In this document: positions 1-64,000 of the stretch, in pieces
Layout: each line of letters begins with the position of its first letter
Numbering within the stretch: the stretch's first letter is position 1
Assembly: GCA_947630555.1 (NCBI GenBank)
Contig: CANRIA010000002.1
Coordinates: forward strand, 112,482-176,481
Direction: 5' to 3'
From: an uncultured Clostridia bacterium
GTDB lineage: Bacteria > Bacillota > Clostridia > Oscillospirales > Ruminococcaceae
DNA length: 64,000 nucleotides
Position numbers and translations under genes: made by a program
Notes under the pieces: generated by a model
The model's database searches: none
The model's input: the letters and a program-made list of their open reading frames with translations, nothing else
What the model was told of the DNA's origin: nothing

Positions 1-449
1 TTCTTGAACAGCGTTTGCCGCTTGATTGCATAACAGTTATGGTGCAGAAAGAAGCAGGTGTGCGGTTGTGTGCACCGCTGCCCAGCAGAGAAGCAGGTGC
101 GGTAACGGTTGCGGTAAATTATTACGCAGAACCCGAAATGCTTTTTAATGTGTCTCGCGGAAGTTTTATGCCCTCGCCTAACGTTGACAGCTGCGTTATA
201 AGGCTGCGGCTCAATAACGATACACCCAAGGGCGTTGCAAACGAGGAGTTTTTCTTTAAAACGGTAAGGGGCGCGTTCTCTCAGCGGCGAAAAACTCTTG
301 CAAATTCGGTTTCTTCTGCTATGGGAATAGACAAGCAAATTGTAAACAGCGCTATTTACTCTATAGGTCTGCCGCAGACGATACGCCCCGAAAACCTGAC
401 AATGGGGCAGTTTATTGCTTTTTCAAACGCTCTTGAAAGTATATTATAG
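1..449 (+). CDS. rsmA: 16S rRNA dimethyladenosine transferase RsmA/KsgA, C-terminal part (5' end outside window)
   Basis: The reading frame is open to the window edge. The translation (..VRGAFSQRRKTLANS.., C-terminal helical domain) is typical of the KsgA family. Confidence 0.8.
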   Translation, partial: LEQRLPLDCITVMVQKEAGVRLCAPLPSREAGAVTVAVNYYAEPEMLFNVSRGSFMPSPNVDSCVIRLRLNNDTPKGVANEEFFFKTVRGAFSQRRKTLANSVSSAMGIDKQIVNSAIYSIGLPQTIRPENLTMGQFIAFSNALESIL

Positions 450-454
450 TACAA

Positions 455-490
455 AATATCTGCGCTTTTATAGGTGCGGATATTTATTTT
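455..490 (+). terminator. Rho-independent terminator after rsmA
   Basis: An 11-bp stem (aatatctgcgc / gtgcggatatt, two G-U pairs) with an 8-nt loop is followed by a T-rich tail. Confidence 0.6.
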
Positions 491-577
491 GTTCAATATT
501 TCGCACATAGCACAAAATGACAATATTTGCCAATTCCTTTTGTTATAATGTTTTCATATAGAAAAACAACAAAAGGG

Positions 578-2866
578 ATGACAAAAATGAATAGTAGGAC
601 AAAAGGTAAATTTTCAAAAGAACATGCTGTATTTGCGGCGGTATCATCTGTATTTCAGATATTGCTCGCATTTATCAGCGCACGCGCACAGCTTGTGGGT
701 ATGCCGACGGTGCTAGGCATCGCGGTAATAGCTTCTTCGGGGCGGTGCGCGCTTTTATGCTATCTTGCGGCAATTGCAGGAATGGTAATGTTCGGCAGGC
801 TAGACGACATGGTGTTTCAAGCCGCCGCAATGACACTGATAATGGGCTTTCGCTCGCTGTATTCAATAAGCAGAAAGAAAACCGACCCGTCCGGCAGTGC
901 GGTATTTACGGTAGTGGGAATGACCGTAGCGCTTACTATAGTTTCAATATTCTTTGAGATTTCTGCGCGCGAGATGGTATATTTCGTAAGCGGCATAGTT
1001 ATTTGCGCGGTATTATCTTACTTTGCCGTTTCTGCAAAGAACAGAACAGATGCAAACGGTCTGCTTGACATAAACGGCAGACATGGCATTTCGCTTGCAG
1101 TGCTTTATGTGGCGGCTGTATCGCTGCTGACATCAGTAAGCGTTTTTGGCTTTAATGCAGGCAGGATATTCGGCTCGGTGGTGCTGCTTTGTGCGGCAAC
1201 GAAATACAAACACATAGGCGGCGCGGTAATGGGCGCGCTTACCACCTGCGGAGTGCTGCTTTGTTCTGTAGAGACGGCAGGCAACACTTTGCTTCTGGCA
1301 ACAGCAGGGCTTATATGCGGCGCTGTATCTGTTGCAGGAAGTTTTGCCATGGTGCTGACATTTTTGATAGCCTCAATAATGGGTCTTGTGGTAATAGGCA
1401 TAAATGCCGACACCTTTATGATGCTCAAAGATGTGGCAATCGCCGCAGTGCTGTTCAGCTGTCTGCCTGCTAATTTTGTAAGAAAGCTATTAAACCACAT
1501 CGGCGGCGATACCAACGCCATAAGCATTGTGGGACAAGCTGCTTCTTCACGGCTGAATTTTGCATCTAAAACTCTGGGCGGCATACGAAACCAGCTTAAC
1601 GAGATAGCCGAAGTTATCAGAAAAAAGTCGGTGCAGACGGATATACAAACTATCGCAGGAAATAGAGTATGTCTTGAATGTGCAGGCTGCAAAAGCTGCT
1701 GGAAAGAAAATTCGGGCGAAACGGTCAGCGCTTTTACAAGCCTTGAAGAAAAGGTTGAAAGATTCGGCAAAATACGAAACAGTGATGTTTCGGCGTGTAT
1801 GCCCGACTGCCGCAAAACTGGTGAGCTTACTAAGGCTTTCAACACAGGCTATCAGGAAAAGCTGTATGAATATACAAACGGCGTTAGGGCAGGGGAACTG
1901 CGCGAAGTGGTAACTCAGCAGCTTTCTGCTATGGAAGATATCCTGAGCGACCTTTCGCACAGGATATGTCAGATGTCAAGCGTTGACCCTTCGCTTTCGG
2001 AGCGGGTAAGGGCGGCGGCTGTGCGGCTTGGCTGCAAAAATGCCAAAGCCTGCGTTAGCTGCGATGAAAATAAAAACTACCGCGTCGAGCTGTTTATTCC
2101 AAATCTCAGCAAGATAGACACTGTGAAACTGACTGTGGAAGTCAGCGAGATACTTAACGTTGATATGGAACTGCCGACCGCGACTTCATCTGACGGCATA
2201 ACAAAGCTTATTTTTACGCCTATGCCCGAATACAAAATTGAAATAGGTATGTGGCAGTCATCAAGCAACAACGACATATACTGCGGCGACACCGTGGAAC
2301 TTGTAGAGCTTAATTCCTGCGAAGAATATGTAGTGCTTTCAGACGGCATGGGCACGGGCAAGCGTGCTAAGCTTGACTCTATGCTGGCTTCGGGTCTTGC
2401 AAGAAAACTTCTTAAAGCAGGTATAAGCTGTCAGACGGGCATACGCATGATAAACTCGGTTATGAGGGTAAAAGGCTGGGAAGAATCCTTCTCAACAATT
2501 GATGTTGCGCATTTTGACCTGCGGCGCGGCGTGTGCGAGTTTGTAAAGGCAGGCGCGGCTTCAAGCTATCTTGTAAGAGATGAAACAATTCGCTCTTTTA
2601 CACTTGATTCTCTGCCGCTGGGTATTCTTTCGGAAACTGATATTTCGTCGGAACGCGTAAAACTTTTTGACAAGGACATTATAATTCTTGCTTCAGACGG
2701 GATAGGCAGCAGCCCCGAGAACGCTATTCTTTCAGCCGCAGTGCAGGGTGATAAAAACTCTGATAAACTGGCGGCTGAGATAGGTAGTTTTTTCGTTCCC
2801 GAATGCGGTGAAGTGCGCCGCGACGACGTGACGGTTGCGGTAATAAAAGTTTGCGCACTGGTTTAA
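578..2866 (+). CDS. spoIIE: Stage II sporulation protein E (polytopic membrane domain plus C-terminal PP2C phosphatase)
   Basis: The ORF spans 527-2866. The N-terminal ~330 aa are multi-TM. The C-terminus carries PP2C motifs (CGDTVE.., LSDGMGTG, ILASDGI). The start was chosen at the ATG after AAAGGG, but 527 or 587 are also possible. Confidence 0.85.
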   Translation: MTKMNSRTKGKFSKEHAVFAAVSSVFQILLAFISARAQLVGMPTVLGIAVIASSGRCALLCYLAAIAGMVMFGRLDDMVFQAAAMTLIMGFRSLYSISRKKTDPSGSAVFTVVGMTVALTIVSIFFEISAREMVYFVSGIVICAVLSYFAVSAKNRTDANGLLDINGRHGISLAVLYVAAVSLLTSVSVFGFNAGRIFGSVVLLCAATKYKHIGGAVMGALTTCGVLLCSVETAGNTLLLATAGLICGAVSVAGSFAMVLTFLIASIMGLVVIGINADTFMMLKDVAIAAVLFSCLPANFVRKLLNHIGGDTNAISIVGQAASSRLNFASKTLGGIRNQLNEIAEVIRKKSVQTDIQTIAGNRVCLECAGCKSCWKENSGETVSAFTSLEEKVERFGKIRNSDVSACMPDCRKTGELTKAFNTGYQEKLYEYTNGVRAGELREVVTQQLSAMEDILSDLSHRICQMSSVDPSLSERVRAAAVRLGCKNAKACVSCDENKNYRVELFIPNLSKIDTVKLTVEVSEILNVDMELPTATSSDGITKLIFTPMPEYKIEIGMWQSSSNNDIYCGDTVELVELNSCEEYVVLSDGMGTGKRAKLDSMLASGLARKLLKAGISCQTGIRMINSVMRVKGWEESFSTIDVAHFDLRRGVCEFVKAGAASSYLVRDETIRSFTLDSLPLGILSETDISSERVKLFDKDIIILASDGIGSSPENAILSAAVQGDKNSDKLAAEIGSFFVPECGEVRRDDVTVAVIKVCALV

Positions 2867-2973
2867 CTGATTTTTGACCTGTTGTAGATGTTAAATTGTG
2901 GTAATATTTTTGTCATAATAACCAAAAACGCCTGTTCAAATATGTGTGATTATTAGAACATTCTATAAAACTC

Positions 2974-3002
2974 TTGAAAAAAATATTAAAATGGCGTACA
3001 AT
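2974..3002 (+). promoter_or_regulatory. Sigma-A-type promoter for the glg operon
   Basis: TTGAAA (2974-2979), a 17-nt spacer, then TACAAT (2997-3002), about 30 nt upstream of glgB. Confidence 0.5.
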
Positions 3003-3032
3003 TATATTATAAAAATATAGGAGGTAGACATT

Positions 3033-5009
3033 TTGACAGGTTCAAAACAGATACCAAAAGATTATCAGATACCATTATATTTGTTCCACGACGGCGCAAA
3101 TTTTAAAGCAGGGGAGTTTTTCGGTTCACATAAAGGCTTTAAAGACGGCGTTGAGGGCTATTATTTCCGCGTATGGGCGCCCCATGCTAAAAAAGTTTCG
3201 GTAGTTGGTGATTTCAACAACTGGGACGAGAACGCAAGCCCTATGGAGCTTATTGCCGATACCGAGGTGTGGGAAGCTTTTATAAGCGGTCTGAAGATCT
3301 ATGACACGTACAAATACAGTATTCTCGGCTGTGATGACAAGATACATCTGAAAGCCGACCCTTATGGCGTTCATATGGAAACTGTGCCAAATACCGCCAC
3401 AAAGATATTTGACCTTGACACCTACAAGTGGAAGGACAAGAAGTGGCAGGACGAAAAGGCAAAGTCGACCCCTTATGATTCAGCCATGAACATTTACGAG
3501 GTGCACCTTAATTCATGGAGGCAGTACCCCGACGGTATGTATTTCAGCTACACAAAGTTTGCCGAAAGCATAATACCGTATCTTAAAGAGATGAGCTATA
3601 CCCATATTGAGTTTATGCCGCTTGCGGAATACCCGTTTGACGGTTCTTGGGGCTATCAGGGCATAGGCTACTTTGCGCCGACCTCGCGTTTCGGCACGCC
3701 GTTTGACCTTATGGAAATGATCGATATGTTCCATGAGGCAGGCATAGGCGTTATACTTGACTGGGTGCCTGCGCACTTCCCGAAAGATGCCCCCGGTCTG
3801 TATGAGTTTGACGGCTCGTGTTGTTATGAGTATACCGACCCGAAGAAGAGAGATCATCTATCTTGGGGAACAAGAGTGTTCGACTACGGCAGGAATGAAG
3901 TCATTTCGTTTCTTATCTCAAACGCTATACACTGGCTCAGCAAGTTCCATATCGATGGTCTGAGAGTAGATGCGGTGGCTTCCATGCTGTATCTTGACTA
4001 TGACAGACGTGACGGTGAGTGGACACCCAACGTTTACGGCGGTCATGAAAATCTGGAAGCTATAGAGTTTCTTAAAAAACTCAATTCAGCAGTTTTCAAA
4101 GAATTTCCTAACGCGCTGATGATAGCGGAAGAATCTACTGCGTGGCCTTTGGTTACAAAGCCCACCGACATAGGCGGTCTTGGTTTCAATTTCAAGTGGA
4201 ACATGGGCTGGATGAACGATATGCTCAAATACATGGCGCTTGACCCGATACACAGGGCTTTCCACCACGATATGCTGACGTTCTCGTTCTTCTATGCATT
4301 CTCTGAAAACTTCATTCTGCCTATATCGCATGATGAGGTAGTTCACGGAAAAGGTTCGCTCATCAACAAGATGTACGGCGATATGGATGCAAAGTTTGCT
4401 CAGGACAGAGCGTTCATGGCATACATGATGGCTCACCCCGGCAAAAAGCTTACATTTATGGGCAGCGAATTTGCACAGGTAAGAGAATGGGATTATGAAA
4501 ACGGTCTTGAATGGTTCATGATAGATGAGTTTGAAAATCACAGGAACTTCCAGGCTTATATAAAAACGCTGAATAAGTTCTATAAAGATAATCCTCCGTT
4601 CTGGCAGGTGGATTACTCGTGGGAGGGCTTCAACTGGATCTCTAACGACGACTACAGACAGAGCATCATAATATTCAGACGTATCGACAGAAAAGGCAAC
4701 GAGGTCGTTGTAGTCTGCAACTTTGTACCTGTCGGCAGGTCGAATTATTGCTTCGGCGTACCTTATAAGGGAACATATACCGAAGTGCTCAATTCTTCAT
4801 CTCGTGACGGCTCGCCGTATCTTAACGGCACTGTAAAAACACAGGACGTTCCAATGCACGGTTATGAGCAGTCAATATCTATAGAGATACCGCCTTTCTC
4901 TGTAATGTACTTCAAACACAAGAAAGCTCCGACAAGAAAGAAAGCTGCTGCAAAAGCCACAGCCGACAAAACTGCCGAGGCTAAGAAAACAGAAAAGAAA
5001 ACAAAATAA
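3033..5009 (+). CDS. glgB: 1,4-alpha-glucan branching enzyme
   Basis: TTG start after AGGAGG. GH13 motifs are present (DWVPAHF, GLRVDAVASM, AEESTAWP, ISHDEVVHGK). The C-terminal tail is Lys/Ala-rich. Confidence 0.93.
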   Translation: MTGSKQIPKDYQIPLYLFHDGANFKAGEFFGSHKGFKDGVEGYYFRVWAPHAKKVSVVGDFNNWDENASPMELIADTEVWEAFISGLKIYDTYKYSILGCDDKIHLKADPYGVHMETVPNTATKIFDLDTYKWKDKKWQDEKAKSTPYDSAMNIYEVHLNSWRQYPDGMYFSYTKFAESIIPYLKEMSYTHIEFMPLAEYPFDGSWGYQGIGYFAPTSRFGTPFDLMEMIDMFHEAGIGVILDWVPAHFPKDAPGLYEFDGSCCYEYTDPKKRDHLSWGTRVFDYGRNEVISFLISNAIHWLSKFHIDGLRVDAVASMLYLDYDRRDGEWTPNVYGGHENLEAIEFLKKLNSAVFKEFPNALMIAEESTAWPLVTKPTDIGGLGFNFKWNMGWMNDMLKYMALDPIHRAFHHDMLTFSFFYAFSENFILPISHDEVVHGKGSLINKMYGDMDAKFAQDRAFMAYMMAHPGKKLTFMGSEFAQVREWDYENGLEWFMIDEFENHRNFQAYIKTLNKFYKDNPPFWQVDYSWEGFNWISNDDYRQSIIIFRRIDRKGNEVVVVCNFVPVGRSNYCFGVPYKGTYTEVLNSSSRDGSPYLNGTVKTQDVPMHGYEQSISIEIPPFSVMYFKHKKAPTRKKAAAKATADKTAEAKKTEKKTK

Positions 5010-5025
5010 TATAAATGGTTGGTGA

Positions 5026-6234
5026 ATGACAATGTTTAACAAAAAAGAATGTGTAGCAATGTTGCTTGCGGGCGGACAGGGAAGTCGTCTGTACGCGCTC
5101 ACGCAGTCGGTGGCAAAGCCTGCCGTGCCGTTTGGCGCAAAGTACAGGATAATTGATTTTCCTCTTTCCAACTGCATCAACTCGGGCATTGATACTGTAG
5201 GCGTTCTGACACAGTATCAGCCGCTCGTACTCAATGAGTACATCGGAAACGGTCAGCCGTGGGATCTTGACCGTATCCACGGTGGTGTTCATGTGCTTCC
5301 GCCTTATCAGAAAGCTTCGGGCTCTGACTGGTATTCAGGCACTGCTAACGCTATCTATCAGAACATATCGTTTATGGACAGATATGACCCTGAGTATGTA
5401 ATAATTCTTTCGGGCGACCATATCTATAAAATGGACTATGACAAGATGCTTACCTATCACAAGCAGAACAATGCAGCGTGCACAATAGCCGTTATAGACG
5501 TTCCGCTGGAAGAGGCTTCACGCTTTGGCATAATGTTTGCGCGTGATGACGGCGAGATATATGACTTTGTTGAAAAGCCTAAGGAACCCAAGTCCACGCT
5601 GGCTTCTATGGGTATATACATCTTTACTTACTCAAAGCTGAAAGAATACCTTATCGCCAACGAAAACGACAAGGATGCCACCAAGGACTTTGGCAACAAC
5701 ATAATTCCTGCACTGCTTGCAAATAAAGAGCGCGTTTGGGCATACCGCTTTGACGGCTACTGGAAGGACGTTGGAACGATAGATTCTTTGTGGGAAGCAA
5801 ATATGGATCTTATCAATCCTAAGATACCTATAGACCTTTACGACCCCGACTGGAAGATATATTCGCGCAACCCCGTTATGCCGCCGCAGAGTATAGGCAA
5901 AAATGCTGCTGTTCAGAACTCTGTTGTTACTGAGGGCTGCTACATAGACGGAAGCGTGGAGTTTTCTATGATTTCAAACGGCGTAACCATTGAAGAAGGC
6001 GCAATTGTGCTCGATTCTATACTTATGCCGGGCTGCGTTATAAAGAAGAACGCTAAGATAGAATATGCTATAGTCGGTGAAAATTCAGTTATTGAAGAAA
6101 ATGCTCAGGTAGGTTCACGCCCCGAAAACGTTGAAAACAGAGACGAATGGGGAATTGCCGTTGTAGGTCATAACCTTACTGTTTCTTCCGGCTCTTATGT
6201 AAAGCCGAAGCAGATCATTTCACAGAGCATATAA
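5026..6234 (+). CDS. glgC: Glucose-1-phosphate adenylyltransferase
   Basis: The N-terminus [28 protein letters not shown] is the ADP-glucose pyrophosphorylase signature, followed by a C-terminal left-handed beta-helix. Confidence 0.93.
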
Positions 6235-6247
6235 GGGGGAGATAGAA

Positions 6248-7375
6248 ATGGCAGTTAATATGGGAAATGTAATGGGCATAATTTTTGCCAACATGAATGA
6301 AAGTGTTATCAATGAGATAACTAAAAACAGAACTATGGGTTCGGTGCTGTTCGGCGGAAGATACAGACTTATAGACTTTCCTCTTTCAAACATGGCTAAC
6401 AGCGGTGTTGACGAGGTTGCAGTTATAACAAAGGAAAATTATCAGTCGCTGCTTGACCACCTCGGTTCTGCAAGAGAGTGGGATTTGGCTCGTAAAAAGG
6501 GCGGTCTGCACATTCTGCCGCCGTTCGGTCACGTTGAAGCAGGTCTTTACAGAGGCAGACTGGAAGCTCTTTACGGCGGAATAAGCTTTTTGAAAGCTTC
6601 AAGAGCTGAGTATGTTATACTTGCTGACTGCGACGTAGTTGCAAACGTTGACTTCAAACCGATAGTAAATGCACACGTTGACAGCGGCGCTGACATAACT
6701 ATAGTTACTCACACAGGACTTTATACCAACGAAGAGGCTTCTTCGTCTACCATTATACAGACAGACGAAAGCGGCAGAGTTTGCGATGTTCTTCACAAAC
6801 CGAATATGGCAGGTGAATGCACCGCTTGCCTGAATATGTTTGTTATGAAAATGGAGTTTCTTATCCAGCTGCTTGAAGACGGCAACGCAAGAGGCTATTT
6901 CAGCTTTGAGAGAGACGTTCTTCAGCGCAAAGTAAACGAACTCAACATCAGAACATATGAGTATGACGGCTACTTCAGCAAGATACACGATATGAGAAGC
7001 TTTGTAAAGGCTAATACCGATCTTATAGATCCCGAAAACGCTAAGAAGCTTTATTTGCAGGACAGACCTATATACACAAAGATACGCGACAACGCGCCCT
7101 CTAAATACGACCTTAACTGCATAGTTAAAAGTTCGCTTATCGCAGACGGCTGCATAATTGAAGGCGAGGTTGAAAACTCTGTTATATTCAGAGGAGTTAA
7201 GATAGGCAAGGGCGCTAAAGTAAAGAACAGCATACTTATGCAGGATACCGTTATAGGCGATAATGCGGTGATAAACAACATTGTTGCCGACAAGGACGTT
7301 ACCGTTGCAGACAACAGAATGCTTTCCGGCTCGGAAGAATTTCCGCTCTACATAGGCAAGGGCGCATCGGTATAA
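6248..7375 (+). CDS. glgD: Glucose-1-phosphate adenylyltransferase regulatory subunit GlgD
   Basis: It is a GlgC paralogue (RYRLIDFPLSNMANSG) that lacks the GGxGxRL loop. Its position after glgC matches Firmicute glgBCDA operons. Confidence 0.88.
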   Translation: MAVNMGNVMGIIFANMNESVINEITKNRTMGSVLFGGRYRLIDFPLSNMANSGVDEVAVITKENYQSLLDHLGSAREWDLARKKGGLHILPPFGHVEAGLYRGRLEALYGGISFLKASRAEYVILADCDVVANVDFKPIVNAHVDSGADITIVTHTGLYTNEEASSSTIIQTDESGRVCDVLHKPNMAGECTACLNMFVMKMEFLIQLLEDGNARGYFSFERDVLQRKVNELNIRTYEYDGYFSKIHDMRSFVKANTDLIDPENAKKLYLQDRPIYTKIRDNAPSKYDLNCIVKSSLIADGCIIEGEVENSVIFRGVKIGKGAKVKNSILMQDTVIGDNAVINNIVADKDVTVADNRMLSGSEEFPLYIGKGASV

Positions 7376-7413
7376 TTTTGGACTAATATCAATTCAGAAA
7401 AGAGGTAAAATAA

Positions 7414-8826
7414 GTGAATATACTATACTGTTCTAGTGAGGCACTGCCGTATATCGCATCGGGAGGACTTGCTGACGTTGCGGGCTCTCTGCCTGCCGCG
7501 ATAAATGAACTCGGTCACGACTGCCGCGTTGTTATACCATATTACAGCAACATAAAGCCCGAATTAAAGGCTACGCTTACTTATCTTACGAATTTTACCG
7601 TGCCTGTAGCATGGCGAAATCAGTATTGCGGAGTGTTCACGGGCGTTGCAAACGGCGTTACCTACTACCTGCTGGATAATGAATATTATTTTGCAAGAAA
7701 CGGTCTGTATGGCTTTTATGATGATGCAGAAAGGTATATATTCTTCTCAAGAGCAATACTGGAGCTTCTGCATTATATCGACTTTAAGCCGAATGTTATA
7801 AACGCAAACGACTGGCAGACCGCGCTTGTTCCCGTGTATTATGATGTGTTCTACCGCTACCAGCAAGGTTATGAGGACATAAAGACTGTTTTCACTATAC
7901 ACAACATACAGTATCAGGGCAAATATGGTATGGAGCTTATAAACGACCTTATCGGCATACCTCTTTACCACAGCGACCTGCTTGCTTATGACGGCTGTGT
8001 AAACTTTATGAAAGCCGCTATTGAAACGGCTGACAAAATAACCACGGTATCGCCCAGTTATGCTTGGGAGATTCTTGACCCGTGGTATTCGCACGGTCTT
8101 GATAGGATACTTATACACAAGCAGTACAAGCTGTGCGGTTTCCTCAACGGCATAGATCAGAATATTTACAACCCTGCCACCGACCCGAAGATACCCAAAA
8201 ACTACAGTGTTGATGATAAATCGGGCAAGGCAGTCTGCAAAGAGGGCTTGCTGCGCGAGCTGGGTCTGGCAGAAGGCAAGGAGCCTGTTATCGGCATAGT
8301 TACAAGATTTGTTTCGCACAAGGGTCTTGACCTTATAAAATACGTTTTTGAAGATATTATTCACCTCGGCTACAAGTTTGCAATACTTGGTTCGGGCGAG
8401 AAAATGTATGAAGATTTCTTCAGAGAAATGGCGTATCGCTATCCCGACAGGGTAGGGGTAGTTATAGGCTTTGTGCCCGACCTTTCGCGGCGCATTTATG
8501 CCGGCGCTGATATGTTCCTGATGCCGTCGCAGAGTGAGCCTTGCGGTCTGGCACAGATGATCTCGCTGAGATACGGTACTATTCCTATAGTGCGTGAAAC
8601 AGGCGGTCTGCGCGACAGCATACACGATGCAGGCGGAGAAAACGGCAACGGCTTTACGTTCAAGACTTACAATGCGCACGATATGCTTGATGCCTGCACC
8701 AGGGCAAGAAGTTACTACGATCAGCGCATGAAGTGGGGCAAGCTGGTTTCTCACGCTATGCGTGAAGACTTCAGCTGGAAGAGATCCGCTCAGCTTTATA
8801 TCGGTCTTTATTCTGATATTCACTGA
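7414..8826 (+). CDS. glgA: Glycogen synthase (ADP-glucose type, GT5)
   Basis: GTG start after AAGAGG. Motifs SSEALPYIASGGLADV, HNIQYQG and MPSQSEPCGLAQM are typical of GlgA. Confidence 0.93.
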   Translation: MNILYCSSEALPYIASGGLADVAGSLPAAINELGHDCRVVIPYYSNIKPELKATLTYLTNFTVPVAWRNQYCGVFTGVANGVTYYLLDNEYYFARNGLYGFYDDAERYIFFSRAILELLHYIDFKPNVINANDWQTALVPVYYDVFYRYQQGYEDIKTVFTIHNIQYQGKYGMELINDLIGIPLYHSDLLAYDGCVNFMKAAIETADKITTVSPSYAWEILDPWYSHGLDRILIHKQYKLCGFLNGIDQNIYNPATDPKIPKNYSVDDKSGKAVCKEGLLRELGLAEGKEPVIGIVTRFVSHKGLDLIKYVFEDIIHLGYKFAILGSGEKMYEDFFREMAYRYPDRVGVVIGFVPDLSRRIYAGADMFLMPSQSEPCGLAQMISLRYGTIPIVRETGGLRDSIHDAGGENGNGFTFKTYNAHDMLDACTRARSYYDQRMKWGKLVSHAMREDFSWKRSAQLYIGLYSDIH

Positions 8827-8845
8827 CATTCACTGACCATTCAGT

Positions 8846-8886
8846 AAAATACCGTCGGCTCTTAATTTTAGTCGGCGGTATTTTTT
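8846..8886 (+). terminator. Rho-independent terminator after glgA
   Basis: The stem aaaataccgtcggc / gtcggcggtatttt (with wobble pairs) is followed by TTTTTT. Confidence 0.6.
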
Positions 8887-8888
8887 GC

Positions 8889-8917
8889 TTGACAAACAGA
8901 TTTGTTTGGGGTATAAT
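8889..8917 (+). promoter_or_regulatory. Consensus sigma-A promoter driving tRNA-Leu
   Basis: TTGACA (8889-8894), a 17-nt spacer, then TATAAT (8912-8917), 20 nt upstream of the tRNA 5' end. Confidence 0.7.
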
Positions 8918-8937
8918 AAATAATGTTGTTATAGTAT

Positions 8938-9024
8938 GCTGCTGTGGCGGAACAGGCAGACGCAAGGGACTTAAAATCCCTCGGTGGAAACATCGTGTGG
9001 GTTCGATTCCCATCAGCAGCACCA
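8938..9024 (+). tRNA. tRNA-Leu (anticodon UAA), type II with long variable arm, encoded CCA
   Basis: I folded it manually. The acceptor is GCTGCTG/CAGCAGC and the D arm is GCG..CGC. The anticodon stem AGGGA/TCCCT carries the loop CTTAAAA. The variable hairpin is CGGTGGAAACATCG. The T arm is GTGGG-TTCGATT-CCCAT, followed by ACCA. Confidence 0.9.
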
Positions 9025-9049
9025 GCAGCGTGACGCTGCACCCAATTTC

Positions 9050-9077
9050 GGGACACAGAGTGTTGTGTCCCGTTTTT
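9050..9077 (+). terminator. Rho-independent terminator after tRNA-Leu
   Basis: The 8-bp stem gggacaca/tgtgtccc has a 6-nt loop and is followed by GTTTTT. Confidence 0.7.
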
Positions 9078-9359
9078 GTTCCCGTGAATAAGCCTAGGCA
9101 TAACCCACACCATACTTTTTCGCGGACTACGTATCATTCGCGGCGACTTTTCTTTTATACTTGTGGAAAAGTCACCTCTCACTCACTCCTGTCGCTTACA
9201 CTTCGCAAGCGAAGTGCCGAAAAATCCTGTCGGACTTTTCCAGCTTTCCAAAACAAGTCACGCTTGCTTATCCTGTTCGCTTGTAAACGCGCTCACAACG
9301 GCTAAGCTGCGCTACCAACTCGTTTTGGCATAAATGTGATAGTCTAGGAAATTTTTGTT

Positions 9360-9394
9360 CTATTCACTATTCGTTATTCAATATTCACTATTCA
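9360..9394. repeat. Tandem heptad array, 5 x YTATTCR
   Basis: The units read ctattca|ctattcg|ttattca|atattca|ctattca. A 15-nt core (actattcgttattca) is identical to part of the array at 61665-61699. Confidence 0.8.
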
Positions 9395-9512
9395 CTAAGT
9401 ATTATCAGTCGCTTTTTATTTCAATGCTTAAAAGGTCTTTTACCACTCTGAAAACATAATCATAATTATTTCTATTCAACTGTTGATTTTGAAATGTAAA
9501 GTCTTATACACC

Positions 9513-10676
9513 CTATTTCCCCTCCATCAACATCTGTTTCGGCTTGCGGTGGGAGAATATCGCGATTATCATAATTACGCTGATGAGTATCATAAAAGCA
9601 TACATCATCACGCTGAAAAGCACGTTGTTTTGCAATATAACTGCGCCAAGCTTTTCTGCCTGACCGGTAAGGTCAATTATCTTCATGGCAATTAGCAGCA
9701 GCGCCGCCGAAATTACTTCAATTACCGCGATCATCGCAGTGTTTACTGCAATGCAGTCTTTTAGCGATGCGCCGCACAGATACAGTACTGCGTGCGTTTT
9801 AAGGCACAAAACGGTTATTATGCTTACGCAGCATATTGTGCCCAGCATGGCAATTATGCCTACGCACACAGCAACGGGAAATATCTTTTTCAGGTTATCA
9901 TTGACATAGGTCTTGCTGCGCTCGTTTATCTCAGAAAGCGGCACGAACATACCGTCGCCTGAGTGTATTATCTCGTCATTATACGCTCTTTCTTCGTCGG
10001 TGGGAGGGAAGTTGTAATAAAGAAATTTCATTGTATTGGGCGCAAGAGCTTCATCTTTTACGGTCGAATACGCGGCTATCACAACAGGCTGCCTGTCGCT
10101 TTCGCTGTTGTATTCATCATAAAGATCTGAAACTTTCATTTCAAGAGAGCATTTTTGCAAAGATGGGATATAAGTATTCTCGGTAAGCACGCCGCTTATT
10201 TTTATTTTTGTACTGCCAACATTCACAGTGTCGCCGACCGCAATATCGCTGTTGCAGGTCACTACCGCACCTGAATAGCTGCCCTTTGAAAGCGGCATTG
10301 ACAGCGCGTTATATATTTCATCAGGCAGGGCTAAAACACTATACGGCTCGTTTGAAAAATACCGATAAACTTCGGTATACCCAACATCGCCTTTCAGCTT
10401 GTCGAACATTTCATAAAAAATATCATTACCCGAAACAGGCTCGCTGAGGTCATTGCCGTTTTCATCAAAGCGCAAATCATCATAAAACATAAACAGACCG
10501 TCTTTTGAAAGTATATCTTCAAACGGCACATACAGCATATTGCGCGAGTTGTAGTTGCCTATCGCGATATTCAAAGCGCACAGCACCGCGGTCAGCTGTA
10601 TAATTATTATCGCGCACATAAGTTTGTATCTGCTGAAAATTTTGCAGCCGTATTTTGCATAAGCAGTTATTTTCAT
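9513..10676 (-). CDS. FtsX-like (MacB-type) ABC permease-family membrane protein, no cognate ATPase nearby
   Basis: ATG at 10676 follows AAGGAGGTG. The layout is one N-terminal TM, an extracytoplasmic domain of about 230 aa, then three C-terminal TMs with an FtsX-type loop (AVLYLCGASLKDCIAV). Confidence 0.7.
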   Translation of the reverse strand: MKITAYAKYGCKIFSRYKLMCAIIIIQLTAVLCALNIAIGNYNSRNMLYVPFEDILSKDGLFMFYDDLRFDENGNDLSEPVSGNDIFYEMFDKLKGDVGYTEVYRYFSNEPYSVLALPDEIYNALSMPLSKGSYSGAVVTCNSDIAVGDTVNVGSTKIKISGVLTENTYIPSLQKCSLEMKVSDLYDEYNSESDRQPVVIAAYSTVKDEALAPNTMKFLYYNFPPTDEERAYNDEIIHSGDGMFVPLSEINERSKTYVNDNLKKIFPVAVCVGIIAMLGTICCVSIITVLCLKTHAVLYLCGASLKDCIAVNTAMIAVIEVISAALLLIAMKIIDLTGQAEKLGAVILQNNVLFSVMMYAFMILISVIMIIAIFSHRKPKQMLMEGK

Positions 10677-10689
10677 AGTCTGCACCTCC

Positions 10690-11778
10690 TTAATTTGTCT
10701 GCGCAAGCGGTTTGGAGGTGAACCGTGACATACAAACTGCCATTATCATTATGCTGATCATGAGGTACGCGCCTGTTACCAGCAGATAATTTTTTGCAGT
10801 GTAACATACGTCTATGCCTCTGAAATACTTCTCTGCGATCGCTTTTAATACTTTGTCGTACAAGATATAGGATACGCATATGCTGAGGGCTGCGTGCAGT
10901 ATAACTTCTGCGGTGTATATCAAGCGGCAGTCGGAAGAAGTCGCGCCGCACAGCCTGAACACGCGCAGGGTGCTTTTGTTTGTCAGATAGATATAGTAAT
11001 AGCAGAAAGAGCAGTTGAACACAGCGAACAATATCATTATCACCGAAACTGCGATCTGCGTGCTGTTTAGCTGTTCGTCAAGCAGTTCAAGACCCTCGGG
11101 CATTTGTATCGAAGACGGCATTAAATACAGCTTTTGCATAAGCTTTTCGATTTCCTGCGCATCGTTATAAGAGGGCTTATTTTTCAGCGTTATAACAATA
11201 TCTCTTACCTTGCAGTCATCGGGAATGTTGTTCATATCGGGAAAAGTAAGATCAAAAGGTACGTCCTCTAAAAATGCGTTTACGGTATAGTCCGAGCCGC
11301 CGATATTTACACTGTCGCCTATCTTTACGCCCTCAAAGGCTTTGCTGCCGGGGTTTATATTTACTATCCTTTTGCCTGTTCCACTTTTGGTAAAATCGCC
11401 GCCGCCCGTTACAAAGCGAAGTTCTTTGCCGCCTGACTGCATGATAGCGAAAGAAGAAAAGCTAGCCGCCTCGTTATTGCAGTCGTCTTTGATAAAGGCA
11501 AGCAGTTCGTTGGTAGCATCAACAAATGTTTTGCCGTCTAAGCAGGTAGAAAACCTGTCCGCATCTGTGACGGCATTATTGTTTTCAAAGGAAACATATA
11601 TTTCTTTCTCGCTTTCCTCTGCGGCTTCAAAAACCGTGAATGCTCTGTATATAAGCCCGAAAACAAAGTATATGCATATAAGCGAAACTATCTGCATGAA
11701 TATGAGAAACACATACAGTGCAGGACGGCTTGTGACGGAGCGTTTTATGTAGGTAAACATAAGCGATGAGTCTGACAT
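10690..11778 (-). CDS. FtsX-like (MacB-type) ABC permease-family membrane protein, paralogue of the downstream gene
   Basis: ATG at 11778 follows AGGAG. The 1 + 3 TM topology is the same and the motif is LRVFRLCGATSSDCRLI. Confidence 0.7.
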   Translation of the reverse strand: MSDSSLMFTYIKRSVTSRPALYVFLIFMQIVSLICIYFVFGLIYRAFTVFEAAEESEKEIYVSFENNNAVTDADRFSTCLDGKTFVDATNELLAFIKDDCNNEAASFSSFAIMQSGGKELRFVTGGGDFTKSGTGKRIVNINPGSKAFEGVKIGDSVNIGGSDYTVNAFLEDVPFDLTFPDMNNIPDDCKVRDIVITLKNKPSYNDAQEIEKLMQKLYLMPSSIQMPEGLELLDEQLNSTQIAVSVIMILFAVFNCSFCYYYIYLTNKSTLRVFRLCGATSSDCRLIYTAEVILHAALSICVSYILYDKVLKAIAEKYFRGIDVCYTAKNYLLVTGAYLMISIMIMAVCMSRFTSKPLAQTN

Positions 11779-11912
11779 ATATTTCACTCCTGTTCATTAA
11801 ATTTGTCAATGTAAATTATTATCAGTTTTATTATAATTCATCACAAAAACCAAGTCAATAATGTACAGGAAATTAAAAGGTAGTCTTAATATAATTTTAA
11901 GAAACATGCGAG

Positions 11913-12593
11913 CTATGTCAAAATATATGCCTCGCACAGTTTGCCGCCTTTAAGGCACTCGATGATACTTTCATTTTTCCACAGGTACAGGCAGCCGCTG
12001 CCCCTGTTTACGGAAACGACCTTGCCGTTTTCATAAAAGCACATGAATGTGTGAATTTTCACCATATCAAATTTATAAGCAACAATAGCGCATTTTGAAA
12101 CTTTAAGAGCCTCTGTTGCTTTGTCGGGGTCGGTATGTACTGTAAAAGGTACGTCTCTTGACTTTAAAAATTCGCCAAGCTTTTTGTGGTCAGCGCCAAA
12201 GTGACCTGTGGAGATTACATAGGGCGCATTTACTTCAAGCTCGGCAGCTATTTTGAAAAATTCTTCAAAGCCGCTGTCGTTTATATAGTCTGAAAATTTA
12301 AGCGCATTGTAGCAAGCAAGAATCTCGCAGTTCACATCTGACATATCAGCCTTGCAAAAGCGCATTTTGGGAAAGTTTCCGCCATACTGACAATACAGAA
12401 GTTGCTTATCGCAAACGGTTATAACATTTGAATGTTTAAAAGCCTCGGCAGTGCCGCTTTCAACAATATCTGTGTCCTGTGCATCAGGGTCATCTTGCGT
12501 TTTTATTCCGATATTTTTATTTAAAGTATAGTTTTCAAAGGCGTTTTTATAACGCTTATCGCTGACAATATTATCGAATGTTACCCACTGCAT
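11913..12593 (-). CDS. Hypothetical cytoplasmic protein, possible papain-fold Cys/His enzyme
   Basis: ATG at 12593 follows GAGGTG. There is no TM and no Walker motif. A candidate nucleophile sits in VNCEILACYNAL and a candidate His in KIHTFMCFYENG. The family was not recognised. Confidence 0.45.
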   Translation of the reverse strand: MQWVTFDNIVSDKRYKNAFENYTLNKNIGIKTQDDPDAQDTDIVESGTAEAFKHSNVITVCDKQLLYCQYGGNFPKMRFCKADMSDVNCEILACYNALKFSDYINDSGFEEFFKIAAELEVNAPYVISTGHFGADHKKLGEFLKSRDVPFTVHTDPDKATEALKVSKCAIVAYKFDMVKIHTFMCFYENGKVVSVNRGSGCLYLWKNESIIECLKGGKLCEAYILT

Positions 12594-12633
12594 AAATATC
12601 ACCTCAAAATATGTAAAAAATTTTTAATAACTA

Positions 12634-12662
12634 TTGAAAGTAAGCGTTTGATATGTTATAAT
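12634..12662 (+). promoter_or_regulatory. Sigma-A-type promoter for the GH3 gene
   Basis: TTGAAA (12634-12639), a 17-nt spacer, then TATAAT (12657-12662). Confidence 0.55.
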
Positions 12663-12706
12663 AAATTCATGTGGCTATTTTAAATTTGCATGAAAGGATA
12701 TTACAT

Positions 12707-14788
12707 ATGAAAGACTATAAGAACAAAAGCTTGTCCGCGCAGGATAGGGCAGAAGCGCTTGTTGACGAAATGAACATTGCAGAGCAGGCTTCTCAGCTGA
12801 GATTTGATGCCCCTGCTATTGAAAGACTTGAAATTCCCGAATATAACTGGTGGAACGAGGGTCTGCACGGGTTAGCGCGTTCTGGCGTGGCGACAATGTT
12901 TCCTCAGGCAATAGGCATGGCGGCAACGTTTGACACCGAGCTTATCGAAAAAGCAGGAGACATTACTTCTACCGAGGCGCGCGCTAAGTACAACGAGTAC
13001 ACAAAATACGGCGACAGGGATATTTACAAGGGCTTGACTATCTGGGCGCCGAATATAAACATTTTCCGCGATCCGCGCTGGGGCAGGGGACATGAAACTT
13101 ACGGTGAAGACCCGTTTTTGACCGCTGAATGCGGCAAAGCGTATGTGCGCGGTCTGCAAGGTAACGGAAAGGTGCTGAAAGTGGCTGCCTGTGCAAAACA
13201 TATGGCTGTTCACAGCGGGCCTGAAAGCCTGCGCCACGAGTTTGATGCGGTGGTAACGCCCAAGGATATGGAAGAGACCTATCTGCCTGCGTTTGAAGCG
13301 CTTGTTAAAGATGCAAAGGTTGAAAGCGTTATGGGTGCATATAACCGTGTAAACGGAGAGCCTGCCTGCGCTAATAGGTTCTTTGTACAAAAGCTAGATG
13401 AATGGGGCTTTGACGGCTATTTTGTTTCTGACTGCTGGGCAATACGTGATTTTCACGAACATCATAAAGTTACAAAGTCGCCGATAGAATCGGTCGCTCT
13501 GGCTCTTAAATCAGGCTGCGATGTAAACTGCGGCTGCACCTATGAAAACGTGCTCGATGCTTATGAATACGGCATGATATCGGAAGAAGACATAAGCAAC
13601 GCCTGTGTTCACGCTATGAGAACGCGCATTCGCCTTGGTATGTTTGACGACGGCACGGAATATGATAACATACCCTATGAAGTTGTAGCTTGTAATGAGC
13701 ACAAAGCTGTATCTCTTGAATGTGCAGAAAAATCTATAGTTCTTCTTAAAAACAACGGTGTATTGCCGCTTGGCAAAAACGTAAATACTATTGCAGTCAT
13801 AGGGCCTAATGCAAACAGTTTTGCCGCTCTTGAAGGCAATTATAACGGCACTGCCGACAAATACAACACATTCTTGCTTGGTTTGCAGGACAATTTTGAC
13901 GGCAGAGTAATTTATGCTGAGGGCTGCCACCTTTACAAAGACAGAGTTTCGGGTCTTGCACAGAAAAACGACAGGATAGCCGAAGCTGTAGCTGCCGCGA
14001 AACACAGCGATGTTGCAATTCTCTGCCTTGGTCTTGATGCTACTATTGAGGGAGAAGAGGGTGACACGGGCAATGAGTTTTCATCGGGCGACAAAAACGA
14101 CCTGCGGCTGCCTGAAAGCCAGCGCATACTTCTTGAAGAAGTGAAGAAAGCAGGCAAGCCTGTAATAGTTGTTTGTGCGGCTGGCAGTGCGCTGAACATT
14201 GAGCAGGACGTTGATGCACTGCTTCACGCATGGTACCCGGGCTCTGAAGGTGGAATTGCACTTGCAGAAATACTTCTCGGCAAAATATCTCCTTCGGGCA
14301 AGCTGCCTGTAACATTCTATAAAACTGCCGATGAACTGCCTGATTTTACCGATTATTCTATGAAAAACAGAACATATCGCTATACCTGTGATAATATTCT
14401 TTACCCGTTCGGATATGGTCTTAACTACTCTCGCATAATCTGCTCAGAGCTTAAATATACTGACGGAAACGCTGTTGTAAAGGTATCAAACGAGGGCGAA
14501 TATGACACCGAAGATGTCATTCAGATATACATAAAAGACAGCTGCGAATATGCAGTGCCGCGCCACAGCCTTTGCGGTTTTAAGCGTGTATCACTGAAAG
14601 CAGGGGAATCTAAGACGGTTTCAATACCCGTGCCGCCAAAAGCTTTTACTTCCGTTGACGAGCAGGGCATAAGAAAAGTGCGCTCCGAGCAGTTTACTCT
14701 GTATGCAGGCACACATCAGCCCGATAAACTCAGCGAAACTCTCGACGGCAGCGGTTGCCTTTCGATAGATATAGTTTACAAGCAGTAA
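12707..14788 (+). CDS. Glycoside hydrolase family 3 (beta-glucosidase / beta-xylosidase type)
   Basis: ATG at 12707 follows GAAAGGA. GH3 motifs are present (WWNEGLHG, RDPRWGRGHETYGEDP, GYFVSDCWAI). It has a C-terminal sandwich and fibronectin-like domain. Confidence 0.88.
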   Translation: MKDYKNKSLSAQDRAEALVDEMNIAEQASQLRFDAPAIERLEIPEYNWWNEGLHGLARSGVATMFPQAIGMAATFDTELIEKAGDITSTEARAKYNEYTKYGDRDIYKGLTIWAPNINIFRDPRWGRGHETYGEDPFLTAECGKAYVRGLQGNGKVLKVAACAKHMAVHSGPESLRHEFDAVVTPKDMEETYLPAFEALVKDAKVESVMGAYNRVNGEPACANRFFVQKLDEWGFDGYFVSDCWAIRDFHEHHKVTKSPIESVALALKSGCDVNCGCTYENVLDAYEYGMISEEDISNACVHAMRTRIRLGMFDDGTEYDNIPYEVVACNEHKAVSLECAEKSIVLLKNNGVLPLGKNVNTIAVIGPNANSFAALEGNYNGTADKYNTFLLGLQDNFDGRVIYAEGCHLYKDRVSGLAQKNDRIAEAVAAAKHSDVAILCLGLDATIEGEEGDTGNEFSSGDKNDLRLPESQRILLEEVKKAGKPVIVVCAAGSALNIEQDVDALLHAWYPGSEGGIALAEILLGKISPSGKLPVTFYKTADELPDFTDYSMKNRTYRYTCDNILYPFGYGLNYSRIICSELKYTDGNAVVKVSNEGEYDTEDVIQIYIKDSCEYAVPRHSLCGFKRVSLKAGESKTVSIPVPPKAFTSVDEQGIRKVRSEQFTLYAGTHQPDKLSETLDGSGCLSIDIVYKQ

Positions 14789-14808
14789 GATTAAAAACAC
14801 ATTAAAGA

Positions 14809-14847
14809 AAATCCCATTTGTCGCTAGTGGCAAATGGGATATTTTTT
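14809..14847. terminator. Bidirectional terminator between convergent genes
   Basis: The 10-bp stem atcccatttg/caaatgggat is flanked by an A-run on one side and a T-run on the other. Confidence 0.65.
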
Positions 14848-14855
14848 GCAGATGA

Positions 14856-15068
14856 TCAGATTATATCGTCTTCCTGATTAGGAATGGTGAGCTGCTTCTT
14901 AGGAACGCGCTTTATAGGATCGTACTCCCATTTCTTACAGCTGTAATCTCCTGCAACCAGACCTTGTTTTTCACAGAGGACTTTGTTACCCTCTTTAGCT
15001 CTGTTGCCATAAACGCAGTAAGAGCATGACGGCTGAATATTGTTTCCAAAGTATGTTTTCTTTGCCAT
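14856..15068 (-). CDS. Small Cys-rich hypothetical protein (70 aa)
   Basis: ATG at 15068 follows AAAGGG. Four Cys residues (CSYC .. C .. C) suggest a metal-binding knuckle. The family was not recognised. Confidence 0.5.
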   Translation of the reverse strand: MAKKTYFGNNIQPSCSYCVYGNRAKEGNKVLCEKQGLVAGDYSCKKWEYDPIKRVPKKQLTIPNQEDDII

Positions 15069-15123
15069 AACTGACACCCTTTCATATTAGAATTCATCCT
15101 ACGTAATAATTATACCACACTTT

Positions 15124-16149
15124 TTACTGAAATGCTAGTCTTTTTTTATTAAGAATCATAAATATCATTATTATTAGACAAATTGACGGTGCAAAATTGT
15201 CTATATTGACAACTAGACCGCCAAGTTCTGCACCCGAAGGCATATATCGGTCTGAAAAAGTGCTATAAATGGCCTTAAAAATTATGCCGCTGAGAACAGA
15301 AATGGGTATTCTGAGCAATAGTGTTTTTAATATTGAGAAACTTTTTTTAACGAGAGAGGCATTTTGCAGCCACACGCAAAGACCGCCAAATGATACCAGC
15401 GAGGTACAGCAGGGGAGAAGCGAAAGTTTTGCAGGCGAAAAAGAGGTAACATTTGTAATTTCAAACAGGGGCGCTAAAAGCATGGGGTCAATTGAAAATG
15501 CGGTGCAGGCTTTTTGCAATACCACCGTTACGGCGCTGAATGAAATTATCACCGCACACATTGAAAACATAGCTTTACCGCTGTCTGTTATTGCATCTGT
15601 AAGTGTATAGGCGCTCTGTGTACTTTTGCTTTCGTGTATAGAAGTCTTGCTTATGCTGAACACCCTGTTATATATTATGCATGCCGCCAGATTTGCAATC
15701 ACGCACGAAAGAAACATCATAAAACCTAGGCTTTTGCTTTGGTAAACACACAGACCAACCGCGCCGACAAGAAATGCGGGGCCTGAGCAAAAGCAGTAAG
15801 ATGCGCAGACCTCTGCTTGTTTTGGCGTTATTTCGCCGTTTTTGCACATTTGAGAGAGCATAGTTGCGCCGATAGGATAGCCGCCTATGTTGCTTAAAAT
15901 GAATACTGTCATAAGCCTTGGCGAAAAGCCCAGCAGTTTTGAGGGCAATTTCATAAGCTTTTCAAGGGGTTCAAACAGCCCTTTTGAAACGATATAGCGC
16001 GAAAGCACCATCATTATAAACAGCGAAGGAATTATAACGTTTAAGCATCTTTCAACAGCGGTCAATACGGCAGACGTAATATCCGAAATATAAGCAATAA
16101 CAAAAACAACGGCAGTTATTGCCGCAAGCGCACCTAAAAGCTTTTTCAT
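15124..16149 (-). CDS. ylbJ: Sporulation integral membrane protein YlbJ (nucleoside-recognition/Gate-domain family)
   Basis: It is polytopic. The start was trimmed to MKKLLGALAAI (ATG 16149 after GGGGG). Its position next to yqfC/yqfD fits Clostridia sporulation loci. Confidence 0.7.
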   Translation of the reverse strand: MKKLLGALAAITAVVFVIAYISDITSAVLTAVERCLNVIIPSLFIMMVLSRYIVSKGLFEPLEKLMKLPSKLLGFSPRLMTVFILSNIGGYPIGATMLSQMCKNGEITPKQAEVCASYCFCSGPAFLVGAVGLCVYQSKSLGFMMFLSCVIANLAACIIYNRVFSISKTSIHESKSTQSAYTLTDAITDSGKAMFSMCAVIISFSAVTVVLQKACTAFSIDPMLLAPLFEITNVTSFSPAKLSLLPCCTSLVSFGGLCVWLQNASLVKKSFSILKTLLLRIPISVLSGIIFKAIYSTFSDRYMPSGAELGGLVVNIDNFAPSICLIIMIFMILNKKRLAFQ

Positions 16150-16255
16150 AAAACTACCCCCACAGTTTGTATCTACCTTTATGTATATGACAAAGAAAAA
16201 AACAATATAATTAGTATTGGCAATACTAGCAATACAAATATAAAGGGGCGTTTTT

Positions 16256-16522
16256 ATGAAAGGCACAAAAAAGAAACTTATCTTAAGAGAAATGCTGTGT
16301 CTTAATTCGTACATAAGCATTATAGATGACAGCAGTGTTTTGGTTGAAAATTGCAGATCTATAAACGAATGTAATGAAATAATGGTAAGGGTATCTACAA
16401 AAGAAAACGACGTTGAAATATGGGGCAGCGAACTGAAAGTGACAAACTACACAAACACATCTATGCTGGTAGAGGGCAGGATAAACAGCGTAAATGTTAC
16501 GAGAAAGAGCAGCAGAGTATGA
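16256..16522 (+). CDS. yqfC: Sporulation protein YqfC (YabP family)
   Basis: The 88-aa product shows a YabP-like pattern (..VENCRSI..EIMVRV....EIWGSELKV..). Its stop overlaps the yqfD start (ATGA). Confidence 0.75.
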   Translation: MKGTKKKLILREMLCLNSYISIIDDSSVLVENCRSINECNEIMVRVSTKENDVEIWGSELKVTNYTNTSMLVEGRINSVNVTRKSSRV

Positions 16523-17685
16523 TAACAGAAAAAATCGGCATTGCGCATATAAAGATAGTCGGCGACAGGCGGTATCAGCTTTTGAATGAACTGCTTAGGA
16601 GCAATATAAGCCTTATTGAAATGACTGATGCAGGCGACAGCATTACAGGCGGCATTGAGCTTGGCAAACTTAAAAGATTAAGAAAACTGTGCGATAAATA
16701 TAGTTTGCAGCTTGAAGTTTTGGGCGAGAACGGCGTAGTAATCAAAGGCAAGCGTTATTATAAGCACTATGGGCTGCTTGCAGGCATTATTTTTTCTCTT
16801 GCGGTGATGTTTTATCTTTCAAATATTGTGCTGCATATACGGATAATCGGCGCTGACTACAAAACACGGCAGGAGGTAAATGCCGTTTTAGAAGACTTTG
16901 ATATAGACTTTGGCACGCATATTTCAGATATTGATCTTCACAGCCTTGAAACTGCGCTGACTGACAGAACAGACGACATTGCATGGGCAGGCATTCGTGT
17001 AAACGGCAGCGAACTTGTTATAAACATAAGTCAGGCAACGCAAAAGCCCGATATTAAAGAAAACCGCTATCCTGCAAATATTGTAGCGAAAAGAGATGCG
17101 GTGATCACTGATTTTCAAGTATATTGCGGAAGTATAGATTTTATGCTGGGTGACGGCGTGGCAAAAGGGCAGATTCTTATAGCAGGGGAGTATATTGACC
17201 GCTTCGGGCAGCTGCGCTACAGATATTCTCAGGCAAGTATAACGGGTAGATTTACCGACACGCAGACTTTCTTTGAGCAGTTTCAGAGTATTTCCAAGGA
17301 AATAAACGAGGGCGCTGAAGAAATGAATTTTTTCAGATTTTTTGATACTGATATAAATTTCTTTAAAAAGCCGCCAACAGGCAGATTTATCGAACATGAG
17401 GACATAAGATACTGGAATTTTCTAGGCGTGCAGCTGCCTGTGGGTGTTACATACAAAACATACGACAGCTATGAATACAAAGAAACAGTGCGAAATGAGG
17501 AAGAAACAAGAGAAGCACTCAAAAAAGATATTGAAGATTACGAAAACAATTTTCTTTCTGGCTGCGAGATAATAGACAAAGATGTTAAATATGAAAAGAC
17601 CGACACAGGCATAAAAGCAGTGGTAACATATGTTGCAGAGGGTGAAATAGGCGAAACTCAGATAATATTTCCTGAAAAATCTTAA
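16519..17685 (+). CDS. yqfD: Sporulation protein YqfD (stage IV sporulation protein)
   Basis: ATG at 16519 overlaps the yqfC stop. It has a single mid-protein TM, and the yqfC-yqfD-phoH order is conserved. Confidence 0.75.
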   Translation: MITEKIGIAHIKIVGDRRYQLLNELLRSNISLIEMTDAGDSITGGIELGKLKRLRKLCDKYSLQLEVLGENGVVIKGKRYYKHYGLLAGIIFSLAVMFYLSNIVLHIRIIGADYKTRQEVNAVLEDFDIDFGTHISDIDLHSLETALTDRTDDIAWAGIRVNGSELVINISQATQKPDIKENRYPANIVAKRDAVITDFQVYCGSIDFMLGDGVAKGQILIAGEYIDRFGQLRYRYSQASITGRFTDTQTFFEQFQSISKEINEGAEEMNFFRFFDTDINFFKKPPTGRFIEHEDIRYWNFLGVQLPVGVTYKTYDSYEYKETVRNEEETREALKKDIEDYENNFLSGCEIIDKDVKYEKTDTGIKAVVTYVAEGEIGETQIIFPEKS

Positions 17686-17787
17686 AAAGGTACTTTTAAT
17701 TTCCGCAAAGTTGTGTTATAATGTATATTGGACGGTTGTAAGCATGACTGTTTGGATATTTTGTAAAATTTTACGGTGATAACAAAT

Positions 17788-18741
17788 ATGGCGGAAAGAA
17801 TAATAAATGTTGAGCGCTCAGAGCTTGTACTTAGCCTTTACGGCAGTTTTGACGAAAACATAAGGCTTTTGCAAAAGCAATACAATGTTTCAATAGTCAA
17901 CCGCGACGGTGATATTAAAATAACCGGTGAAGAAGATGATACTTTTAAAGCGGCGCAGGCTATAGAAACGCTTATTTTCCTGGCAGGCAAGGGCGAGCAA
18001 ATAAACGAGCAGACTATAAGATATGTGCTTTCAATGGTCGATGACGGCACGCAGGACGAGCTGAAAAAGCTGACTGACGACGGCATTTGCATAACCATGG
18101 GCGGAAAGATAGTAAAGCCGAAAACTTTGGGACAGAAAAGGTACATCAGCAGCATTAAAGAAAATACTATAGTTATCGGCATAGGCCCTGCCGGCACAGG
18201 TAAGACATATCTTGCGGTTGCAATGGCAGTAAAGGCGTTCAGAGCGCATGAGGTAAACAAGATAATACTTACAAGACCTGCTGTTGAGGCAGGGGAGAAG
18301 CTTGGCTTTTTGCCGGGGGATCTGCAAAACAAGGTAGACCCATATTTAAGACCGCTGTATGATGCTCTTTTTGATATGCTGGGGCCTGAGGCATTTGCGC
18401 GTCAGCAGGAGAGAGGGTGCATAGAAGTTGCACCGCTTGCCTATATGCGCGGCAGAACGCTTGACGACAGCTTTATAATCCTTGATGAGGCGCAGAACAC
18501 CACGCCCGAGCAGATGAAAATGTTCCTGACCCGCCTTGGCTTTAACAGCAAGATAGTTATAACTGGCGATATTACGCAGATAGACCTGCCCGACAAGAGA
18601 AAGTCGGGACTGGTAGAAGCTGTGAAAGTCTTGAAAAATGTTGAGGATATATCTATAAACAGATTTACTGAAAAAGACGTTGTAAGGCACAAGCTGGTTC
18701 AGGATATAATTAAAGCTTACGACAAGTATTACAATCAGTAG
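17788..18741 (+). CDS. phoH: PhoH-like ATPase
   Basis: Walker A is GPAGTGKTYLAV, Walker B is FIILDEAQN, and the PhoH motif is ITGDITQIDLP. Confidence 0.9.
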   Translation: MAERIINVERSELVLSLYGSFDENIRLLQKQYNVSIVNRDGDIKITGEEDDTFKAAQAIETLIFLAGKGEQINEQTIRYVLSMVDDGTQDELKKLTDDGICITMGGKIVKPKTLGQKRYISSIKENTIVIGIGPAGTGKTYLAVAMAVKAFRAHEVNKIILTRPAVEAGEKLGFLPGDLQNKVDPYLRPLYDALFDMLGPEAFARQQERGCIEVAPLAYMRGRTLDDSFIILDEAQNTTPEQMKMFLTRLGFNSKIVITGDITQIDLPDKRKSGLVEAVKVLKNVEDISINRFTEKDVVRHKLVQDIIKAYDKYYNQ

Positions 18742-18749
18742 GTGACAAT

Positions 18750-19232
18750 ATGGGAAAAACAAAAGTGCTGTTTTCAAATTCACAAAAGATATATAAGATA
18801 ACGCCGCAGCTTCGCTCTCTGATAAGGCGGTGCTGCGAGCAGACTCTTGCTTTTGAAGATATAGACGACAATGCACAGGTGAGCGTTACTTTTGTAGATA
18901 ACGAAGAAATTCACGCGCTGAATAAAGAGTACAGAAACGTTGACAGACCGACTGATGTGCTGTCTTTTCCTCTGGGTGATGAAAACGGTTTTGACGTTGA
19001 CAATTCCAGCAATGCTATTTTGCTTGGGGATATAGTTATATCGGTTGAAAAGGCTATAGCGCAGGCTGAGGAGTACGGACATTCAACAGAGCGCGAGATA
19101 GCGTTTCTTACGGTGCATTCAATGCTGCATCTTTTGGGGTATGACCACGAAACGAGCGAGCAGGACGAAAAAGATATGTTTGCAAAGCAGGAAGAGATAC
19201 TCTCACAGCTTGGCATAACACGAGATACATAA
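18750..19232 (+). CDS. ybeY: rRNA maturation endoribonuclease YbeY
   Basis: It carries the zinc motif HSMLHLLGYDH. Confidence 0.92.
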   Translation: MGKTKVLFSNSQKIYKITPQLRSLIRRCCEQTLAFEDIDDNAQVSVTFVDNEEIHALNKEYRNVDRPTDVLSFPLGDENGFDVDNSSNAILLGDIVISVEKAIAQAEEYGHSTEREIAFLTVHSMLHLLGYDHETSEQDEKDMFAKQEEILSQLGITRDT

Positions 19233-19246
19233 AGACAGGAGAATAT

Positions 19247-20161
19247 ATGGAAAATCTTAAAACAAAAAGCGCATTTATAACTATAGTAGGCAGGGCAAAC
19301 GCAGGCAAGTCCTCTCTGCTGAATTGTTTAGTAGGGGAGAAGATAGCGGCAGTAAGCAACAAGCCGCAGACCACGCGCACAAAGATAACAGGCGTTCTTA
19401 CAAAGGGCGAAACTCAGCTTGTTTTTATTGATACGCCGGGTATGCACAAGCCGAAGAACAAGCTTTCAGACCACATGGTTAAGACTATAAACGAGGCGGT
19501 CTCAGACGGCGAGATAATTGTTATGGTAGCCGACTGTACAAAAAAGATCTCCGACCATGAAAAAAATCTGATAAAGAGCTTCAAGGCAGGCAAGATGAAA
19601 GTTATTCTTGTGCTGAACAAGATAGACCTGCTTGAGGACAAGACTGCGCTTATATCGCTTATTACAGAATATTCGCAGCTTTATGTGTTTGATGAGGTAG
19701 TGCCTGTTTCTGTAATTGAAAAAGACGGCACGGTCGAGCTTTTAGATGTGCTGATAAACTATGCGACACCCTCGCCGCATTATTTTCCTGATGACAAGTT
19801 TACCGACCAGCCGGAGCGAGTTATTATGGCTGAGATAGTCAGAGAAAAGGCTTTGCGCGCACTGAATGACGAAGTACCGCACGGTATTGCAGTTACGGTA
19901 GAAAGCCTTAAAGAGCGCCGCGACAAAAGCGGTGAAGATATTCTTGATATATCAGTAACTATATACTGCGAGAGAGATACACACAAGAGCATAATAATAG
20001 GCAAAAACGGCTCAATGCTGAAAAAAATAGGCAGCGATGCAAGAGCAGAATTGCAGCGATTTTTCAGAATAAAAGTAAACTTGCAGTGCTGGGTGAAGGT
20101 CAAAAAAGACTGGAGAAACAGCGAGGCGCTTATTAAAAATTTCGGGTTGTCGGATAAATAA
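19247..20161 (+). CDS. era: GTPase Era
   Basis: GTPase motifs are G1 GRANAGKSSL, G3 DTPG and G4 NKID, with a C-terminal KH domain. Confidence 0.93.
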   Translation: MENLKTKSAFITIVGRANAGKSSLLNCLVGEKIAAVSNKPQTTRTKITGVLTKGETQLVFIDTPGMHKPKNKLSDHMVKTINEAVSDGEIIVMVADCTKKISDHEKNLIKSFKAGKMKVILVLNKIDLLEDKTALISLITEYSQLYVFDEVVPVSVIEKDGTVELLDVLINYATPSPHYFPDDKFTDQPERVIMAEIVREKALRALNDEVPHGIAVTVESLKERRDKSGEDILDISVTIYCERDTHKSIIIGKNGSMLKKIGSDARAELQRFFRIKVNLQCWVKVKKDWRNSEALIKNFGLSDK

Positions 20162-20205
20162 TTGTCACGGCGTATGCAGATAATAGTTGCATACGGGGTG
20201 ATGAT

Positions 20206-20334
20206 ATGACTGATGAATTGTGGGAAAAGTTTGCAAAAAGCGGAAAGATATCGGATTACTTAGAATACAGACGTTCAAAACATCAAGAGGAGCATGGTGT
20301 CATTGGAAACAGTGAACGGGGTAATAATTCGTGA
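20206..20334 (+). CDS. yqzL: YqzL-like small protein (42 aa; below the ORF-track cutoff)
   Basis: I translated it by hand as MTDELWEKFAKSGKISDYLEYRRSK... The W-x2-F-x2-(S/T)G-x-I-x2-YL pattern and the era-recO position match B. subtilis YqzL as I recall it. The RBS is GGGGTGA. Confidence 0.55.
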   Translation: MTDELWEKFAKSGKISDYLEYRRSKHQEEHGVIGNSERGNNS

Positions 20335-21085
20335 AAAGCAGATAGGGGAGCAGGACAAGGCGATTGCAGTGCTAACCAAAGAAAAGGGCGTTATAGAGGC
20401 GCTGGCAAAGGGCGCTATGAAGATAAACAGCAAGCTTGGCAGTGCAACGCAGCTTTTCACATATTCAAAACTTTGTTTCAACAAAAACAAGGACAGATAC
20501 TACCTGAACAGCTGCGAGCCGATAAATTTGTTTTATAACATACGGCTGGAAGTTGACAAGTATGCTCTTGCCTGCTATTTTGCAGATATTATTCATTACA
20601 CTATTCAGATAAACGAGCCGTGCGAAAATGTTGCAAGGCTTATGATGAATACGCTGTATTTTCTGGATAACGGCAAAGTCAGCAACGAAACGCTGAAGGC
20701 AATTTTTGAATTTCGCCACATTTGCGAGATAGGGCTGATGCCTCAGCTGCTTTGCTGCCGCAGGTGCTACAGATATTCTACAGACTTAGGTCTGAATATG
20801 TATTTTGACATGAAAGACAGTATGCTGCTTTGTGAAGACTGCTACAACAGGCAGCACGCAAACAATAACGAAGAAGATGAAGAAGATACTTCACATATGT
20901 ACAAGCTCTCGCCGCAGACGGTGGAAATACTTCGATATATCGCACTTTCGGATCAGAAAAAGCTCTTTCACCTAAAGATGAGCGAAAAAAGGGAACGTTC
21001 GGTATCATTCATAACAGAGGAGTATCTTGAAACAAAACTGGACGTAAGGTTCAAATCGCTTACGTTCTATCGGTCAATTAGTTGA
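20294..21085 (+). CDS. recO: DNA repair protein RecO
   Basis: It has an N-terminal OB fold and a CxxC...CxxC zinc finger (CCRRC..CEDC), and lies after era. Confidence 0.88.
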   Translation: MVSLETVNGVIIREKQIGEQDKAIAVLTKEKGVIEALAKGAMKINSKLGSATQLFTYSKLCFNKNKDRYYLNSCEPINLFYNIRLEVDKYALACYFADIIHYTIQINEPCENVARLMMNTLYFLDNGKVSNETLKAIFEFRHICEIGLMPQLLCCRRCYRYSTDLGLNMYFDMKDSMLLCEDCYNRQHANNNEEDEEDTSHMYKLSPQTVEILRYIALSDQKKLFHLKMSEKRERSVSFITEEYLETKLDVRFKSLTFYRSIS

Positions 21086-21094
21086 GGAAGGTTT

Positions 21095-23509
21095 ATGATC
21101 AATAGTTTTAATGACAATGTTTTGGAATTACATAAAATTCTTGAAATGCTCAAAAACGAGTGTTCAAATGATGCATCGCGCGATATGGCGCTGAAAATAA
21201 GGCCAAACGCAAGCGTTTCAGATGTTAAAGAAGAAGTGCAAAAGACCGCCGATGCGCTGGAACTGACGGTCAAATTCGGCTCGCCCGTATTTTATAATAT
21301 TACAAATGCCGCCGCACTTGCTGACAGGGCATCTTCGGGCTCAATTCTAAGCCTTGCGGAGCTTATTGAAGTGCGCAAACTGCTTCACCAGATCTCTGCT
21401 CTTACAGAGTGGCACGACAGGTGCGGAAATGATGCAAAAAGTCTCGAATTTCTGTTTGAATGTATCTTTCCTAACAGCTATCTTGAAAGGCTGCTTGATT
21501 CTTCTATACTAAGCGAAGAAGAACTTGCCGATGATGCAAGCCCCGAACTTTCTTCTATACGCAGGAGAATTTCAAGGGCAGGCGTTAAGATAAGAGAAAA
21601 CCTGGAAAGCATGATAAAGTCATCTGAAACGAAGAAATATTTGCAGGAAGCAAGAGTAACGCTTCGTGACGGAAGATATGTTCTGCCAGTAAAATCTGAG
21701 CATAAAGGCGCGGTTAATGGTCTTGTTCATGATACTTCATCTACAGGCGCAACGCTGTTTATAGAGCCTATGTCGGTAGTAGAGGCTAACAACGAGATAC
21801 GCCTTTTAAAAGCGCAGGAGCAGGAAGAAATACACCGAATAATCACGCATTTATCGGCTTTGTGCGGCGAATTTGCTTTGCAGTTTGCATCAAGCTACAA
21901 AGCCTGCGTAACGCTCGATCTGTACTTTGCTAAAGCGCAGCTTGCCGCAAAAATGCACGCCTCTGTGCCTGAAATTTCAGATGACGGAATTATTGTGCTG
22001 AAAAAAGCCCGTCACCCACTTATTGATAAAAGCAGGGTAGTGCCTATTGATCTCACGATAGGGGAGAGCTACAATTCTTTGATAATAACAGGCCCTAACA
22101 CGGGCGGTAAGACTGTTATTCTTAAAACGGTGGGTCTGCTTACGCTGATGACGATGTGCGGTCTGCTGATACCTGTTTCAGACGGCTCAAAAATATCGGT
22201 CTTTCAAAATGTTCTGGCAGATATAGGCGATATGCAGTCTATTGAAGAAAGTCTTTCTACCTTTTCTTCGCATATGACAAGAGTTGTAGATATACTTAAA
22301 AAAGCGGACAGCGAAAGCCTTATTCTTCTTGATGAACTTGGCTCGGGCACCGACCCGATAGAGGGTGCGGCGCTTGCTGTTTCTATCATAGAAAAACTGA
22401 AAGAGTGCGGCGCAAAGATAATTTGCACAACGCACTATCAAGAACTGAAGCTATATGCCATTGACAGCGAGGATACAGAGAACGCCAGCTGCGAATTTGA
22501 CGTTGAAACGCTGAAACCGACGTACAGGCTTATTATAGGCTCTCCCGGTAAATCAAACGCTTTTGCTATTTCACGTCAGCTTGGTATGCCTGATGACATA
22601 ATAAATAATGCAGAAAGCATGATAGGCAGCGAAAACAGGCGTTTTGAAAACATTCTGGAAGGACTGGAGAAGTCGCGCTTGGAGCTTGAAAAACTGCGTG
22701 ACGAAGCAGACAAGAATCTTACCGAAAGCGAGAAGATAAAGGAATCTCTCGCCAAAGAAAAAGAGCTTTTAGAGCAGCACAAGGAAAAGGAACTGGAGAT
22801 TGCCAGACGTGAGGCAAATGCAATAGTTCGCCGCGTTACGCAGCAGTCTGAGAAGCTCATTGATGAACTTGACAGCCTGCGCAAGGAAAAGGATAAGGCT
22901 GATTTTGCGCAGAAAGCTATAGATGCAAAGCACGCAAGCAAGTCTGTTCTTAATAATATGTATAATGAATCCAACCCTGTGACAAAATCTGGCAGTGATT
23001 ATGTTTTGCCGCGACCGCTGGTAAAAGGTGACAGAGTTTTGATATCTGACATGAACAAGAACGGCATAGTTGTAACTCCGCCTGATGCAAGCGGAAACTG
23101 TTTTGTTCATTCGGGTGTTATGAAAACGAAGATACATGTCTCGAAACTCCGGCTTATTGAAAAAGAAGCTGCTCCTGTGCAAGGTAAGCAAAGTAAGCCG
23201 CAAAATAAGGCAAAGTCTTCGGGCAGAGTTACTTCAAGCGGCGTTGAAAGCAGAATGACACGCCGACCGCAAATGGAGCTTGATATACGCGGCTATACGG
23301 TAGATGAAGGTATCTATGAGGTTGATAGCTTTCTTGATGCTGCGGTGATGTCAGGCGCAAATTCGGTTACGATAATTCACGGCAAAGGCACAGGTGCTCT
23401 GAAAAACTCAGTGCGTGAACATCTCAGCTCGCATAGGCTTGTAAAGACATATCGCCGCGGCGTTTACGGCGAAGGTGAAGACGGAGTTACTATTGTGGAG
23501 CTTAAATAA
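21095..23509 (+). CDS. mutS2: Endonuclease MutS2 (MutS domain plus C-terminal Smr)
   Basis: Walker A is GPNTGGKT and the MutS motif is LLDELGSGTDP. A coiled-coil linker leads to the Smr domain (LDIRGYTVDE..IIHGKGTGALK). Confidence 0.93.
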   Translation: MINSFNDNVLELHKILEMLKNECSNDASRDMALKIRPNASVSDVKEEVQKTADALELTVKFGSPVFYNITNAAALADRASSGSILSLAELIEVRKLLHQISALTEWHDRCGNDAKSLEFLFECIFPNSYLERLLDSSILSEEELADDASPELSSIRRRISRAGVKIRENLESMIKSSETKKYLQEARVTLRDGRYVLPVKSEHKGAVNGLVHDTSSTGATLFIEPMSVVEANNEIRLLKAQEQEEIHRIITHLSALCGEFALQFASSYKACVTLDLYFAKAQLAAKMHASVPEISDDGIIVLKKARHPLIDKSRVVPIDLTIGESYNSLIITGPNTGGKTVILKTVGLLTLMTMCGLLIPVSDGSKISVFQNVLADIGDMQSIEESLSTFSSHMTRVVDILKKADSESLILLDELGSGTDPIEGAALAVSIIEKLKECGAKIICTTHYQELKLYAIDSEDTENASCEFDVETLKPTYRLIIGSPGKSNAFAISRQLGMPDDIINNAESMIGSENRRFENILEGLEKSRLELEKLRDEADKNLTESEKIKESLAKEKELLEQHKEKELEIARREANAIVRRVTQQSEKLIDELDSLRKEKDKADFAQKAIDAKHASKSVLNNMYNESNPVTKSGSDYVLPRPLVKGDRVLISDMNKNGIVVTPPDASGNCFVHSGVMKTKIHVSKLRLIEKEAAPVQGKQSKPQNKAKSSGRVTSSGVESRMTRRPQMELDIRGYTVDEGIYEVDSFLDAAVMSGANSVTIIHGKGTGALKNSVREHLSSHRLVKTYRRGVYGEGEDGVTIVELK

Positions 23510-23512
23510 TTG

Positions 23513-23556
23513 AAAAGCAGCCTTGCAAACTAAAAAGCGAAAAGGCTGCTTTTTTA
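23513..23556 (+). terminator. Rho-independent terminator after mutS2
   Basis: The 12-bp stem aaaagcagcctt/aaggctgctttt is followed by a T-run. Confidence 0.7.
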
Positions 23557-23585
23557 TATTTCTTATAGATTTTGCTGAAAATCTC

Positions 23586-23614
23586 TTGACAAACAGCTAA
23601 AAAGAGGGTATAAT
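23586..23614 (+). promoter_or_regulatory. Consensus sigma-A promoter for the recombinase gene
   Basis: TTGACA (23586-23591), a 17-nt spacer, then TATAAT (23609-23614). Confidence 0.65.
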
Positions 23615-23654
23615 AAAAGCAGAATGAATTTCGCTAAATCAAAATTTAGCGAAA

Positions 23655-24665
23655 TTGAGGGGAGAGAAAATATTGAAAAAAGAGTATATGGACGACTGTC
23701 CGCCGTATTTAATGGATTTTTTGACTGACCTGAAAGTGGTGCGCGGTCGCGGTGATCGCACCGAAGAAGCTTACTACTTAGACATAAGAACGTTTTTGCG
23801 CTATCTAAAAATAAGCAACAATCTCGTTGATGCTTCGGCTGAGTTTGAAGAAATTACTATTGCAGATCTTGATAAAGAATACGTTGCTGAAGTACGGCTG
23901 TACGATGCCTACAATTATCTACGTTACCTAAAAGATGTACGCAACAATACCAAAAAGACACGTGCGCGCAAATGCTCGGCGCTGAAGCAGTTTTATCAGT
24001 ATTTAAACAAGAAAGCCATGATTATCGAAAACGATCCGCTTACAGAGCTTGAAATACCAAAGCTTGACAAGCAGCTGCCAAGGTATCTATCACTTGAACA
24101 AAGTCAGTCGCTTATTGATACTGTAAATAACGGCAGTTCTCTGCGCGATTACTGCATTATTATATTGTTTTTAAACTGCGGTATGCGGCTGAGTGAGCTT
24201 GTAGGGCTTGATCTTAACGACTACAGTCGAGATAACAAAACATTGAGAATATTTGGCAAAGGCGGCAAAGAACGCATTGTATTTTTGAATAATGCTTGTG
24301 TTGCGGCGCTTGACGCATACCTTGCAGAGCGCAACGCTGACGAAAAAAACAAAGGTCTTAACGCTATATTTATATCGCGAAATCACCGCAGGATAACCAC
24401 TCGGCGCGTTGAGATGATAGTTGAAGAAAACCTAGCAAAAGCAGGTCTTAACAACCTTGGAATATCGGTACACAAGCTGCGGCACACGGCTGCAACGCTT
24501 ATGTATCAGTACGGTCACGTTGATATGCTGGTGCTGAAAGAAATACTCGGTCATGAAAGCACCTCCACGACCGAGATATACACGCATTTGGCAAGCGAAA
24601 ATCTTAAAAACGCTGCCGACAGCTCTCCGCTTGCAGATATTAAGCCTGCAAAAAAGAAGCAATAA
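23655..24665 (+). CDS. Tyrosine site-specific recombinase, XerC/XerD-like
   Basis: It has an N-terminal SAM-like domain. The catalytic residues are R (GMRLSEL), HxxR (HKLRHTAAT), and H and Y (LGHESTSTTEIYTH). The true start may be the TTG at 23673 or the ATG at 23688. Confidence 0.8.
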   Translation: MRGEKILKKEYMDDCPPYLMDFLTDLKVVRGRGDRTEEAYYLDIRTFLRYLKISNNLVDASAEFEEITIADLDKEYVAEVRLYDAYNYLRYLKDVRNNTKKTRARKCSALKQFYQYLNKKAMIIENDPLTELEIPKLDKQLPRYLSLEQSQSLIDTVNNGSSLRDYCIIILFLNCGMRLSELVGLDLNDYSRDNKTLRIFGKGGKERIVFLNNACVAALDAYLAERNADEKNKGLNAIFISRNHRRITTRRVEMIVEENLAKAGLNNLGISVHKLRHTAATLMYQYGHVDMLVLKEILGHESTSTTEIYTHLASENLKNAADSSPLADIKPAKKKQ

Positions 24666-24674
24666 ATCGATATT

Positions 24675-25280
24675 TTACTGCAAAGTCTGCTCGTCAAGAG
24701 TTAAACTGTAGGCAGGCATGAATTCGGCTATAAATTCGTCTGCCTCGGCTATATTCATGGCTTCTATGGCTTTTCTTGTAGAAGCAAGAGCCTGCTCAAA
24801 ATCGCGGTTGCCCATTTGAATTTCTTCAGTACATTTTATATATGCGGAAATTTTATCAGCCGCTTTTACCAAAGACCAAAGCTCGGCATCGTTATCGTTC
24901 GGGCAAAGAATATCTTCATACTCGCCGCGAATGTCCTCCGGCAGATATGACAGCAGCTGGCGTTCGGCGCGGTGCTCGACCTCTTTATAGGCAGATTTTA
25001 TCTCCTTATTATAATACTTTATAGGGGTTGGCAGATCGCCGGTGAGTATCTCGGAGGCATCGTGGTACATTGCAAGCAGCGCACACCTCTGCGGATCGAC
25101 ATTGCCTGCGTGGCGCACATTTCTGAGCACGGCAAGTAGGTGCGCTATATACGCAACTTCAAGGCTGTGTTCGCTGATGTTTTCGGTTATGGTGTTGCGC
25201 ATGAGCCCCCAGCGGTTTATATATTTCATACGTGAAATTATAGCGAAAAATCCGCTGTTTTTCATATTGTTACTGCTCAT
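24675..25280 (-). CDS. HD-domain 5'-deoxynucleotidase, YfbR-like
   Basis: ATG at 25280 follows GGAGG. The N-terminus FFAIISRMKYINRWGLMRN, followed by HS.EVA...HD..E..TGD, is the YfbR-type HD signature. Confidence 0.8.
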   Translation of the reverse strand: MSSNNMKNSGFFAIISRMKYINRWGLMRNTITENISEHSLEVAYIAHLLAVLRNVRHAGNVDPQRCALLAMYHDASEILTGDLPTPIKYYNKEIKSAYKEVEHRAERQLLSYLPEDIRGEYEDILCPNDNDAELWSLVKAADKISAYIKCTEEIQMGNRDFEQALASTRKAIEAMNIAEADEFIAEFMPAYSLTLDEQTLQ

Positions 25281-25302
25281 ATAATTTACCTCCGTATATT
25301 TA

Positions 25303-26214
25303 TTATTCAGGGTCAAACTCTCTCAAAAACAGCATATTATCAATAGTAATAGCAGTTTTGCACCAGTTTTCGGCAACGTACCACTCGTTATAATTGCTCC
25401 ACTGCCACGGAACATTGAACGAGCCATCGTCGAGCTGGGTGTTTTTTATATACTCACATTCGGCTTTATACAGCTCTTCTAAACTTTCGCTGTAAAATCT
25501 GCTGTTTTTAGATGTTATGAAAGCAGACGGTCTGGGAATATAATCGCCCCAATGTGAAACATCTCGGCAGATACTTTTATCAACAATTTCATCTAGTCTT
25601 GATAAAAATGCCGTTTCATCAAAAGGCATAATGCCTGTATCTTTGCAGTCTTCGTACATCGTGATAAAACATCTTGCGATATGCTGTTCTATAGGAGCGT
25701 TTTTTATAAACCATTCTGCCGCTTCTTTCACAAGCTGCAAGCCTTTTTTGTAAATATTGCTCCCCTCTTGCGCATACTTTACTATAAAGCCTGCAAGGGC
25801 AGCAGTCGGGTTGTATTCAAACAAACTGCCGTTTTCGGTATATTTCCACCAAAATGCACAGGGGCATTCGTTGTTTGAAGGCAAAGTATTCTGCCACTGT
25901 TGGTGCGCCTCGTCAAAGCCGTCACCGCTTTCAAGATAGCGCAAAATATCTGAAATCATTGGGTGGACACTTTCAATACCACCGATACTGCGAATATATT
26001 CTGTTGCTTTCCACACGCCCATAGGCAAAGAATTGCGGTTGAAGTTATCAGCTTCAATTCCCCAGCCAAAGCCGCCGTCAGCGTTCTGATAAGCTGAAAG
26101 TGCGGTCAGCACATCATCACGGCTGCCGTTTTCAAAGTAATACTTAAATATCGCCAAGTCAACGGGTCTGGCATTTCGGTAGATAAATTTTCTCGCTTTT
26201 TCAAATGTGTTCAT
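25303..26214 (-). CDS. Hypothetical protein with prenyltransferase/squalene-oxidase-type repeats (alpha/alpha toroid)
   Basis: It has two Q-x2-DGGF/DGSF repeat motifs (YQNADGGFGW, TQLDDGSFNV). The function is unknown. Confidence 0.5.
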   Translation of the reverse strand: MNTFEKARKFIYRNARPVDLAIFKYYFENGSRDDVLTALSAYQNADGGFGWGIEADNFNRNSLPMGVWKATEYIRSIGGIESVHPMISDILRYLESGDGFDEAHQQWQNTLPSNNECPCAFWWKYTENGSLFEYNPTAALAGFIVKYAQEGSNIYKKGLQLVKEAAEWFIKNAPIEQHIARCFITMYEDCKDTGIMPFDETAFLSRLDEIVDKSICRDVSHWGDYIPRPSAFITSKNSRFYSESLEELYKAECEYIKNTQLDDGSFNVPWQWSNYNEWYVAENWCKTAITIDNMLFLREFDPE

Positions 26215-26274
26215 TAAAGGTTCTCCTTTACAATAAATTTGGAAAGTTCCCTTTAATATCTTACCGTAAAAATG

Positions 26275-27096
26275 TCAGACTGTCTTGTAAAAATCCGACA
26301 TAGCAAAACTAAAAGCCTGTTTTGGTGTCATGCCATGTCGTTTGCGAAAATCGTTCAGAAGATGTGCCTGATCGGTATAGCTGTATTTTTCTACCATATC
26401 AAGAATATCCGCGCTGCCTTTTGAAACTTCCTGCCACACAAGCTGATAGCGAATAAGATTAGAAAAAGTTTTCGGTGTAACGCCCACGCTTTCTTCAAAC
26501 ATACGCTGCATTTTACGCTCTGAAATTACATTGCGCCCAGCAATTTCGGAAATTTTCATACGGCACCCAAATGTTATCATGTCGTTTATAACATTCATAA
26601 GATCGCTGCTTAAACGCCTTGTACTTAGCCAGCGCAGGAGAATTTTCTCAGCCTCCCCTGCCCTTTCTGTTAAATGATCAAAGCGGAGAACGATATCAAT
26701 AAGTTCGGCGGTCATGCCGCGAAAAAAGTCTTCGGCTAAATACGCATTATTTTTAGTATTCTTAAAACTTTCAGATGTGAAAAGCATGGCGCTCCAGCCG
26801 AAAAAACGTATGCCAAATATTGATATGTTGCTTTCGCGAATACCGCTTTGGTATGTTCTGTCGTCAAGTGCGCAGAAGCTGGCGGTGCAACTGTTATCTG
26901 AGCGATCTACCCTTATGATAATATCCATACAGGTATCGGGTATAACAAGCCGAGCGGCATTTGAGCTTTGGCTGCCCCAAAAGCAGCATACATACGGCGC
27001 TAATGCGCGGCAGGGCGGAATCTCACAATAATCGCTGCTTTTAAGATATGGCGTTGAGGTTATAGGTCTGTATCTATACAACATAAAGTTCACCAT
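26275..27096 (-). CDS. AraC-family transcriptional regulator
   Basis: The C-terminus has a double HTH (..ISEIAGRNVISERKMQRMFEE.. and ..DQAHLLNDFRKRHGMTPKQ). The N-terminal sensor domain is uncharacterised. Confidence 0.8.
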   Translation of the reverse strand: MVNFMLYRYRPITSTPYLKSSDYCEIPPCRALAPYVCCFWGSQSSNAARLVIPDTCMDIIIRVDRSDNSCTASFCALDDRTYQSGIRESNISIFGIRFFGWSAMLFTSESFKNTKNNAYLAEDFFRGMTAELIDIVLRFDHLTERAGEAEKILLRWLSTRRLSSDLMNVINDMITFGCRMKISEIAGRNVISERKMQRMFEESVGVTPKTFSNLIRYQLVWQEVSKGSADILDMVEKYSYTDQAHLLNDFRKRHGMTPKQAFSFAMSDFYKTV

Positions 27097-27161
27097 ACAA
27101 ACAGAAAAATCCTTACTACTTTTGGCAGTGAGGAATTTTTCTTATAAAATTTAATATTAAC

Positions 27162-28385
27162 TTATATTATGCTGAGCAGAACGCCTGCGGCAACGGCAGA
27201 GCCGATAACACCTGCAACGTTCGGGCCCATAGCGTGCATGAGCAGATAGTTGTTAGGATTTTCTTCCTGACCGACCTTCTGCGAAACACGAGCTGCCATA
27301 GGTACTGCCGAAACGCCTGCTGAACCGATAAGCGGATTTATCTTGCCCTTGGTAAATACATACATTATCTTACCGAAGATAACACCAAACGCTGTACCTA
27401 TTGAGAATGCTATAACTCCGAGAGCGATAACAAGCGCAAACTCTTTATTCATTATCTTGTCGGCAGTAGCTGTCGCGCCTACTGAAACACCAAGGAAAAT
27501 GGTGATTATATTCATAAGTTCGTTTTGTGCGGTCTTTACAAGTCTGTCGCAGCAGCCGCTTTCTTTAAGGATATTGCCGAGCATCAGCATACCTACGAGC
27601 GACGCAGCCGACGGAACGAGCAGCGCGATTATTATGGTAACGGCTATCGGGAAAATCATTTTCTCGGTCTTTGAAACGGTTCGCAGTTGATCCATAACGA
27701 CGGAGCGCTCTTTTTTGGTAGTCAGCAGCCGCATTATAGGCCGTTGAATGAACGGAACGAGCGCCATATAGGTATATGCCGCAAGAGCAATAGTACCTGT
27801 ACTTATCGAAGAATCGGGGCCGAGCAGCCTAGTTGAAACGTAAATTGCTGTTGGGCCGTCTGCGCCGCCGATTATAGCTATTGCGCCCGATTCTGCGGCG
27901 GTAAATCCGAAAAGAGCCGCGCCGACAAACGTTAAAAAGATACCAGCCTGAGCCGCTGCACCAAGAATAAAACTCCTTGGGGCGGCTATCAGAGGGCCAA
28001 AGTCAGTCATGGCGCCTATTCCTAAGAAAATAAGCGGTGGGTAGAGTCCTGCTTTTACGCCGATATACAAAATATCCAGCAAGCCTCCGTACTTCAAGAC
28101 TCGTCCAAAATCTATCAGGTGGTTGCCCATTTCGTCCTCGTAGCCGTCAAAAAGCTCGGGGTGATACATTTCGGTAAGCGGCAGGTTTGTCAGCAGCATA
28201 CCGAATGATATGGGCAGCAGCAAAAGAGGTTCAAAGCCTTTGGCAATAGCGAAATACATAAACACAAAAGAAATAAGTATCATTACAATGTTTTTCCAGC
28301 CGCCGCTTTCAAGCAGCTGTGCAAGACCCGACTGATTAGCAAGGTCTGCAATAGTATCAAGGAAAATTCTGAAAACTTCACTCAT
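27162..28385 (-). CDS. Na+-translocating decarboxylase beta subunit (OadB/GcdB/MmdB family)
   Basis: It is polytopic. The family motifs EPLLLLPISFGMLLTNLP and YPPLIFLGIGAMTDFGPLIA are present, including the conserved Asp. Confidence 0.88.
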   Translation of the reverse strand: MSEVFRIFLDTIADLANQSGLAQLLESGGWKNIVMILISFVFMYFAIAKGFEPLLLLPISFGMLLTNLPLTEMYHPELFDGYEDEMGNHLIDFGRVLKYGGLLDILYIGVKAGLYPPLIFLGIGAMTDFGPLIAAPRSFILGAAAQAGIFLTFVGAALFGFTAAESGAIAIIGGADGPTAIYVSTRLLGPDSSISTGTIALAAYTYMALVPFIQRPIMRLLTTKKERSVVMDQLRTVSKTEKMIFPIAVTIIIALLVPSAASLVGMLMLGNILKESGCCDRLVKTAQNELMNIITIFLGVSVGATATADKIMNKEFALVIALGVIAFSIGTAFGVIFGKIMYVFTKGKINPLIGSAGVSAVPMAARVSQKVGQEENPNNYLLMHAMGPNVAGVIGSAVAAGVLLSII

Positions 28386-28402
28386 ATATCGCGCCTCCTT
28401 GC

Positions 28403-28834
28403 TCAGAATGGTCTGGTGTTGTCGTTAAGACCTGCTTGCGCCCAAAGTTTTCTTGAACTGCCCGATGCCTTAACGCTCATAAGTTTAAGTTTTTTGCCGC
28501 TTGATGCGCTTATTGCGGCTATTGCGGCAGAAATAACGGCTATTATCTCTTCGCTGATGCCGTCGCTTTCGGGCGGCACTGCTGCGGTGGTATCTTCAAC
28601 CTTAGCTGCGGCGGCAGGAGGTGCACTTTGTTTAACTTCCTGCTCCTGCTTTACTGCTTTTGCTTTTTTAACTTTCTTGGGCTTTGGCTTTCTTGAAAAG
28701 ACAAGTCCGAACAGTTTGAATACAATAATAAGCAGCAAAAGCGCTAAAAATACAACTGCAAGTCCCGTCAGCACGACTGACGCAACATATGAACCTTCCA
28801 TTTTCATAAATGAAGTGGGTATGCTTATCTGCAT
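28403..28834 (-). CDS. OadG-like small subunit of Na+-translocating decarboxylase
   Basis: ATG at 28834 follows GGGGAGAG. It has one N-terminal TM, a Lys/Ala/Pro-rich linker and a conserved C-terminal segment, and lies immediately upstream of the beta subunit. Confidence 0.6.
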   Translation of the reverse strand: MQISIPTSFMKMEGSYVASVVLTGLAVVFLALLLLIIVFKLFGLVFSRKPKPKKVKKAKAVKQEQEVKQSAPPAAAAKVEDTTAAVPPESDGISEEIIAVISAAIAAISASSGKKLKLMSVKASGSSRKLWAQAGLNDNTRPF

Positions 28835-28934
28835 TATGTTCTCTCCCCTATACGCATTATGATTTTATTATACACTAAAACGAGAAATTTTACAAGATGT
28901 TTTGGCATATTTTCTGAAAAAATCGCCCTGCAAA

Positions 28935-28965
28935 TTTAAAGAGCAGCTTTCCTGCACTGCTCTTA
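28935..28965 (-). terminator. Terminator of the atp operon
   Basis: On the minus strand the stem agagcag..ctgctct is followed by TTTAAATTT, 36 nt after the atpC stop. Confidence 0.55.
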
Positions 28966-29000
28966 TAAATATTGTACTAATCAACTAAGCGACTAAGAGA

Positions 29001-29255
29001 TTAAGAGACCAACTGCGACAAAATAACGGTCTGTTCCTTGCCGACTTTTATAAAGCCGCCGTCACAAGTCATACGCTTTTCGGTATTATCGCTGTAGATA
29101 ACGCGAAACTCGCCTTGTTTCAGCATTGAAACATATGGAACGTGATCTGCCATTATGCCTATATCGCCCGATGTTGTTTTGACTATAGTTTTAACAACAT
29201 TTTCTTCGGTGCGGCTCTCTTTCGGGGTAACGATCTTTAAAGTATATGTTTTCAT
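29001..29255 (-). CDS. atpC: F-type ATP synthase epsilon subunit, short form (84 aa, beta-sandwich only)
   Basis: The N-terminal epsilon pattern (LKIVTP..GDIGIMADHVP..L..G...) is present. The ORF ends at the domain boundary, and stops follow in all frames. Confidence 0.8.
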   Translation of the reverse strand: MKTYTLKIVTPKESRTEENVVKTIVKTTSGDIGIMADHVPYVSMLKQGEFRVIYSDNTEKRMTCDGGFIKVGKEQTVILSQLVS

Positions 29256-29273
29256 AAAACGCTCCCCTATCGT

Positions 29274-30674
<1,401 letters not shown>

Positions 30675-30701
30675 TTAAATCAGTCCTTTTTATCTGGAAT
30701 G

Positions 30702-31565
30702 TTAATTATTTCTGAGAGTACCCGACATTATCTCGGTGAGTTCCTGCGTTATCTGAGCCTGTCTTGCTCTGTTATACAGCAGTGATAGGTCATTTATCAT
30801 GGCATCGGCGTTGTCGGTAGCATTTTCCATAGCTGTACGCCTTGCGGCAAGCTCGGAAGCATAGGAATCTGCAATAGCGCTGTAAACAATGCCGTTTAAA
30901 TACTGCGGAATAAGGCTTTCAAAAAGCTCCTCCTCTGAGGGCTCGTAGATAGTCAGGCTTTTAGCCTTTTTATCGTTTGAAAGCGTATCTATCGGCAGCA
31001 CCTTTACCACCATAGGCTCCTGCGAGAGCGTAGAAACAAACGTTGTATACACAAGTTCAACACTGCCTATCTCCTGCAATTTCATATTGCTCATTATATA
31101 GCCCGAGATCTCATCAAGCACCGACTGCTCGGTATTGTCAAAAATGCCGCTGTATTTCAGTTTTACATCATAACTGCGCTTTTCAAAGTAATCTATTGAC
31201 TTTTTGCCTATTGCGATTATCTTTATCTTATTGCCCGAGGCTGCTATCTCATCGCACCTTGCCTGCGCGGCTTTCAGCACGTTATGGTTAAAGCCTCCTG
31301 CAAGTCCCCTGTCCCCTGCTATAACGATAAGCAAATTTGTCTTTCTGAACTGCGGCGCGACAAACAGCGATCTTATGCTTCTGTCGTTTGATATATCGCA
31401 CATGGTCTCATACAGAGTATTGAAAAAAGGCTGGGCGGCATCGGCTTTTTCTTTAGCTTTTCTCAGCTTTGAAGAAGCAACAAGCTCCATAGCTTTGGTT
31501 ATCTGCTTTGTGCTTTCAACGCTTTTAATACGCCTGCGCACGGCTTTCATATTAGCAGTAGCCAT
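30702..31565 (-). CDS. atpG: F-type ATP synthase gamma subunit
   Basis: The N-terminus is ..IKSVESTKQITKAMELVASSKLRKA and the C-terminus is ..RQAQITQEL.EI. Confidence 0.93.
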   Translation of the reverse strand: MATANMKAVRRRIKSVESTKQITKAMELVASSKLRKAKEKADAAQPFFNTLYETMCDISNDRSIRSLFVAPQFRKTNLLIVIAGDRGLAGGFNHNVLKAAQARCDEIAASGNKIKIIAIGKKSIDYFEKRSYDVKLKYSGIFDNTEQSVLDEISGYIMSNMKLQEIGSVELVYTTFVSTLSQEPMVVKVLPIDTLSNDKKAKSLTIYEPSEEELFESLIPQYLNGIVYSAIADSYASELAARRTAMENATDNADAMINDLSLLYNRARQAQITQELTEIMSGTLRNN

Positions 31566-31596
31566 TTTTCACACTCCTTTACCGCAAATTATTATT

Positions 31597-33108
31597 TCAC
31601 TCGCCCAAAAACTTCTTGTTGAACTGTATCAGCACATCATTAAGTTTCTGCTGGTTTTCTGCTGTTAAGTCTTTGGTATCTAAAATAGACTGATAAATAT
31701 CAAAATTCGTATGCTCGATATGATCGAACAGCTCTTTCTGATACCTGTCTATATCTTCAACCGGGATATCTTTAAGATAATTATTTACTACCGCATAGAT
31801 TATAACCACCTGCTGCTCAACTCTCAGCGGCTCGTTTCTGCCCTGTTTGAGCACGGCAACAATTCTTTCGCCCTGCGCCAGTCTGTCTTTGGTATCTTTA
31901 TCAAGGTCAGAACCGAACTGCGAGAACGATTGCAATTCTCTGTACTGAGAATAAAGCAGTTTAAGCGAGCCGGACACCTTTTTCATGGCTTTTATCTGTG
32001 CTGCACCGCCAACACGCGATACCGATATACCCGGGTTTACGGCAGGTCTTATACCCGAATAGAAAAGTTCTGTTTCAAGGAATATCTGACCGTCGGTAAT
32101 GGATATAACGTTTGTTGGTATATATGCTGAAACGTCGCCTGCCTGCGTTTCTATAATAGGCAGTGCGGTCAGTGTACCGCCGCCGTACTTTTCGTTAAGA
32201 CTGCAAGCGCGTTCCAAAAGTCTTGAATGAAGATAGAAAACATCTCCCGGGTATGCCTCACGACCCGTAGGTCTTTGCAGAAGCAGCGACATCGTTCTGT
32301 ATGCCACCGCGTGTTTTGAAAGGTCGTCATACACACAGAGAACATCTTTGCCTTGCAGCATAAAATGCTCACCTATAGCGCAGCCCGAATACGGCGCAAT
32401 ATATTGCAGCGGTGCAAGCTCCGAGGCTGTGGCGGCAACTATTATCGTATAATCCATAGCGCCTGCTTTTTCAAGCATTTCATAAACGTTTGAAACTGTA
32501 GAACGCTTCTGACCTATAGCTACATATATGCAGATAACGTCTTTGCCCTTTTGGTTGATTATGGTATCGAGGGCTATGGCTGTTTTACCTGTCTGTCTGT
32601 CGCCTATTATAAGTTCTCTTTGTCCTCTGCCTATGGGTATCATAGAGTCTATTGCCTTTATACCTGTTTGCAGAGGCTTGCTTACTGGCTTTCTTGTAAT
32701 TATACCGAACGCAGGCGTTTCAATAGGTCTGCTTTCTTTTGTAAGAACAGCTCCTTTGCCGTCGATAGGCTCACCGAGAGCATTAACAACTCTGCCGAGC
32801 ATTTCTTCGCCGACGGGAACAGAAACTATCTTGCCTGTGCGCTTTACCTGCATTCCCTCTTTTACTTCGTTGTCAGAACCCAGGAGCACCGCGCCGACAA
32901 AGTTTTTTTCAAGGTTGAGAGCCATGCCGGAAACGCCGCATTCAAATTCAAGCAGCTCGCCGCTCATGCAGTCATCAAGACCGTGAATTTTAGAAATACC
33001 GTCGCCCACGGTAACAACAGTACCTACGTCATTGAGCTCCAGCTTGCTTCTGTAATTCTTTATCTGGTGCTTGATAATATTTGTAATATCATCAGTATGC
33101 AAATTCAT
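31597..33108 (-). CDS. atpA: F-type ATP synthase alpha subunit
   Basis: Walker A is GDRQTGKT and the whole length shows the alpha-subunit pattern. Confidence 0.95.
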
Positions 33109-33129
33109 GTTTATCAGACCTTTCCTATG

Positions 33130-33678
33130 CTATAACGCTGCCAAAGCCGTTTTAAGCTTAGCAAGCCTGCCTTTTATGCTGGCATCTATCTGCGTATCGT
33201 TATAATTTACTACAATACCGCCGATAAGAGCCTCATCTATCTCTTCAATAAGAATGATATTCATTCCCGTAAAGCTCTCCAGCTTGCTTTTAAGCTTCTG
33301 CCTTTGCTGTTCGCCGAGATGCATGGTAGTTTTAACGGTAACTTCAACGATATTTTCGTCCTGATAATACAGCGACTTGAAACTTTTGCAAATCTGTGAA
33401 AAATCGGTGATATGCCTGTTTTCGGTCAAAACGCATATAAAATCATAGACGGTATCGGAAATATTGCCCTCAAAGGCATTTTTGAGCATATCAAGTTTTT
33501 CTTCTTCTGTAATTACAGGAGAAGACAGCAGCATTACAAAATCGCCGTTATCAGCAAAAATTTGGTCAATTCCACAAAGCTCGTCATAAACGTCTTTAAC
33601 GCTCTGTTCGCTTTCTTTGCACAGAGAAAACAACGCCAGAGCATAATTATTGACATACTGCTCAATCATCGCTTTCAC
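33130..33678 (-). CDS. atpH: F-type ATP synthase delta subunit (OSCP)
   Basis: The size, operon position and C-terminal ..GGIVV...D..IDASI..RL pattern all fit. Confidence 0.85.
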   Translation of the reverse strand: MKAMIEQYVNNYALALFSLCKESEQSVKDVYDELCGIDQIFADNGDFVMLLSSPVITEEEKLDMLKNAFEGNISDTVYDFICVLTENRHITDFSQICKSFKSLYYQDENIVEVTVKTTMHLGEQQRQKLKSKLESFTGMNIILIEEIDEALIGGIVVNYNDTQIDASIKGRLAKLKTALAAL

Positions 33679-34177
33679 CTATGTTGTCTATAAATTCATC
33701 GATCAGTCTCTCGTTATCCTGCCTGCTGATCTCTTTCCCTACAAGCGTCTGAGCAACGTCGAACGCAATATCGGTTATATCATTCTTTACAGAGTTTACT
33801 GCACGGCGTTTTTCGCGCTCTACTTCTGTATGAGCCTTGTCTATGATCTCCCTTGCTTCACGGTTTGCATCGTCAATTATCTTGTCTCCGCGCTCCTGAG
33901 CTTTCTTGGTTGTATCGCGCATTATGGCTTCGGATTCTTCATGAGCTTTATCCAGTTTTGCGGCATACTCTTCTTCAAGCTCTTTAGCGTGAAGTTTGGT
34001 TTCATCTGCCTCTTCAAAAGAATCGGCAATCTCCTTCTGCCTGTTTTCAATTACAGAATTGACACGCTTAAAAAGTATAAATTTGAGTATCAGAAACAAG
34101 ATCAAAAGATTCAACAGAGTTGCAATTATCGAAGTAGGATTGATAGAAATGAACTCAGTCACTTTTGCGTATAGCAT
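33662..34177 (-). CDS. atpF: F-type ATP synthase b subunit
   Basis: It has a single N-terminal TM followed by a long charged helix, and sits in the expected operon position. Confidence 0.85.
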   Translation of the reverse strand: MLYAKVTEFISINPTSIIATLLNLLILFLILKFILFKRVNSVIENRQKEIADSFEEADETKLHAKELEEEYAAKLDKAHEESEAIMRDTTKKAQERGDKIIDDANREAREIIDKAHTEVEREKRRAVNSVKNDITDIAFDVAQTLVGKEISRQDNERLIDEFIDNIGESDD

Positions 34178-34201
34178 TTTCGTATACTCCTCGCTTTTAA
34201 A

Positions 34202-35184
<983 letters not shown>

Positions 35185-35198
<14 letters not shown>

Positions 35199-35601
35199 CA
35201 GCTTTTCCCTTCTTTACAAAATGTACATAGTACAGAATAAATTTTGGAAAGAATTGCGGTATCAGCACGCCGAGAGGATTATAAAGGCTGGTTTCAAAGC
35301 CTATAAAGCACAGGGCAAACAGCAAGGCAAATCTTGCCATATAGCAGATACGCATTTTTCTTTTTGCCTTACGCACGTCTTTCATTTGCGAAATGGCATT
35401 TACGGTATCGGCAAGATAGATATAACACACCGCCATACAGCCCCAGCCGATAAGCAATCCACAAAACATCGAAAAGTCGGGGTTTATTATCAGGCTGACA
35501 AGGAATGACGCGGCAGTAAGCGCACCGCCCATGCGAACTATGGCTGAAAGTTCTCTGCTCATAGGAGAGGACTTAAAAAGCTGTCTTATATTTTTTAGCA
35601 T
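35185..35601 (-). CDS. atpI: ATP synthase protein I (AtpI-like)
   Basis: It is a small 4-TM protein, the first gene of the operon, and overlaps atpB. The start was trimmed to the ATG at 35601. Confidence 0.65.
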
Positions 35602-35656
35602 GACCCAGCCCACTCCTTTCACAGCTTGTTATATCCATTAAATAACATACAAAATT

Positions 35657-35685
35657 ATTATACACCAAATTTTGTGCCTTGTCAA
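35657..35685 (-). promoter_or_regulatory. Consensus sigma-A promoter of the atp operon
   Basis: On the minus strand: TTGACA (35685-35680), a 17-nt spacer, then TATAAT (35662-35657) preceded by TG. Confidence 0.65.
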
Positions 35686-35780
35686 TCATTACAAGATAAA
35701 TTTTATCTATATTTTGATTTTAAGTAAAAACAAAGAGGGCTACCCCGTTTAAAGAAAGCCCCCATTGACTTTATATTCAG

Positions 35781-36629
35781 TTATTTTGTGAAGAACAGCA
35801 CGCCCAGAGTGCCTTTACCACAGTGTGTGCACACCGTTGCGCCTGCCGAAGTTACAAGTACCTCTTTGAACGGCTGATACTTTTTGACTTCTTCAACTGC
35901 CATATCAACAAGCTTTTTATCCATAGGCGAATGTGTAACGAATATCCTGTCAAGCTGAACGTCCGTTCTGTCTTTCAGCTTAGATGCTATATACTGCGGA
36001 AGCACCTTGTCCAGATTTCCTCTGAATTTTTTGCCAACGCCCATTGCGCCGTCGTGTACTTCGATACAAGGTTTCAGATTTAAAAGGTTTGCGCCCAGCG
36101 CCGCCAGCGCCGAACATCTGCCGCCTTTACGAAGATTATCAAGCTTATTTATAACAAAGCTGACATCAAGGCGTTTTTTCATCTCGTCAAGCTTATCGGC
36201 AATTTCTTTGGCGGTCATCTCGCCGTCAAGAGCCATTTCTGCGGCTGCAACTGCCAGATGCCCCGAACCTGTAGATAAATTGTAACTGTCTACCGGGTAA
36301 ACATCGCCCAGTTCCTCAGCGGCAAGGCAGCAGTTTTGGTAGCATGAACTGAATTTGCTGCTTATATTGATATGAACTATCTTATATCCGCGCTCAATAT
36401 AGGGTCTGAACTTTTCGATATACTCAGACACCGTAACTGCCGAAGATTTTGGCAGTGCCGCCTTGTTTTCAGACATATCAAGCAGTTCTTTGCCGTTTAT
36501 ATCAACGGTATCGAGATACTCATTATCATCTATAAGCACATGGAGCGGCATAACGCCTATATCATACTTTTCGTACAAGCTTTGGCTAAGATCGCAGGTA
36601 GAATCGCAAAAAACCTTTACTCTTTCCAT
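35781..36629 (-). CDS. DegV-family fatty-acid-binding protein
   Basis: The N-terminus is VKVFCDSTCDL and the whole length shows the DegV pattern. Confidence 0.88.
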   Translation of the reverse strand: MERVKVFCDSTCDLSQSLYEKYDIGVMPLHVLIDDNEYLDTVDINGKELLDMSENKAALPKSSAVTVSEYIEKFRPYIERGYKIVHINISSKFSSCYQNCCLAAEELGDVYPVDSYNLSTGSGHLAVAAAEMALDGEMTAKEIADKLDEMKKRLDVSFVINKLDNLRKGGRCSALAALGANLLNLKPCIEVHDGAMGVGKKFRGNLDKVLPQYIASKLKDRTDVQLDRIFVTHSPMDKKLVDMAVEEVKKYQPFKEVLVTSAGATVCTHCGKGTLGVLFFTK

Positions 36630-36676
36630 ATAAATACCTCACAGCGTAAGACTTGGGGTGACATTTCGTTAAAAAT

Positions 36677-36705
36677 ATTATACTACACTTTTTAAAATAA
36701 ATCAA
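36677..36705 (-). promoter_or_regulatory. Sigma-A-type promoter for degV
   Basis: On the minus strand: TTGATT (36705-36700), a 17-nt spacer, then TATAAT (36682-36677), just downstream of the giant ORF stop. Confidence 0.5.
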
Positions 36706-36715
36706 TAGTTATTTA

Positions 36716-39700
36716 TTAAATTAGTGAAATTTTTCCGCTTTCAGGCGAAATGCTTATCTTTCCCCTGCTCTTGCAAAGAACTATGCCTTCGGTAATAGAG
36801 GTTTCCATGGTCGGCGTTGTTCTTGTATAGCCAAAGCACCTTGCAACTTCTCTTGTAAGGTCTGCACGGGTAAGGGTGAGCTGTTTTTCAAGAACATACA
36901 TAGCGGCGTTAGCTATCTCCTCGGCGCATATGTCATCTATCGGGCGCCTCTCGCCGTCTGCCATTCTGAAATAGTTCATATTTTCAGGTGTAACTTCACC
37001 ACTCCACACAAATGCAGAATTATTTGACTTTGTAATGGTGCAGTCAAGGCTGCCTAGAATATCTGTAAGGTATGCATCTGCTTTAGCGGTGCTTCTTGGT
37101 GCGCCGAAAGCCGCAAGAGTTTGTTTGAACAAAGTTTTCCTGCTAACAGGCGCTAGGGCATTTATAACGTCGCGCATGGTCTTTTTCAGCATAGGCGCAT
37201 ACCCGGGTGAATACAGGTCTGTCGGCGTACCTATAGCGGCAGGCGTGAACATCACAAATTTCTTTACCCTGTCGCTTGTTTCCTCAGTTTCGGTATCCTT
37301 CGCAAAGCTGTTTTCACTTACCGAAATGCTTGCCTTTTGTTCCTCCTGTTCAATATTGCCGTTCAGTGCATCATTTATTGCTGCAAGAATAGTTTTCATT
37401 ACCTTTTGCTTGTCATCAAACCAGTCAAGCGACCATATATGTATAAGATTCCAGCCCAGACCGCGCAGTACAGAAGGCAGCGAAAGATCGCGGTCATTTG
37501 CGGTTTTTGCAAGCTTACAGCTGTCACCGTCGCACATTATGCCTAAGATATATTCACTGCTGTTTCTCGGGTCTATAACGCCTATGTCTACTTTACATTC
37601 CGAGCAGCCTATGTTGCATCTTACCGCATAGCCTGCCTTTTCTATCTCAGCCGCAACAAGCTTTTCTATGCAGCGCTCAGACCTTTCCTCTGCTGCGCTG
37701 TGTACTGTAAGAGCGGCTCTGCCCTTTTGAGCAAATTCAAGAAAACCTTTAAGCCCCTCAACGCCCTCTGAAGATGTGCGCGACATATCTATCATATCAT
37801 AAGTAATAGTTGAAAATACCGTCATGCACTTTCTTGCGCGTGATATAGCAACGTTAAGCCTGCGCCAGCCGCCGTCTTTGTTGATAGGGCCGAAATTCAT
37901 TGAAACTTTGCCGTTTTTGTCAGGTCCATAACCTACCGAGAACAAAATAACATCTCTTTCATCACCCTGAACGTTTTCAAGGTTCTTTATAAACAGCGGC
38001 TCGTAAAGCTCGTCAGCAAGCTGTTCAAGTTCGGGTCTTTCGCGGAATTTGTCGCTGAGCATATCGTCAATAAGCGCCTGCTGAACAATGCTGAAAGTAA
38101 CAATGCCTATGCTCTCTTTTCTAAGCTCCTCGTCGTCAAGTCGGCGTTCTATCTCTTTAACAATAGCTTCCGCCTCGGCGCGGTTCTGCTTTGTGCCGCC
38201 CTTGTCGTAATAGCCGTCAACTTTAACCAAAGTTACCTTGCTTTCAAGGTCGTTGGGCGACGGGAAAGTATACAGCTTGTTATCGTAATAACGGGCGTTG
38301 CTGTATGCAATAAGGCTCTCATGCCTCGACCTGTAATGCCAAAACAGGTGTTCCTGCGGCATTGAGATCGCAAGACAGTCATCAAGAACGCTTTCAAGAT
38401 CTTCTTTTTCGTAGTTTTCTTCGTCAACATGGCTTACCGAGAAAAAGCTGGTAGGCGGCATCTGCTTGGGGTCGCCGACAACAACAACGCTGCTGCCCCT
38501 TGCTATCGCTCCGACAGCCTCGCTTGTAGGCAGCTGAGAAGCCTCATCAAATATAACAAGGTCAAATTTTGGGTATGACGGGTCTATATACTGCGCCACC
38601 GAGATAGGGCTCATCAGCATACACGGGCATATTCTGTGCAAAAGCGAGGGTATGCTGTCAAACAGCTTACGTATGGGCATCAGTCTGCCGGCCGATTTGA
38701 TTGCTTTCAGAAGTATGCCTATTTCAGAAGAACCTGCCATTTGACCGCCTGAGAACGGCACTTTTGCCGAAAGCTTGGCGACAAGTTCATTTATTGTAAG
38801 CATACGGAATTCATCAGTAACATCGGAAAATTTAGCGATAAGGTCTTCAAAACTTCTGCCGCTGAATGATGACAATACACTGCTGCCCTCTATCTCATAC
38901 ACTGCGGTAGAATAGCCCAAAGCGCACAGCAGGCTCTCGCACATGTCATCGGCTGTAACAGTGCCATTCTCAAGCGCTGTGCTCAGCTGCGGCAGACCTG
39001 CGCCTGTTACATCGTCCATAGCTCTTAAAAGCTGCGAACGCTCTTTTATTTTGTCAACATAAATCTGCCAGCTTGAATAACGCTTTTCGCACTCCGAGAG
39101 CCAGTTTTCGTTATCAGCCGCGGCGTTGTATTCGGTACAGAAAGCATCATATGTTTGCGTTAACGTATTAAACTGCTCAACATAATTTTGTGCAATTGCG
39201 CTGTTTTTAAGCGAAAGACAGCTTTCAACCGTGATACCGTTTTCTTTCATAATACTGTGGGCGGTAAGATTATCTTTTATAACACTTTCAGCCTGCTGCC
39301 ATTTGGTATTCTCACCGAGCCACACATTTTTAATAATGCTTGTGATAGTTGCATCTGCCGAGGTTATCGTTTTGTAGAGTTCCTCGCGGCGGCAAAGCTT
39401 ATCAATAAGCTCAGGGCAGTTTTCTTTGCTTATGCTGTCGGCATTTTTAGCGTGTAGTTTCAGTTGTTTTGCCGTTTTGCTCTGCCCTATCGCCTTTGCC
39501 AGAAACCAGCTCGAAGATGCTTTTTTCCATTCAAGCTTTAAATTTTGGGCGTTTATACTAAACACGCTGTTTTCAAATATCTGCGATAGCTCTTGCGCGG
39601 CGGTATCAAACTGCTTGCCGCTTTCTATAAGCGATAAGATATAGTCAGTCCTCTGCCCCTCTGCGCTGCCGTTTAATATATCATTTATATATATCGGGCA

Positions 39701-42463
39701 GCGGACGGATATTTCACAAAGGTCTGATAGGTCTTTGCATGTTTGCCTGCTGTTGCAGCCGCTTAAATTCAGCGCTTGGCATACAGCGTTCAGGCTTTCT
39801 TTAAAGCTGTTTACGACCTTTTCTCCGTTTGCAAGATCTGAAGAAAACTTATCGCGTAAAGTTACAGAATAATCGCGCCTGCCATAGCCTGACAACGGGT
39901 GATTATAAACCGTGCCAAACTCTTCTGCCGCACTTTTCAAAGCTGCCGCGGTGTCTTTCCATGCCTGCACCGTTTGCTCAGTCATGGCATCATACTGCTG
40001 CTTGGTTATTTCAAGCTTGCCGCTGTGCTCGGCATATGTTTCATACATAGTTACTGCATCATAAACCGAAAGACCGTTTTTGCGCTTTTTGTGAAGCTCG
40101 GTCATAACACTGTTAAGCTGAGTGCGTATCTCATAAAGTCTGTCGGCGGTCTGCTGATACTGCTCAGGCTGCTTTATTCTGCCGACTTCCATTGTTCTTT
40201 CAAGCTGAGAAAGCACTGCCCTTTTCTGCGCCTTGTTTGAATGAAGCTCCAGGCAAAATGCGCCCAGACCTATCTTTTCAAGCCTGCTTTGCACGACCGA
40301 CAGCGCAGCCATTTTCTTTGCAACAAAAAGTACGGTCTTATCGTGGTACAAAGCGTTTGCTATCATGTTTGTTATAGTTTGCGATTTGCCTGTTCCCGGA
40401 GGGCCGTGCAAAACAAAGCTTTGACCCCCGGCTGCGAGGCATATTGCCAAAAGCTGCGAAGAATCGGCGCTGCTGGGTACTGCAAGGTCAGAGGGCTTTA
40501 TGCGCTCATCAAGCGTTTCGGCGGTAATATCGCACTGCTCCGGCTGCCATTCAAGTTTGCCCGAAATAAGGCTTGCTACCACTTTGTTAGAGGCGATGTC
40601 GTCACTTCTGTTGCGCAGGTCGTTCCACATTATAAACTGGCTGAATGAGAAAAGCCCGATAAACGCATAGTTTACAACGTCCCAGCGTTTTTTGTCTATA
40701 ACGGCATGTCGCACGGTATTGAACACCATTTGAAGGTCAACGCCGCTTTCATCTGCCGGCAGAGGGTCAAGTCCTGTTATATCTATACCGAAATCCTGCC
40801 GTAAAAGCTCCAGCAGGGTAACGTTCATCTGTGTTTCTTCATCGCGTATCTTTATTTTATAGGTCTTGCTCTGAACGTTTCTTATAATGTCAATAGGAAC
40901 AAGAACAAGCGGCGCAAAACGCTCTTTTTCGCTTTTATCCGTTTCATACCAGCGCAGAAAACCAAGTGCAAGATAAAGAGTGTTGCTGCCGTTTTCAAGA
41001 AGGCTGTTCTTTGAGGCGTTGTAAAGAGCCTTGCAGTTTTTTTCAAGCTCGCTCTCACTTACAAAAGAGCGTATACGCTGATTTTTAAATTCAGACTCGG
41101 AAATAGTGGTGATAAGGTCTTTATCGTTTTCGGTATCGAAAATCGCGCTGTCTTTTACGGTGCTTGCCCAGTCGCTAGGCTGAGGCATTATTGTAAAAGC
41201 CTTTCCCGATGCGAGATTGTCCTCTAAAGCGGCAAGGTCGGCGATCATAAGCTGCACAGAGTTTTTCTTTGCACGGAAGTTTAGCAGAGAATTTCGTAGA
41301 CTGAGATCAAGCAGTTTTCTTTCCCACATCTGCTGCTTTGTAAGCGGCGCGGCATTTTCTGAAGGAGCTATCCTGCCGTCGTTTACAAGCTGCTGAGGGG
41401 CGTTAGTATTCTGTGTGGTTTTCTCTGCTGAAGCAGTATTTTCGGCAAGCTGATATATACCGTTACTGAGTACACGCTGTGGTATAGGACGTATACCGCC
41501 GCCGCGGCTGCGCTTAACATCAATGGCAAGTTCAAATTTTGCTGTATATGAAAGTGCTGACAGAGCATCTTTTTCTGCCTGCTCAAAGGTAACGCTTCTG
41601 CCTGACACCACATCTGTACATTCTATAAGAGCAATTTCATTTATACCCTCGGCACAGCGTTTTGTTATTGCGGAAACGTCGTCAACGGCACATTCTGAGA
41701 AGGTCTGTTCATTCAGCCACAGACCCACAAAAGCGTGACTTTGTAGAATAACTATTATCGGGTGTATAGAAACAGCTTCAAGGCAGCTTGCAAAAAGCAG
41801 AGTTAGATCAAGGCAGGTAGCAAGTTTGTTCTGCACAATATCGGAGCAAAGACGCACCCTCTGACCTGTTGCCTCAAAGCTGGCAGGCGGAACGCAGTAG
41901 GTTATCTGCATATCCTGCAAAGCGGAATATATAGCAGCCGCCTGATTGCGCACATGGTTCGGGTTTTGCGTAAGGTATCCGGTGAACGACGGGTCGCCGG
42001 TCCACTTTTTAAGGTACTCCCCTGCCGCAGAAATTATACCGCTTATTGCAGGATAGTTAGGCGTTACAAAAGCGCTGATTATTTCGGGAATATAGTTTGT
42101 GCCGTTCCACTCGTCAAATGCCAGAAGTTCAACGTCAACGGAATCTTCGGCTTCTGTAATATCGCCGTTTAAGACAGAAATATTAAGCCTAGCGTTAAGT
42201 TTTTCTGTAAGAGAATATAAAAATTCAGCCTTTGCCTTGAAAGGTACAGGGCGCACTTCATATGAACTGTGCGCGGCTATTGCAGGCAGCGGCAGTGTAA
42301 AATTATCTGCATAATCGGGCTCAGCAGAAACGGTAAGAACAAGTCCGCTGACGGCTTCATCACCGTTGTTTGAGACCACTATGCTGTATATGCAGGGAAC
42401 ATAATTTTGCTGCATGGCAAAGTTTACAAATCTGCATACCTCTGATCTTATAGAAATATCCAT
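36716..42463 (-). CDS. 1915-aa multidomain protein: transglutaminase-like N-domain, DUF4011-like region, Upf1/DNA2-type SF1 helicase (split by a long helical insert), Vsr/DUF559-like endonuclease fold, DUF3320-like tail
   Basis: It is an uninterrupted ORF. The RBS GAGGTG lies 21 nt after the dnaE stop. Motifs, by amino-acid position:
- ATC217LDL / SH243AF / ECTD284
- RKLLDLSLRNSLLNF (382-396)
- GPPGTGKS (687-694)
- DEASQ (1306-1310)
- QGDERD (1499-1504)
- VAISRAR (1538-1544)
- VDIGV..IMCDG..DRD..GWNLIHIWSLDWF (1625-1682). Confidence 0.85.
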   Translation of the reverse strand: MDISIRSEVCRFVNFAMQQNYVPCIYSIVVSNNGDEAVSGLVLTVSAEPDYADNFTLPLPAIAAHSSYEVRPVPFKAKAEFLYSLTEKLNARLNISVLNGDITEAEDSVDVELLAFDEWNGTNYIPEIISAFVTPNYPAISGIISAAGEYLKKWTGDPSFTGYLTQNPNHVRNQAAAIYSALQDMQITYCVPPASFEATGQRVRLCSDIVQNKLATCLDLTLLFASCLEAVSIHPIIVILQSHAFVGLWLNEQTFSECAVDDVSAITKRCAEGINEIALIECTDVVSGRSVTFEQAEKDALSALSYTAKFELAIDVKRSRGGGIRPIPQRVLSNGIYQLAENTASAEKTTQNTNAPQQLVNDGRIAPSENAAPLTKQQMWERKLLDLSLRNSLLNFRAKKNSVQLMIADLAALEDNLASGKAFTIMPQPSDWASTVKDSAIFDTENDKDLITTISESEFKNQRIRSFVSESELEKNCKALYNASKNSLLENGSNTLYLALGFLRWYETDKSEKERFAPLVLVPIDIIRNVQSKTYKIKIRDEETQMNVTLLELLRQDFGIDITGLDPLPADESGVDLQMVFNTVRHAVIDKKRWDVVNYAFIGLFSFSQFIMWNDLRNRSDDIASNKVVASLISGKLEWQPEQCDITAETLDERIKPSDLAVPSSADSSQLLAICLAAGGQSFVLHGPPGTGKSQTITNMIANALYHDKTVLFVAKKMAALSVVQSRLEKIGLGAFCLELHSNKAQKRAVLSQLERTMEVGRIKQPEQYQQTADRLYEIRTQLNSVMTELHKKRKNGLSVYDAVTMYETYAEHSGKLEITKQQYDAMTEQTVQAWKDTAAALKSAAEEFGTVYNHPLSGYGRRDYSVTLRDKFSSDLANGEKVVNSFKESLNAVCQALNLSGCNSRQTCKDLSDLCEISVRCPIYINDILNGSAEGQRTDYILSLIESGKQFDTAAQELSQIFENSVFSINAQNLKLEWKKASSSWFLAKAIGQSKTAKQLKLHAKNADSISKENCPELIDKLCRREELYKTITSADATITSIIKNVWLGENTKWQQAESVIKDNLTAHSIMKENGITVESCLSLKNSAIAQNYVEQFNTLTQTYDAFCTEYNAAADNENWLSECEKRYSSWQIYVDKIKERSQLLRAMDDVTGAGLPQLSTALENGTVTADDMCESLLCALGYSTAVYEIEGSSVLSSFSGRSFEDLIAKFSDVTDEFRMLTINELVAKLSAKVPFSGGQMAGSSEIGILLKAIKSAGRLMPIRKLFDSIPSLLHRICPCMLMSPISVAQYIDPSYPKFDLVIFDEASQLPTSEAVGAIARGSSVVVVGDPKQMPPTSFFSVSHVDEENYEKEDLESVLDDCLAISMPQEHLFWHYRSRHESLIAYSNARYYDNKLYTFPSPNDLESKVTLVKVDGYYDKGGTKQNRAEAEAIVKEIERRLDDEELRKESIGIVTFSIVQQALIDDMLSDKFRERPELEQLADELYEPLFIKNLENVQGDERDVILFSVGYGPDKNGKVSMNFGPINKDGGWRRLNVAISRARKCMTVFSTITYDMIDMSRTSSEGVEGLKGFLEFAQKGRAALTVHSAAEERSERCIEKLVAAEIEKAGYAVRCNIGCSECKVDIGVIDPRNSSEYILGIMCDGDSCKLAKTANDRDLSLPSVLRGLGWNLIHIWSLDWFDDKQKVMKTILAAINDALNGNIEQEEQKASISVSENSFAKDTETEETSDRVKKFVMFTPAAIGTPTDLYSPGYAPMLKKTMRDVINALAPVSRKTLFKQTLAAFGAPRSTAKADAYLTDILGSLDCTITKSNNSAFVWSGEVTPENMNYFRMADGERRPIDDICAEEIANAAMYVLEKQLTLTRADLTREVARCFGYTRTTPTMETSITEGIVLCKSRGKISISPESGKISLI

Positions 42464-42484
42464 TCAAAACACCTCACTGTGTTA

Positions 42485-45400
42485 TTATGACTTTATAGAA
42501 AATGCAACGTTGCTTTCACCAAAAATGTCTTGCAGCTGCGAAAGAGTATCTATATCCGCTTTTATGGTCGGGCAGCTTTTCAGCCTGACGATTTTGCCTG
42601 CATCGCTTATCTTTATAAACAGCGGCGTGCTGCCCTGCGCAGTATTGCATAGCACTTTAAGTTTGTTGATTTTGTTTTCATCGCTTGTCGGCATATTTAT
42701 ATATAGCGGAAATTTTTGCAGCGAATCGGCATACTGCTGTGCAGGAATTACCGAATTTGCAACTATTTTTGCAGGCTCGTCCTCTTTTGTAGATACCCTG
42801 CCGCTTACAAACACAGGTTCTCTGCTTTCAAGATACTGCCTTGCCTGCGCGAAAACGGACGGGAATACTATTATCTCTATTTCACCGCTCATATCTTCAC
42901 AGGTGGTAAACGCCATTATTTCGTCTTTTTTGGTACGGTGCTGCTTTATGCTGTTTGTTATCACCATTACGTTTACTTTTGCGCCGTCTTCATAGCCGTT
43001 TTCGTTATCTTCCGAAGTATCGGCTATTTCGGCTAGCTGGTCAAGCCTTGCCGTCCTGCTTACGCTGACATACTTTTCAAGTGGGTGCCCCGAAAGATAA
43101 ACACTTAGCGAATTTTTCTCCATTTCAAGTATCTCTTCGGGCGAATAATCGGGCTCATCTGGAAAATCGTCTTTTTCTGTATCAAGCGGCGTATCTTCCG
43201 TTATATCAAAAAGGTCAAGCTGTCCGTCCGCCTCTTTTTTAGATTTTGCGTTTAGCTCTTTTATAATAAACTCAAAATTGTGTATCTGCTGTTTGCGGTT
43301 GCAGCCTCCTGTGCTGCTAAAAGCGCCGCTGCGTATAAGCGCTTCTACAGCCCTTGCATTTATAAAATGTATCATTCTGCTGCAAAAATCGGTAAGAGAT
43401 CTGAAGCTGCCGTTTTTGCATCGTTCGTCAATTATGCAGTCTATTATCCCCTCGCCAAGATTTTTTATTGCAAGCAGCCCAAAGCGTATTTTGCCGTTTT
43501 CTGTAGAAAAGCCTTTTTCGCTCTTATTTATATCAACGCCGAGTATCTCAACGCCGTTTTTTCTGCTGTTGCTGCAATATACCGAAAGCTTAGAACCGCC
43601 CTCGCCTACTACCGAGGTCATCAGAGCCGCCATATAATCGGCATAATAGTGGCATTTAAGATATGCTGTCTGAAAAGCTATGGTAGAATACGCCGCCGCG
43701 TGTGACTTATTGAAAGCATACGAAGCAAACGAAGTCATATCGTCAAAAAGCTGATTTGCAGTTTTTTCGTCGACACCGTTTGCAATGCAGCCCACGCAGT
43801 TTATACTGCCGTCGGCATTTTTTTCGCCGTATATAAAAGCGTGCCTTTCAGCTTCAAGAACAGCAGATTTTTTCTTTGCCATTGCGCGCCTTACTATATC
43901 TGCCCTGCCATAAGAATACCCTGCAAGTGCTCTGAATATCTGCATTACCTGCTCCTGATAGATTATACAGCCGTAGGTGCCCTCTAAGATAGGCTTCAAA
44001 AGTGGGTGCTTGTACTTTATTTTAGAAGGGTCGCGGCTGTTTTCTATATATATCGGTATGCTGTCAACAGGCCCGGGGCGATAAAGAGATATTGCCGCAA
44101 TAAGGTCATCAATTCTTTTTGGTGCCATTCTTACAAGTGTTGATGTCATTCCTGCGCTCTCAAACTGAAAAACTCCCTCAGTATCACCGCGCGACAGCAT
44201 ATTGAAAACTTCTTTGTCATCAAGCGGTATTTTGTTTATGTCAAAATACGGTTCTCTTTTCTGAATTTCTCTTTCACAGTTGCGTATAACAGTTAAGTTG
44301 CGAAGACCCAGAAAGTCAAATTTAAGCAGACCCATGCTCTCAAGTATGCCTGCGGTGTACTGCGTTGAAATTTGCCCGTTCCTGCTGAAAAGCGGAGAAT
44401 AGGTATCTACAGGCTCTTTTGTAATTACCACACCTGCCGCATGAGTGCCGACACTGCGCGGCATACCCTCAATATTCATAGCTGTGTCGATAAGGTCTTT
44501 TACGCGCTTGTCCTCGTTATACATACTTCTGAGTTCCGAAGAAGTATTCAGCGCTTTTTTAAGGGTAACATCAATGCTGCGCGGTATTCTTTTTGCAATA
44601 TCGTCCGCCAGCTGATAAGGCATATCCATAGCCCTTGCGGCATCACGCACCGCGCCCCTTGCCGCCATTGTGTTGAATGTGGCGATCTGCGTTACATATT
44701 CACTGCCGTATTTTTGCTTTACATAGTCTATAACGCGCTGTCTGCCGTCAATGCAAAAGTCAATGTCAAAGTCGGGCATTGAAACTCTTTCAGGATTAAG
44801 AAATCTTTCAAACAGCAGGTCGTATCTCAAAGGGTCTATGCCAGTTATGCCTATGCAGTAAGCGCACAGGCTGCCTGCACCGCTGCCGCGCCCAACACCC
44901 ACGGGAATATCATTTCGCTTGGCGTAGTTTGTAAAATCCCAGACTATCAGAAAGTAATCAATATAGCCCATTTTTTCTATAACAGACATTTCATATTCCA
45001 TGCGCTGACGGGCGGCAGCATTGTTTTCGCCGTACTTTTCTTTTAGTCCTTTTTCACAAAGCTTACGAAAAAACGCTTTGTTATCGTCAACGCCTTTCAT
45101 AGTGAACCTAGGCAGCTTGATCTTGCCAAATTCAAACTCAATGCTGCACATATCGGCTATTTTTGTGGTGTTTTCAACTGCCTGCGGATATGCCGAGAAC
45201 AGCTCGCTCATTTCGTCGCCGCTTTTAATATAAAACTCATCGGTCGGAAATTCCATGGAGCTTGGTTCGCTGAGCGTTGATTTTGTAGCAATGCACACAA
45301 GCACTTTTTGCATATTAGCATCTGTTTTGCTGATGTAGTGAGCATCGTTGGTTGCAACAAGAGGTATGCCTGTCTCGCGCGAGAGCCTTGCAAGCAGCGG

Positions 45401-45961
45401 CAGTATTCTTTTTTGCTCTTCAATGCCGTGGTCTTGAATTTCTATATAGTAATTTTCCTGACCAAATATTTCGTTATATTCAAGCGCGGCTTTTTTAGCT
45501 TCATCAAAATTGCCGTTATTTAAAAGGCGCGGTATCTGACCTGCAAGGCAGGCAGAAAGGCAGATAAGCCCCTCGCTGTACTTTCTAAGACATTCAATAT
45601 CTACTCGCGGACGAGAATAAAAGCCCTCTATATAGCCTATAGAAACGAGTTTTATAAGATTTTTGTACCCCTGCATATTTTTACACAGCAAAACAAGGTG
45701 ATAGGGCGAGCGTTCAAAACGCTTGTCCTTTTCAAAGCGAGATCTTTCAGCAACGTATACTTCGCAGCCGATAATAGGCTTTATACCCTGCTTTTTACAT
45801 TCATTATAGAACTCTATCGCGCCGTACATATTGCCGTGGTCGGTTATAGCAAGCGCCTTTTGCCCTATAGATGCCGCGAATTTTGGCAGCTGTGATATTT
45901 TGCACGCGCCGTCAAGCAGGCTGTATTCGGTATGCACATGCAGATGCACAAAATCTTTCAT
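42485..45961 (-). CDS. dnaE: DNA polymerase III alpha subunit (DnaE type, N-terminal PHP domain)
   Basis: The PHP motif is FVHLHVHTEYSLLDG, the polymerase core is ..PDFDIDF.., and there is a C-terminal OB fold. Confidence 0.93.
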   Translation of the reverse strand: MKDFVHLHVHTEYSLLDGACKISQLPKFAASIGQKALAITDHGNMYGAIEFYNECKKQGIKPIIGCEVYVAERSRFEKDKRFERSPYHLVLLCKNMQGYKNLIKLVSIGYIEGFYSRPRVDIECLRKYSEGLICLSACLAGQIPRLLNNGNFDEAKKAALEYNEIFGQENYYIEIQDHGIEEQKRILPLLARLSRETGIPLVATNDAHYISKTDANMQKVLVCIATKSTLSEPSSMEFPTDEFYIKSGDEMSELFSAYPQAVENTTKIADMCSIEFEFGKIKLPRFTMKGVDDNKAFFRKLCEKGLKEKYGENNAAARQRMEYEMSVIEKMGYIDYFLIVWDFTNYAKRNDIPVGVGRGSGAGSLCAYCIGITGIDPLRYDLLFERFLNPERVSMPDFDIDFCIDGRQRVIDYVKQKYGSEYVTQIATFNTMAARGAVRDAARAMDMPYQLADDIAKRIPRSIDVTLKKALNTSSELRSMYNEDKRVKDLIDTAMNIEGMPRSVGTHAAGVVITKEPVDTYSPLFSRNGQISTQYTAGILESMGLLKFDFLGLRNLTVIRNCEREIQKREPYFDINKIPLDDKEVFNMLSRGDTEGVFQFESAGMTSTLVRMAPKRIDDLIAAISLYRPGPVDSIPIYIENSRDPSKIKYKHPLLKPILEGTYGCIIYQEQVMQIFRALAGYSYGRADIVRRAMAKKKSAVLEAERHAFIYGEKNADGSINCVGCIANGVDEKTANQLFDDMTSFASYAFNKSHAAAYSTIAFQTAYLKCHYYADYMAALMTSVVGEGGSKLSVYCSNSRKNGVEILGVDINKSEKGFSTENGKIRFGLLAIKNLGEGIIDCIIDERCKNGSFRSLTDFCSRMIHFINARAVEALIRSGAFSSTGGCNRKQQIHNFEFIIKELNAKSKKEADGQLDLFDITEDTPLDTEKDDFPDEPDYSPEEILEMEKNSLSVYLSGHPLEKYVSVSRTARLDQLAEIADTSEDNENGYEDGAKVNVMVITNSIKQHRTKKDEIMAFTTCEDMSGEIEIIVFPSVFAQARQYLESREPVFVSGRVSTKEDEPAKIVANSVIPAQQYADSLQKFPLYINMPTSDENKINKLKVLCNTAQGSTPLFIKISDAGKIVRLKSCPTIKADIDTLSQLQDIFGESNVAFSIKS

Positions 45962-45977
45962 AGAATAAGCCTCCTGT

Positions 45978-46877
45978 CTAGGTCAGATGCGCAAGTTCAA
46001 TAAGTTTGTTTAGCCGCCTGTTGAGGCTGCTTTTGGTAACGCCTTCAAGTTCTGCGCAAAGCTCACTTAATGACATATCAGGATTTTCAAGCCTTGCATT
46101 TGCGGCAGAAACAAGTTCATGCGGCAGGTCTTCAAATTCTCCGCTTTCTTTCAGAATATTTATAGCTTTTATCTGTCTTGCCGCCGCATCTGTAGACTTT
46201 TTTATGTTAGCAGAAGCGCAGTTTATAGAGCGGTTAATGCGGTTGTTTCCCTCTTTGTCAACCTTTATTGTAATATGTTTCAGTGCAGACATCGGCGCGC
46301 CCATATAGGTCAGAACATCTTGTATGTTTTCGCTGTCTTTAATATACACAACTTCGCTTTTGCCGCGTGTGGTATGCTTTGCGGTTATGCCGCATTCTTC
46401 AATAAGTGTTATGCCTATATCGTTGCAAAGGTCAACTGTTGGCATAACAAATTCAAGGTGAGAGGGTTTGTTGGGGTCGTTTACGCTGCCGCACACCAGA
46501 AACGCCCCTGCAATGACCGCATGAATAAGCTTTCTTTTCGGCATATTGTATTCTGTAAGCCTCTGCACCAGCGGCTGGGTCTGTATATGAAAATAGTCAA
46601 ACAAACTAAGTATTTCCTGCTTATCTGATATATCAATATTATAAAAGGTCTTGTCGCCTCTGCTGACAGAGCTGAGCGAGGGTTTATGTTCGATAATTCG
46701 CGATATATTGACATTAAAAAACTCGGCAGTTCTGTGATTTTCGGTAATAAGGCGCAAAGCATCATCGGTAAGCCCTTTGCAGAAAATGAGCATACCGAAA
46801 ATGCAGGCATCACACTTTGCCCGTGAATTCATATTATCAAGAATTTCGTCCTTAACATCGGCAGAAAACGGCTGCAA
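45978..46877 (-). CDS. whiA: DNA-binding protein WhiA
   Basis: It has a LAGLIDADG-like core and a C-terminal HTH (..LSELCAELEGVTKSSLNRRLNKL). Its position is after rapZ. Confidence 0.88.
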   Translation of the reverse strand: MQPFSADVKDEILDNMNSRAKCDACIFGMLIFCKGLTDDALRLITENHRTAEFFNVNISRIIEHKPSLSSVSRGDKTFYNIDISDKQEILSLFDYFHIQTQPLVQRLTEYNMPKRKLIHAVIAGAFLVCGSVNDPNKPSHLEFVMPTVDLCNDIGITLIEECGITAKHTTRGKSEVVYIKDSENIQDVLTYMGAPMSALKHITIKVDKEGNNRINRSINCASANIKKSTDAAARQIKAINILKESGEFEDLPHELVSAANARLENPDMSLSELCAELEGVTKSSLNRRLNKLIELAHLT

Positions 46878-46889
46878 TACCCCACCCCA

Positions 46890-47753
46890 TTATTTGTGCT
46901 TTTCTATATCTCTGTGCGATATCCTTACTTTATGATCATTTTGTATCAGGTGTTTGGCAAGAAGTTCTGCAAAAGTAACGCTTCTGTGCTTGCCGCCTGT
47001 GCAGCCAAATGCTATAACAAGCTGCGATTTGCCCTCTTTGATATACAGAGGTATCAGAAAATCTATCAGATCTTCGAGCTTTTTGAGAAGCTCTTTTGAC
47101 TCTTCAAAGTTCATTACATACTCACTGACTTCCGTCTGCAAGCCTGTTTTTTGTTTAAGTTCGGGAATATAAAACGGGTTTGGCAGACATCTTACGTCAA
47201 AGATAAGATCGGCATCGGGTACTGTGCCAAACTTAAAGCCGAACGAGCATATATCTATATGAATAAAATCGTCCTTATCTTCAAGAAAAATGCTGTACAT
47301 TCTGTCCTTGAACTGTGCAATAGGCATATCGGAAGTGTCAATGTAATAGTCAGCCTGCGCAAGGGCAGAAGCCAGAAATTCTCTTTCTGTCTCGATAGCG
47401 CGCCTTATATTTCCGTATGATACCTCATCAAGGGGGTGTTTTCTGCGCGTTTCTTTATAGCGGCGTACAATGCAGTCGTCGTTTGAATCAAGAAAAAGTA
47501 TTTTAAGGTCGGTATTTTCTGAACGCAGCTCATTTATGGTATCGCTGAGCTTTGTAATGAAATCGCGCCCTCTTATATCAACTACAAACGCTACCTTTTC
47601 AACGCTTGAATTTACCGAAGAATATATCTGCGCAAACTTTGATATAAGTTCGGGCGGCATATTGTCTATGCAATAGTAGCCTATGTCTTCCAAAACGTCA
47701 ATAGCGGTTGATTTTCCGCTGCCCGACATACCTGTAACTATCAAAATTTTCAT
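46890..47753 (-). CDS. rapZ: RNase adapter / nucleotide-binding protein RapZ (YvcJ)
   Basis: The N-terminal Walker A is VTGMSGSGKSTA and the C-terminus has GCTGGKHRSV. Confidence 0.92.
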   Translation of the reverse strand: MKILIVTGMSGSGKSTAIDVLEDIGYYCIDNMPPELISKFAQIYSSVNSSVEKVAFVVDIRGRDFITKLSDTINELRSENTDLKILFLDSNDDCIVRRYKETRRKHPLDEVSYGNIRRAIETEREFLASALAQADYYIDTSDMPIAQFKDRMYSIFLEDKDDFIHIDICSFGFKFGTVPDADLIFDVRCLPNPFYIPELKQKTGLQTEVSEYVMNFEESKELLKKLEDLIDFLIPLYIKEGKSQLVIAFGCTGGKHRSVTFAELLAKHLIQNDHKVRISHRDIEKHK

Positions 47754-47769
47754 ATTATTTCCCCCTCTA

Positions 47770-48681
47770 TTATTCGATTATCCGTACTTCACATTCAAGT
47801 GTGTAGCCTGTTTTCTCTTTGACAATTCTCTGAACATCTTGCAGAAGTGTTTTTATATCGCTGAAAGTGGCATTGTTTTTGTTGATAACAAATCCACAGT
47901 GCTTTTCTGATACCTGCGCGCCGCCGACTGTATAGCCTCTTAGCCCACATTCCTGAATAAGCTTGCCTGCAAAGCTGCCGACAGGTCTTTTAAAAGCCGA
48001 ACCTGCACTGGGGTATTCAAGCGGCTGTTTTGATTTTCTTCTTGACATAAATTCGTCCATTTTTCCTTTAATTTTATCACTGCTGCCCTTGCTTAGTTTA
48101 AGCCATGCTTTTGTGATTATATAACCGTTGCTTTGAAAAATACTGGTTCTGTAGCCGAGAGCCATTTCATCTATACTGAAAATGCGCTTGTCGCCGATTT
48201 CATTTATTGCTTCAGCCTTTGTAAGTACAAAAGACATCTCACCGTCATATGCACCTGCGTTCATAAATACCGCGCCGCCTACCGTTCCGGGTATGCCGTA
48301 TGCAAATTCAAGCCCCGAAAGGCTGTTATTAAGCGCAAACATACAAATCTGCCCCAAAGTACAGCCTGCTTCGACTTCAATGGTATCATCAGCAAGTGAA
48401 ATATTCTGAAAGTCTTTGCCAAGCAAAAGCACAGCGCCGTCAAACCCTTTATCTGAGCACAAAACGTTTGAGCCGTTGCCCAGCACAAGCTTTTTTACAT
48501 TCTCTTTACTGCAATATATAAGGCACTGCGAAAGCGCTTCAACGCTGTTTATAAATATCATAACTGCGCAATTGCCGCCTATCTTGAAAGTTGTGTGCCT
48601 GCTAAGCGGCTCCTGCGTAAGATATTTACAGCCGTGTTTTTCTGCAATATCAACAAGCGCATTAAGATGTTTTTCATTCAT
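47770..48681 (-). CDS. murB: UDP-N-acetylenolpyruvoylglucosamine reductase
   Basis: It has an FAD-binding PCMH domain (..TFKIGGN.., LGNGSNVL) and the MurB C-terminal domain. Confidence 0.92.
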   Translation of the reverse strand: MNEKHLNALVDIAEKHGCKYLTQEPLSRHTTFKIGGNCAVMIFINSVEALSQCLIYCSKENVKKLVLGNGSNVLCSDKGFDGAVLLLGKDFQNISLADDTIEVEAGCTLGQICMFALNNSLSGLEFAYGIPGTVGGAVFMNAGAYDGEMSFVLTKAEAINEIGDKRIFSIDEMALGYRTSIFQSNGYIITKAWLKLSKGSSDKIKGKMDEFMSRRKSKQPLEYPSAGSAFKRPVGSFAGKLIQECGLRGYTVGGAQVSEKHCGFVINKNNATFSDIKTLLQDVQRIVKEKTGYTLECEVRIIE

Positions 48682-48699
48682 AATAAAACCTCATAAGTA

Positions 48700-49428
48700 T
48701 TAGTCAAATAATATATCGGGGTGCTTTTTAAGTATGCGGTCTCTTATCGTTTCCCAGTGTGCGTTGGCTATGAGCCTTTCGGGAAAGTCTATGCTTTCTG
48801 CCATTTGCAAAGCTATGGGCGCTTTTCCGATAAGCTCATGAAAATGCGCATCTGTATTTATGCAAATCAAAGCATCATACTTTTTGCATAGCTTCATCAG
48901 CTCCAGCGCGTTTTCACGAGAGCCGCGCTTCCACATTATTGAGCTTTCATTTATCTCAATAAGCTTGTCGTATTCTTTGAATTTCTTAACGCACTTTTCC
49001 ATGTCATACTCAAAATTTGCGGTGGTCGGGTGACCTATCATATCTACATTTTCGTTTTCTGCAAGTTTAAGATAACCTCGCGTGTGCTCCTCAATATTTG
49101 AGGGCGCAAGAGTATATTTGTGATAAGATGCCACTATCCACTCTACAAAGCGGTAACTGTCTTTATCAAGGTCTAAAGTGCCGTCGTAGTCTACAACATT
49201 TGCCTCAGCGCCGTGCACCACATAAACCCCATTTATTTTATGCGGAAGTATCTTGTAATTATGAAAATGCCAGCAGTGCGGCGAATCCGGCATAGTGCCG
49301 ACATGATCTGTCATGCCCAATGCTTTTATTCCTGTGGCTGCCGCAAAAGTGCAGTTTTCAGTGATGGTTGAATATGCGTGCGTTGATGCAACTGTATGAG
49401 TGTGCATATCCGCTTCAAGTTTTATCAT
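48700..49428 (-). CDS. PHP-family phosphoesterase (YcdX-like)
   Basis: The N-terminus has DMHTHTVAS.HAYS, with further His/Asp metal ligands (MTDH, GAEANV, IGHP, NTDAH). Confidence 0.8.
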   Translation of the reverse strand: MIKLEADMHTHTVASTHAYSTITENCTFAAATGIKALGMTDHVGTMPDSPHCWHFHNYKILPHKINGVYVVHGAEANVVDYDGTLDLDKDSYRFVEWIVASYHKYTLAPSNIEEHTRGYLKLAENENVDMIGHPTTANFEYDMEKCVKKFKEYDKLIEINESSIMWKRGSRENALELMKLCKKYDALICINTDAHFHELIGKAPIALQMAESIDFPERLIANAHWETIRDRILKKHPDILFD

Positions 49429-49445
49429 TATATTTTCTCCTATCT

Positions 49446-50405
49446 TCAGAATGCTTCCCAGTCGTTTACCTTTTCCTGACCGTCCATTTGCAGACCGAGT
49501 TTATTCAGAAGTTCCTGTGCTGCATTATAGCCCATTTTCTTCTGACGGTTGTTCATAGCGGCAACTTCAATAATAACTGCCAAGTTTCTGCCCGGTTTTA
49601 TAGGTATGGTAAGGCTGGGCACTTTTATACCGAGAATGGAAGTATATTCGTTGTCAACACCCATTCTGTCATAAACTTTGGTATTGCTCCAAGTTTCAAG
49701 CTGAATTATAAGGTCAATTTTTTCTGATACTTTAACAGCGCCCATACCGAAAAGGCGGCGTGTATTTATGATGCCTATGCCGCGCAGTTCAAGAAAGTGC
49801 CTTATATTATCGGGCGACTGACCTACAAGGCTAATATTCGATACCTTGCGTATCTCTACCGCATCGTCGGCAATAAGTCTGTGACCTCTTTTTATAAGCT
49901 CTATAGCAGTTTCGCTTTTACCAACGCCGCTTTCGCCGACTATAAGTATTCCCTCACCGTAAACCTCTATAAGTACGCCGTGACGTGTTATCCTCGGCGC
50001 TAATCTCAGGTGCAGAAAGGCTATCAGTTCCGAAATAAAGTCTGATGTACTTTCATTTGTGCGCACTATCGGCACTTCATACTTTTCGGCACACTCGCTC
50101 ATTTCGGGGTAAAGCTCATGACCGCGGCAAATTGCAAACAGCGGTATTTTCTTGGAAAAAAGCATTTCTACCTTTTCACGCCTTGACTGCTCGTCAATAG
50201 ATGCCATATAAGCAAATTCCATATTTCCGCATATCTGCACTCTGTCAACGTTGAAATATTCATAAAAGCCCATAAGCTGAAGCCCCGGTCTGTTGCAGTC
50301 GTTGCATGAAATGTTTATCTTATCTGTCTCTTTGGGAGTATACACAACTTCAAGATTAAGTTCATCAACTATTTCTTTCAATGTTATGCTGTAATTGTCT
50401 GCCAT
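49446..50405 (-). CDS. hprK: HPr kinase/phosphorylase
   Basis: The start was trimmed to the ATG at 50405 after AAAGGTGA. The P-loop is GESGVGKSE, followed by LIADD. Confidence 0.92.
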   Translation of the reverse strand: MADNYSITLKEIVDELNLEVVYTPKETDKINISCNDCNRPGLQLMGFYEYFNVDRVQICGNMEFAYMASIDEQSRREKVEMLFSKKIPLFAICRGHELYPEMSECAEKYEVPIVRTNESTSDFISELIAFLHLRLAPRITRHGVLIEVYGEGILIVGESGVGKSETAIELIKRGHRLIADDAVEIRKVSNISLVGQSPDNIRHFLELRGIGIINTRRLFGMGAVKVSEKIDLIIQLETWSNTKVYDRMGVDNEYTSILGIKVPSLTIPIKPGRNLAVIIEVAAMNNRQKKMGYNAAQELLNKLGLQMDGQEKVNDWEAF

Positions 50406-50419
50406 ATTTATCACCTTTC

Positions 50420-51688
50420 TTAAAATTTTATAAGACCATTGTTTATCATTTCCTGAGCGGCTGTCATAACGCCTGCTTTGCCGCTTGCATATGTAAGACC
50501 GCCTTGCAGCCACGCAGCAAACGGAGGACGTATCGGTGCATCTGCCGAAAGTTCAATAGATGCGCCCATTGTAAATGCGCCTGCCGCCATTATCACTTTG
50601 CTTTCATACCCCGGCATATCCCACGCTTCTGGGGTAACAAAGCTGTCAACAGGCGAGCCTTTCTGTATTCCCTGACAAAACGCTACAAGGTTTTCCTCGT
50701 TGCCAAGCAATATTGACGAAATTATATCCGTTCTCGTTTCGCTGCTTTTTGGCAGAGTAACAAAACCAAGTTTCTCAAAAAGCCTGCAAGCAAACACCGA
50801 AGTTTTCAGCGCGTTTGCCGTGACCTCTGGGGCGAAGAAGAAGCCCAGCAGCATTTCCCTGCTCTGTCCCAAAGTGCAGCCTATCTCTTTGCCCATGCCA
50901 ACGCAGGTCAGCCTGTCGGCGCATTTGTTTACAAGATCTTTCTTTCCTGCAATATATCCCCCTGTTGAGGCTATGCCGCCGCCGGGATTTTTTATAAGCG
51001 AGCCTATTATAAGGTCAGCGCCGACGGAAAGAGGCTCATTTTTCTCTACAAACTCACCGTAGCAGTTATCTACCATAACTATAATATCGCTGTTTGCGCT
51101 TTTTGCGACATTTGCAATTTTGCCTATAGTTTCAACGGTAAGCGAAGGTCTTAAAGAATAGCCTCTCGAGCGCTGAATATAGCACACTTTTGCTTTTTTT
51201 GACATCTGCGCTATCATGTCAAAGTCTGGCGTGCCGTCTTCAAGAAGATCGACCTGCGCATACTTAACGCCGAAATCTGCAAGAGAGCCGCTGCCAAGGC
51301 TGCCGCGCAAGCCTATAACTTCTTCAAGGGTATCATATGGCTTACCGGTAGCTGCAAGCATTGTGTCACCGCTGCGCAAAACACCGAACAGCGCGGTAGA
51401 AAGTGCATGAGTGCCGTTTACAAATGTATGCCGCACAAGCGCATCTTCACCGCCGAAAGCCTGCGCAAAAACTTTATCTAATGCTTCTCTGCCGCAGTCG
51501 TCATAGCCATAGCCCGTTGTGCCTTTAAGGCTGCTCTCGCTAACTCGGTTGTCAATAAAAGCTTTAAGCACCTTCTGACCGTTATAAGCGGCTGTTTCAG
51601 CAATTTTGCTAAACTGCTCTGCACATTCGCGCTCGCTCTCATCAGCAAGATTTACAAGCTTTTCATCAAATTCAAAAATGTTTTCCAA
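50420..51688 (-). CDS. PLP-dependent Met-gamma-lyase-family protein (YnbB / aluminium-resistance-protein family)
   Basis: The N-terminal pattern (..GYGYDD.GR..LD.VFA..F..E.ALVR...) and the length are typical of this family. Confidence 0.75.
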   Translation of the reverse strand: MENIFEFDEKLVNLADESERECAEQFSKIAETAAYNGQKVLKAFIDNRVSESSLKGTTGYGYDDCGREALDKVFAQAFGGEDALVRHTFVNGTHALSTALFGVLRSGDTMLAATGKPYDTLEEVIGLRGSLGSGSLADFGVKYAQVDLLEDGTPDFDMIAQMSKKAKVCYIQRSRGYSLRPSLTVETIGKIANVAKSANSDIIVMVDNCYGEFVEKNEPLSVGADLIIGSLIKNPGGGIASTGGYIAGKKDLVNKCADRLTCVGMGKEIGCTLGQSREMLLGFFFAPEVTANALKTSVFACRLFEKLGFVTLPKSSETRTDIISSILLGNEENLVAFCQGIQKGSPVDSFVTPEAWDMPGYESKVIMAAGAFTMGASIELSADAPIRPPFAAWLQGGLTYASGKAGVMTAAQEMINNGLIKF

Positions 51689-51691
51689 ATT

Positions 51692-52477
51692 TTATTCCTC
51701 ACTTTTTCTGTCAAGTACATGGTCTACGCTAATCTCTTTAAAGCCTATCTCTTCATAGTAGCTTTTACGGTGGTTTCTTGCAAACAGATAAACCGTTATG
51801 CCGTCTATGTTCAGTTTTTCGCCTATCCAGTAAAGCAGGCTGCGCGCATACATTTTGCCGCGATACTGCGGCAGCGTTGCCACCTGACCTATAAGCGCCT
51901 TTTTATTGACTATATACTGTATAGTTGCCGTTGTACAATTGTTAAGTATAAACGCCTGCGCGTAACCCCTGCGTATGCGGTGAGAAGTGTCTGTCAGCCA
52001 AGTTTCATAGCACTGTGCAAGGTTGGGAAAGCCCGTTTTAAGTATATCAAAAACATCATCAAGCCTAGGAAATTCGTTTATATTAAGCTGCGGCAGCTGA
52101 TTGCTGCACACAAACTCAAACTGATGCCTCTCGCCCAGCGTGTAGTCATCTTCTACATAGGCGATAAGCCTTTGTGAATATTCGTCAGCGATCTCGGCGG
52201 TCTGCGTCTTGTTGGTTCTTATAAGAAACGCAATATCTTCAAGCGCTTCGTCGTCAAACTGCTTGCCTTTGTAACATTCGGCAATCAGCGAGCTGTTGAA
52301 TATGCTTACAATGCCCTTTTCCTCGCCGTCCGAAAATACATAAAAGAATCTGCAAAAATCATACTTTATGCGGTATGCATCGAAGTGCGATATTATTTTG
52401 CGCGAATAATGGCTTTCTTTCAACATTCGCAGCTTTGTTTTGAATTCTGTTGCTTCCGTTAATACTTGTTTTATCAT
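51692..52477 (-). CDS. GNAT-family acetyltransferase-like protein
   Basis: The C-terminus has the motif-A-like segment IGQVATLPQYRGKMYARSLL. The N-terminal half is uncharacterised. Confidence 0.55.
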   Translation of the reverse strand: MIKQVLTEATEFKTKLRMLKESHYSRKIISHFDAYRIKYDFCRFFYVFSDGEEKGIVSIFNSSLIAECYKGKQFDDEALEDIAFLIRTNKTQTAEIADEYSQRLIAYVEDDYTLGERHQFEFVCSNQLPQLNINEFPRLDDVFDILKTGFPNLAQCYETWLTDTSHRIRRGYAQAFILNNCTTATIQYIVNKKALIGQVATLPQYRGKMYARSLLYWIGEKLNIDGITVYLFARNHRKSYYEEIGFKEISVDHVLDRKSEE

Positions 52478-53499
52478 ATAGTAATTATCCTGTCCAAAAG
52501 TTTCTTTGTAAGTCTGTATGTGCTTTCAATGTCGTTTACATCTGCAACGCAGCTTGCACTGTGAAGATATCTGCACGGCACCGAGATGGCACAAGTCTTT
52601 ACGCCCGAACGCGAAATGTGTATCGCTCCGGCATCATTGCCCCCTGCGACCTTTGTTTTTGTCTGGCAGGGTATGTCGTTTGCTTTTGCGGTTTCAAATG
52701 CAAGGTCATAAAGCTGCTTGTCGTATATCGTGTGCCTGTCCATAAAAGATACTACCGCGCCTTTGCCAAGCTCACAAACTCTTTCATCACCCTGCGAAGG
52801 AGGTATATCGGCGGCTGTGGTGGTCTCTAAAACTATTGAAATGTCAGGCGCTATGGTGTATGCCGCACAGGTCGAGCCGCGAAGCCCTATTTCCTCCTGC
52901 ACTACAAACGCAAAATATGTGTCGTATTCAACGCCCTCGTCTATCATTCTCAGCATAATTGCACAGCCTGCTCGGTCGTCTATAGCTTTTGAGCATATCT
53001 TGTCTTTGCCAAGGCAGAGAAATTCACTGCAAAATGTTCCCATATCGCCGAGAGAAACCAGTCTTTCTGCCTCTTCTTTTGAAGATGTGCCTATATCGGC
53101 AGTCATATTTTCAAATTTGACCGTCTTTTTGCGTTCATCAGCAGAAAGATTGTGAACAGCTTTTCCGCCTATGACAGCAATTTTGCCGTTTATTTTGATT
53201 CGCCTGCCGAAAACCACCTGCTCATCTACACCGCCCACGGGAGCAATTTTTATTGTGCCGTCGCTGTTTATATGTGTTACAATAAACCCTACCTCGTCCA
53301 TGTGTGCGGAGATCATGACTTTTTTGGCGGCAGGTTTTTTGCCTTTCACAAAAGCAATAACGTTGCCAAGATTATCTGTGGTTATGCTCTCAGCTTTGCC
53401 ATTGAGCCTGCTTATTATATACTCTCTTACTTTGTCCTCACGCCCCGAAACGCCGTCAATGGCGCATAAAGCGCGTATTTCATTTATCATATCGGTCAT
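52474..53499 (-). CDS. M42-family metallopeptidase (glutamyl aminopeptidase / FrvX-like)
   Basis: Motifs SAHMDEVGF, DDRAGC, VQEEIGLRG and the C-terminal H ligand segment are present. Confidence 0.85.
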   Translation of the reverse strand: MTDMINEIRALCAIDGVSGREDKVREYIISRLNGKAESITTDNLGNVIAFVKGKKPAAKKVMISAHMDEVGFIVTHINSDGTIKIAPVGGVDEQVVFGRRIKINGKIAVIGGKAVHNLSADERKKTVKFENMTADIGTSSKEEAERLVSLGDMGTFCSEFLCLGKDKICSKAIDDRAGCAIMLRMIDEGVEYDTYFAFVVQEEIGLRGSTCAAYTIAPDISIVLETTTAADIPPSQGDERVCELGKGAVVSFMDRHTIYDKQLYDLAFETAKANDIPCQTKTKVAGGNDAGAIHISRSGVKTCAISVPCRYLHSASCVADVNDIESTYRLTKKLLDRIITI

Positions 53500-53510
53500 T
53501 TATATCACCA

Positions 53511-54530
53511 CTATTTTATATATTCATATATCAGCCGCGCCGTGTTTTCTATATCGCGCATATCAACAACTTCAACAGGCGTGTGCATATGCTTCAGCGG
53601 AACCGATAGAGTAACAGTTTTTGCGCCGCCTTTGCTTATGCCTATAGCATCTGCGTTAGTGCCCGTTTTGCCGCTCATTACTTCTATCTGATACGGAATA
53701 TTTTTTTCTTTCGCAATATTTATAAGCTCGTCTGACATTTCTCCGCTAAGAGAGGGCGCAATGCCTATCATGCCGCCATTTTCGCACACGCCGCAGTCAG
53801 CTGCATCTTCGCCGTGGGTTAGCCCGAAAGATACATCTACAACAATAGCTTTGTCGCAATCGACTGTAAAAGCACCCGTTTTTGCGCCGCGCTCCCCTAC
53901 TTCTTCCTGAACAGAAAGCAAAACGCATACGTTATATTTAGTATCTACATTTTCAAGCATATCTGCGGCAAGAATTACGGCCGCGCAGCCTGCCCTGTTA
54001 TCAAGCGCGTGGGAAGTAACAAAGCTGCCTTCCAGCCTTTCAAGACGGTTATAAATACACACCCTGTCACCGAGTGAAATTATTTCTTTTGCATCTTCGC
54101 CCGTCATGCCTGTGTCTATATAAATTTCAGAAATATCAGCAGTGGCAGAACTCTCTTTTTTCAGGTGCGGCGGAGTAGAAGCAATAACGCCGTCAACGAT
54201 TTTTTTGCCGTATATCTTCACAGTCTGACCAGTCAGCACCCTGTTATCAATGCCGCCGACGTTTGAAACTTTAAGAAAGCCGTCATCGGTAATATAGGTA
54301 ACTATCATTCCTATCTCGTCAATATGCGCATCGAGAAGCAGTGTCGGCTTGCTGTTGTCAAACTTTCCTACCTTGCAAAGCACATTGCCAAGAACGTCAA
54401 TGTTTGTTTCACCATATTTACTCAGTATTTCTTTTGCATACTGCGCCGCACTGTTTTCAGCTCCCGAAACGCCGTTTTTCTCTACAAGAGCTTTCAAAAG
54501 CTCATAAGTATCAAGACCCATAAATTTCAC
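53511..54530 (-). CDS. M42-family metallopeptidase, second paralogue
   Basis: Motifs DAHIDEIGM, LDNRAGC and VQEEVGERG are present. Confidence 0.85.
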   Translation of the reverse strand: MKFMGLDTYELLKALVEKNGVSGAENSAAQYAKEILSKYGETNIDVLGNVLCKVGKFDNSKPTLLLDAHIDEIGMIVTYITDDGFLKVSNVGGIDNRVLTGQTVKIYGKKIVDGVIASTPPHLKKESSATADISEIYIDTGMTGEDAKEIISLGDRVCIYNRLERLEGSFVTSHALDNRAGCAAVILAADMLENVDTKYNVCVLLSVQEEVGERGAKTGAFTVDCDKAIVVDVSFGLTHGEDAADCGVCENGGMIGIAPSLSGEMSDELINIAKEKNIPYQIEVMSGKTGTNADAIGISKGGAKTVTLSVPLKHMHTPVEVVDMRDIENTARLIYEYIK

Positions 54531-54533
54531 CTG

Positions 54534-55928
54534 TTATTTAAGTTCATTCACACATTGTTTGAAATGCTTGCCGCGTTCTTCAAACATTCTGTACATATCA
54601 AAACTTGCGCACGCCGGCGAGAGCGAAACAATATCGCCCGGCACTGCGTTATCATGCGCCGCCTGAACAGCTTCTTGCATATTTGCAACACGGATTATCT
54701 TTATTCCGCTGTCTTTAAATAGAGGCGATGCAGTTACAGCGTCCTGTATTTTCTGCGCTGTCTGCCCCATAAGTATAAGCACCTTGCACTTTTGGCAGAT
54801 AGGGTCAGCCATAGGTTCAAACGATATGCCCTTATCAGAGCCGCCTTGAATAAGTATCTGTTTCTGGTCGAATGATGCAAGGCAGGCTAGCACTCTTGTC
54901 GGGCTGGAGGCAATTGAATTGTTGTAATACTTAACGCCGTCAAGTTCGCGGACAAATTCTATCCTGTGCTCAACGCCTGCAAACTCTTTGGCTGTCTTTT
55001 TTACCGTTTCGGGAGATACCTCCGGGTAGGTCATCGCAATTGCGGTCAGGTAATTTTCAACATTGTGCATACCGGGTATGCGTATGTCGTCTTTGTGGCA
55101 GTATTCTGTTATATTGCCGTGGTCGTTATAACAAAGCATACCGTCATCACGCAAAAATGCGCCGTTATCCACCTTTACCCTGCGGCTGAAATACCGAAGG
55201 TCTCCCCTTACTATATCGCAAAGCTTACGCGCAGTCTCGTTATCATAGCTGAGTACAGCGCGTGAAAAAGCATTCTGGTGCAACAAAAGATTGCATTTTG
55301 CGCCTATATATTCTTCCATAGTGCCATGCACGTTAAGATGATTCGGCGTTATATTCGTGATGCCTGCAACATCAGGCGATTCGCGCATTGAAAGCAACTG
55401 AAAGCTTGAAAGCTCAACAACCGCTACATCATCTTCTTTAACGCTCTCTATCATCGGCAGCAGCGCCTTGCCTATATTGCCGCCAAGATGCACATTCTTT
55501 CCTTCAGCCTTGAAAAACTCAGACACCAAAGTCGTTGTGGTGGTCTTGCCGTCTGAGCCCGTTATTGCATATATCTTGCAGGGGCACAGGTCAAAGAAAG
55601 CCTCAGTTTCCGAAGTTACAACTATCCCCTTTTGTCGTGCCTGCATAAGCGCAGGCGAATTATAATACATACCGGGCGTGCGGAAGATAACGTCGCATCT
55701 GAGCATTTCGTCAAGGTAGCCCTCACCCAGCGCAAACTTCGCGCCGAGGCTTTCAAGTTCATTGTAAAGGTTTGTGCCAAATTTTTCCTTATCCGCCTTA
55801 TCACACACGGTAACGTCTATACCCTTTGAAAGGAAAAGCTTTATCATATCAAGGTGGCTTACCCCTGCGCCTATAACGGCAATTTTCCTGCTTTTAAGCC
55901 CTTCAAAAAATCTTTCTGTCTTTGTCAT
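54534..55928 (-). CDS. murD: UDP-N-acetylmuramoylalanine--D-glutamate ligase
   Basis: It has an N-terminal Rossmann fold (VIGAGVS), the Mur ligase P-loop ITGSDGKTTTT, and the C-terminal domain. Confidence 0.9.
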   Translation of the reverse strand: MTKTERFFEGLKSRKIAVIGAGVSHLDMIKLFLSKGIDVTVCDKADKEKFGTNLYNELESLGAKFALGEGYLDEMLRCDVIFRTPGMYYNSPALMQARQKGIVVTSETEAFFDLCPCKIYAITGSDGKTTTTTLVSEFFKAEGKNVHLGGNIGKALLPMIESVKEDDVAVVELSSFQLLSMRESPDVAGITNITPNHLNVHGTMEEYIGAKCNLLLHQNAFSRAVLSYDNETARKLCDIVRGDLRYFSRRVKVDNGAFLRDDGMLCYNDHGNITEYCHKDDIRIPGMHNVENYLTAIAMTYPEVSPETVKKTAKEFAGVEHRIEFVRELDGVKYYNNSIASSPTRVLACLASFDQKQILIQGGSDKGISFEPMADPICQKCKVLILMGQTAQKIQDAVTASPLFKDSGIKIIRVANMQEAVQAAHDNAVPGDIVSLSPACASFDMYRMFEERGKHFKQCVNELK

Positions 55929-56186
55929 ATTGCTCTTTTCTCCTTGTCTTATGTCAATTTATAGTTATACACTCTTATATTATATAACATTTTAAGAAAA
56001 ATAGCAATATTTTTTATACAAAAAAGATGAAAAGCCGTATGCATATCGTAAAAATATATTGACCGATATTTAAAATTTTTGTAAAATAAACAGAAATCAA
56101 TATTTAGGTATTGTAAATTAAGTTTAAATAAGTTATAATCTATATATAGACGTGGGCTGCTGCCCTTCAAAAACGCGGAGAGGATA

Positions 56187-57338
56187 ATGGTTATGGAAAA
56201 AAATGATATGCTGTTTAATCAGCAGGACAAAGTGGCTAATCTTGGAATTATTGCAATGAACGGTACTCAGGAACTTGCCGAAAAGATCAACAGATACCTT
56301 GTTGAATGGTACAAGCAAGGCGGCTCGGAGCAGGATTCATATCTTGTGGAGACCGACTGCCCAAGGTTTTCTTCGGGTGACGGCAAGGCGCTTATTAAAT
56401 CTACCGTTCGCGGCGACGACCTGTTTATACTGTGCGATGTGGGAAATTACAATGTAAAGTACGATATGTTCGGCTCGCACAACTCAATGTCGCCCGATGA
56501 CCATTATCAGGATCTTAAAAGACTTATACAGGCGGCAGGCGGCAAGGCTCACCGCATAAACGTTATAATGCCGATACTTTACGGCGGCAGACAGCACAGA
56601 AGAAGCTACCGCGAATCTCTTGACTGCGCCGTGGCTCTTCAGGAACTAGAGTCAATGGGCGTTGCGAATATCATAACTTTTGATGCACACGATCCGCGCG
56701 TTCAAAATGCCATACCCCTTATGGGTTTTGACAACGTTATTCCCACCTATCAGGTACTGAAAGCGCTGTTCAGGGCTATACCCGATATAAACGTTGACAA
56801 GGAACACTTCATGATAGTTTCACCCGATGAGGGCGCTATAAACAGGAATATGTACTATGCCTCCGTTCTGGGCGTTGACCTTGGTATGTTCTATAAAAGG
56901 CGTGATTATTCGGTAATTGTAAATGGCCGCAACCCTATTGTTGCACATGAGTTTCTCGGCAATTCGGTAGGCGGTAAAGACGTTTTCATAGCCGACGACA
57001 TAATATCTTCGGGCGAATCAATGCTTGAAGTTGCCGCCGAGCTTAAAAAGAGAGACGCGCGCAAAATTTACGCTTATGCTACATATCCTCTGTTTACTAA
57101 TGGTCTTTCGCTGTTTGACGAGGCATACAACAAAGGCATGATCGACGGCGTGTTCGGCACTAACCTGACATACAGAACACCGGAGCTTTTGTCAAGAGAG
57201 TGGTTCCACGAGGTCGACTGTGCAAAATACATAGCTTACTTTATAGCTTCGCTCAACCATGATCTTTCTATATCCGCAATAATTGATCCGCACGAAAAAA
57301 TAACCTCTCTGCTGAAAAATACAGGCAGGCTGAAATAA
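56187..57338 (+). CDS. prs: Ribose-phosphate pyrophosphokinase (long form, 383 aa)
   Basis: The PRPP-binding loop is VFIADDIISSGESM, with the flexible-loop and FDAHD motifs. It is longer than the classical enzyme of about 315 aa. Confidence 0.85.
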   Translation: MVMEKNDMLFNQQDKVANLGIIAMNGTQELAEKINRYLVEWYKQGGSEQDSYLVETDCPRFSSGDGKALIKSTVRGDDLFILCDVGNYNVKYDMFGSHNSMSPDDHYQDLKRLIQAAGGKAHRINVIMPILYGGRQHRRSYRESLDCAVALQELESMGVANIITFDAHDPRVQNAIPLMGFDNVIPTYQVLKALFRAIPDINVDKEHFMIVSPDEGAINRNMYYASVLGVDLGMFYKRRDYSVIVNGRNPIVAHEFLGNSVGGKDVFIADDIISSGESMLEVAAELKKRDARKIYAYATYPLFTNGLSLFDEAYNKGMIDGVFGTNLTYRTPELLSREWFHEVDCAKYIAYFIASLNHDLSISAIIDPHEKITSLLKNTGRLK

Positions 57339-57350
57339 CCAAACATAACT

Positions 57351-57386
57351 AACTCCCGATACTTAATGCGGTATCGGGAGTTTTTT
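57351..57386. terminator. Bidirectional terminator between prs and the convergent small genes
   Basis: The perfect 12-bp stem aactcccgatac/gtatcgggagtt has an 8-nt loop and a T-run. Confidence 0.75.
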
Positions 57387-57558
57387 ATTTCATGCCTTTA
57401 AGTTTTTGTATAATTCTTACGTTTTCAAAAATATTGGTCTGCAAAAGCTGTTCAAGCGCGGTGTCGCTCACTTTTGTTATCGCTGTGCACATACTTATAA
57501 GCTGTGAGGCGTTGTTTTCTATAAGCATAGAAATAATATCTTTGTCACTTTGTTTCAT
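57385..57558 (-). CDS. Small helical protein (57 aa; below the ORF-track cutoff), partner of the upstream CotF-like gene
   Basis: I translated it by hand as MKQSDKDIISMLIENNASQLISMCTAITKVSDTALEQLLQTNIFENVRIIQKLKGMK. Its ATG overlaps the upstream stop (ATGA). Confidence 0.45.
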   Translation of the reverse strand: MKQSDKDIISMLIENNASQLISMCTAITKVSDTALEQLLQTNIFENVRIIQKLKGMK

Positions 57559-57749
57559 TCTCCGCCCTCCAGAATGCCCAGCATGGCGTTGTACTGATTT
57601 CTGTGCTGTGCAAGCAGACTTTGAACATCACTTCTAAGCTGCGGTTCGCGTATCTGCTGCAAATAGTTCTCGTATTTTTCTATAAGCTCACTTTCTCTGG
57701 CTATTACCGACTGCAAAATGTTAAGATCGTTCTTTTCAAGCATTGCCAT
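57555..57749 (-). CDS. Small helical protein (64 aa), tentative spore-coat CotF-like
   Basis: ATG at 57749 lies 5 nt after GGAGG. The sequence L..NDLNILQSVIARESELIEKYENYL..I..PQLR..VQSLL loosely fits the Coat-F pattern. Confidence 0.45.
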   Translation of the reverse strand: MAMLEKNDLNILQSVIARESELIEKYENYLQQIREPQLRSDVQSLLAQHRNQYNAMLGILEGGE

Positions 57750-57793
57750 GACCTCCGTATCAGATATACATAATATATCCGAAAGGTCATTAT

Positions 57794-58522
57794 TTATACA
57801 TCTGAGCTTTTGTCTTTGCCGCCGAGCGGAGTAATTGCAATAGTGCAGCATATAACATTTTGCGCACCTGCCAGTTTAAGAGCCTTAGCGCAGTAGCTTA
57901 AAGTACTGCCGGTAGTTAGTATATCATCACACAAAAGCACTGTTTTGCCGCGGACAAAATCTTCATTACCTATAAATCTGAATGCCTTTGCGGCGCGCTG
58001 TTTTCGCTCTTCGGCAGAAAGATCATGTTGAACCAGCGTTTGGTCTGTCTTTATAAGCAGCTTGCCGTTTACAGGAATACCTGTATGCCGATGTATCATC
58101 TTTGCATAAATATGCGCGTGGTTATAGCCTGTTTCACGCATTTTGCGCTTTGTAACTGGCACAGAAGTTATAATGTCTATTTTCCCTGCAAGCTCATTAT
58201 CTTTGAGATATTCTGCCGCCTTTATTGCAAAATATTCCGCAAAGCCTGTGCCGTGGCGCTCTTTCAGCGCAAGCACGCCGCTTTTGCCTGCATCTTTATA
58301 AAATATAAATGAAAAGCATCTGTCATAATAAAGCTTTTCTCTTTCGCAAATACACTTTATCTGTCCGCAGTGTGGGCAAAAATTTTCGCCGATAAATTCA
58401 AGCTGCTTCTCGCAATCGCGGCAAATAAGTTCATCATAACCTATATCTTTGTCGCACACAGGGCATTTGTTGGGAAAGAAAATATCCAGCAAAAACGCCT
58501 CAACTTTATATATCCACTTCAT
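57794..58522 (-). CDS. comFC: ComF-family protein (ComFC; zinc-finger plus phosphoribosyltransferase domain)
   Basis: The N-terminus has CPVC..C..C..CPHC and the PRT motif is VLLCDDILTTGST. Confidence 0.85.
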   Translation of the reverse strand: MKWIYKVEAFLLDIFFPNKCPVCDKDIGYDELICRDCEKQLEFIGENFCPHCGQIKCICEREKLYYDRCFSFIFYKDAGKSGVLALKERHGTGFAEYFAIKAAEYLKDNELAGKIDIITSVPVTKRKMRETGYNHAHIYAKMIHRHTGIPVNGKLLIKTDQTLVQHDLSAEERKQRAAKAFRFIGNEDFVRGKTVLLCDDILTTGSTLSYCAKALKLAGAQNVICCTIAITPLGGKDKSSDV

Positions 58523-60743
58523 CGCCGTTATCCTCTGCCAGCATTTCTTTAAGGCAGGTGTATCTGTTTGTTTTATGGTTGTGCTGTATCATATAGTTTA
58601 TAACAGCGGCAGAGCCCACAATAATGAACATCTTTCTTGCTCTTGTAACGGCTGTATACAGCAAATTGCGGTAAAGAAGCTTTTCATTGCACTCATCGGC
58701 GGCATATATCACATAGTCAAACTCGCTGCCTTGACTTTTATGTACCGTTACGGCATATGCAAGCTCAATATTTTCCATCATTGTTATAGTATACAAACAT
58801 TCTCTGCCGTCAAAATCAATAGTAACAAGACCTGTAGAGCGGTTTATATCAAGAATAGTGCCTATATCGCCGTTGTATATTTCAGCGCCATGTTCAACGC
58901 CTTTTTCGGTTTCTCTGCGCCATACTATGTCATAATTATTGCGGTTCTGCATCACCTTGTCGCCAACGCGGAAGGTATTCATAAAGGTTTTTATCTCTGC
59001 TTTATCGCTTGCAGGGGGATTTAATTGCTCCTGAAGAACGTGGTTTAGTTCTGTAGTACCGCTCATACCTATACGCGTGGGCGACAAGACCTGAATATGC
59101 TCGGTAGGTATTATTCCGTACTCGGCAGGAAGCCTGTCCTTGCAAAGGCTTACAATAAGTTCTGCCACTCCCCTGCCGCTTCTTGAAAAGAAAAAGAAGT
59201 CGTCGCAGTCGCCTCTGATTATCTGCTCACCTTTTATTATTCTGTGTGCATTTGTAACTATGCGGCTGCACTGCGCTTGTCTGAACACCTCATGCAACTG
59301 CACAACGGGCACTTTTCCGCTTTCTATAATATCTTTCAAAACGTTGCCTGCGCCTACCGAAGGCAGCTGGTCGCTGTCGCCGACAAGTATAAGTTTGCAG
59401 GTAAGCGGCAGTGCACGCAAAAGGGCATCAAATAACAGCGAATCTACCATAGACATCTCATCTACCACGCACACATCACAACCGAGCAAATTTTCTTCAT
59501 TATGTGTAAAATGCGGCACATCGCCGTCGGCATACTTAACTTCAAGCAGGCGGTGTATGGTTTTGGCATCATGTCCTGTAAGCTCGGTAAGACGTTTTGC
59601 GGCTCTGCCGGTGGGGGCTGTTACCATAACGTTAAGCCCCTGCTGCTCAAACAAAGAAATTATTGCATTCAAAGTGGTGGTCTTGCCAGTGCCGGGGCCG
59701 CCGGTAAGGACTAAAAATCCTGTGGAAAGGGCATTGTTTATCGCCTCTCGCTGTATTTCCTCATAGGTAATGCCGTTTTGCTCCTGCGCAATATCTATAA
59801 CATCGCTGAAATCTTCTTTACTGTCATATGCAAGCTGACTCATGATGTTGAGGCGGCGAGAAATGTTGACGTCTGCTTTTGCAAAGTCAAGCAGCATTTC
59901 ATATGTTCTGCCGCTTTTTTTGGTATACCTGATAACTACTTTGTCATCGTGCAGCATTTGAAGTATCTCGTCAAACTTATCTTCTGTCACAGCCAGAAAA
60001 TTGCAGCTGAGCTGACAAAGTTTATCTGTAGGCAGGCAGGTGTGCCCCTCTGTTGAATTTTTAAGAAGAACGGTCATTATACCTGCACGCACGCGTTCCT
60101 CGCAGTCGTTTGCAAGATTTTGCCGCTGACCTATTTCATCAGCTTTGCCAAACGGCAGACCTACCTCAAAAGAGCACATACAGTAAGGGTTGCTCTCTAT
60201 CATTTCAAGGACGCAGGTGCCCCACGCTTTATATGCGCGTATGGCGTATGCTGCGGCTATGCCGTTTGACGAAAGATACGACATCAGCCGTTTTACCGCA
60301 AACTTATCGGCAAATTCTTCGGCATACTTTTTAGCCTTTCTGGGTGAAATGCCGTCTATCTTGGTAAGCTGCATGGGGTCGTTTTCAAAAACTTCAAAAA
60401 CTCTTTCGCCGAACATATCTACTATCTTTTTTGCAAGCACAGGGCCTATGCCTTTGATAACACCGCCTGCAAGATACTTTCGTATATCGGTAATTTTGGC
60501 AGGCAGGGCGCGCTCGCAAAGGTGGGCTTTGAACTGCTCGCCATACTTGCGGTGTGTGGTATACTCTCCGACCAAGTCAAGAACTTCGCCCTCGTCAACG
60601 TCGCCTATCTCGCCAACGACTGTAACAGGTTTTCCGTCTGCGTTGAGCATTATAACGGCAAAACCTGTTTCCTCGCTGATATGTACTACACTGTCTACCG
60701 TGCCTTTAAGCGTGGTATATTTTTTTGTGTTCATATTCTTCAT
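58506..60743 (-). CDS. recD2: RecD2-type SF1B DNA helicase
   Basis: It has an N-terminal OB/HhH region. Walker A is GGPGTGKTT, motif II is VVDEMSMVD, and the C-terminus has AVTVHKSQGSEF and the SH3-like segment. Confidence 0.9.
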   Translation of the reverse strand: MKNMNTKKYTTLKGTVDSVVHISEETGFAVIMLNADGKPVTVVGEIGDVDEGEVLDLVGEYTTHRKYGEQFKAHLCERALPAKITDIRKYLAGGVIKGIGPVLAKKIVDMFGERVFEVFENDPMQLTKIDGISPRKAKKYAEEFADKFAVKRLMSYLSSNGIAAAYAIRAYKAWGTCVLEMIESNPYCMCSFEVGLPFGKADEIGQRQNLANDCEERVRAGIMTVLLKNSTEGHTCLPTDKLCQLSCNFLAVTEDKFDEILQMLHDDKVVIRYTKKSGRTYEMLLDFAKADVNISRRLNIMSQLAYDSKEDFSDVIDIAQEQNGITYEEIQREAINNALSTGFLVLTGGPGTGKTTTLNAIISLFEQQGLNVMVTAPTGRAAKRLTELTGHDAKTIHRLLEVKYADGDVPHFTHNEENLLGCDVCVVDEMSMVDSLLFDALLRALPLTCKLILVGDSDQLPSVGAGNVLKDIIESGKVPVVQLHEVFRQAQCSRIVTNAHRIIKGEQIIRGDCDDFFFFSRSGRGVAELIVSLCKDRLPAEYGIIPTEHIQVLSPTRIGMSGTTELNHVLQEQLNPPASDKAEIKTFMNTFRVGDKVMQNRNNYDIVWRRETEKGVEHGAEIYNGDIGTILDINRSTGLVTIDFDGRECLYTITMMENIELAYAVTVHKSQGSEFDYVIYAADECNEKLLYRNLLYTAVTRARKMFIIVGSAAVINYMIQHNHKTNRYTCLKEMLAEDNGDEVDI

Positions 60744-61065
60744 TCCTCAGAAGCTTTATAAGTCTTTTGTTGTTTTTTATCGCCAGCTGCGGCAGGTCAT
60801 CTTTAAGCCTTGCCGAAAGCTCTTTGCGCAGTTTTTTGCTGTCCGTTAGTACAAAAATGTTGCGGCACGCGCTGTCGCTGTTAAAGCGGTCTTCCCACCA
60901 TATCTCGCGTATACGCTGTTCGAGTTCATCTGTATTTGCAAAGCTGTCGGCGCAGATGATATGTAACTGCTTTTTGCCCTGTTTTTCCGAAAGGCATACA
61001 AGAATAACTATCGGCAGCACGGACAAAAAAGCAACAATAAGTGATATTATATACAGACCGTTCAT
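60706..61065 (-). CDS. Small membrane-anchored hypothetical protein (119 aa)
   Basis: ATG at 61065 follows GGGGG. It has one N-terminal TM. Its 3' end overlaps the recD2 start. Confidence 0.45.
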   Translation of the reverse strand: MNGLYIISLIVAFLSVLPIVILVCLSEKQGKKQLHIICADSFANTDELEQRIREIWWEDRFNSDSACRNIFVLTDSKKLRKELSARLKDDLPQLAIKNNKRLIKLLRNEEYEHKKIYHA

Positions 61066-61211
61066 AAGGCACACCCCCGTACTACAGGATATGCCGTACG
61101 GCTTGAATTTGCTATACACTATATATTGTATCATACTTTCATGCAAAATGCAACAATTAGTTTCAACAAATCGGTCAGAAATATTCTGATGTAAAAAATA
61201 TCAAAAAGCAC

Positions 61212-61240
61212 TTGACAACAAGAATTTGCTGTGATATAAT
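61212..61240 (+). promoter_or_regulatory. Consensus sigma-A promoter driving tRNA-Trp
   Basis: TTGACA (61212-61217), a 17-nt spacer, then TATAAT (61235-61240). Confidence 0.7.
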
Positions 61241-61259
61241 AATAAAGTCGTAAAAATAC

Positions 61260-61335
61260 AGGGGTATAGCTCAGATGGTAGAGCAGTGGTCTCCAAAACC
61301 ACGTGCCGAGGGTTCGAGTCCTTCTGCCCCTGCCA
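61260..61335 (+). tRNA. tRNA-Trp (anticodon CCA), encoded CCA
   Basis: I folded it manually. The acceptor is AGGGGTA/TGCCCCT and the D arm is GCTC..GAGC. The anticodon stem GTGGT/ACCAC carries the loop CTCCAAA. The T arm is GAGGG-TTCGAGT-CCTTC, followed by GCCA. Confidence 0.9.
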
Positions 61336-61374
61336 AATCCGTTCTGACCGCTTTAGCGGTTGGAACGGATTTTG
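61336..61374 (+). terminator. Rho-independent terminator after tRNA-Trp
   Basis: The outer stem aatccgttc/gaacggatt encloses the inner stem accgc/gcggt and is followed by TTTTG. Confidence 0.6.
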
Positions 61375-61550
61375 TTAGTGTAATAGGACTTGAAGCCGAG
61401 GCACGGAACGTGCCGGGCAACTCCGCTGAGCGCGCCCGGTGGGCGAAACAGCGAGGCGGAGTTGGCGCAGCGGTCGAAAAAGACGAGGAAAAGAGCCGTA
61501 AAGGCGACCGAAGTCTTTTTCGGGCACCGCAAGAGGGGTTGCGAAGCAAC
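61375..61550 (+). other. GC-rich, highly structured non-coding segment between the tRNA-Trp 3' end and its 23-nt duplicate
   Basis: Nested stems are visible by eye: ggcacg/cgtgcc; caactccgc/gcggagttg enclosing gctg/cagc and cgccc/gggcg; cggtcg/cgaccg; and gttgc/gcaac. No ORF with an RBS is present. Confidence 0.35.
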
Positions 61551-61573
61551 TTCGAGTCCTTCTGCCCCTGCCA
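61551..61573 (+). repeat. Exact 23-nt direct repeat of the tRNA-Trp 3' end (copy of 61313-61335)
   Basis: TTCGAGTCCTTCTGCCCCTGCCA occurs at 61313-61335 and again at 61551-61573. Confidence 0.9.
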
Positions 61574-61604
61574 GAAACGCCTTTAACTATCGTTAAAGGC
61601 TCAG

Positions 61605-61699
61605 TGAATAGTGAATAGAGAATAGTTTATAGATAATAGTAGTCTGTAAGGCGGCGTTTCTGTACTATTCGTTATTCACTATTCATTTTTCATTATTCA
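61605..61699. repeat. Inverted heptad arrays (3 x TGAATAG-type, then 5 x YTATTCR) around a 39-nt spacer
   Basis: The left arm (61605-61625) reads tgaatag|tgaatag|agaatag. The right arm (61665-61699) reads ctattcg|ttattca|ctattca|tttttca|ttattca. It is related to the array at 9360-9394. Confidence 0.8.
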
Positions 61700-61736
61700 C
61701 TAATTTTTAGATAATATGTTACAACAATTTTGTCAA

Positions 61737-62044
61737 ATAAACTGCCCGACAAATCAGAATTTTGTCCGCTATATCTGCCTTGCTATTGGGGGAGACCCTT
61801 TTGGAAAAGGGTCTTCCCCCAAGCCCCCTCACTAAAACTTCTGTATTTTTTGGCGAGGGGTAATTGTTCTCTTTAAAAAACAGATAACTTGCAATTTATC
61901 GCTGATTTATCAAAGACATTACCCCTCGCCAAAAAACAATATAAAAGTCTTTGGAAAGGGGTATGGGGAATAACCTTTCTTCAGAAAGGTTTTCCCCAAA
62001 AGAAAAATAGGTAAGGCAGATAAATTCTAATTTGTCAGTGAGTT
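61737..62044. repeat. Imperfect palindromic (MITE-like) element of about 310 bp with nested inverted repeats
   Basis: The terminal arms at 61737-61786 and 62007-62044 match in inverted orientation (AACTGCCCGACAAATCAGAATTT..ATCTGCCTT vs AACTCACTGACAAATTAGAATTTATCTGCCTT). A perfect 19-bp inverted repeat lies at 61846-61864 / 61918-61936. G-rich hairpins lie at 61793-61814 and 61972-61991. Confidence 0.6.
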
Positions 62045-62099
62045 ATCGAAAAAAATAAAGCATATAAGATTATCAAGTAAAATTGATAGTCTTTTTATA

Positions 62100-62128
62100 T
62101 TGACTTGCAAAAAATTATGTTGTATAAT
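62100..62128 (+). promoter_or_regulatory. Sigma-A-type promoter for the MATE gene
   Basis: TTGACT (62100-62105), a 17-nt spacer, then TATAAT (62123-62128). Confidence 0.55.
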
Positions 62129-62165
62129 TGTATAAGACAGAATATACATAAGAAGGCATTTAACT

Positions 62166-63563
62166 ATGAAACGTGAAAAGGGTGTAAAGCACTCTCAGAT
62201 GGATATACTAAGCGGCAGCATTGTTGACAAGCTTATACTGTTTGCCCTGCCGCTTGCTTTTACAGGAATGTTGCAGCAGCTTTTCAACGCGGCCGATGTT
62301 GCGGTAGTGGGAAGATTTGTCGGAAAAGAGGCTATGGCTGCGGTAGGCAGCAACAGTGCGATAATAGGTCTTTTGGTAAACGGATTTGTAGGTCTTACGC
62401 TTGGCGCTAACGTTGCAATTTCAACATACATAGGTCAGAAAAGACCCGACAGGATACATAACTGCGTTCACACATCGGTGCTGTTTTCTCTGATAGGCGG
62501 CGTGTGCATAACCGCTGTGGGAGAGATTGTTGCGCCTATACTTATTGACAGTCTGTCGGTGCCGTCAAACGTATACCCTATGGCACTTGCTTATCTGCGG
62601 ATATATCTGCTCGGTATGCCTGTAATTTTTCTTTACAACTTTGAAGCTGCGATATTCCGCAGTCAGGGTGACACGAAAACGCCGCTGATATGCCTTATTG
62701 TTTCGGGTGTGCTCAACGTTGGACTGAACCTTTTGTTTGTGCGCGTTTTCGGCATGGATGCAGACGGAGTGGCGCTGGCAACGGTGATCTCAAACCTTGC
62801 AAGCTCCGTGCTTCTGTTTGTATTGCTTGTTCGCCGCAGCGATGCGATAAAGATAAAATTTTCTGACATTCGCATACACAAGACAGAGCTTATACCCATG
62901 ATTAAAATAGGTCTGCCTGCCGGACTGCAAAGCATGGTGTTCTCTATCTCAAACATATGCATACAGTCGGCAATAAACAAGCTTGGCAGCGACGTTATGG
63001 CTGCTTCTGCGGCGGCGTTCAATATTGAAATACTGGCATACTATCTGCTCAACTCGTTCGGTCAGGGCTGCACGACGTTTGTTGGGCAAAATTACGGCGC
63101 AGGAAATATATCGCGGTGCAGAAAGATAACGAGGATAAGCCTTATTATTGACGTTGCGGTAACTACTGCGGTATCTTTGATAATACTGTATTTCGGCAAG
63201 CCGCTGCTTGGCATATTCAACAGCGATTCGACTATAAAAGATATAGGTTTTATTAGGCTGGCATTTATACTGTCGGCAGAGGGCATAAATGCTGTAATGG
63301 AAATAATGTCGGGCGCTATGAGGGGTTACGGTCACTCGCTCTCCCCTGCCCTGATAACCTTTTTCGGCGTATGCGGCATAAGGATAGCTTGGGTCTACAC
63401 AATATTCGCATGGTCGCCTAAATTTATAACGCTTATGCTGGTTTACCCGATAAGCTGGGTGGCTACGGCAATTGCTCTTGTGATAGCATACATACTGTTT
63501 ATGAGACATTTTTTACGAACTTTTATTGACAGCAAGATACATCTCAGAAAGGAACAGTTATGA
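62166..63563 (+). CDS. MATE-family multidrug/toxin efflux transporter
   Basis: It has about 12 TMs. The N-terminus LPLAFTGMLQQLFNAADVAVVGRF is typical of the MatE domain, which is duplicated. Confidence 0.88.
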   Translation: MKREKGVKHSQMDILSGSIVDKLILFALPLAFTGMLQQLFNAADVAVVGRFVGKEAMAAVGSNSAIIGLLVNGFVGLTLGANVAISTYIGQKRPDRIHNCVHTSVLFSLIGGVCITAVGEIVAPILIDSLSVPSNVYPMALAYLRIYLLGMPVIFLYNFEAAIFRSQGDTKTPLICLIVSGVLNVGLNLLFVRVFGMDADGVALATVISNLASSVLLFVLLVRRSDAIKIKFSDIRIHKTELIPMIKIGLPAGLQSMVFSISNICIQSAINKLGSDVMAASAAAFNIEILAYYLLNSFGQGCTTFVGQNYGAGNISRCRKITRISLIIDVAVTTAVSLIILYFGKPLLGIFNSDSTIKDIGFIRLAFILSAEGINAVMEIMSGAMRGYGHSLSPALITFFGVCGIRIAWVYTIFAWSPKFITLMLVYPISWVATAIALVIAYILFMRHFLRTFIDSKIHLRKEQL

Positions 63564-64000
63564 TAGGTCTTGAAAGAGGCACTGTGAAGCTTTATCCTCA
63601 CGAAAAACAGTGGGAAACAGAGGCGCAAAGAACTATTACTTTGCTTAAAGAAATTCTTGGCGATACGGCTAAGGACATTCGCCATGTTGGCAGCACGGCA
63701 ATAAAGAGCATAAAAGCAAAGCCGATAATTGACATAGCTCTTGCTGTAGACAGTTTTGAAGATGTTTTGTCATATGAGCAAAAGCTGAAAGATGCCGGCT
63801 TTTATTACCGACCGAAATCGCAGAGCTTTTTGAGTGACCAGCTGCTTTTTGCCTGCGGAAGCTATTACGACGGCACGGGAAATATGCAAACTCATTTTAT
63901 ACACGTTGTAAAAACGGGCAGTATGGATCACCGAAATTACATTAATTTTGTGGAGTACATGAATGCTTTCCCTGCCGCTGCCAAAGCATATGAGCGCGTA
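63560..64000 (+). CDS. GrpB-family protein (3' end outside window)
   Basis: Its ATG overlaps the MATE stop. The motif HVGSTAI....AKPIIDI is the GrpB/nucleotidyltransferase-like signature. Confidence 0.75.
   Translation, partial: MIGLERGTVKLYPHEKQWETEAQRTITLLKEILGDTAKDIRHVGSTAIKSIKAKPIIDIALAVDSFEDVLSYEQKLKDAGFYYRPKSQSFLSDQLLFACGSYYDGTGNMQTHFIHVVKTGSMDHRNYINFVEYMNAFPAAAKAYERV

Follow-up and report, generated by a model that had tools for sequence, protein, structure and literature searches.

What is a helicase–nuclease of 1915 residues doing between dnaE and degV in an uncultured Clostridia bacterium: is it a new defence protein, a member of a known defence family, or a housekeeping gene built from the same parts? 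The window analysed here is the whole stretch of 64,000 nucleotides from this genome (Oscillospirales, Ruminococcaceae; contig CANRIA010000002.1, positions 112,482 to 176,481), in which the gene and its surroundings are arranged as follows.

36716..42463, minus strand: proA-family gene (open reading frame call; NCBIfam NF058533.1 over the full length; PADLOC PDC-S37)
42470..42475, minus strand: Shine–Dalgarno sequence GAGGTG, 6 nt 5' of the ATG, inside the 21-nt gap past the dnaE stop
42485..45961, minus strand: dnaE (Pol III alpha), directly upstream of the proA-family gene across that gap (Pfam)
35781..36629, minus strand: degV, directly downstream of the proA-family gene (Pfam)
36677-36705, minus strand: promoter-like site of degV itself, TTGATT-17-TATAAT

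The gene is an unbroken frame with an ATG start that encodes 1915 amino acids (the coordinates include the stop codon) and is the longest among the window's open reading frames of at least 200 amino acids. The initial annotation had described it as the longest frame, uninterrupted and with its own ribosome-binding site, and all of this is borne out. Against a 93%-identical orthologue the gene has a dN/dS of 0.062, with each domain at 0.02–0.11, values that take it far beyond a chance reading frame; every domain of the protein is under purifying selection. The motifs all lie at the residues originally assigned to them. RKLLDLSLRNSLLNF occupies residues 382–396; the helicase motifs GPPGTGKS (Walker A), DEASQ and GDPKQMPP start at 687, 1306 and 1330, followed by HYRSRHESLI at 1376, VQGDERD at 1498 and RRLNVAISRAR at 1534; and KVDIGVID...LGW...DWF spans residues 1624–1682.

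Profile searches place the protein in a catalogued family. It matches the NCBIfam equivalog NF058533.1, 'anti-phage protein ProA', at 2110.7 bits (cutoff, 1500) in an alignment that runs end to end (residues 14–1881 on profile positions 1–1903 of 1903), and PADLOC PDC-S37 at E=0 and 1236 bits (residues 378–1904 on positions 11–1539 of 1550). NF058533.1 ProA and the PADLOC candidate PDC-S37 are one family. The reading that we prefer, with a probability of about 0.65 that extends to the mechanism proposed below, is that the gene is a full-length member of this ProA family of stand-alone, putatively anti-phage helicase–nucleases, and a HEPN-less form of the giant proteins that Anantharaman et al. 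described in 2013. No architectural difference separates ProA from the window copy: a profile of 1903 positions compares with a protein of 1915 residues, the domain order is the same, N-terminal module included, and the gene stands alone in both. An earlier description of the protein as uncharacterised and atypical does not survive these matches, which include the N-terminal domain, whereas the broad class then proposed, a single-gene defence-type helicase–nuclease related to Hhe, was correct. A literature search found no paper describing ProA or PDC-S37; what the anti-phage label is based on is the name given by NCBIfam and the entry in PADLOC. We know of no published mechanism for the family. 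A standard annotation pipeline using today's NCBIfam or PADLOC profiles would name the gene, which leaves it little discovery value, and the architecture has been published since 2013.

From the N terminus, the domains are a beta-sandwich, a transglutaminase-like domain, DUF4011, an SF1B helicase, a Vsr-like MTES_1575 nuclease fold and tandem winged helices, in an order identical to that of the 120 best homologues (99–100% coverage). The Pfam search first suggested as a check supports DUF4011, AAA_11/AAA_12, MTES_1575 and, just at the cutoff, DUF3320.

42125..42463, minus strand: N-terminal beta-sandwich, residues 1-113 (AF2 pLDDT 85-96, all-beta; Foldseek)
41504..42088, minus strand: transglutaminase-like (papain-fold) core, residues 126-320 (triad columns; Pfam in homologues; Foldseek)
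41813-41815, 41735-41737 and 41678-41680, minus strand: codons of the triad residues C217, H243 and D262
40802..41317, minus strand: DUF4011, residues 383-554 (Pfam E=4.7e-47)
39947..40465, minus strand: first half of RecA1 of the SF1B helicase, residues 667-839 (Pfam AAA_11 E=2.5e-17)
40382-40405, minus strand: Walker A GPPGTGKS, residues 687-694 (motif position)
38744..39946, minus strand: insertion of about 400 residues in RecA1, residues 840-1240, between motifs Ia and II (conservation)
37811..38572, minus strand: helicase motifs II to VI, residues 1298-1551 (Pfam AAA_11/AAA_12; motifs)
37376..37666, minus strand: Vsr-like MTES_1575 nuclease fold, residues 1600-1696 (Pfam E=4.1e-24; AF2 alpha/beta)
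36719..37225, minus strand: tandem winged-helix module, residues 1747-1915 (AF2 pLDDT about 90; Foldseek; Pfam)

The Foldseek matches of residues 1–113 are Ig-like sandwich domains. A HEPN identity for this region is ruled out by the all-beta AF2 model together with the lack of a HEPN match in Pfam. In the transglutaminase-like core that follows, Cys217, His243 and Asp262 form a triad of columns that are invariant across the family. Pfam Transglut_core is matched by 13 of 19 homologues (best E=1.3e-5) and not, at E<=1, by the window copy; Foldseek gives partial matches (TM about 0.2) to factor XIII, TG2 and TG3. The core has a dN/dS of 0.062, and each of the 120 best homologues keeps the domain. 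Residues 1–660, the N-domain plus DUF4011, are matched at E<=1e-30 by at least 1617 cluster representatives. The initial annotation had identified this domain correctly and judged it an extra, atypical feature, but it is family-wide, and a transglutaminase-like domain in such an architecture was already described by Anantharaman et al. in 2013 (PMC3710099). The DUF4011 call likewise held, and this region is under the strongest constraint in the protein (dN/dS of 0.018 over residues 381–640).

The motor is an SF1B Upf1-like helicase, as first proposed: AAA_11 and AAA_12 are both matched in Pfam (AAA_12 at residues 1372–1551, E=2.3e-15), and motifs I, Ia, II, III, V and VI are all intact in the window copy. 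Motifs II to VI reach a conservation of about 0.9 in the family alignment, and the RecA1 insertion is poorly conserved (column conservation, 0.32–0.54); over residues 801–1240 the dN/dS of the protein peaks at 0.11. When the PDB was searched by sequence, neither the whole protein nor a C-terminal profile had a close solved relative, the best for the protein being weak matches to IGHMBP2 and Sen1. The substrates of these two helicases include RNA and R-loops in addition to DNA, an observation that counts against an anti-phage mechanism directed at DNA.

The Vsr-like MTES_1575 domain had also been named correctly. Within it, D1626 is invariant in the family and D1657-R1658 is conserved, R1658 being present in 118 of 121 aligned sequences and invariant in A2. 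The expected E of the E-x-DG strand is M, L or N throughout the 121-sequence alignment, which shows neither a His nor a Lys that is evidently conserved; the window copy in addition carries Q1662L. The correspondence of these residues to the catalytic residues of Vsr, mapped from the Vsr structure, is our assumption. An altered nuclease motif had been taken to mark an atypical member; it is instead the family norm. Retained function of the domain is argued by the invariance of D1626, the near-invariance of R1658 and a dN/dS of 0.054. The non-canonical active site counts against the preferred reading, and we describe the domain as a Vsr-like nuclease fold whose cleavage activity is therefore putative. 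At the C terminus, DUF3320 (Pfam, residues 1749–1794, E=1.2e-5) coincides with the first winged helix and barely passes, with 25.6 bits for a cutoff of 25; the DUF3320 tail predicted at the outset is thus confirmed just at the Pfam cutoff. Foldseek matches of the tail include cullin WHB, UFL1, JetB/MukE, the Rpc5 tandem winged-helix domain, DndG and Rok, and a winged-helix module in such proteins has been described (Anantharaman 2013; PMC3710099).

Several known systems share parts of this architecture. The proteins of Anantharaman et al. 2013 (PMC3710099) have the same order of transglutaminase, DUF4011, SF1 helicase, Vsr-like nuclease and winged-helix/DUF3320 and, like the window protein, no associated modification gene; they differ in carrying an N-terminal HEPN domain of about 200 residues, whereas the window protein begins at the beta-sandwich. 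Proteins extended at the N terminus by about 200 residues also score as ProA. In one such version the extension is identifiable as DUF4145, which we take to be a member of the HEPN clan. Hhe (Gao et al. 2020) is likewise a single-gene system and has the core of DUF4011, SF1B helicase and Vsr-like domain in common, to which the window protein adds the transglutaminase-like N-domain and the tandem winged-helix tail. Membership in Hhe was rejected: the protein scores 816.9 bits with NCBIfam NF042953.1 (cutoff, 2000; best stretch, residues 1061–1735) and 568 bits with the PADLOC model (best stretch, residues 1145–1698), and it has no HEPN match in Pfam. Mokosh (MkoA/MkoB, MkoC; Millman et al. 2022) shares the COG1112/Upf1-like SF1 helicase motifs and is defined by an MkoA/MkoC-type helicase with a PLD-family nuclease, which is a separate partner in type I and fused to the helicase in type II. 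Here the PADLOC MkoA and MkoC matches are partial (about 90 bits) and confined to the helicase core, with the best stretches in RecA2 (residues 1299–1553), and PLD is neither fused nor adjacent, the neighbours being dnaE and degV; Mokosh was rejected too. Nhi and Hachiman HamAB (for Hachiman, PMC12278908) share the logic of a helicase that surveys nucleic acid coupled to a nuclease effector. PADLOC gave no match to Nhi or Ham models, so no sequence-family relation exists. Hachiman is a two-protein complex, unlike the single window protein, and its helicase is of the SF2 class.

The mechanism that we propose for the ProA-family protein builds on its predicted domains. It would act alone and require no DNA modification; its winged helices, probably together with DUF4011, would engage foreign or aberrant replicating DNA, along a single strand of which the SF1B motor would translocate, driven by ATP, while the Vsr-like domain would nick or cut the engaged DNA. 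The transglutaminase-like domain would be a second module, one that acts on protein, either as a sensor or as an effector. Modification-independent DNA recognition has been modelled for this architecture (PMC3710099), and phage DNA-metabolism genes are the putative triggers of Hhe, a relative of ProA (PMC11482910).

The target could instead be RNA or RNA–DNA hybrids, as for Upf1, Sen1 and Mokosh, with a motor that unwinds, or moves along, R-loops or the transcripts of the phage and a Vsr-like domain that serves as a RAP-like module, binding or cleaving RNA. IGHMBP2 and Sen1 as the sole solved sequence relatives, the partial matches to MkoA and MkoC and the non-canonical nuclease motif are consistent with this. 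When the nuclease-domain profile is compared with the sequences of solved structures, RAP-domain proteins are also the one match that is not spurious, but at E of about 0.3 the match is not significant, and a single RAP-type protein appears among the Foldseek fold matches, at rank #48. DNA binding is the typical role of tandem winged helices and of a Vsr fold, Pfam finds neither a PLD nor a HEPN RNase in the window copy, and the putative triggers of Hhe map to phage DNA-metabolism genes (PMC11482910). We regard an RNA target as unlikely.

A further alternative assigns the effector role to the transglutaminase-like domain. Here the helicase and winged helices would only sense infection, the Vsr-like domain would be catalytically dead, and the transglutaminase-like domain, as a cysteine protease or cross-linker, would act on host or phage proteins in abortive infection. 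The invariant triad under purifying selection and a Vsr-like site lacking a conserved E, K or H fit such a scheme, as do the suggestion that protein cleavage is an additional line of defence (Anantharaman et al.; PMC3710099) and the toxicity of a phage gene when expressed in Hhe cells (PMC11482910). However, the conservation and constraint set out above point to a retained function of the nuclease domain, the proposed protease has no known substrate, and copies on Acinetobacter plasmids keep the nuclease and lose the tail. We consider abortive infection of this kind highly improbable. The invariant Cys-His-Asp triad and the non-canonical Vsr-like site are clear targets for mutagenesis.

The distribution of the family is broad. 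There are thousands of full-length relatives in different phyla, some of them carried on plasmids or lying within defence islands, and near-full-length copies occur on 35 plasmid records from Bacteroidota and Pseudomonadota. The neighbourhoods of homologues vary, with one defence island (NERD, McrBC and a DUF2726 helicase), one HicA/HTH region and others of housekeeping genes, and the neighbours differ completely among four other loci (L003, L004, L006 and L090) and the window clade; the ProA-family gene has no conserved partner and is stand-alone. A scan of IMG/VR viral contigs found no relatives. Among GenBank phages, one unannotated 11-kb faecal 'Bacteriophage sp.' contig carries a full-length copy and may be bacterial DNA.

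The setting in the window is different. Within the 21-nt gap between dnaE and the proA-family gene, a sequence scan found neither a promoter-like nor a terminator-like site, a terminator scan turned up no convincing candidate at the start or the end of the gene, and the two genes probably share one transcript. All nine loci sampled through an identical AtpE, and thus independently of ProA, carry the gene between dnaE and degV/atp, and the gene is present in all five genomes sampled through ProA, down to 56% identity; at two loci (L001 and L089) it follows sbcD-sbcC directly, across gaps of 17–34 nt. The gene matches DnaE, WhiA and MurB in divergence and dN/dS (DnaE, 0.074), and there is no sign of recent transfer because its GC content (0.43–0.49) is close to that of its flanks (0.41–0.45). 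In this Oscillospirales lineage the gene is vertically inherited and fixed between dnaE and degV/atp, and its setting here is neither accessory nor patchy. Scans anchored on dnaE in GTDB genomes and JGI metagenomes found no copy within up to 10 kb downstream of dnaE at other Oscillospirales and metagenomic loci, about 56 of which (35 + 21) keep the whiA-dnaE pair. As the best DnaE there is only 55–59% identical, these scans speak to other families, where the dnaE linkage is absent, and not to loss within the clade. The initial annotation had set universal dnaE linkage with core-like selection against a defence role; that pattern holds for the clade and not for the family or order.

Such a locus raises the question of whether the gene is immune at all. 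It could be a domesticated genome-maintenance factor, a helicase–nuclease linked to replication or repair that processes aberrant structures in the host's own DNA and is expressed with DnaE, and with SbcCD in sister lineages. The 21-nt gap free of promoter-like and terminator-like sites, the sbcD-sbcC neighbours, the constant presence, the DnaE-like evolution and the unremarkable composition all favour this, and in P. aeruginosa, too, a DUF4011 gene is core (PMC10250203). The family is nevertheless named anti-phage by NCBIfam and listed by PADLOC, homologues lie on conjugative plasmids and in defence islands, the other dnaE loci scanned have no copy in up to 10 kb downstream, and true defence genes also show long-term vertical retention; we think domestication improbable. 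The more specific proposal, that a ProA-type immune gene was captured as a fixed component of the replication/repair neighbourhood in this clade, is transcribed with dnaE, lies next to sbcDC in sister lineages and now acts on the replication or repair intermediates of the host, seems to us quite improbable; if true, it would be a defence gene domesticated for genome maintenance. The entirely housekeeping local context and the DnaE-like evolution of the gene are observations that count against a defence reading.

On the preferred reading, as a ProA-family defence protein, the lineage is a natural case of a fixed, vertically inherited ProA-type gene that is probably transcribed with dnaE, and it bears on core-like retention or housekeeping roles of large single-protein defence helicase–nucleases. 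The window copy differs from the family in its place, a fixed housekeeping locus beside dnaE rather than a defence island, and in lineage-specific changes at nearly invariant columns (Q1662L, H137Y, E489L and L1335M); at position 1662 it has L in place of the Q found in 119 of 121 family members.

Judged by its profile matches, the longest ORF in the window (among ORFs of at least 200 aa) encodes a member of the ProA family, and neither Hhe nor Mokosh. The initial annotation had seen a real gene: the ORF was confirmed, every motif quoted for it was found at the residues named in the 1915-aa protein, and the domains called (DUF4011, helicase, Vsr-like nuclease and DUF3320) were borne out by the Pfam search that it had proposed, in which all five families were matched.

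36716..42463, (-) strand: proA-family ORF, 1915 aa, ATG start, uninterrupted
6 nt upstream of the proA ATG, (-) strand: Shine–Dalgarno GAGGTG (sequence match)
aa 383-554: DUF4011 (Pfam E=4.7e-47)
aa 667-839: AAA_11 (Pfam E=2.5e-17)
aa 1372-1551: AAA_12 (Pfam E=2.3e-15)
aa 1600-1696: MTES_1575 (Pfam E=4.1e-24)
aa 1749-1794: DUF3320 (Pfam E=1.2e-5), barely above threshold (25.6 bits versus a cutoff of 25)

The ATPase and helicase motifs are all intact. The NCBIfam equivalog NF058533.1 ‘anti-phage protein ProA’ scored 2110.7 bits (cutoff 1500) and aligned end to end (protein 14-1881, profile 1-1903 of 1903). A search with PADLOC models, also proposed initially, matched the candidate-system model PDC-S37 over aa 378-1904 (E=0, 1236 bits). 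Models of two known anti-phage systems matched only in part, Hhe chiefly in the helicase–nuclease region (PADLOC, 568 bits; NCBIfam, 817 bits versus a cutoff of 2000) and Mokosh in the helicase motifs only (~90 bits); we therefore assign the protein to ProA. As our literature search found neither a primary ProA publication nor any published ProA mechanism, its putative anti-phage function is a label taken from the NCBIfam and PADLOC models. Rather than the atypical member or novel system first suggested, it is full-length and typical of a named, catalogued family whose architecture has been in print since 2013. Its interest lies in a non-canonical nuclease site and an unusual fixed position in the window lineage.

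The transglutaminase-like N-domain, previously considered an extra that set this copy apart, is standard in the family. Of the 120 best-matching database homologues (47-93% identity, 1913-2073 aa), all but one (119/120; P0027, 89%) cover 99-100% of the query, and residues C217, H243 and D262 do not vary across 19 sequences aligned over aa 1-375. Pfam Transglut_core is matched by 13 of 19 members (best E=1.3e-5) and the transglutaminase-like DUF553 by 12 of 19; the window copy itself matches neither at E<=1. In an AlphaFold2 model of the region (pLDDT 79.8), a beta-sandwich (aa 1-113) precedes an alpha/beta core, and Foldseek returned Ig-like sandwiches and the animal transglutaminases FXIII, TG2, TG3 and protein 4.2, as partial, low-TM-score matches of ~115 columns. 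Queried exhaustively with HMMER, aa 1-660 recovered 1617 cluster representatives at E<=1e-30, most of which are 1900-2000 aa in length and begin with the beta-sandwich/transglutaminase-like module, and a minority 2100-2420 aa with an additional N-terminal extension of ~200 aa. Longer family members (P0164, P0177 and P0256) score 1671-1979 bits with the ProA model, above its cutoff, and fail the Hhe model; the extension of P0177 is DUF4145, a HEPN-clan family. The NCBIfam ProA model thus covers both HEPN-bearing and HEPN-less forms. The arrangement is that published in 2013 by Anantharaman, Makarova, Burroughs, Koonin and Aravind, with MTES_1575 as prototype, and combines HEPN, a transglutaminase-like peptidase, an SF-I helicase, a Vsr REase and two winged helices that overlap DUF3320 (PMC3710099). 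The window protein is its HEPN-less form.

The altered nuclease motif, also read at first as atypical, is shared by the family. Across a 121-sequence alignment D1626 and D1657 are invariant, R1658 occurs in 118, and conservation extends to the LGW...DW strand; at the Glu position of the DUF559/PD-(D/E)xK fold the residue is M, L or N, which makes the alteration a family trait, and the next D-G is only partly conserved. The predicted Vsr-like nuclease site of ProA is, on this alignment, non-canonical, and the domain is constrained (dN/dS 0.054). Residue 1662 (codon 37478-37480) is Q in 119/121 sequences and L only in the window copy and its 93% relative. The window copy also departs from near-invariant family columns at H137Y, E489L and, in helicase motif III, L1335M. 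A PDB sequence profile search with the Vsr-like domain (window 37376-37666) gave only non-significant RAP-domain matches (Toxoplasma mitoribosome 9g6k and 9i05, E ~0.3), with a D...DG...LGW...W pattern aligned; 9i05_Xi ranked 48 in the Foldseek listing for this region. In the model of aa 1565-1915 (pLDDT 77.6), a small alpha/beta domain precedes two winged-helix units modelled with confidence, for which Foldseek returned tandem winged-helix proteins (cullin WHB, UFL1, JetB/MukE, the Rpc5 tandem winged-helix domain, DndG and Rok).

The analysis shows intact motor motifs, a conserved Cys-His-Asp triad, a constrained Vsr-like fold, tandem winged helices and a stand-alone gene. The mechanism proposed here follows the logic of PMC3710099 and analogy with other helicase–nuclease defences. 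In it the winged helices, probably together with DUF4011, would recognize invading or actively replicating DNA without a modification mark, the SF1B motor would translocate along one strand and the Vsr-like domain would cut. An alternative target, RNA or an R-loop, is kept as a rival because IGHMBP2 and Sen1 are the nearest helicases of solved structure. The transglutaminase-like domain could provide a second activity aimed at protein, as sensor or effector; a ProA that is itself a protease effector, acting in an abortive-infection mode, also stays in contention. For Hhe, a relative of ProA, a knockout screen points to triggers among the DNA-metabolism functions of phages, without settling how the system works (PMC11482910).

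All genes in the window are housekeeping genes (including SpoIIE, glycogen genes, MutS2, RecD2 and mur genes), in the order murB-rapZ-whiA-dnaE-[proA]-degV-atpIBEFHAGDC around proA, which has nothing unusual in its base composition.

36677-36705, (-) strand: promoter-like TTGATT-17-TATAAT ahead of degV, directly past the proA stop (sequence scan)
58506-60743, (-) strand: RecD2/YrrC-type SF1B helicase, 745 aa, ordinary housekeeping
21095-23509, (+) strand: MutS2 with Smr domain, 804 aa, ordinary housekeeping

The dnaE stop and the proA start are 21 nt apart; the gap contains neither a promoter-like nor a terminator-like site, no terminator-like hairpin was seen 3' of proA, and proA is probably on the dnaE transcript in the window lineage. 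ProA homologues of 93, 69, 63 and 56% identity occupy the same locus. In two sister lineages sbcD-sbcC lies between dnaE and proA (L001, 6077-9966; L089, 3658-7983, with an ABM-domain gene alongside), these genes ending 17-34 nt 5' of the ProA start, and degV is absent; the dnaE-atp interval is thus a small variable slot with ProA as its constant occupant. To sample without reference to ProA, we looked up exact copies of the ATP synthase c subunit; the 23 contigs retrieved represent 9 distinct places, and dnaE-ProA(1915/1916 aa)-degV-atp was found in 9/9, in lineages at 96, 93 and 69% ProA identity. Because ProA divergence also parallels that of DnaE, WhiA and MurB, with similar dN/dS against the 93% orthologue (ProA 0.062, DnaE 0.074, WhiA 0.073) and a dS equal to that of the flanking genes, we conclude that proA in this clade has been fixed and transmitted vertically; a domesticated genome-maintenance role there is still a contender. 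The dnaE–proA linkage vanishes outside the clade: ProA, degV and atp are absent within up to 10 kb downstream of dnaE at 80 loci from GTDB genomes (~35 of which, from Oscillospirales or allied Clostridia, keep whiA-dnaE) and at 80 metagenomic loci (21 keeping whiA). Patchy presence between dnaE and degV, which had been proposed as a sign of an accessory or defence role, was not seen among the clade loci sampled. In several sister loci (L175-L177 and L180, ~19.2-20.3 kb) the atp operon is followed after a few kb, downstream of atp/OAD genes, by a tyrosine-recombinase (Phage_integrase) gene, and the gene content between OAD_beta and YfbR differs by strain, a small variable spot unrelated to ProA.

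The family overall behaves like a mobile, stand-alone defence gene. Neighbours vary at <=50% identity, and four loci compared share no conserved partner gene: their contexts are histidine and MurT genes, an HTH/ORF6N/HicA region, a VWA/asparaginase region and a defence island (NERD, RNase_T-BRCT, DUF2726 helicase and McrBC). Near-full-length copies occur in 35 plasmid records, from hosts including Bacteroides, Paraburkholderia, Sinorhizobium, Rhizobium, Paracoccus, Pseudomonas aeruginosa and Acinetobacter, and many plasmids with any ProA match are conjugative or mobilizable. Copies on Acinetobacter plasmids align to aa 4-1698 only and so lack the winged-helix/DUF3320 tail, as in A. baumannii plasmid pOXA58_005078 (4612-9768); the same-coordinate match recurs in 12 of the 25 records listed (H10-H21), all Acinetobacter plasmids, and 42 Acinetobacter records match overall. 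These copies adjoin a large site-specific integrase, a WYL-domain gene and a ThiF-family gene. ProA is essentially absent from phage genomes, the sole phage-collection record with a full-length homologue being MT836269.1 (GenBank ‘Bacteriophage sp.’, human faeces, 11.4 kb; 5358-11300, 40% identity). This record is unannotated, the ProA gene makes up half of it, and mis-binning of bacterial DNA as viral may account for it. The Bacteroides finegoldii ‘plasmid 29’ carries a full-length copy (5908-11865, 41% identity) between rpsA and a reverse-transcriptase-family gene; this 45.8-kb record, typed as a non-mobilizable plasmid, holds chromosomal-type genes (rpsA and glutamine synthetase) and could be a piece of a chromosome.
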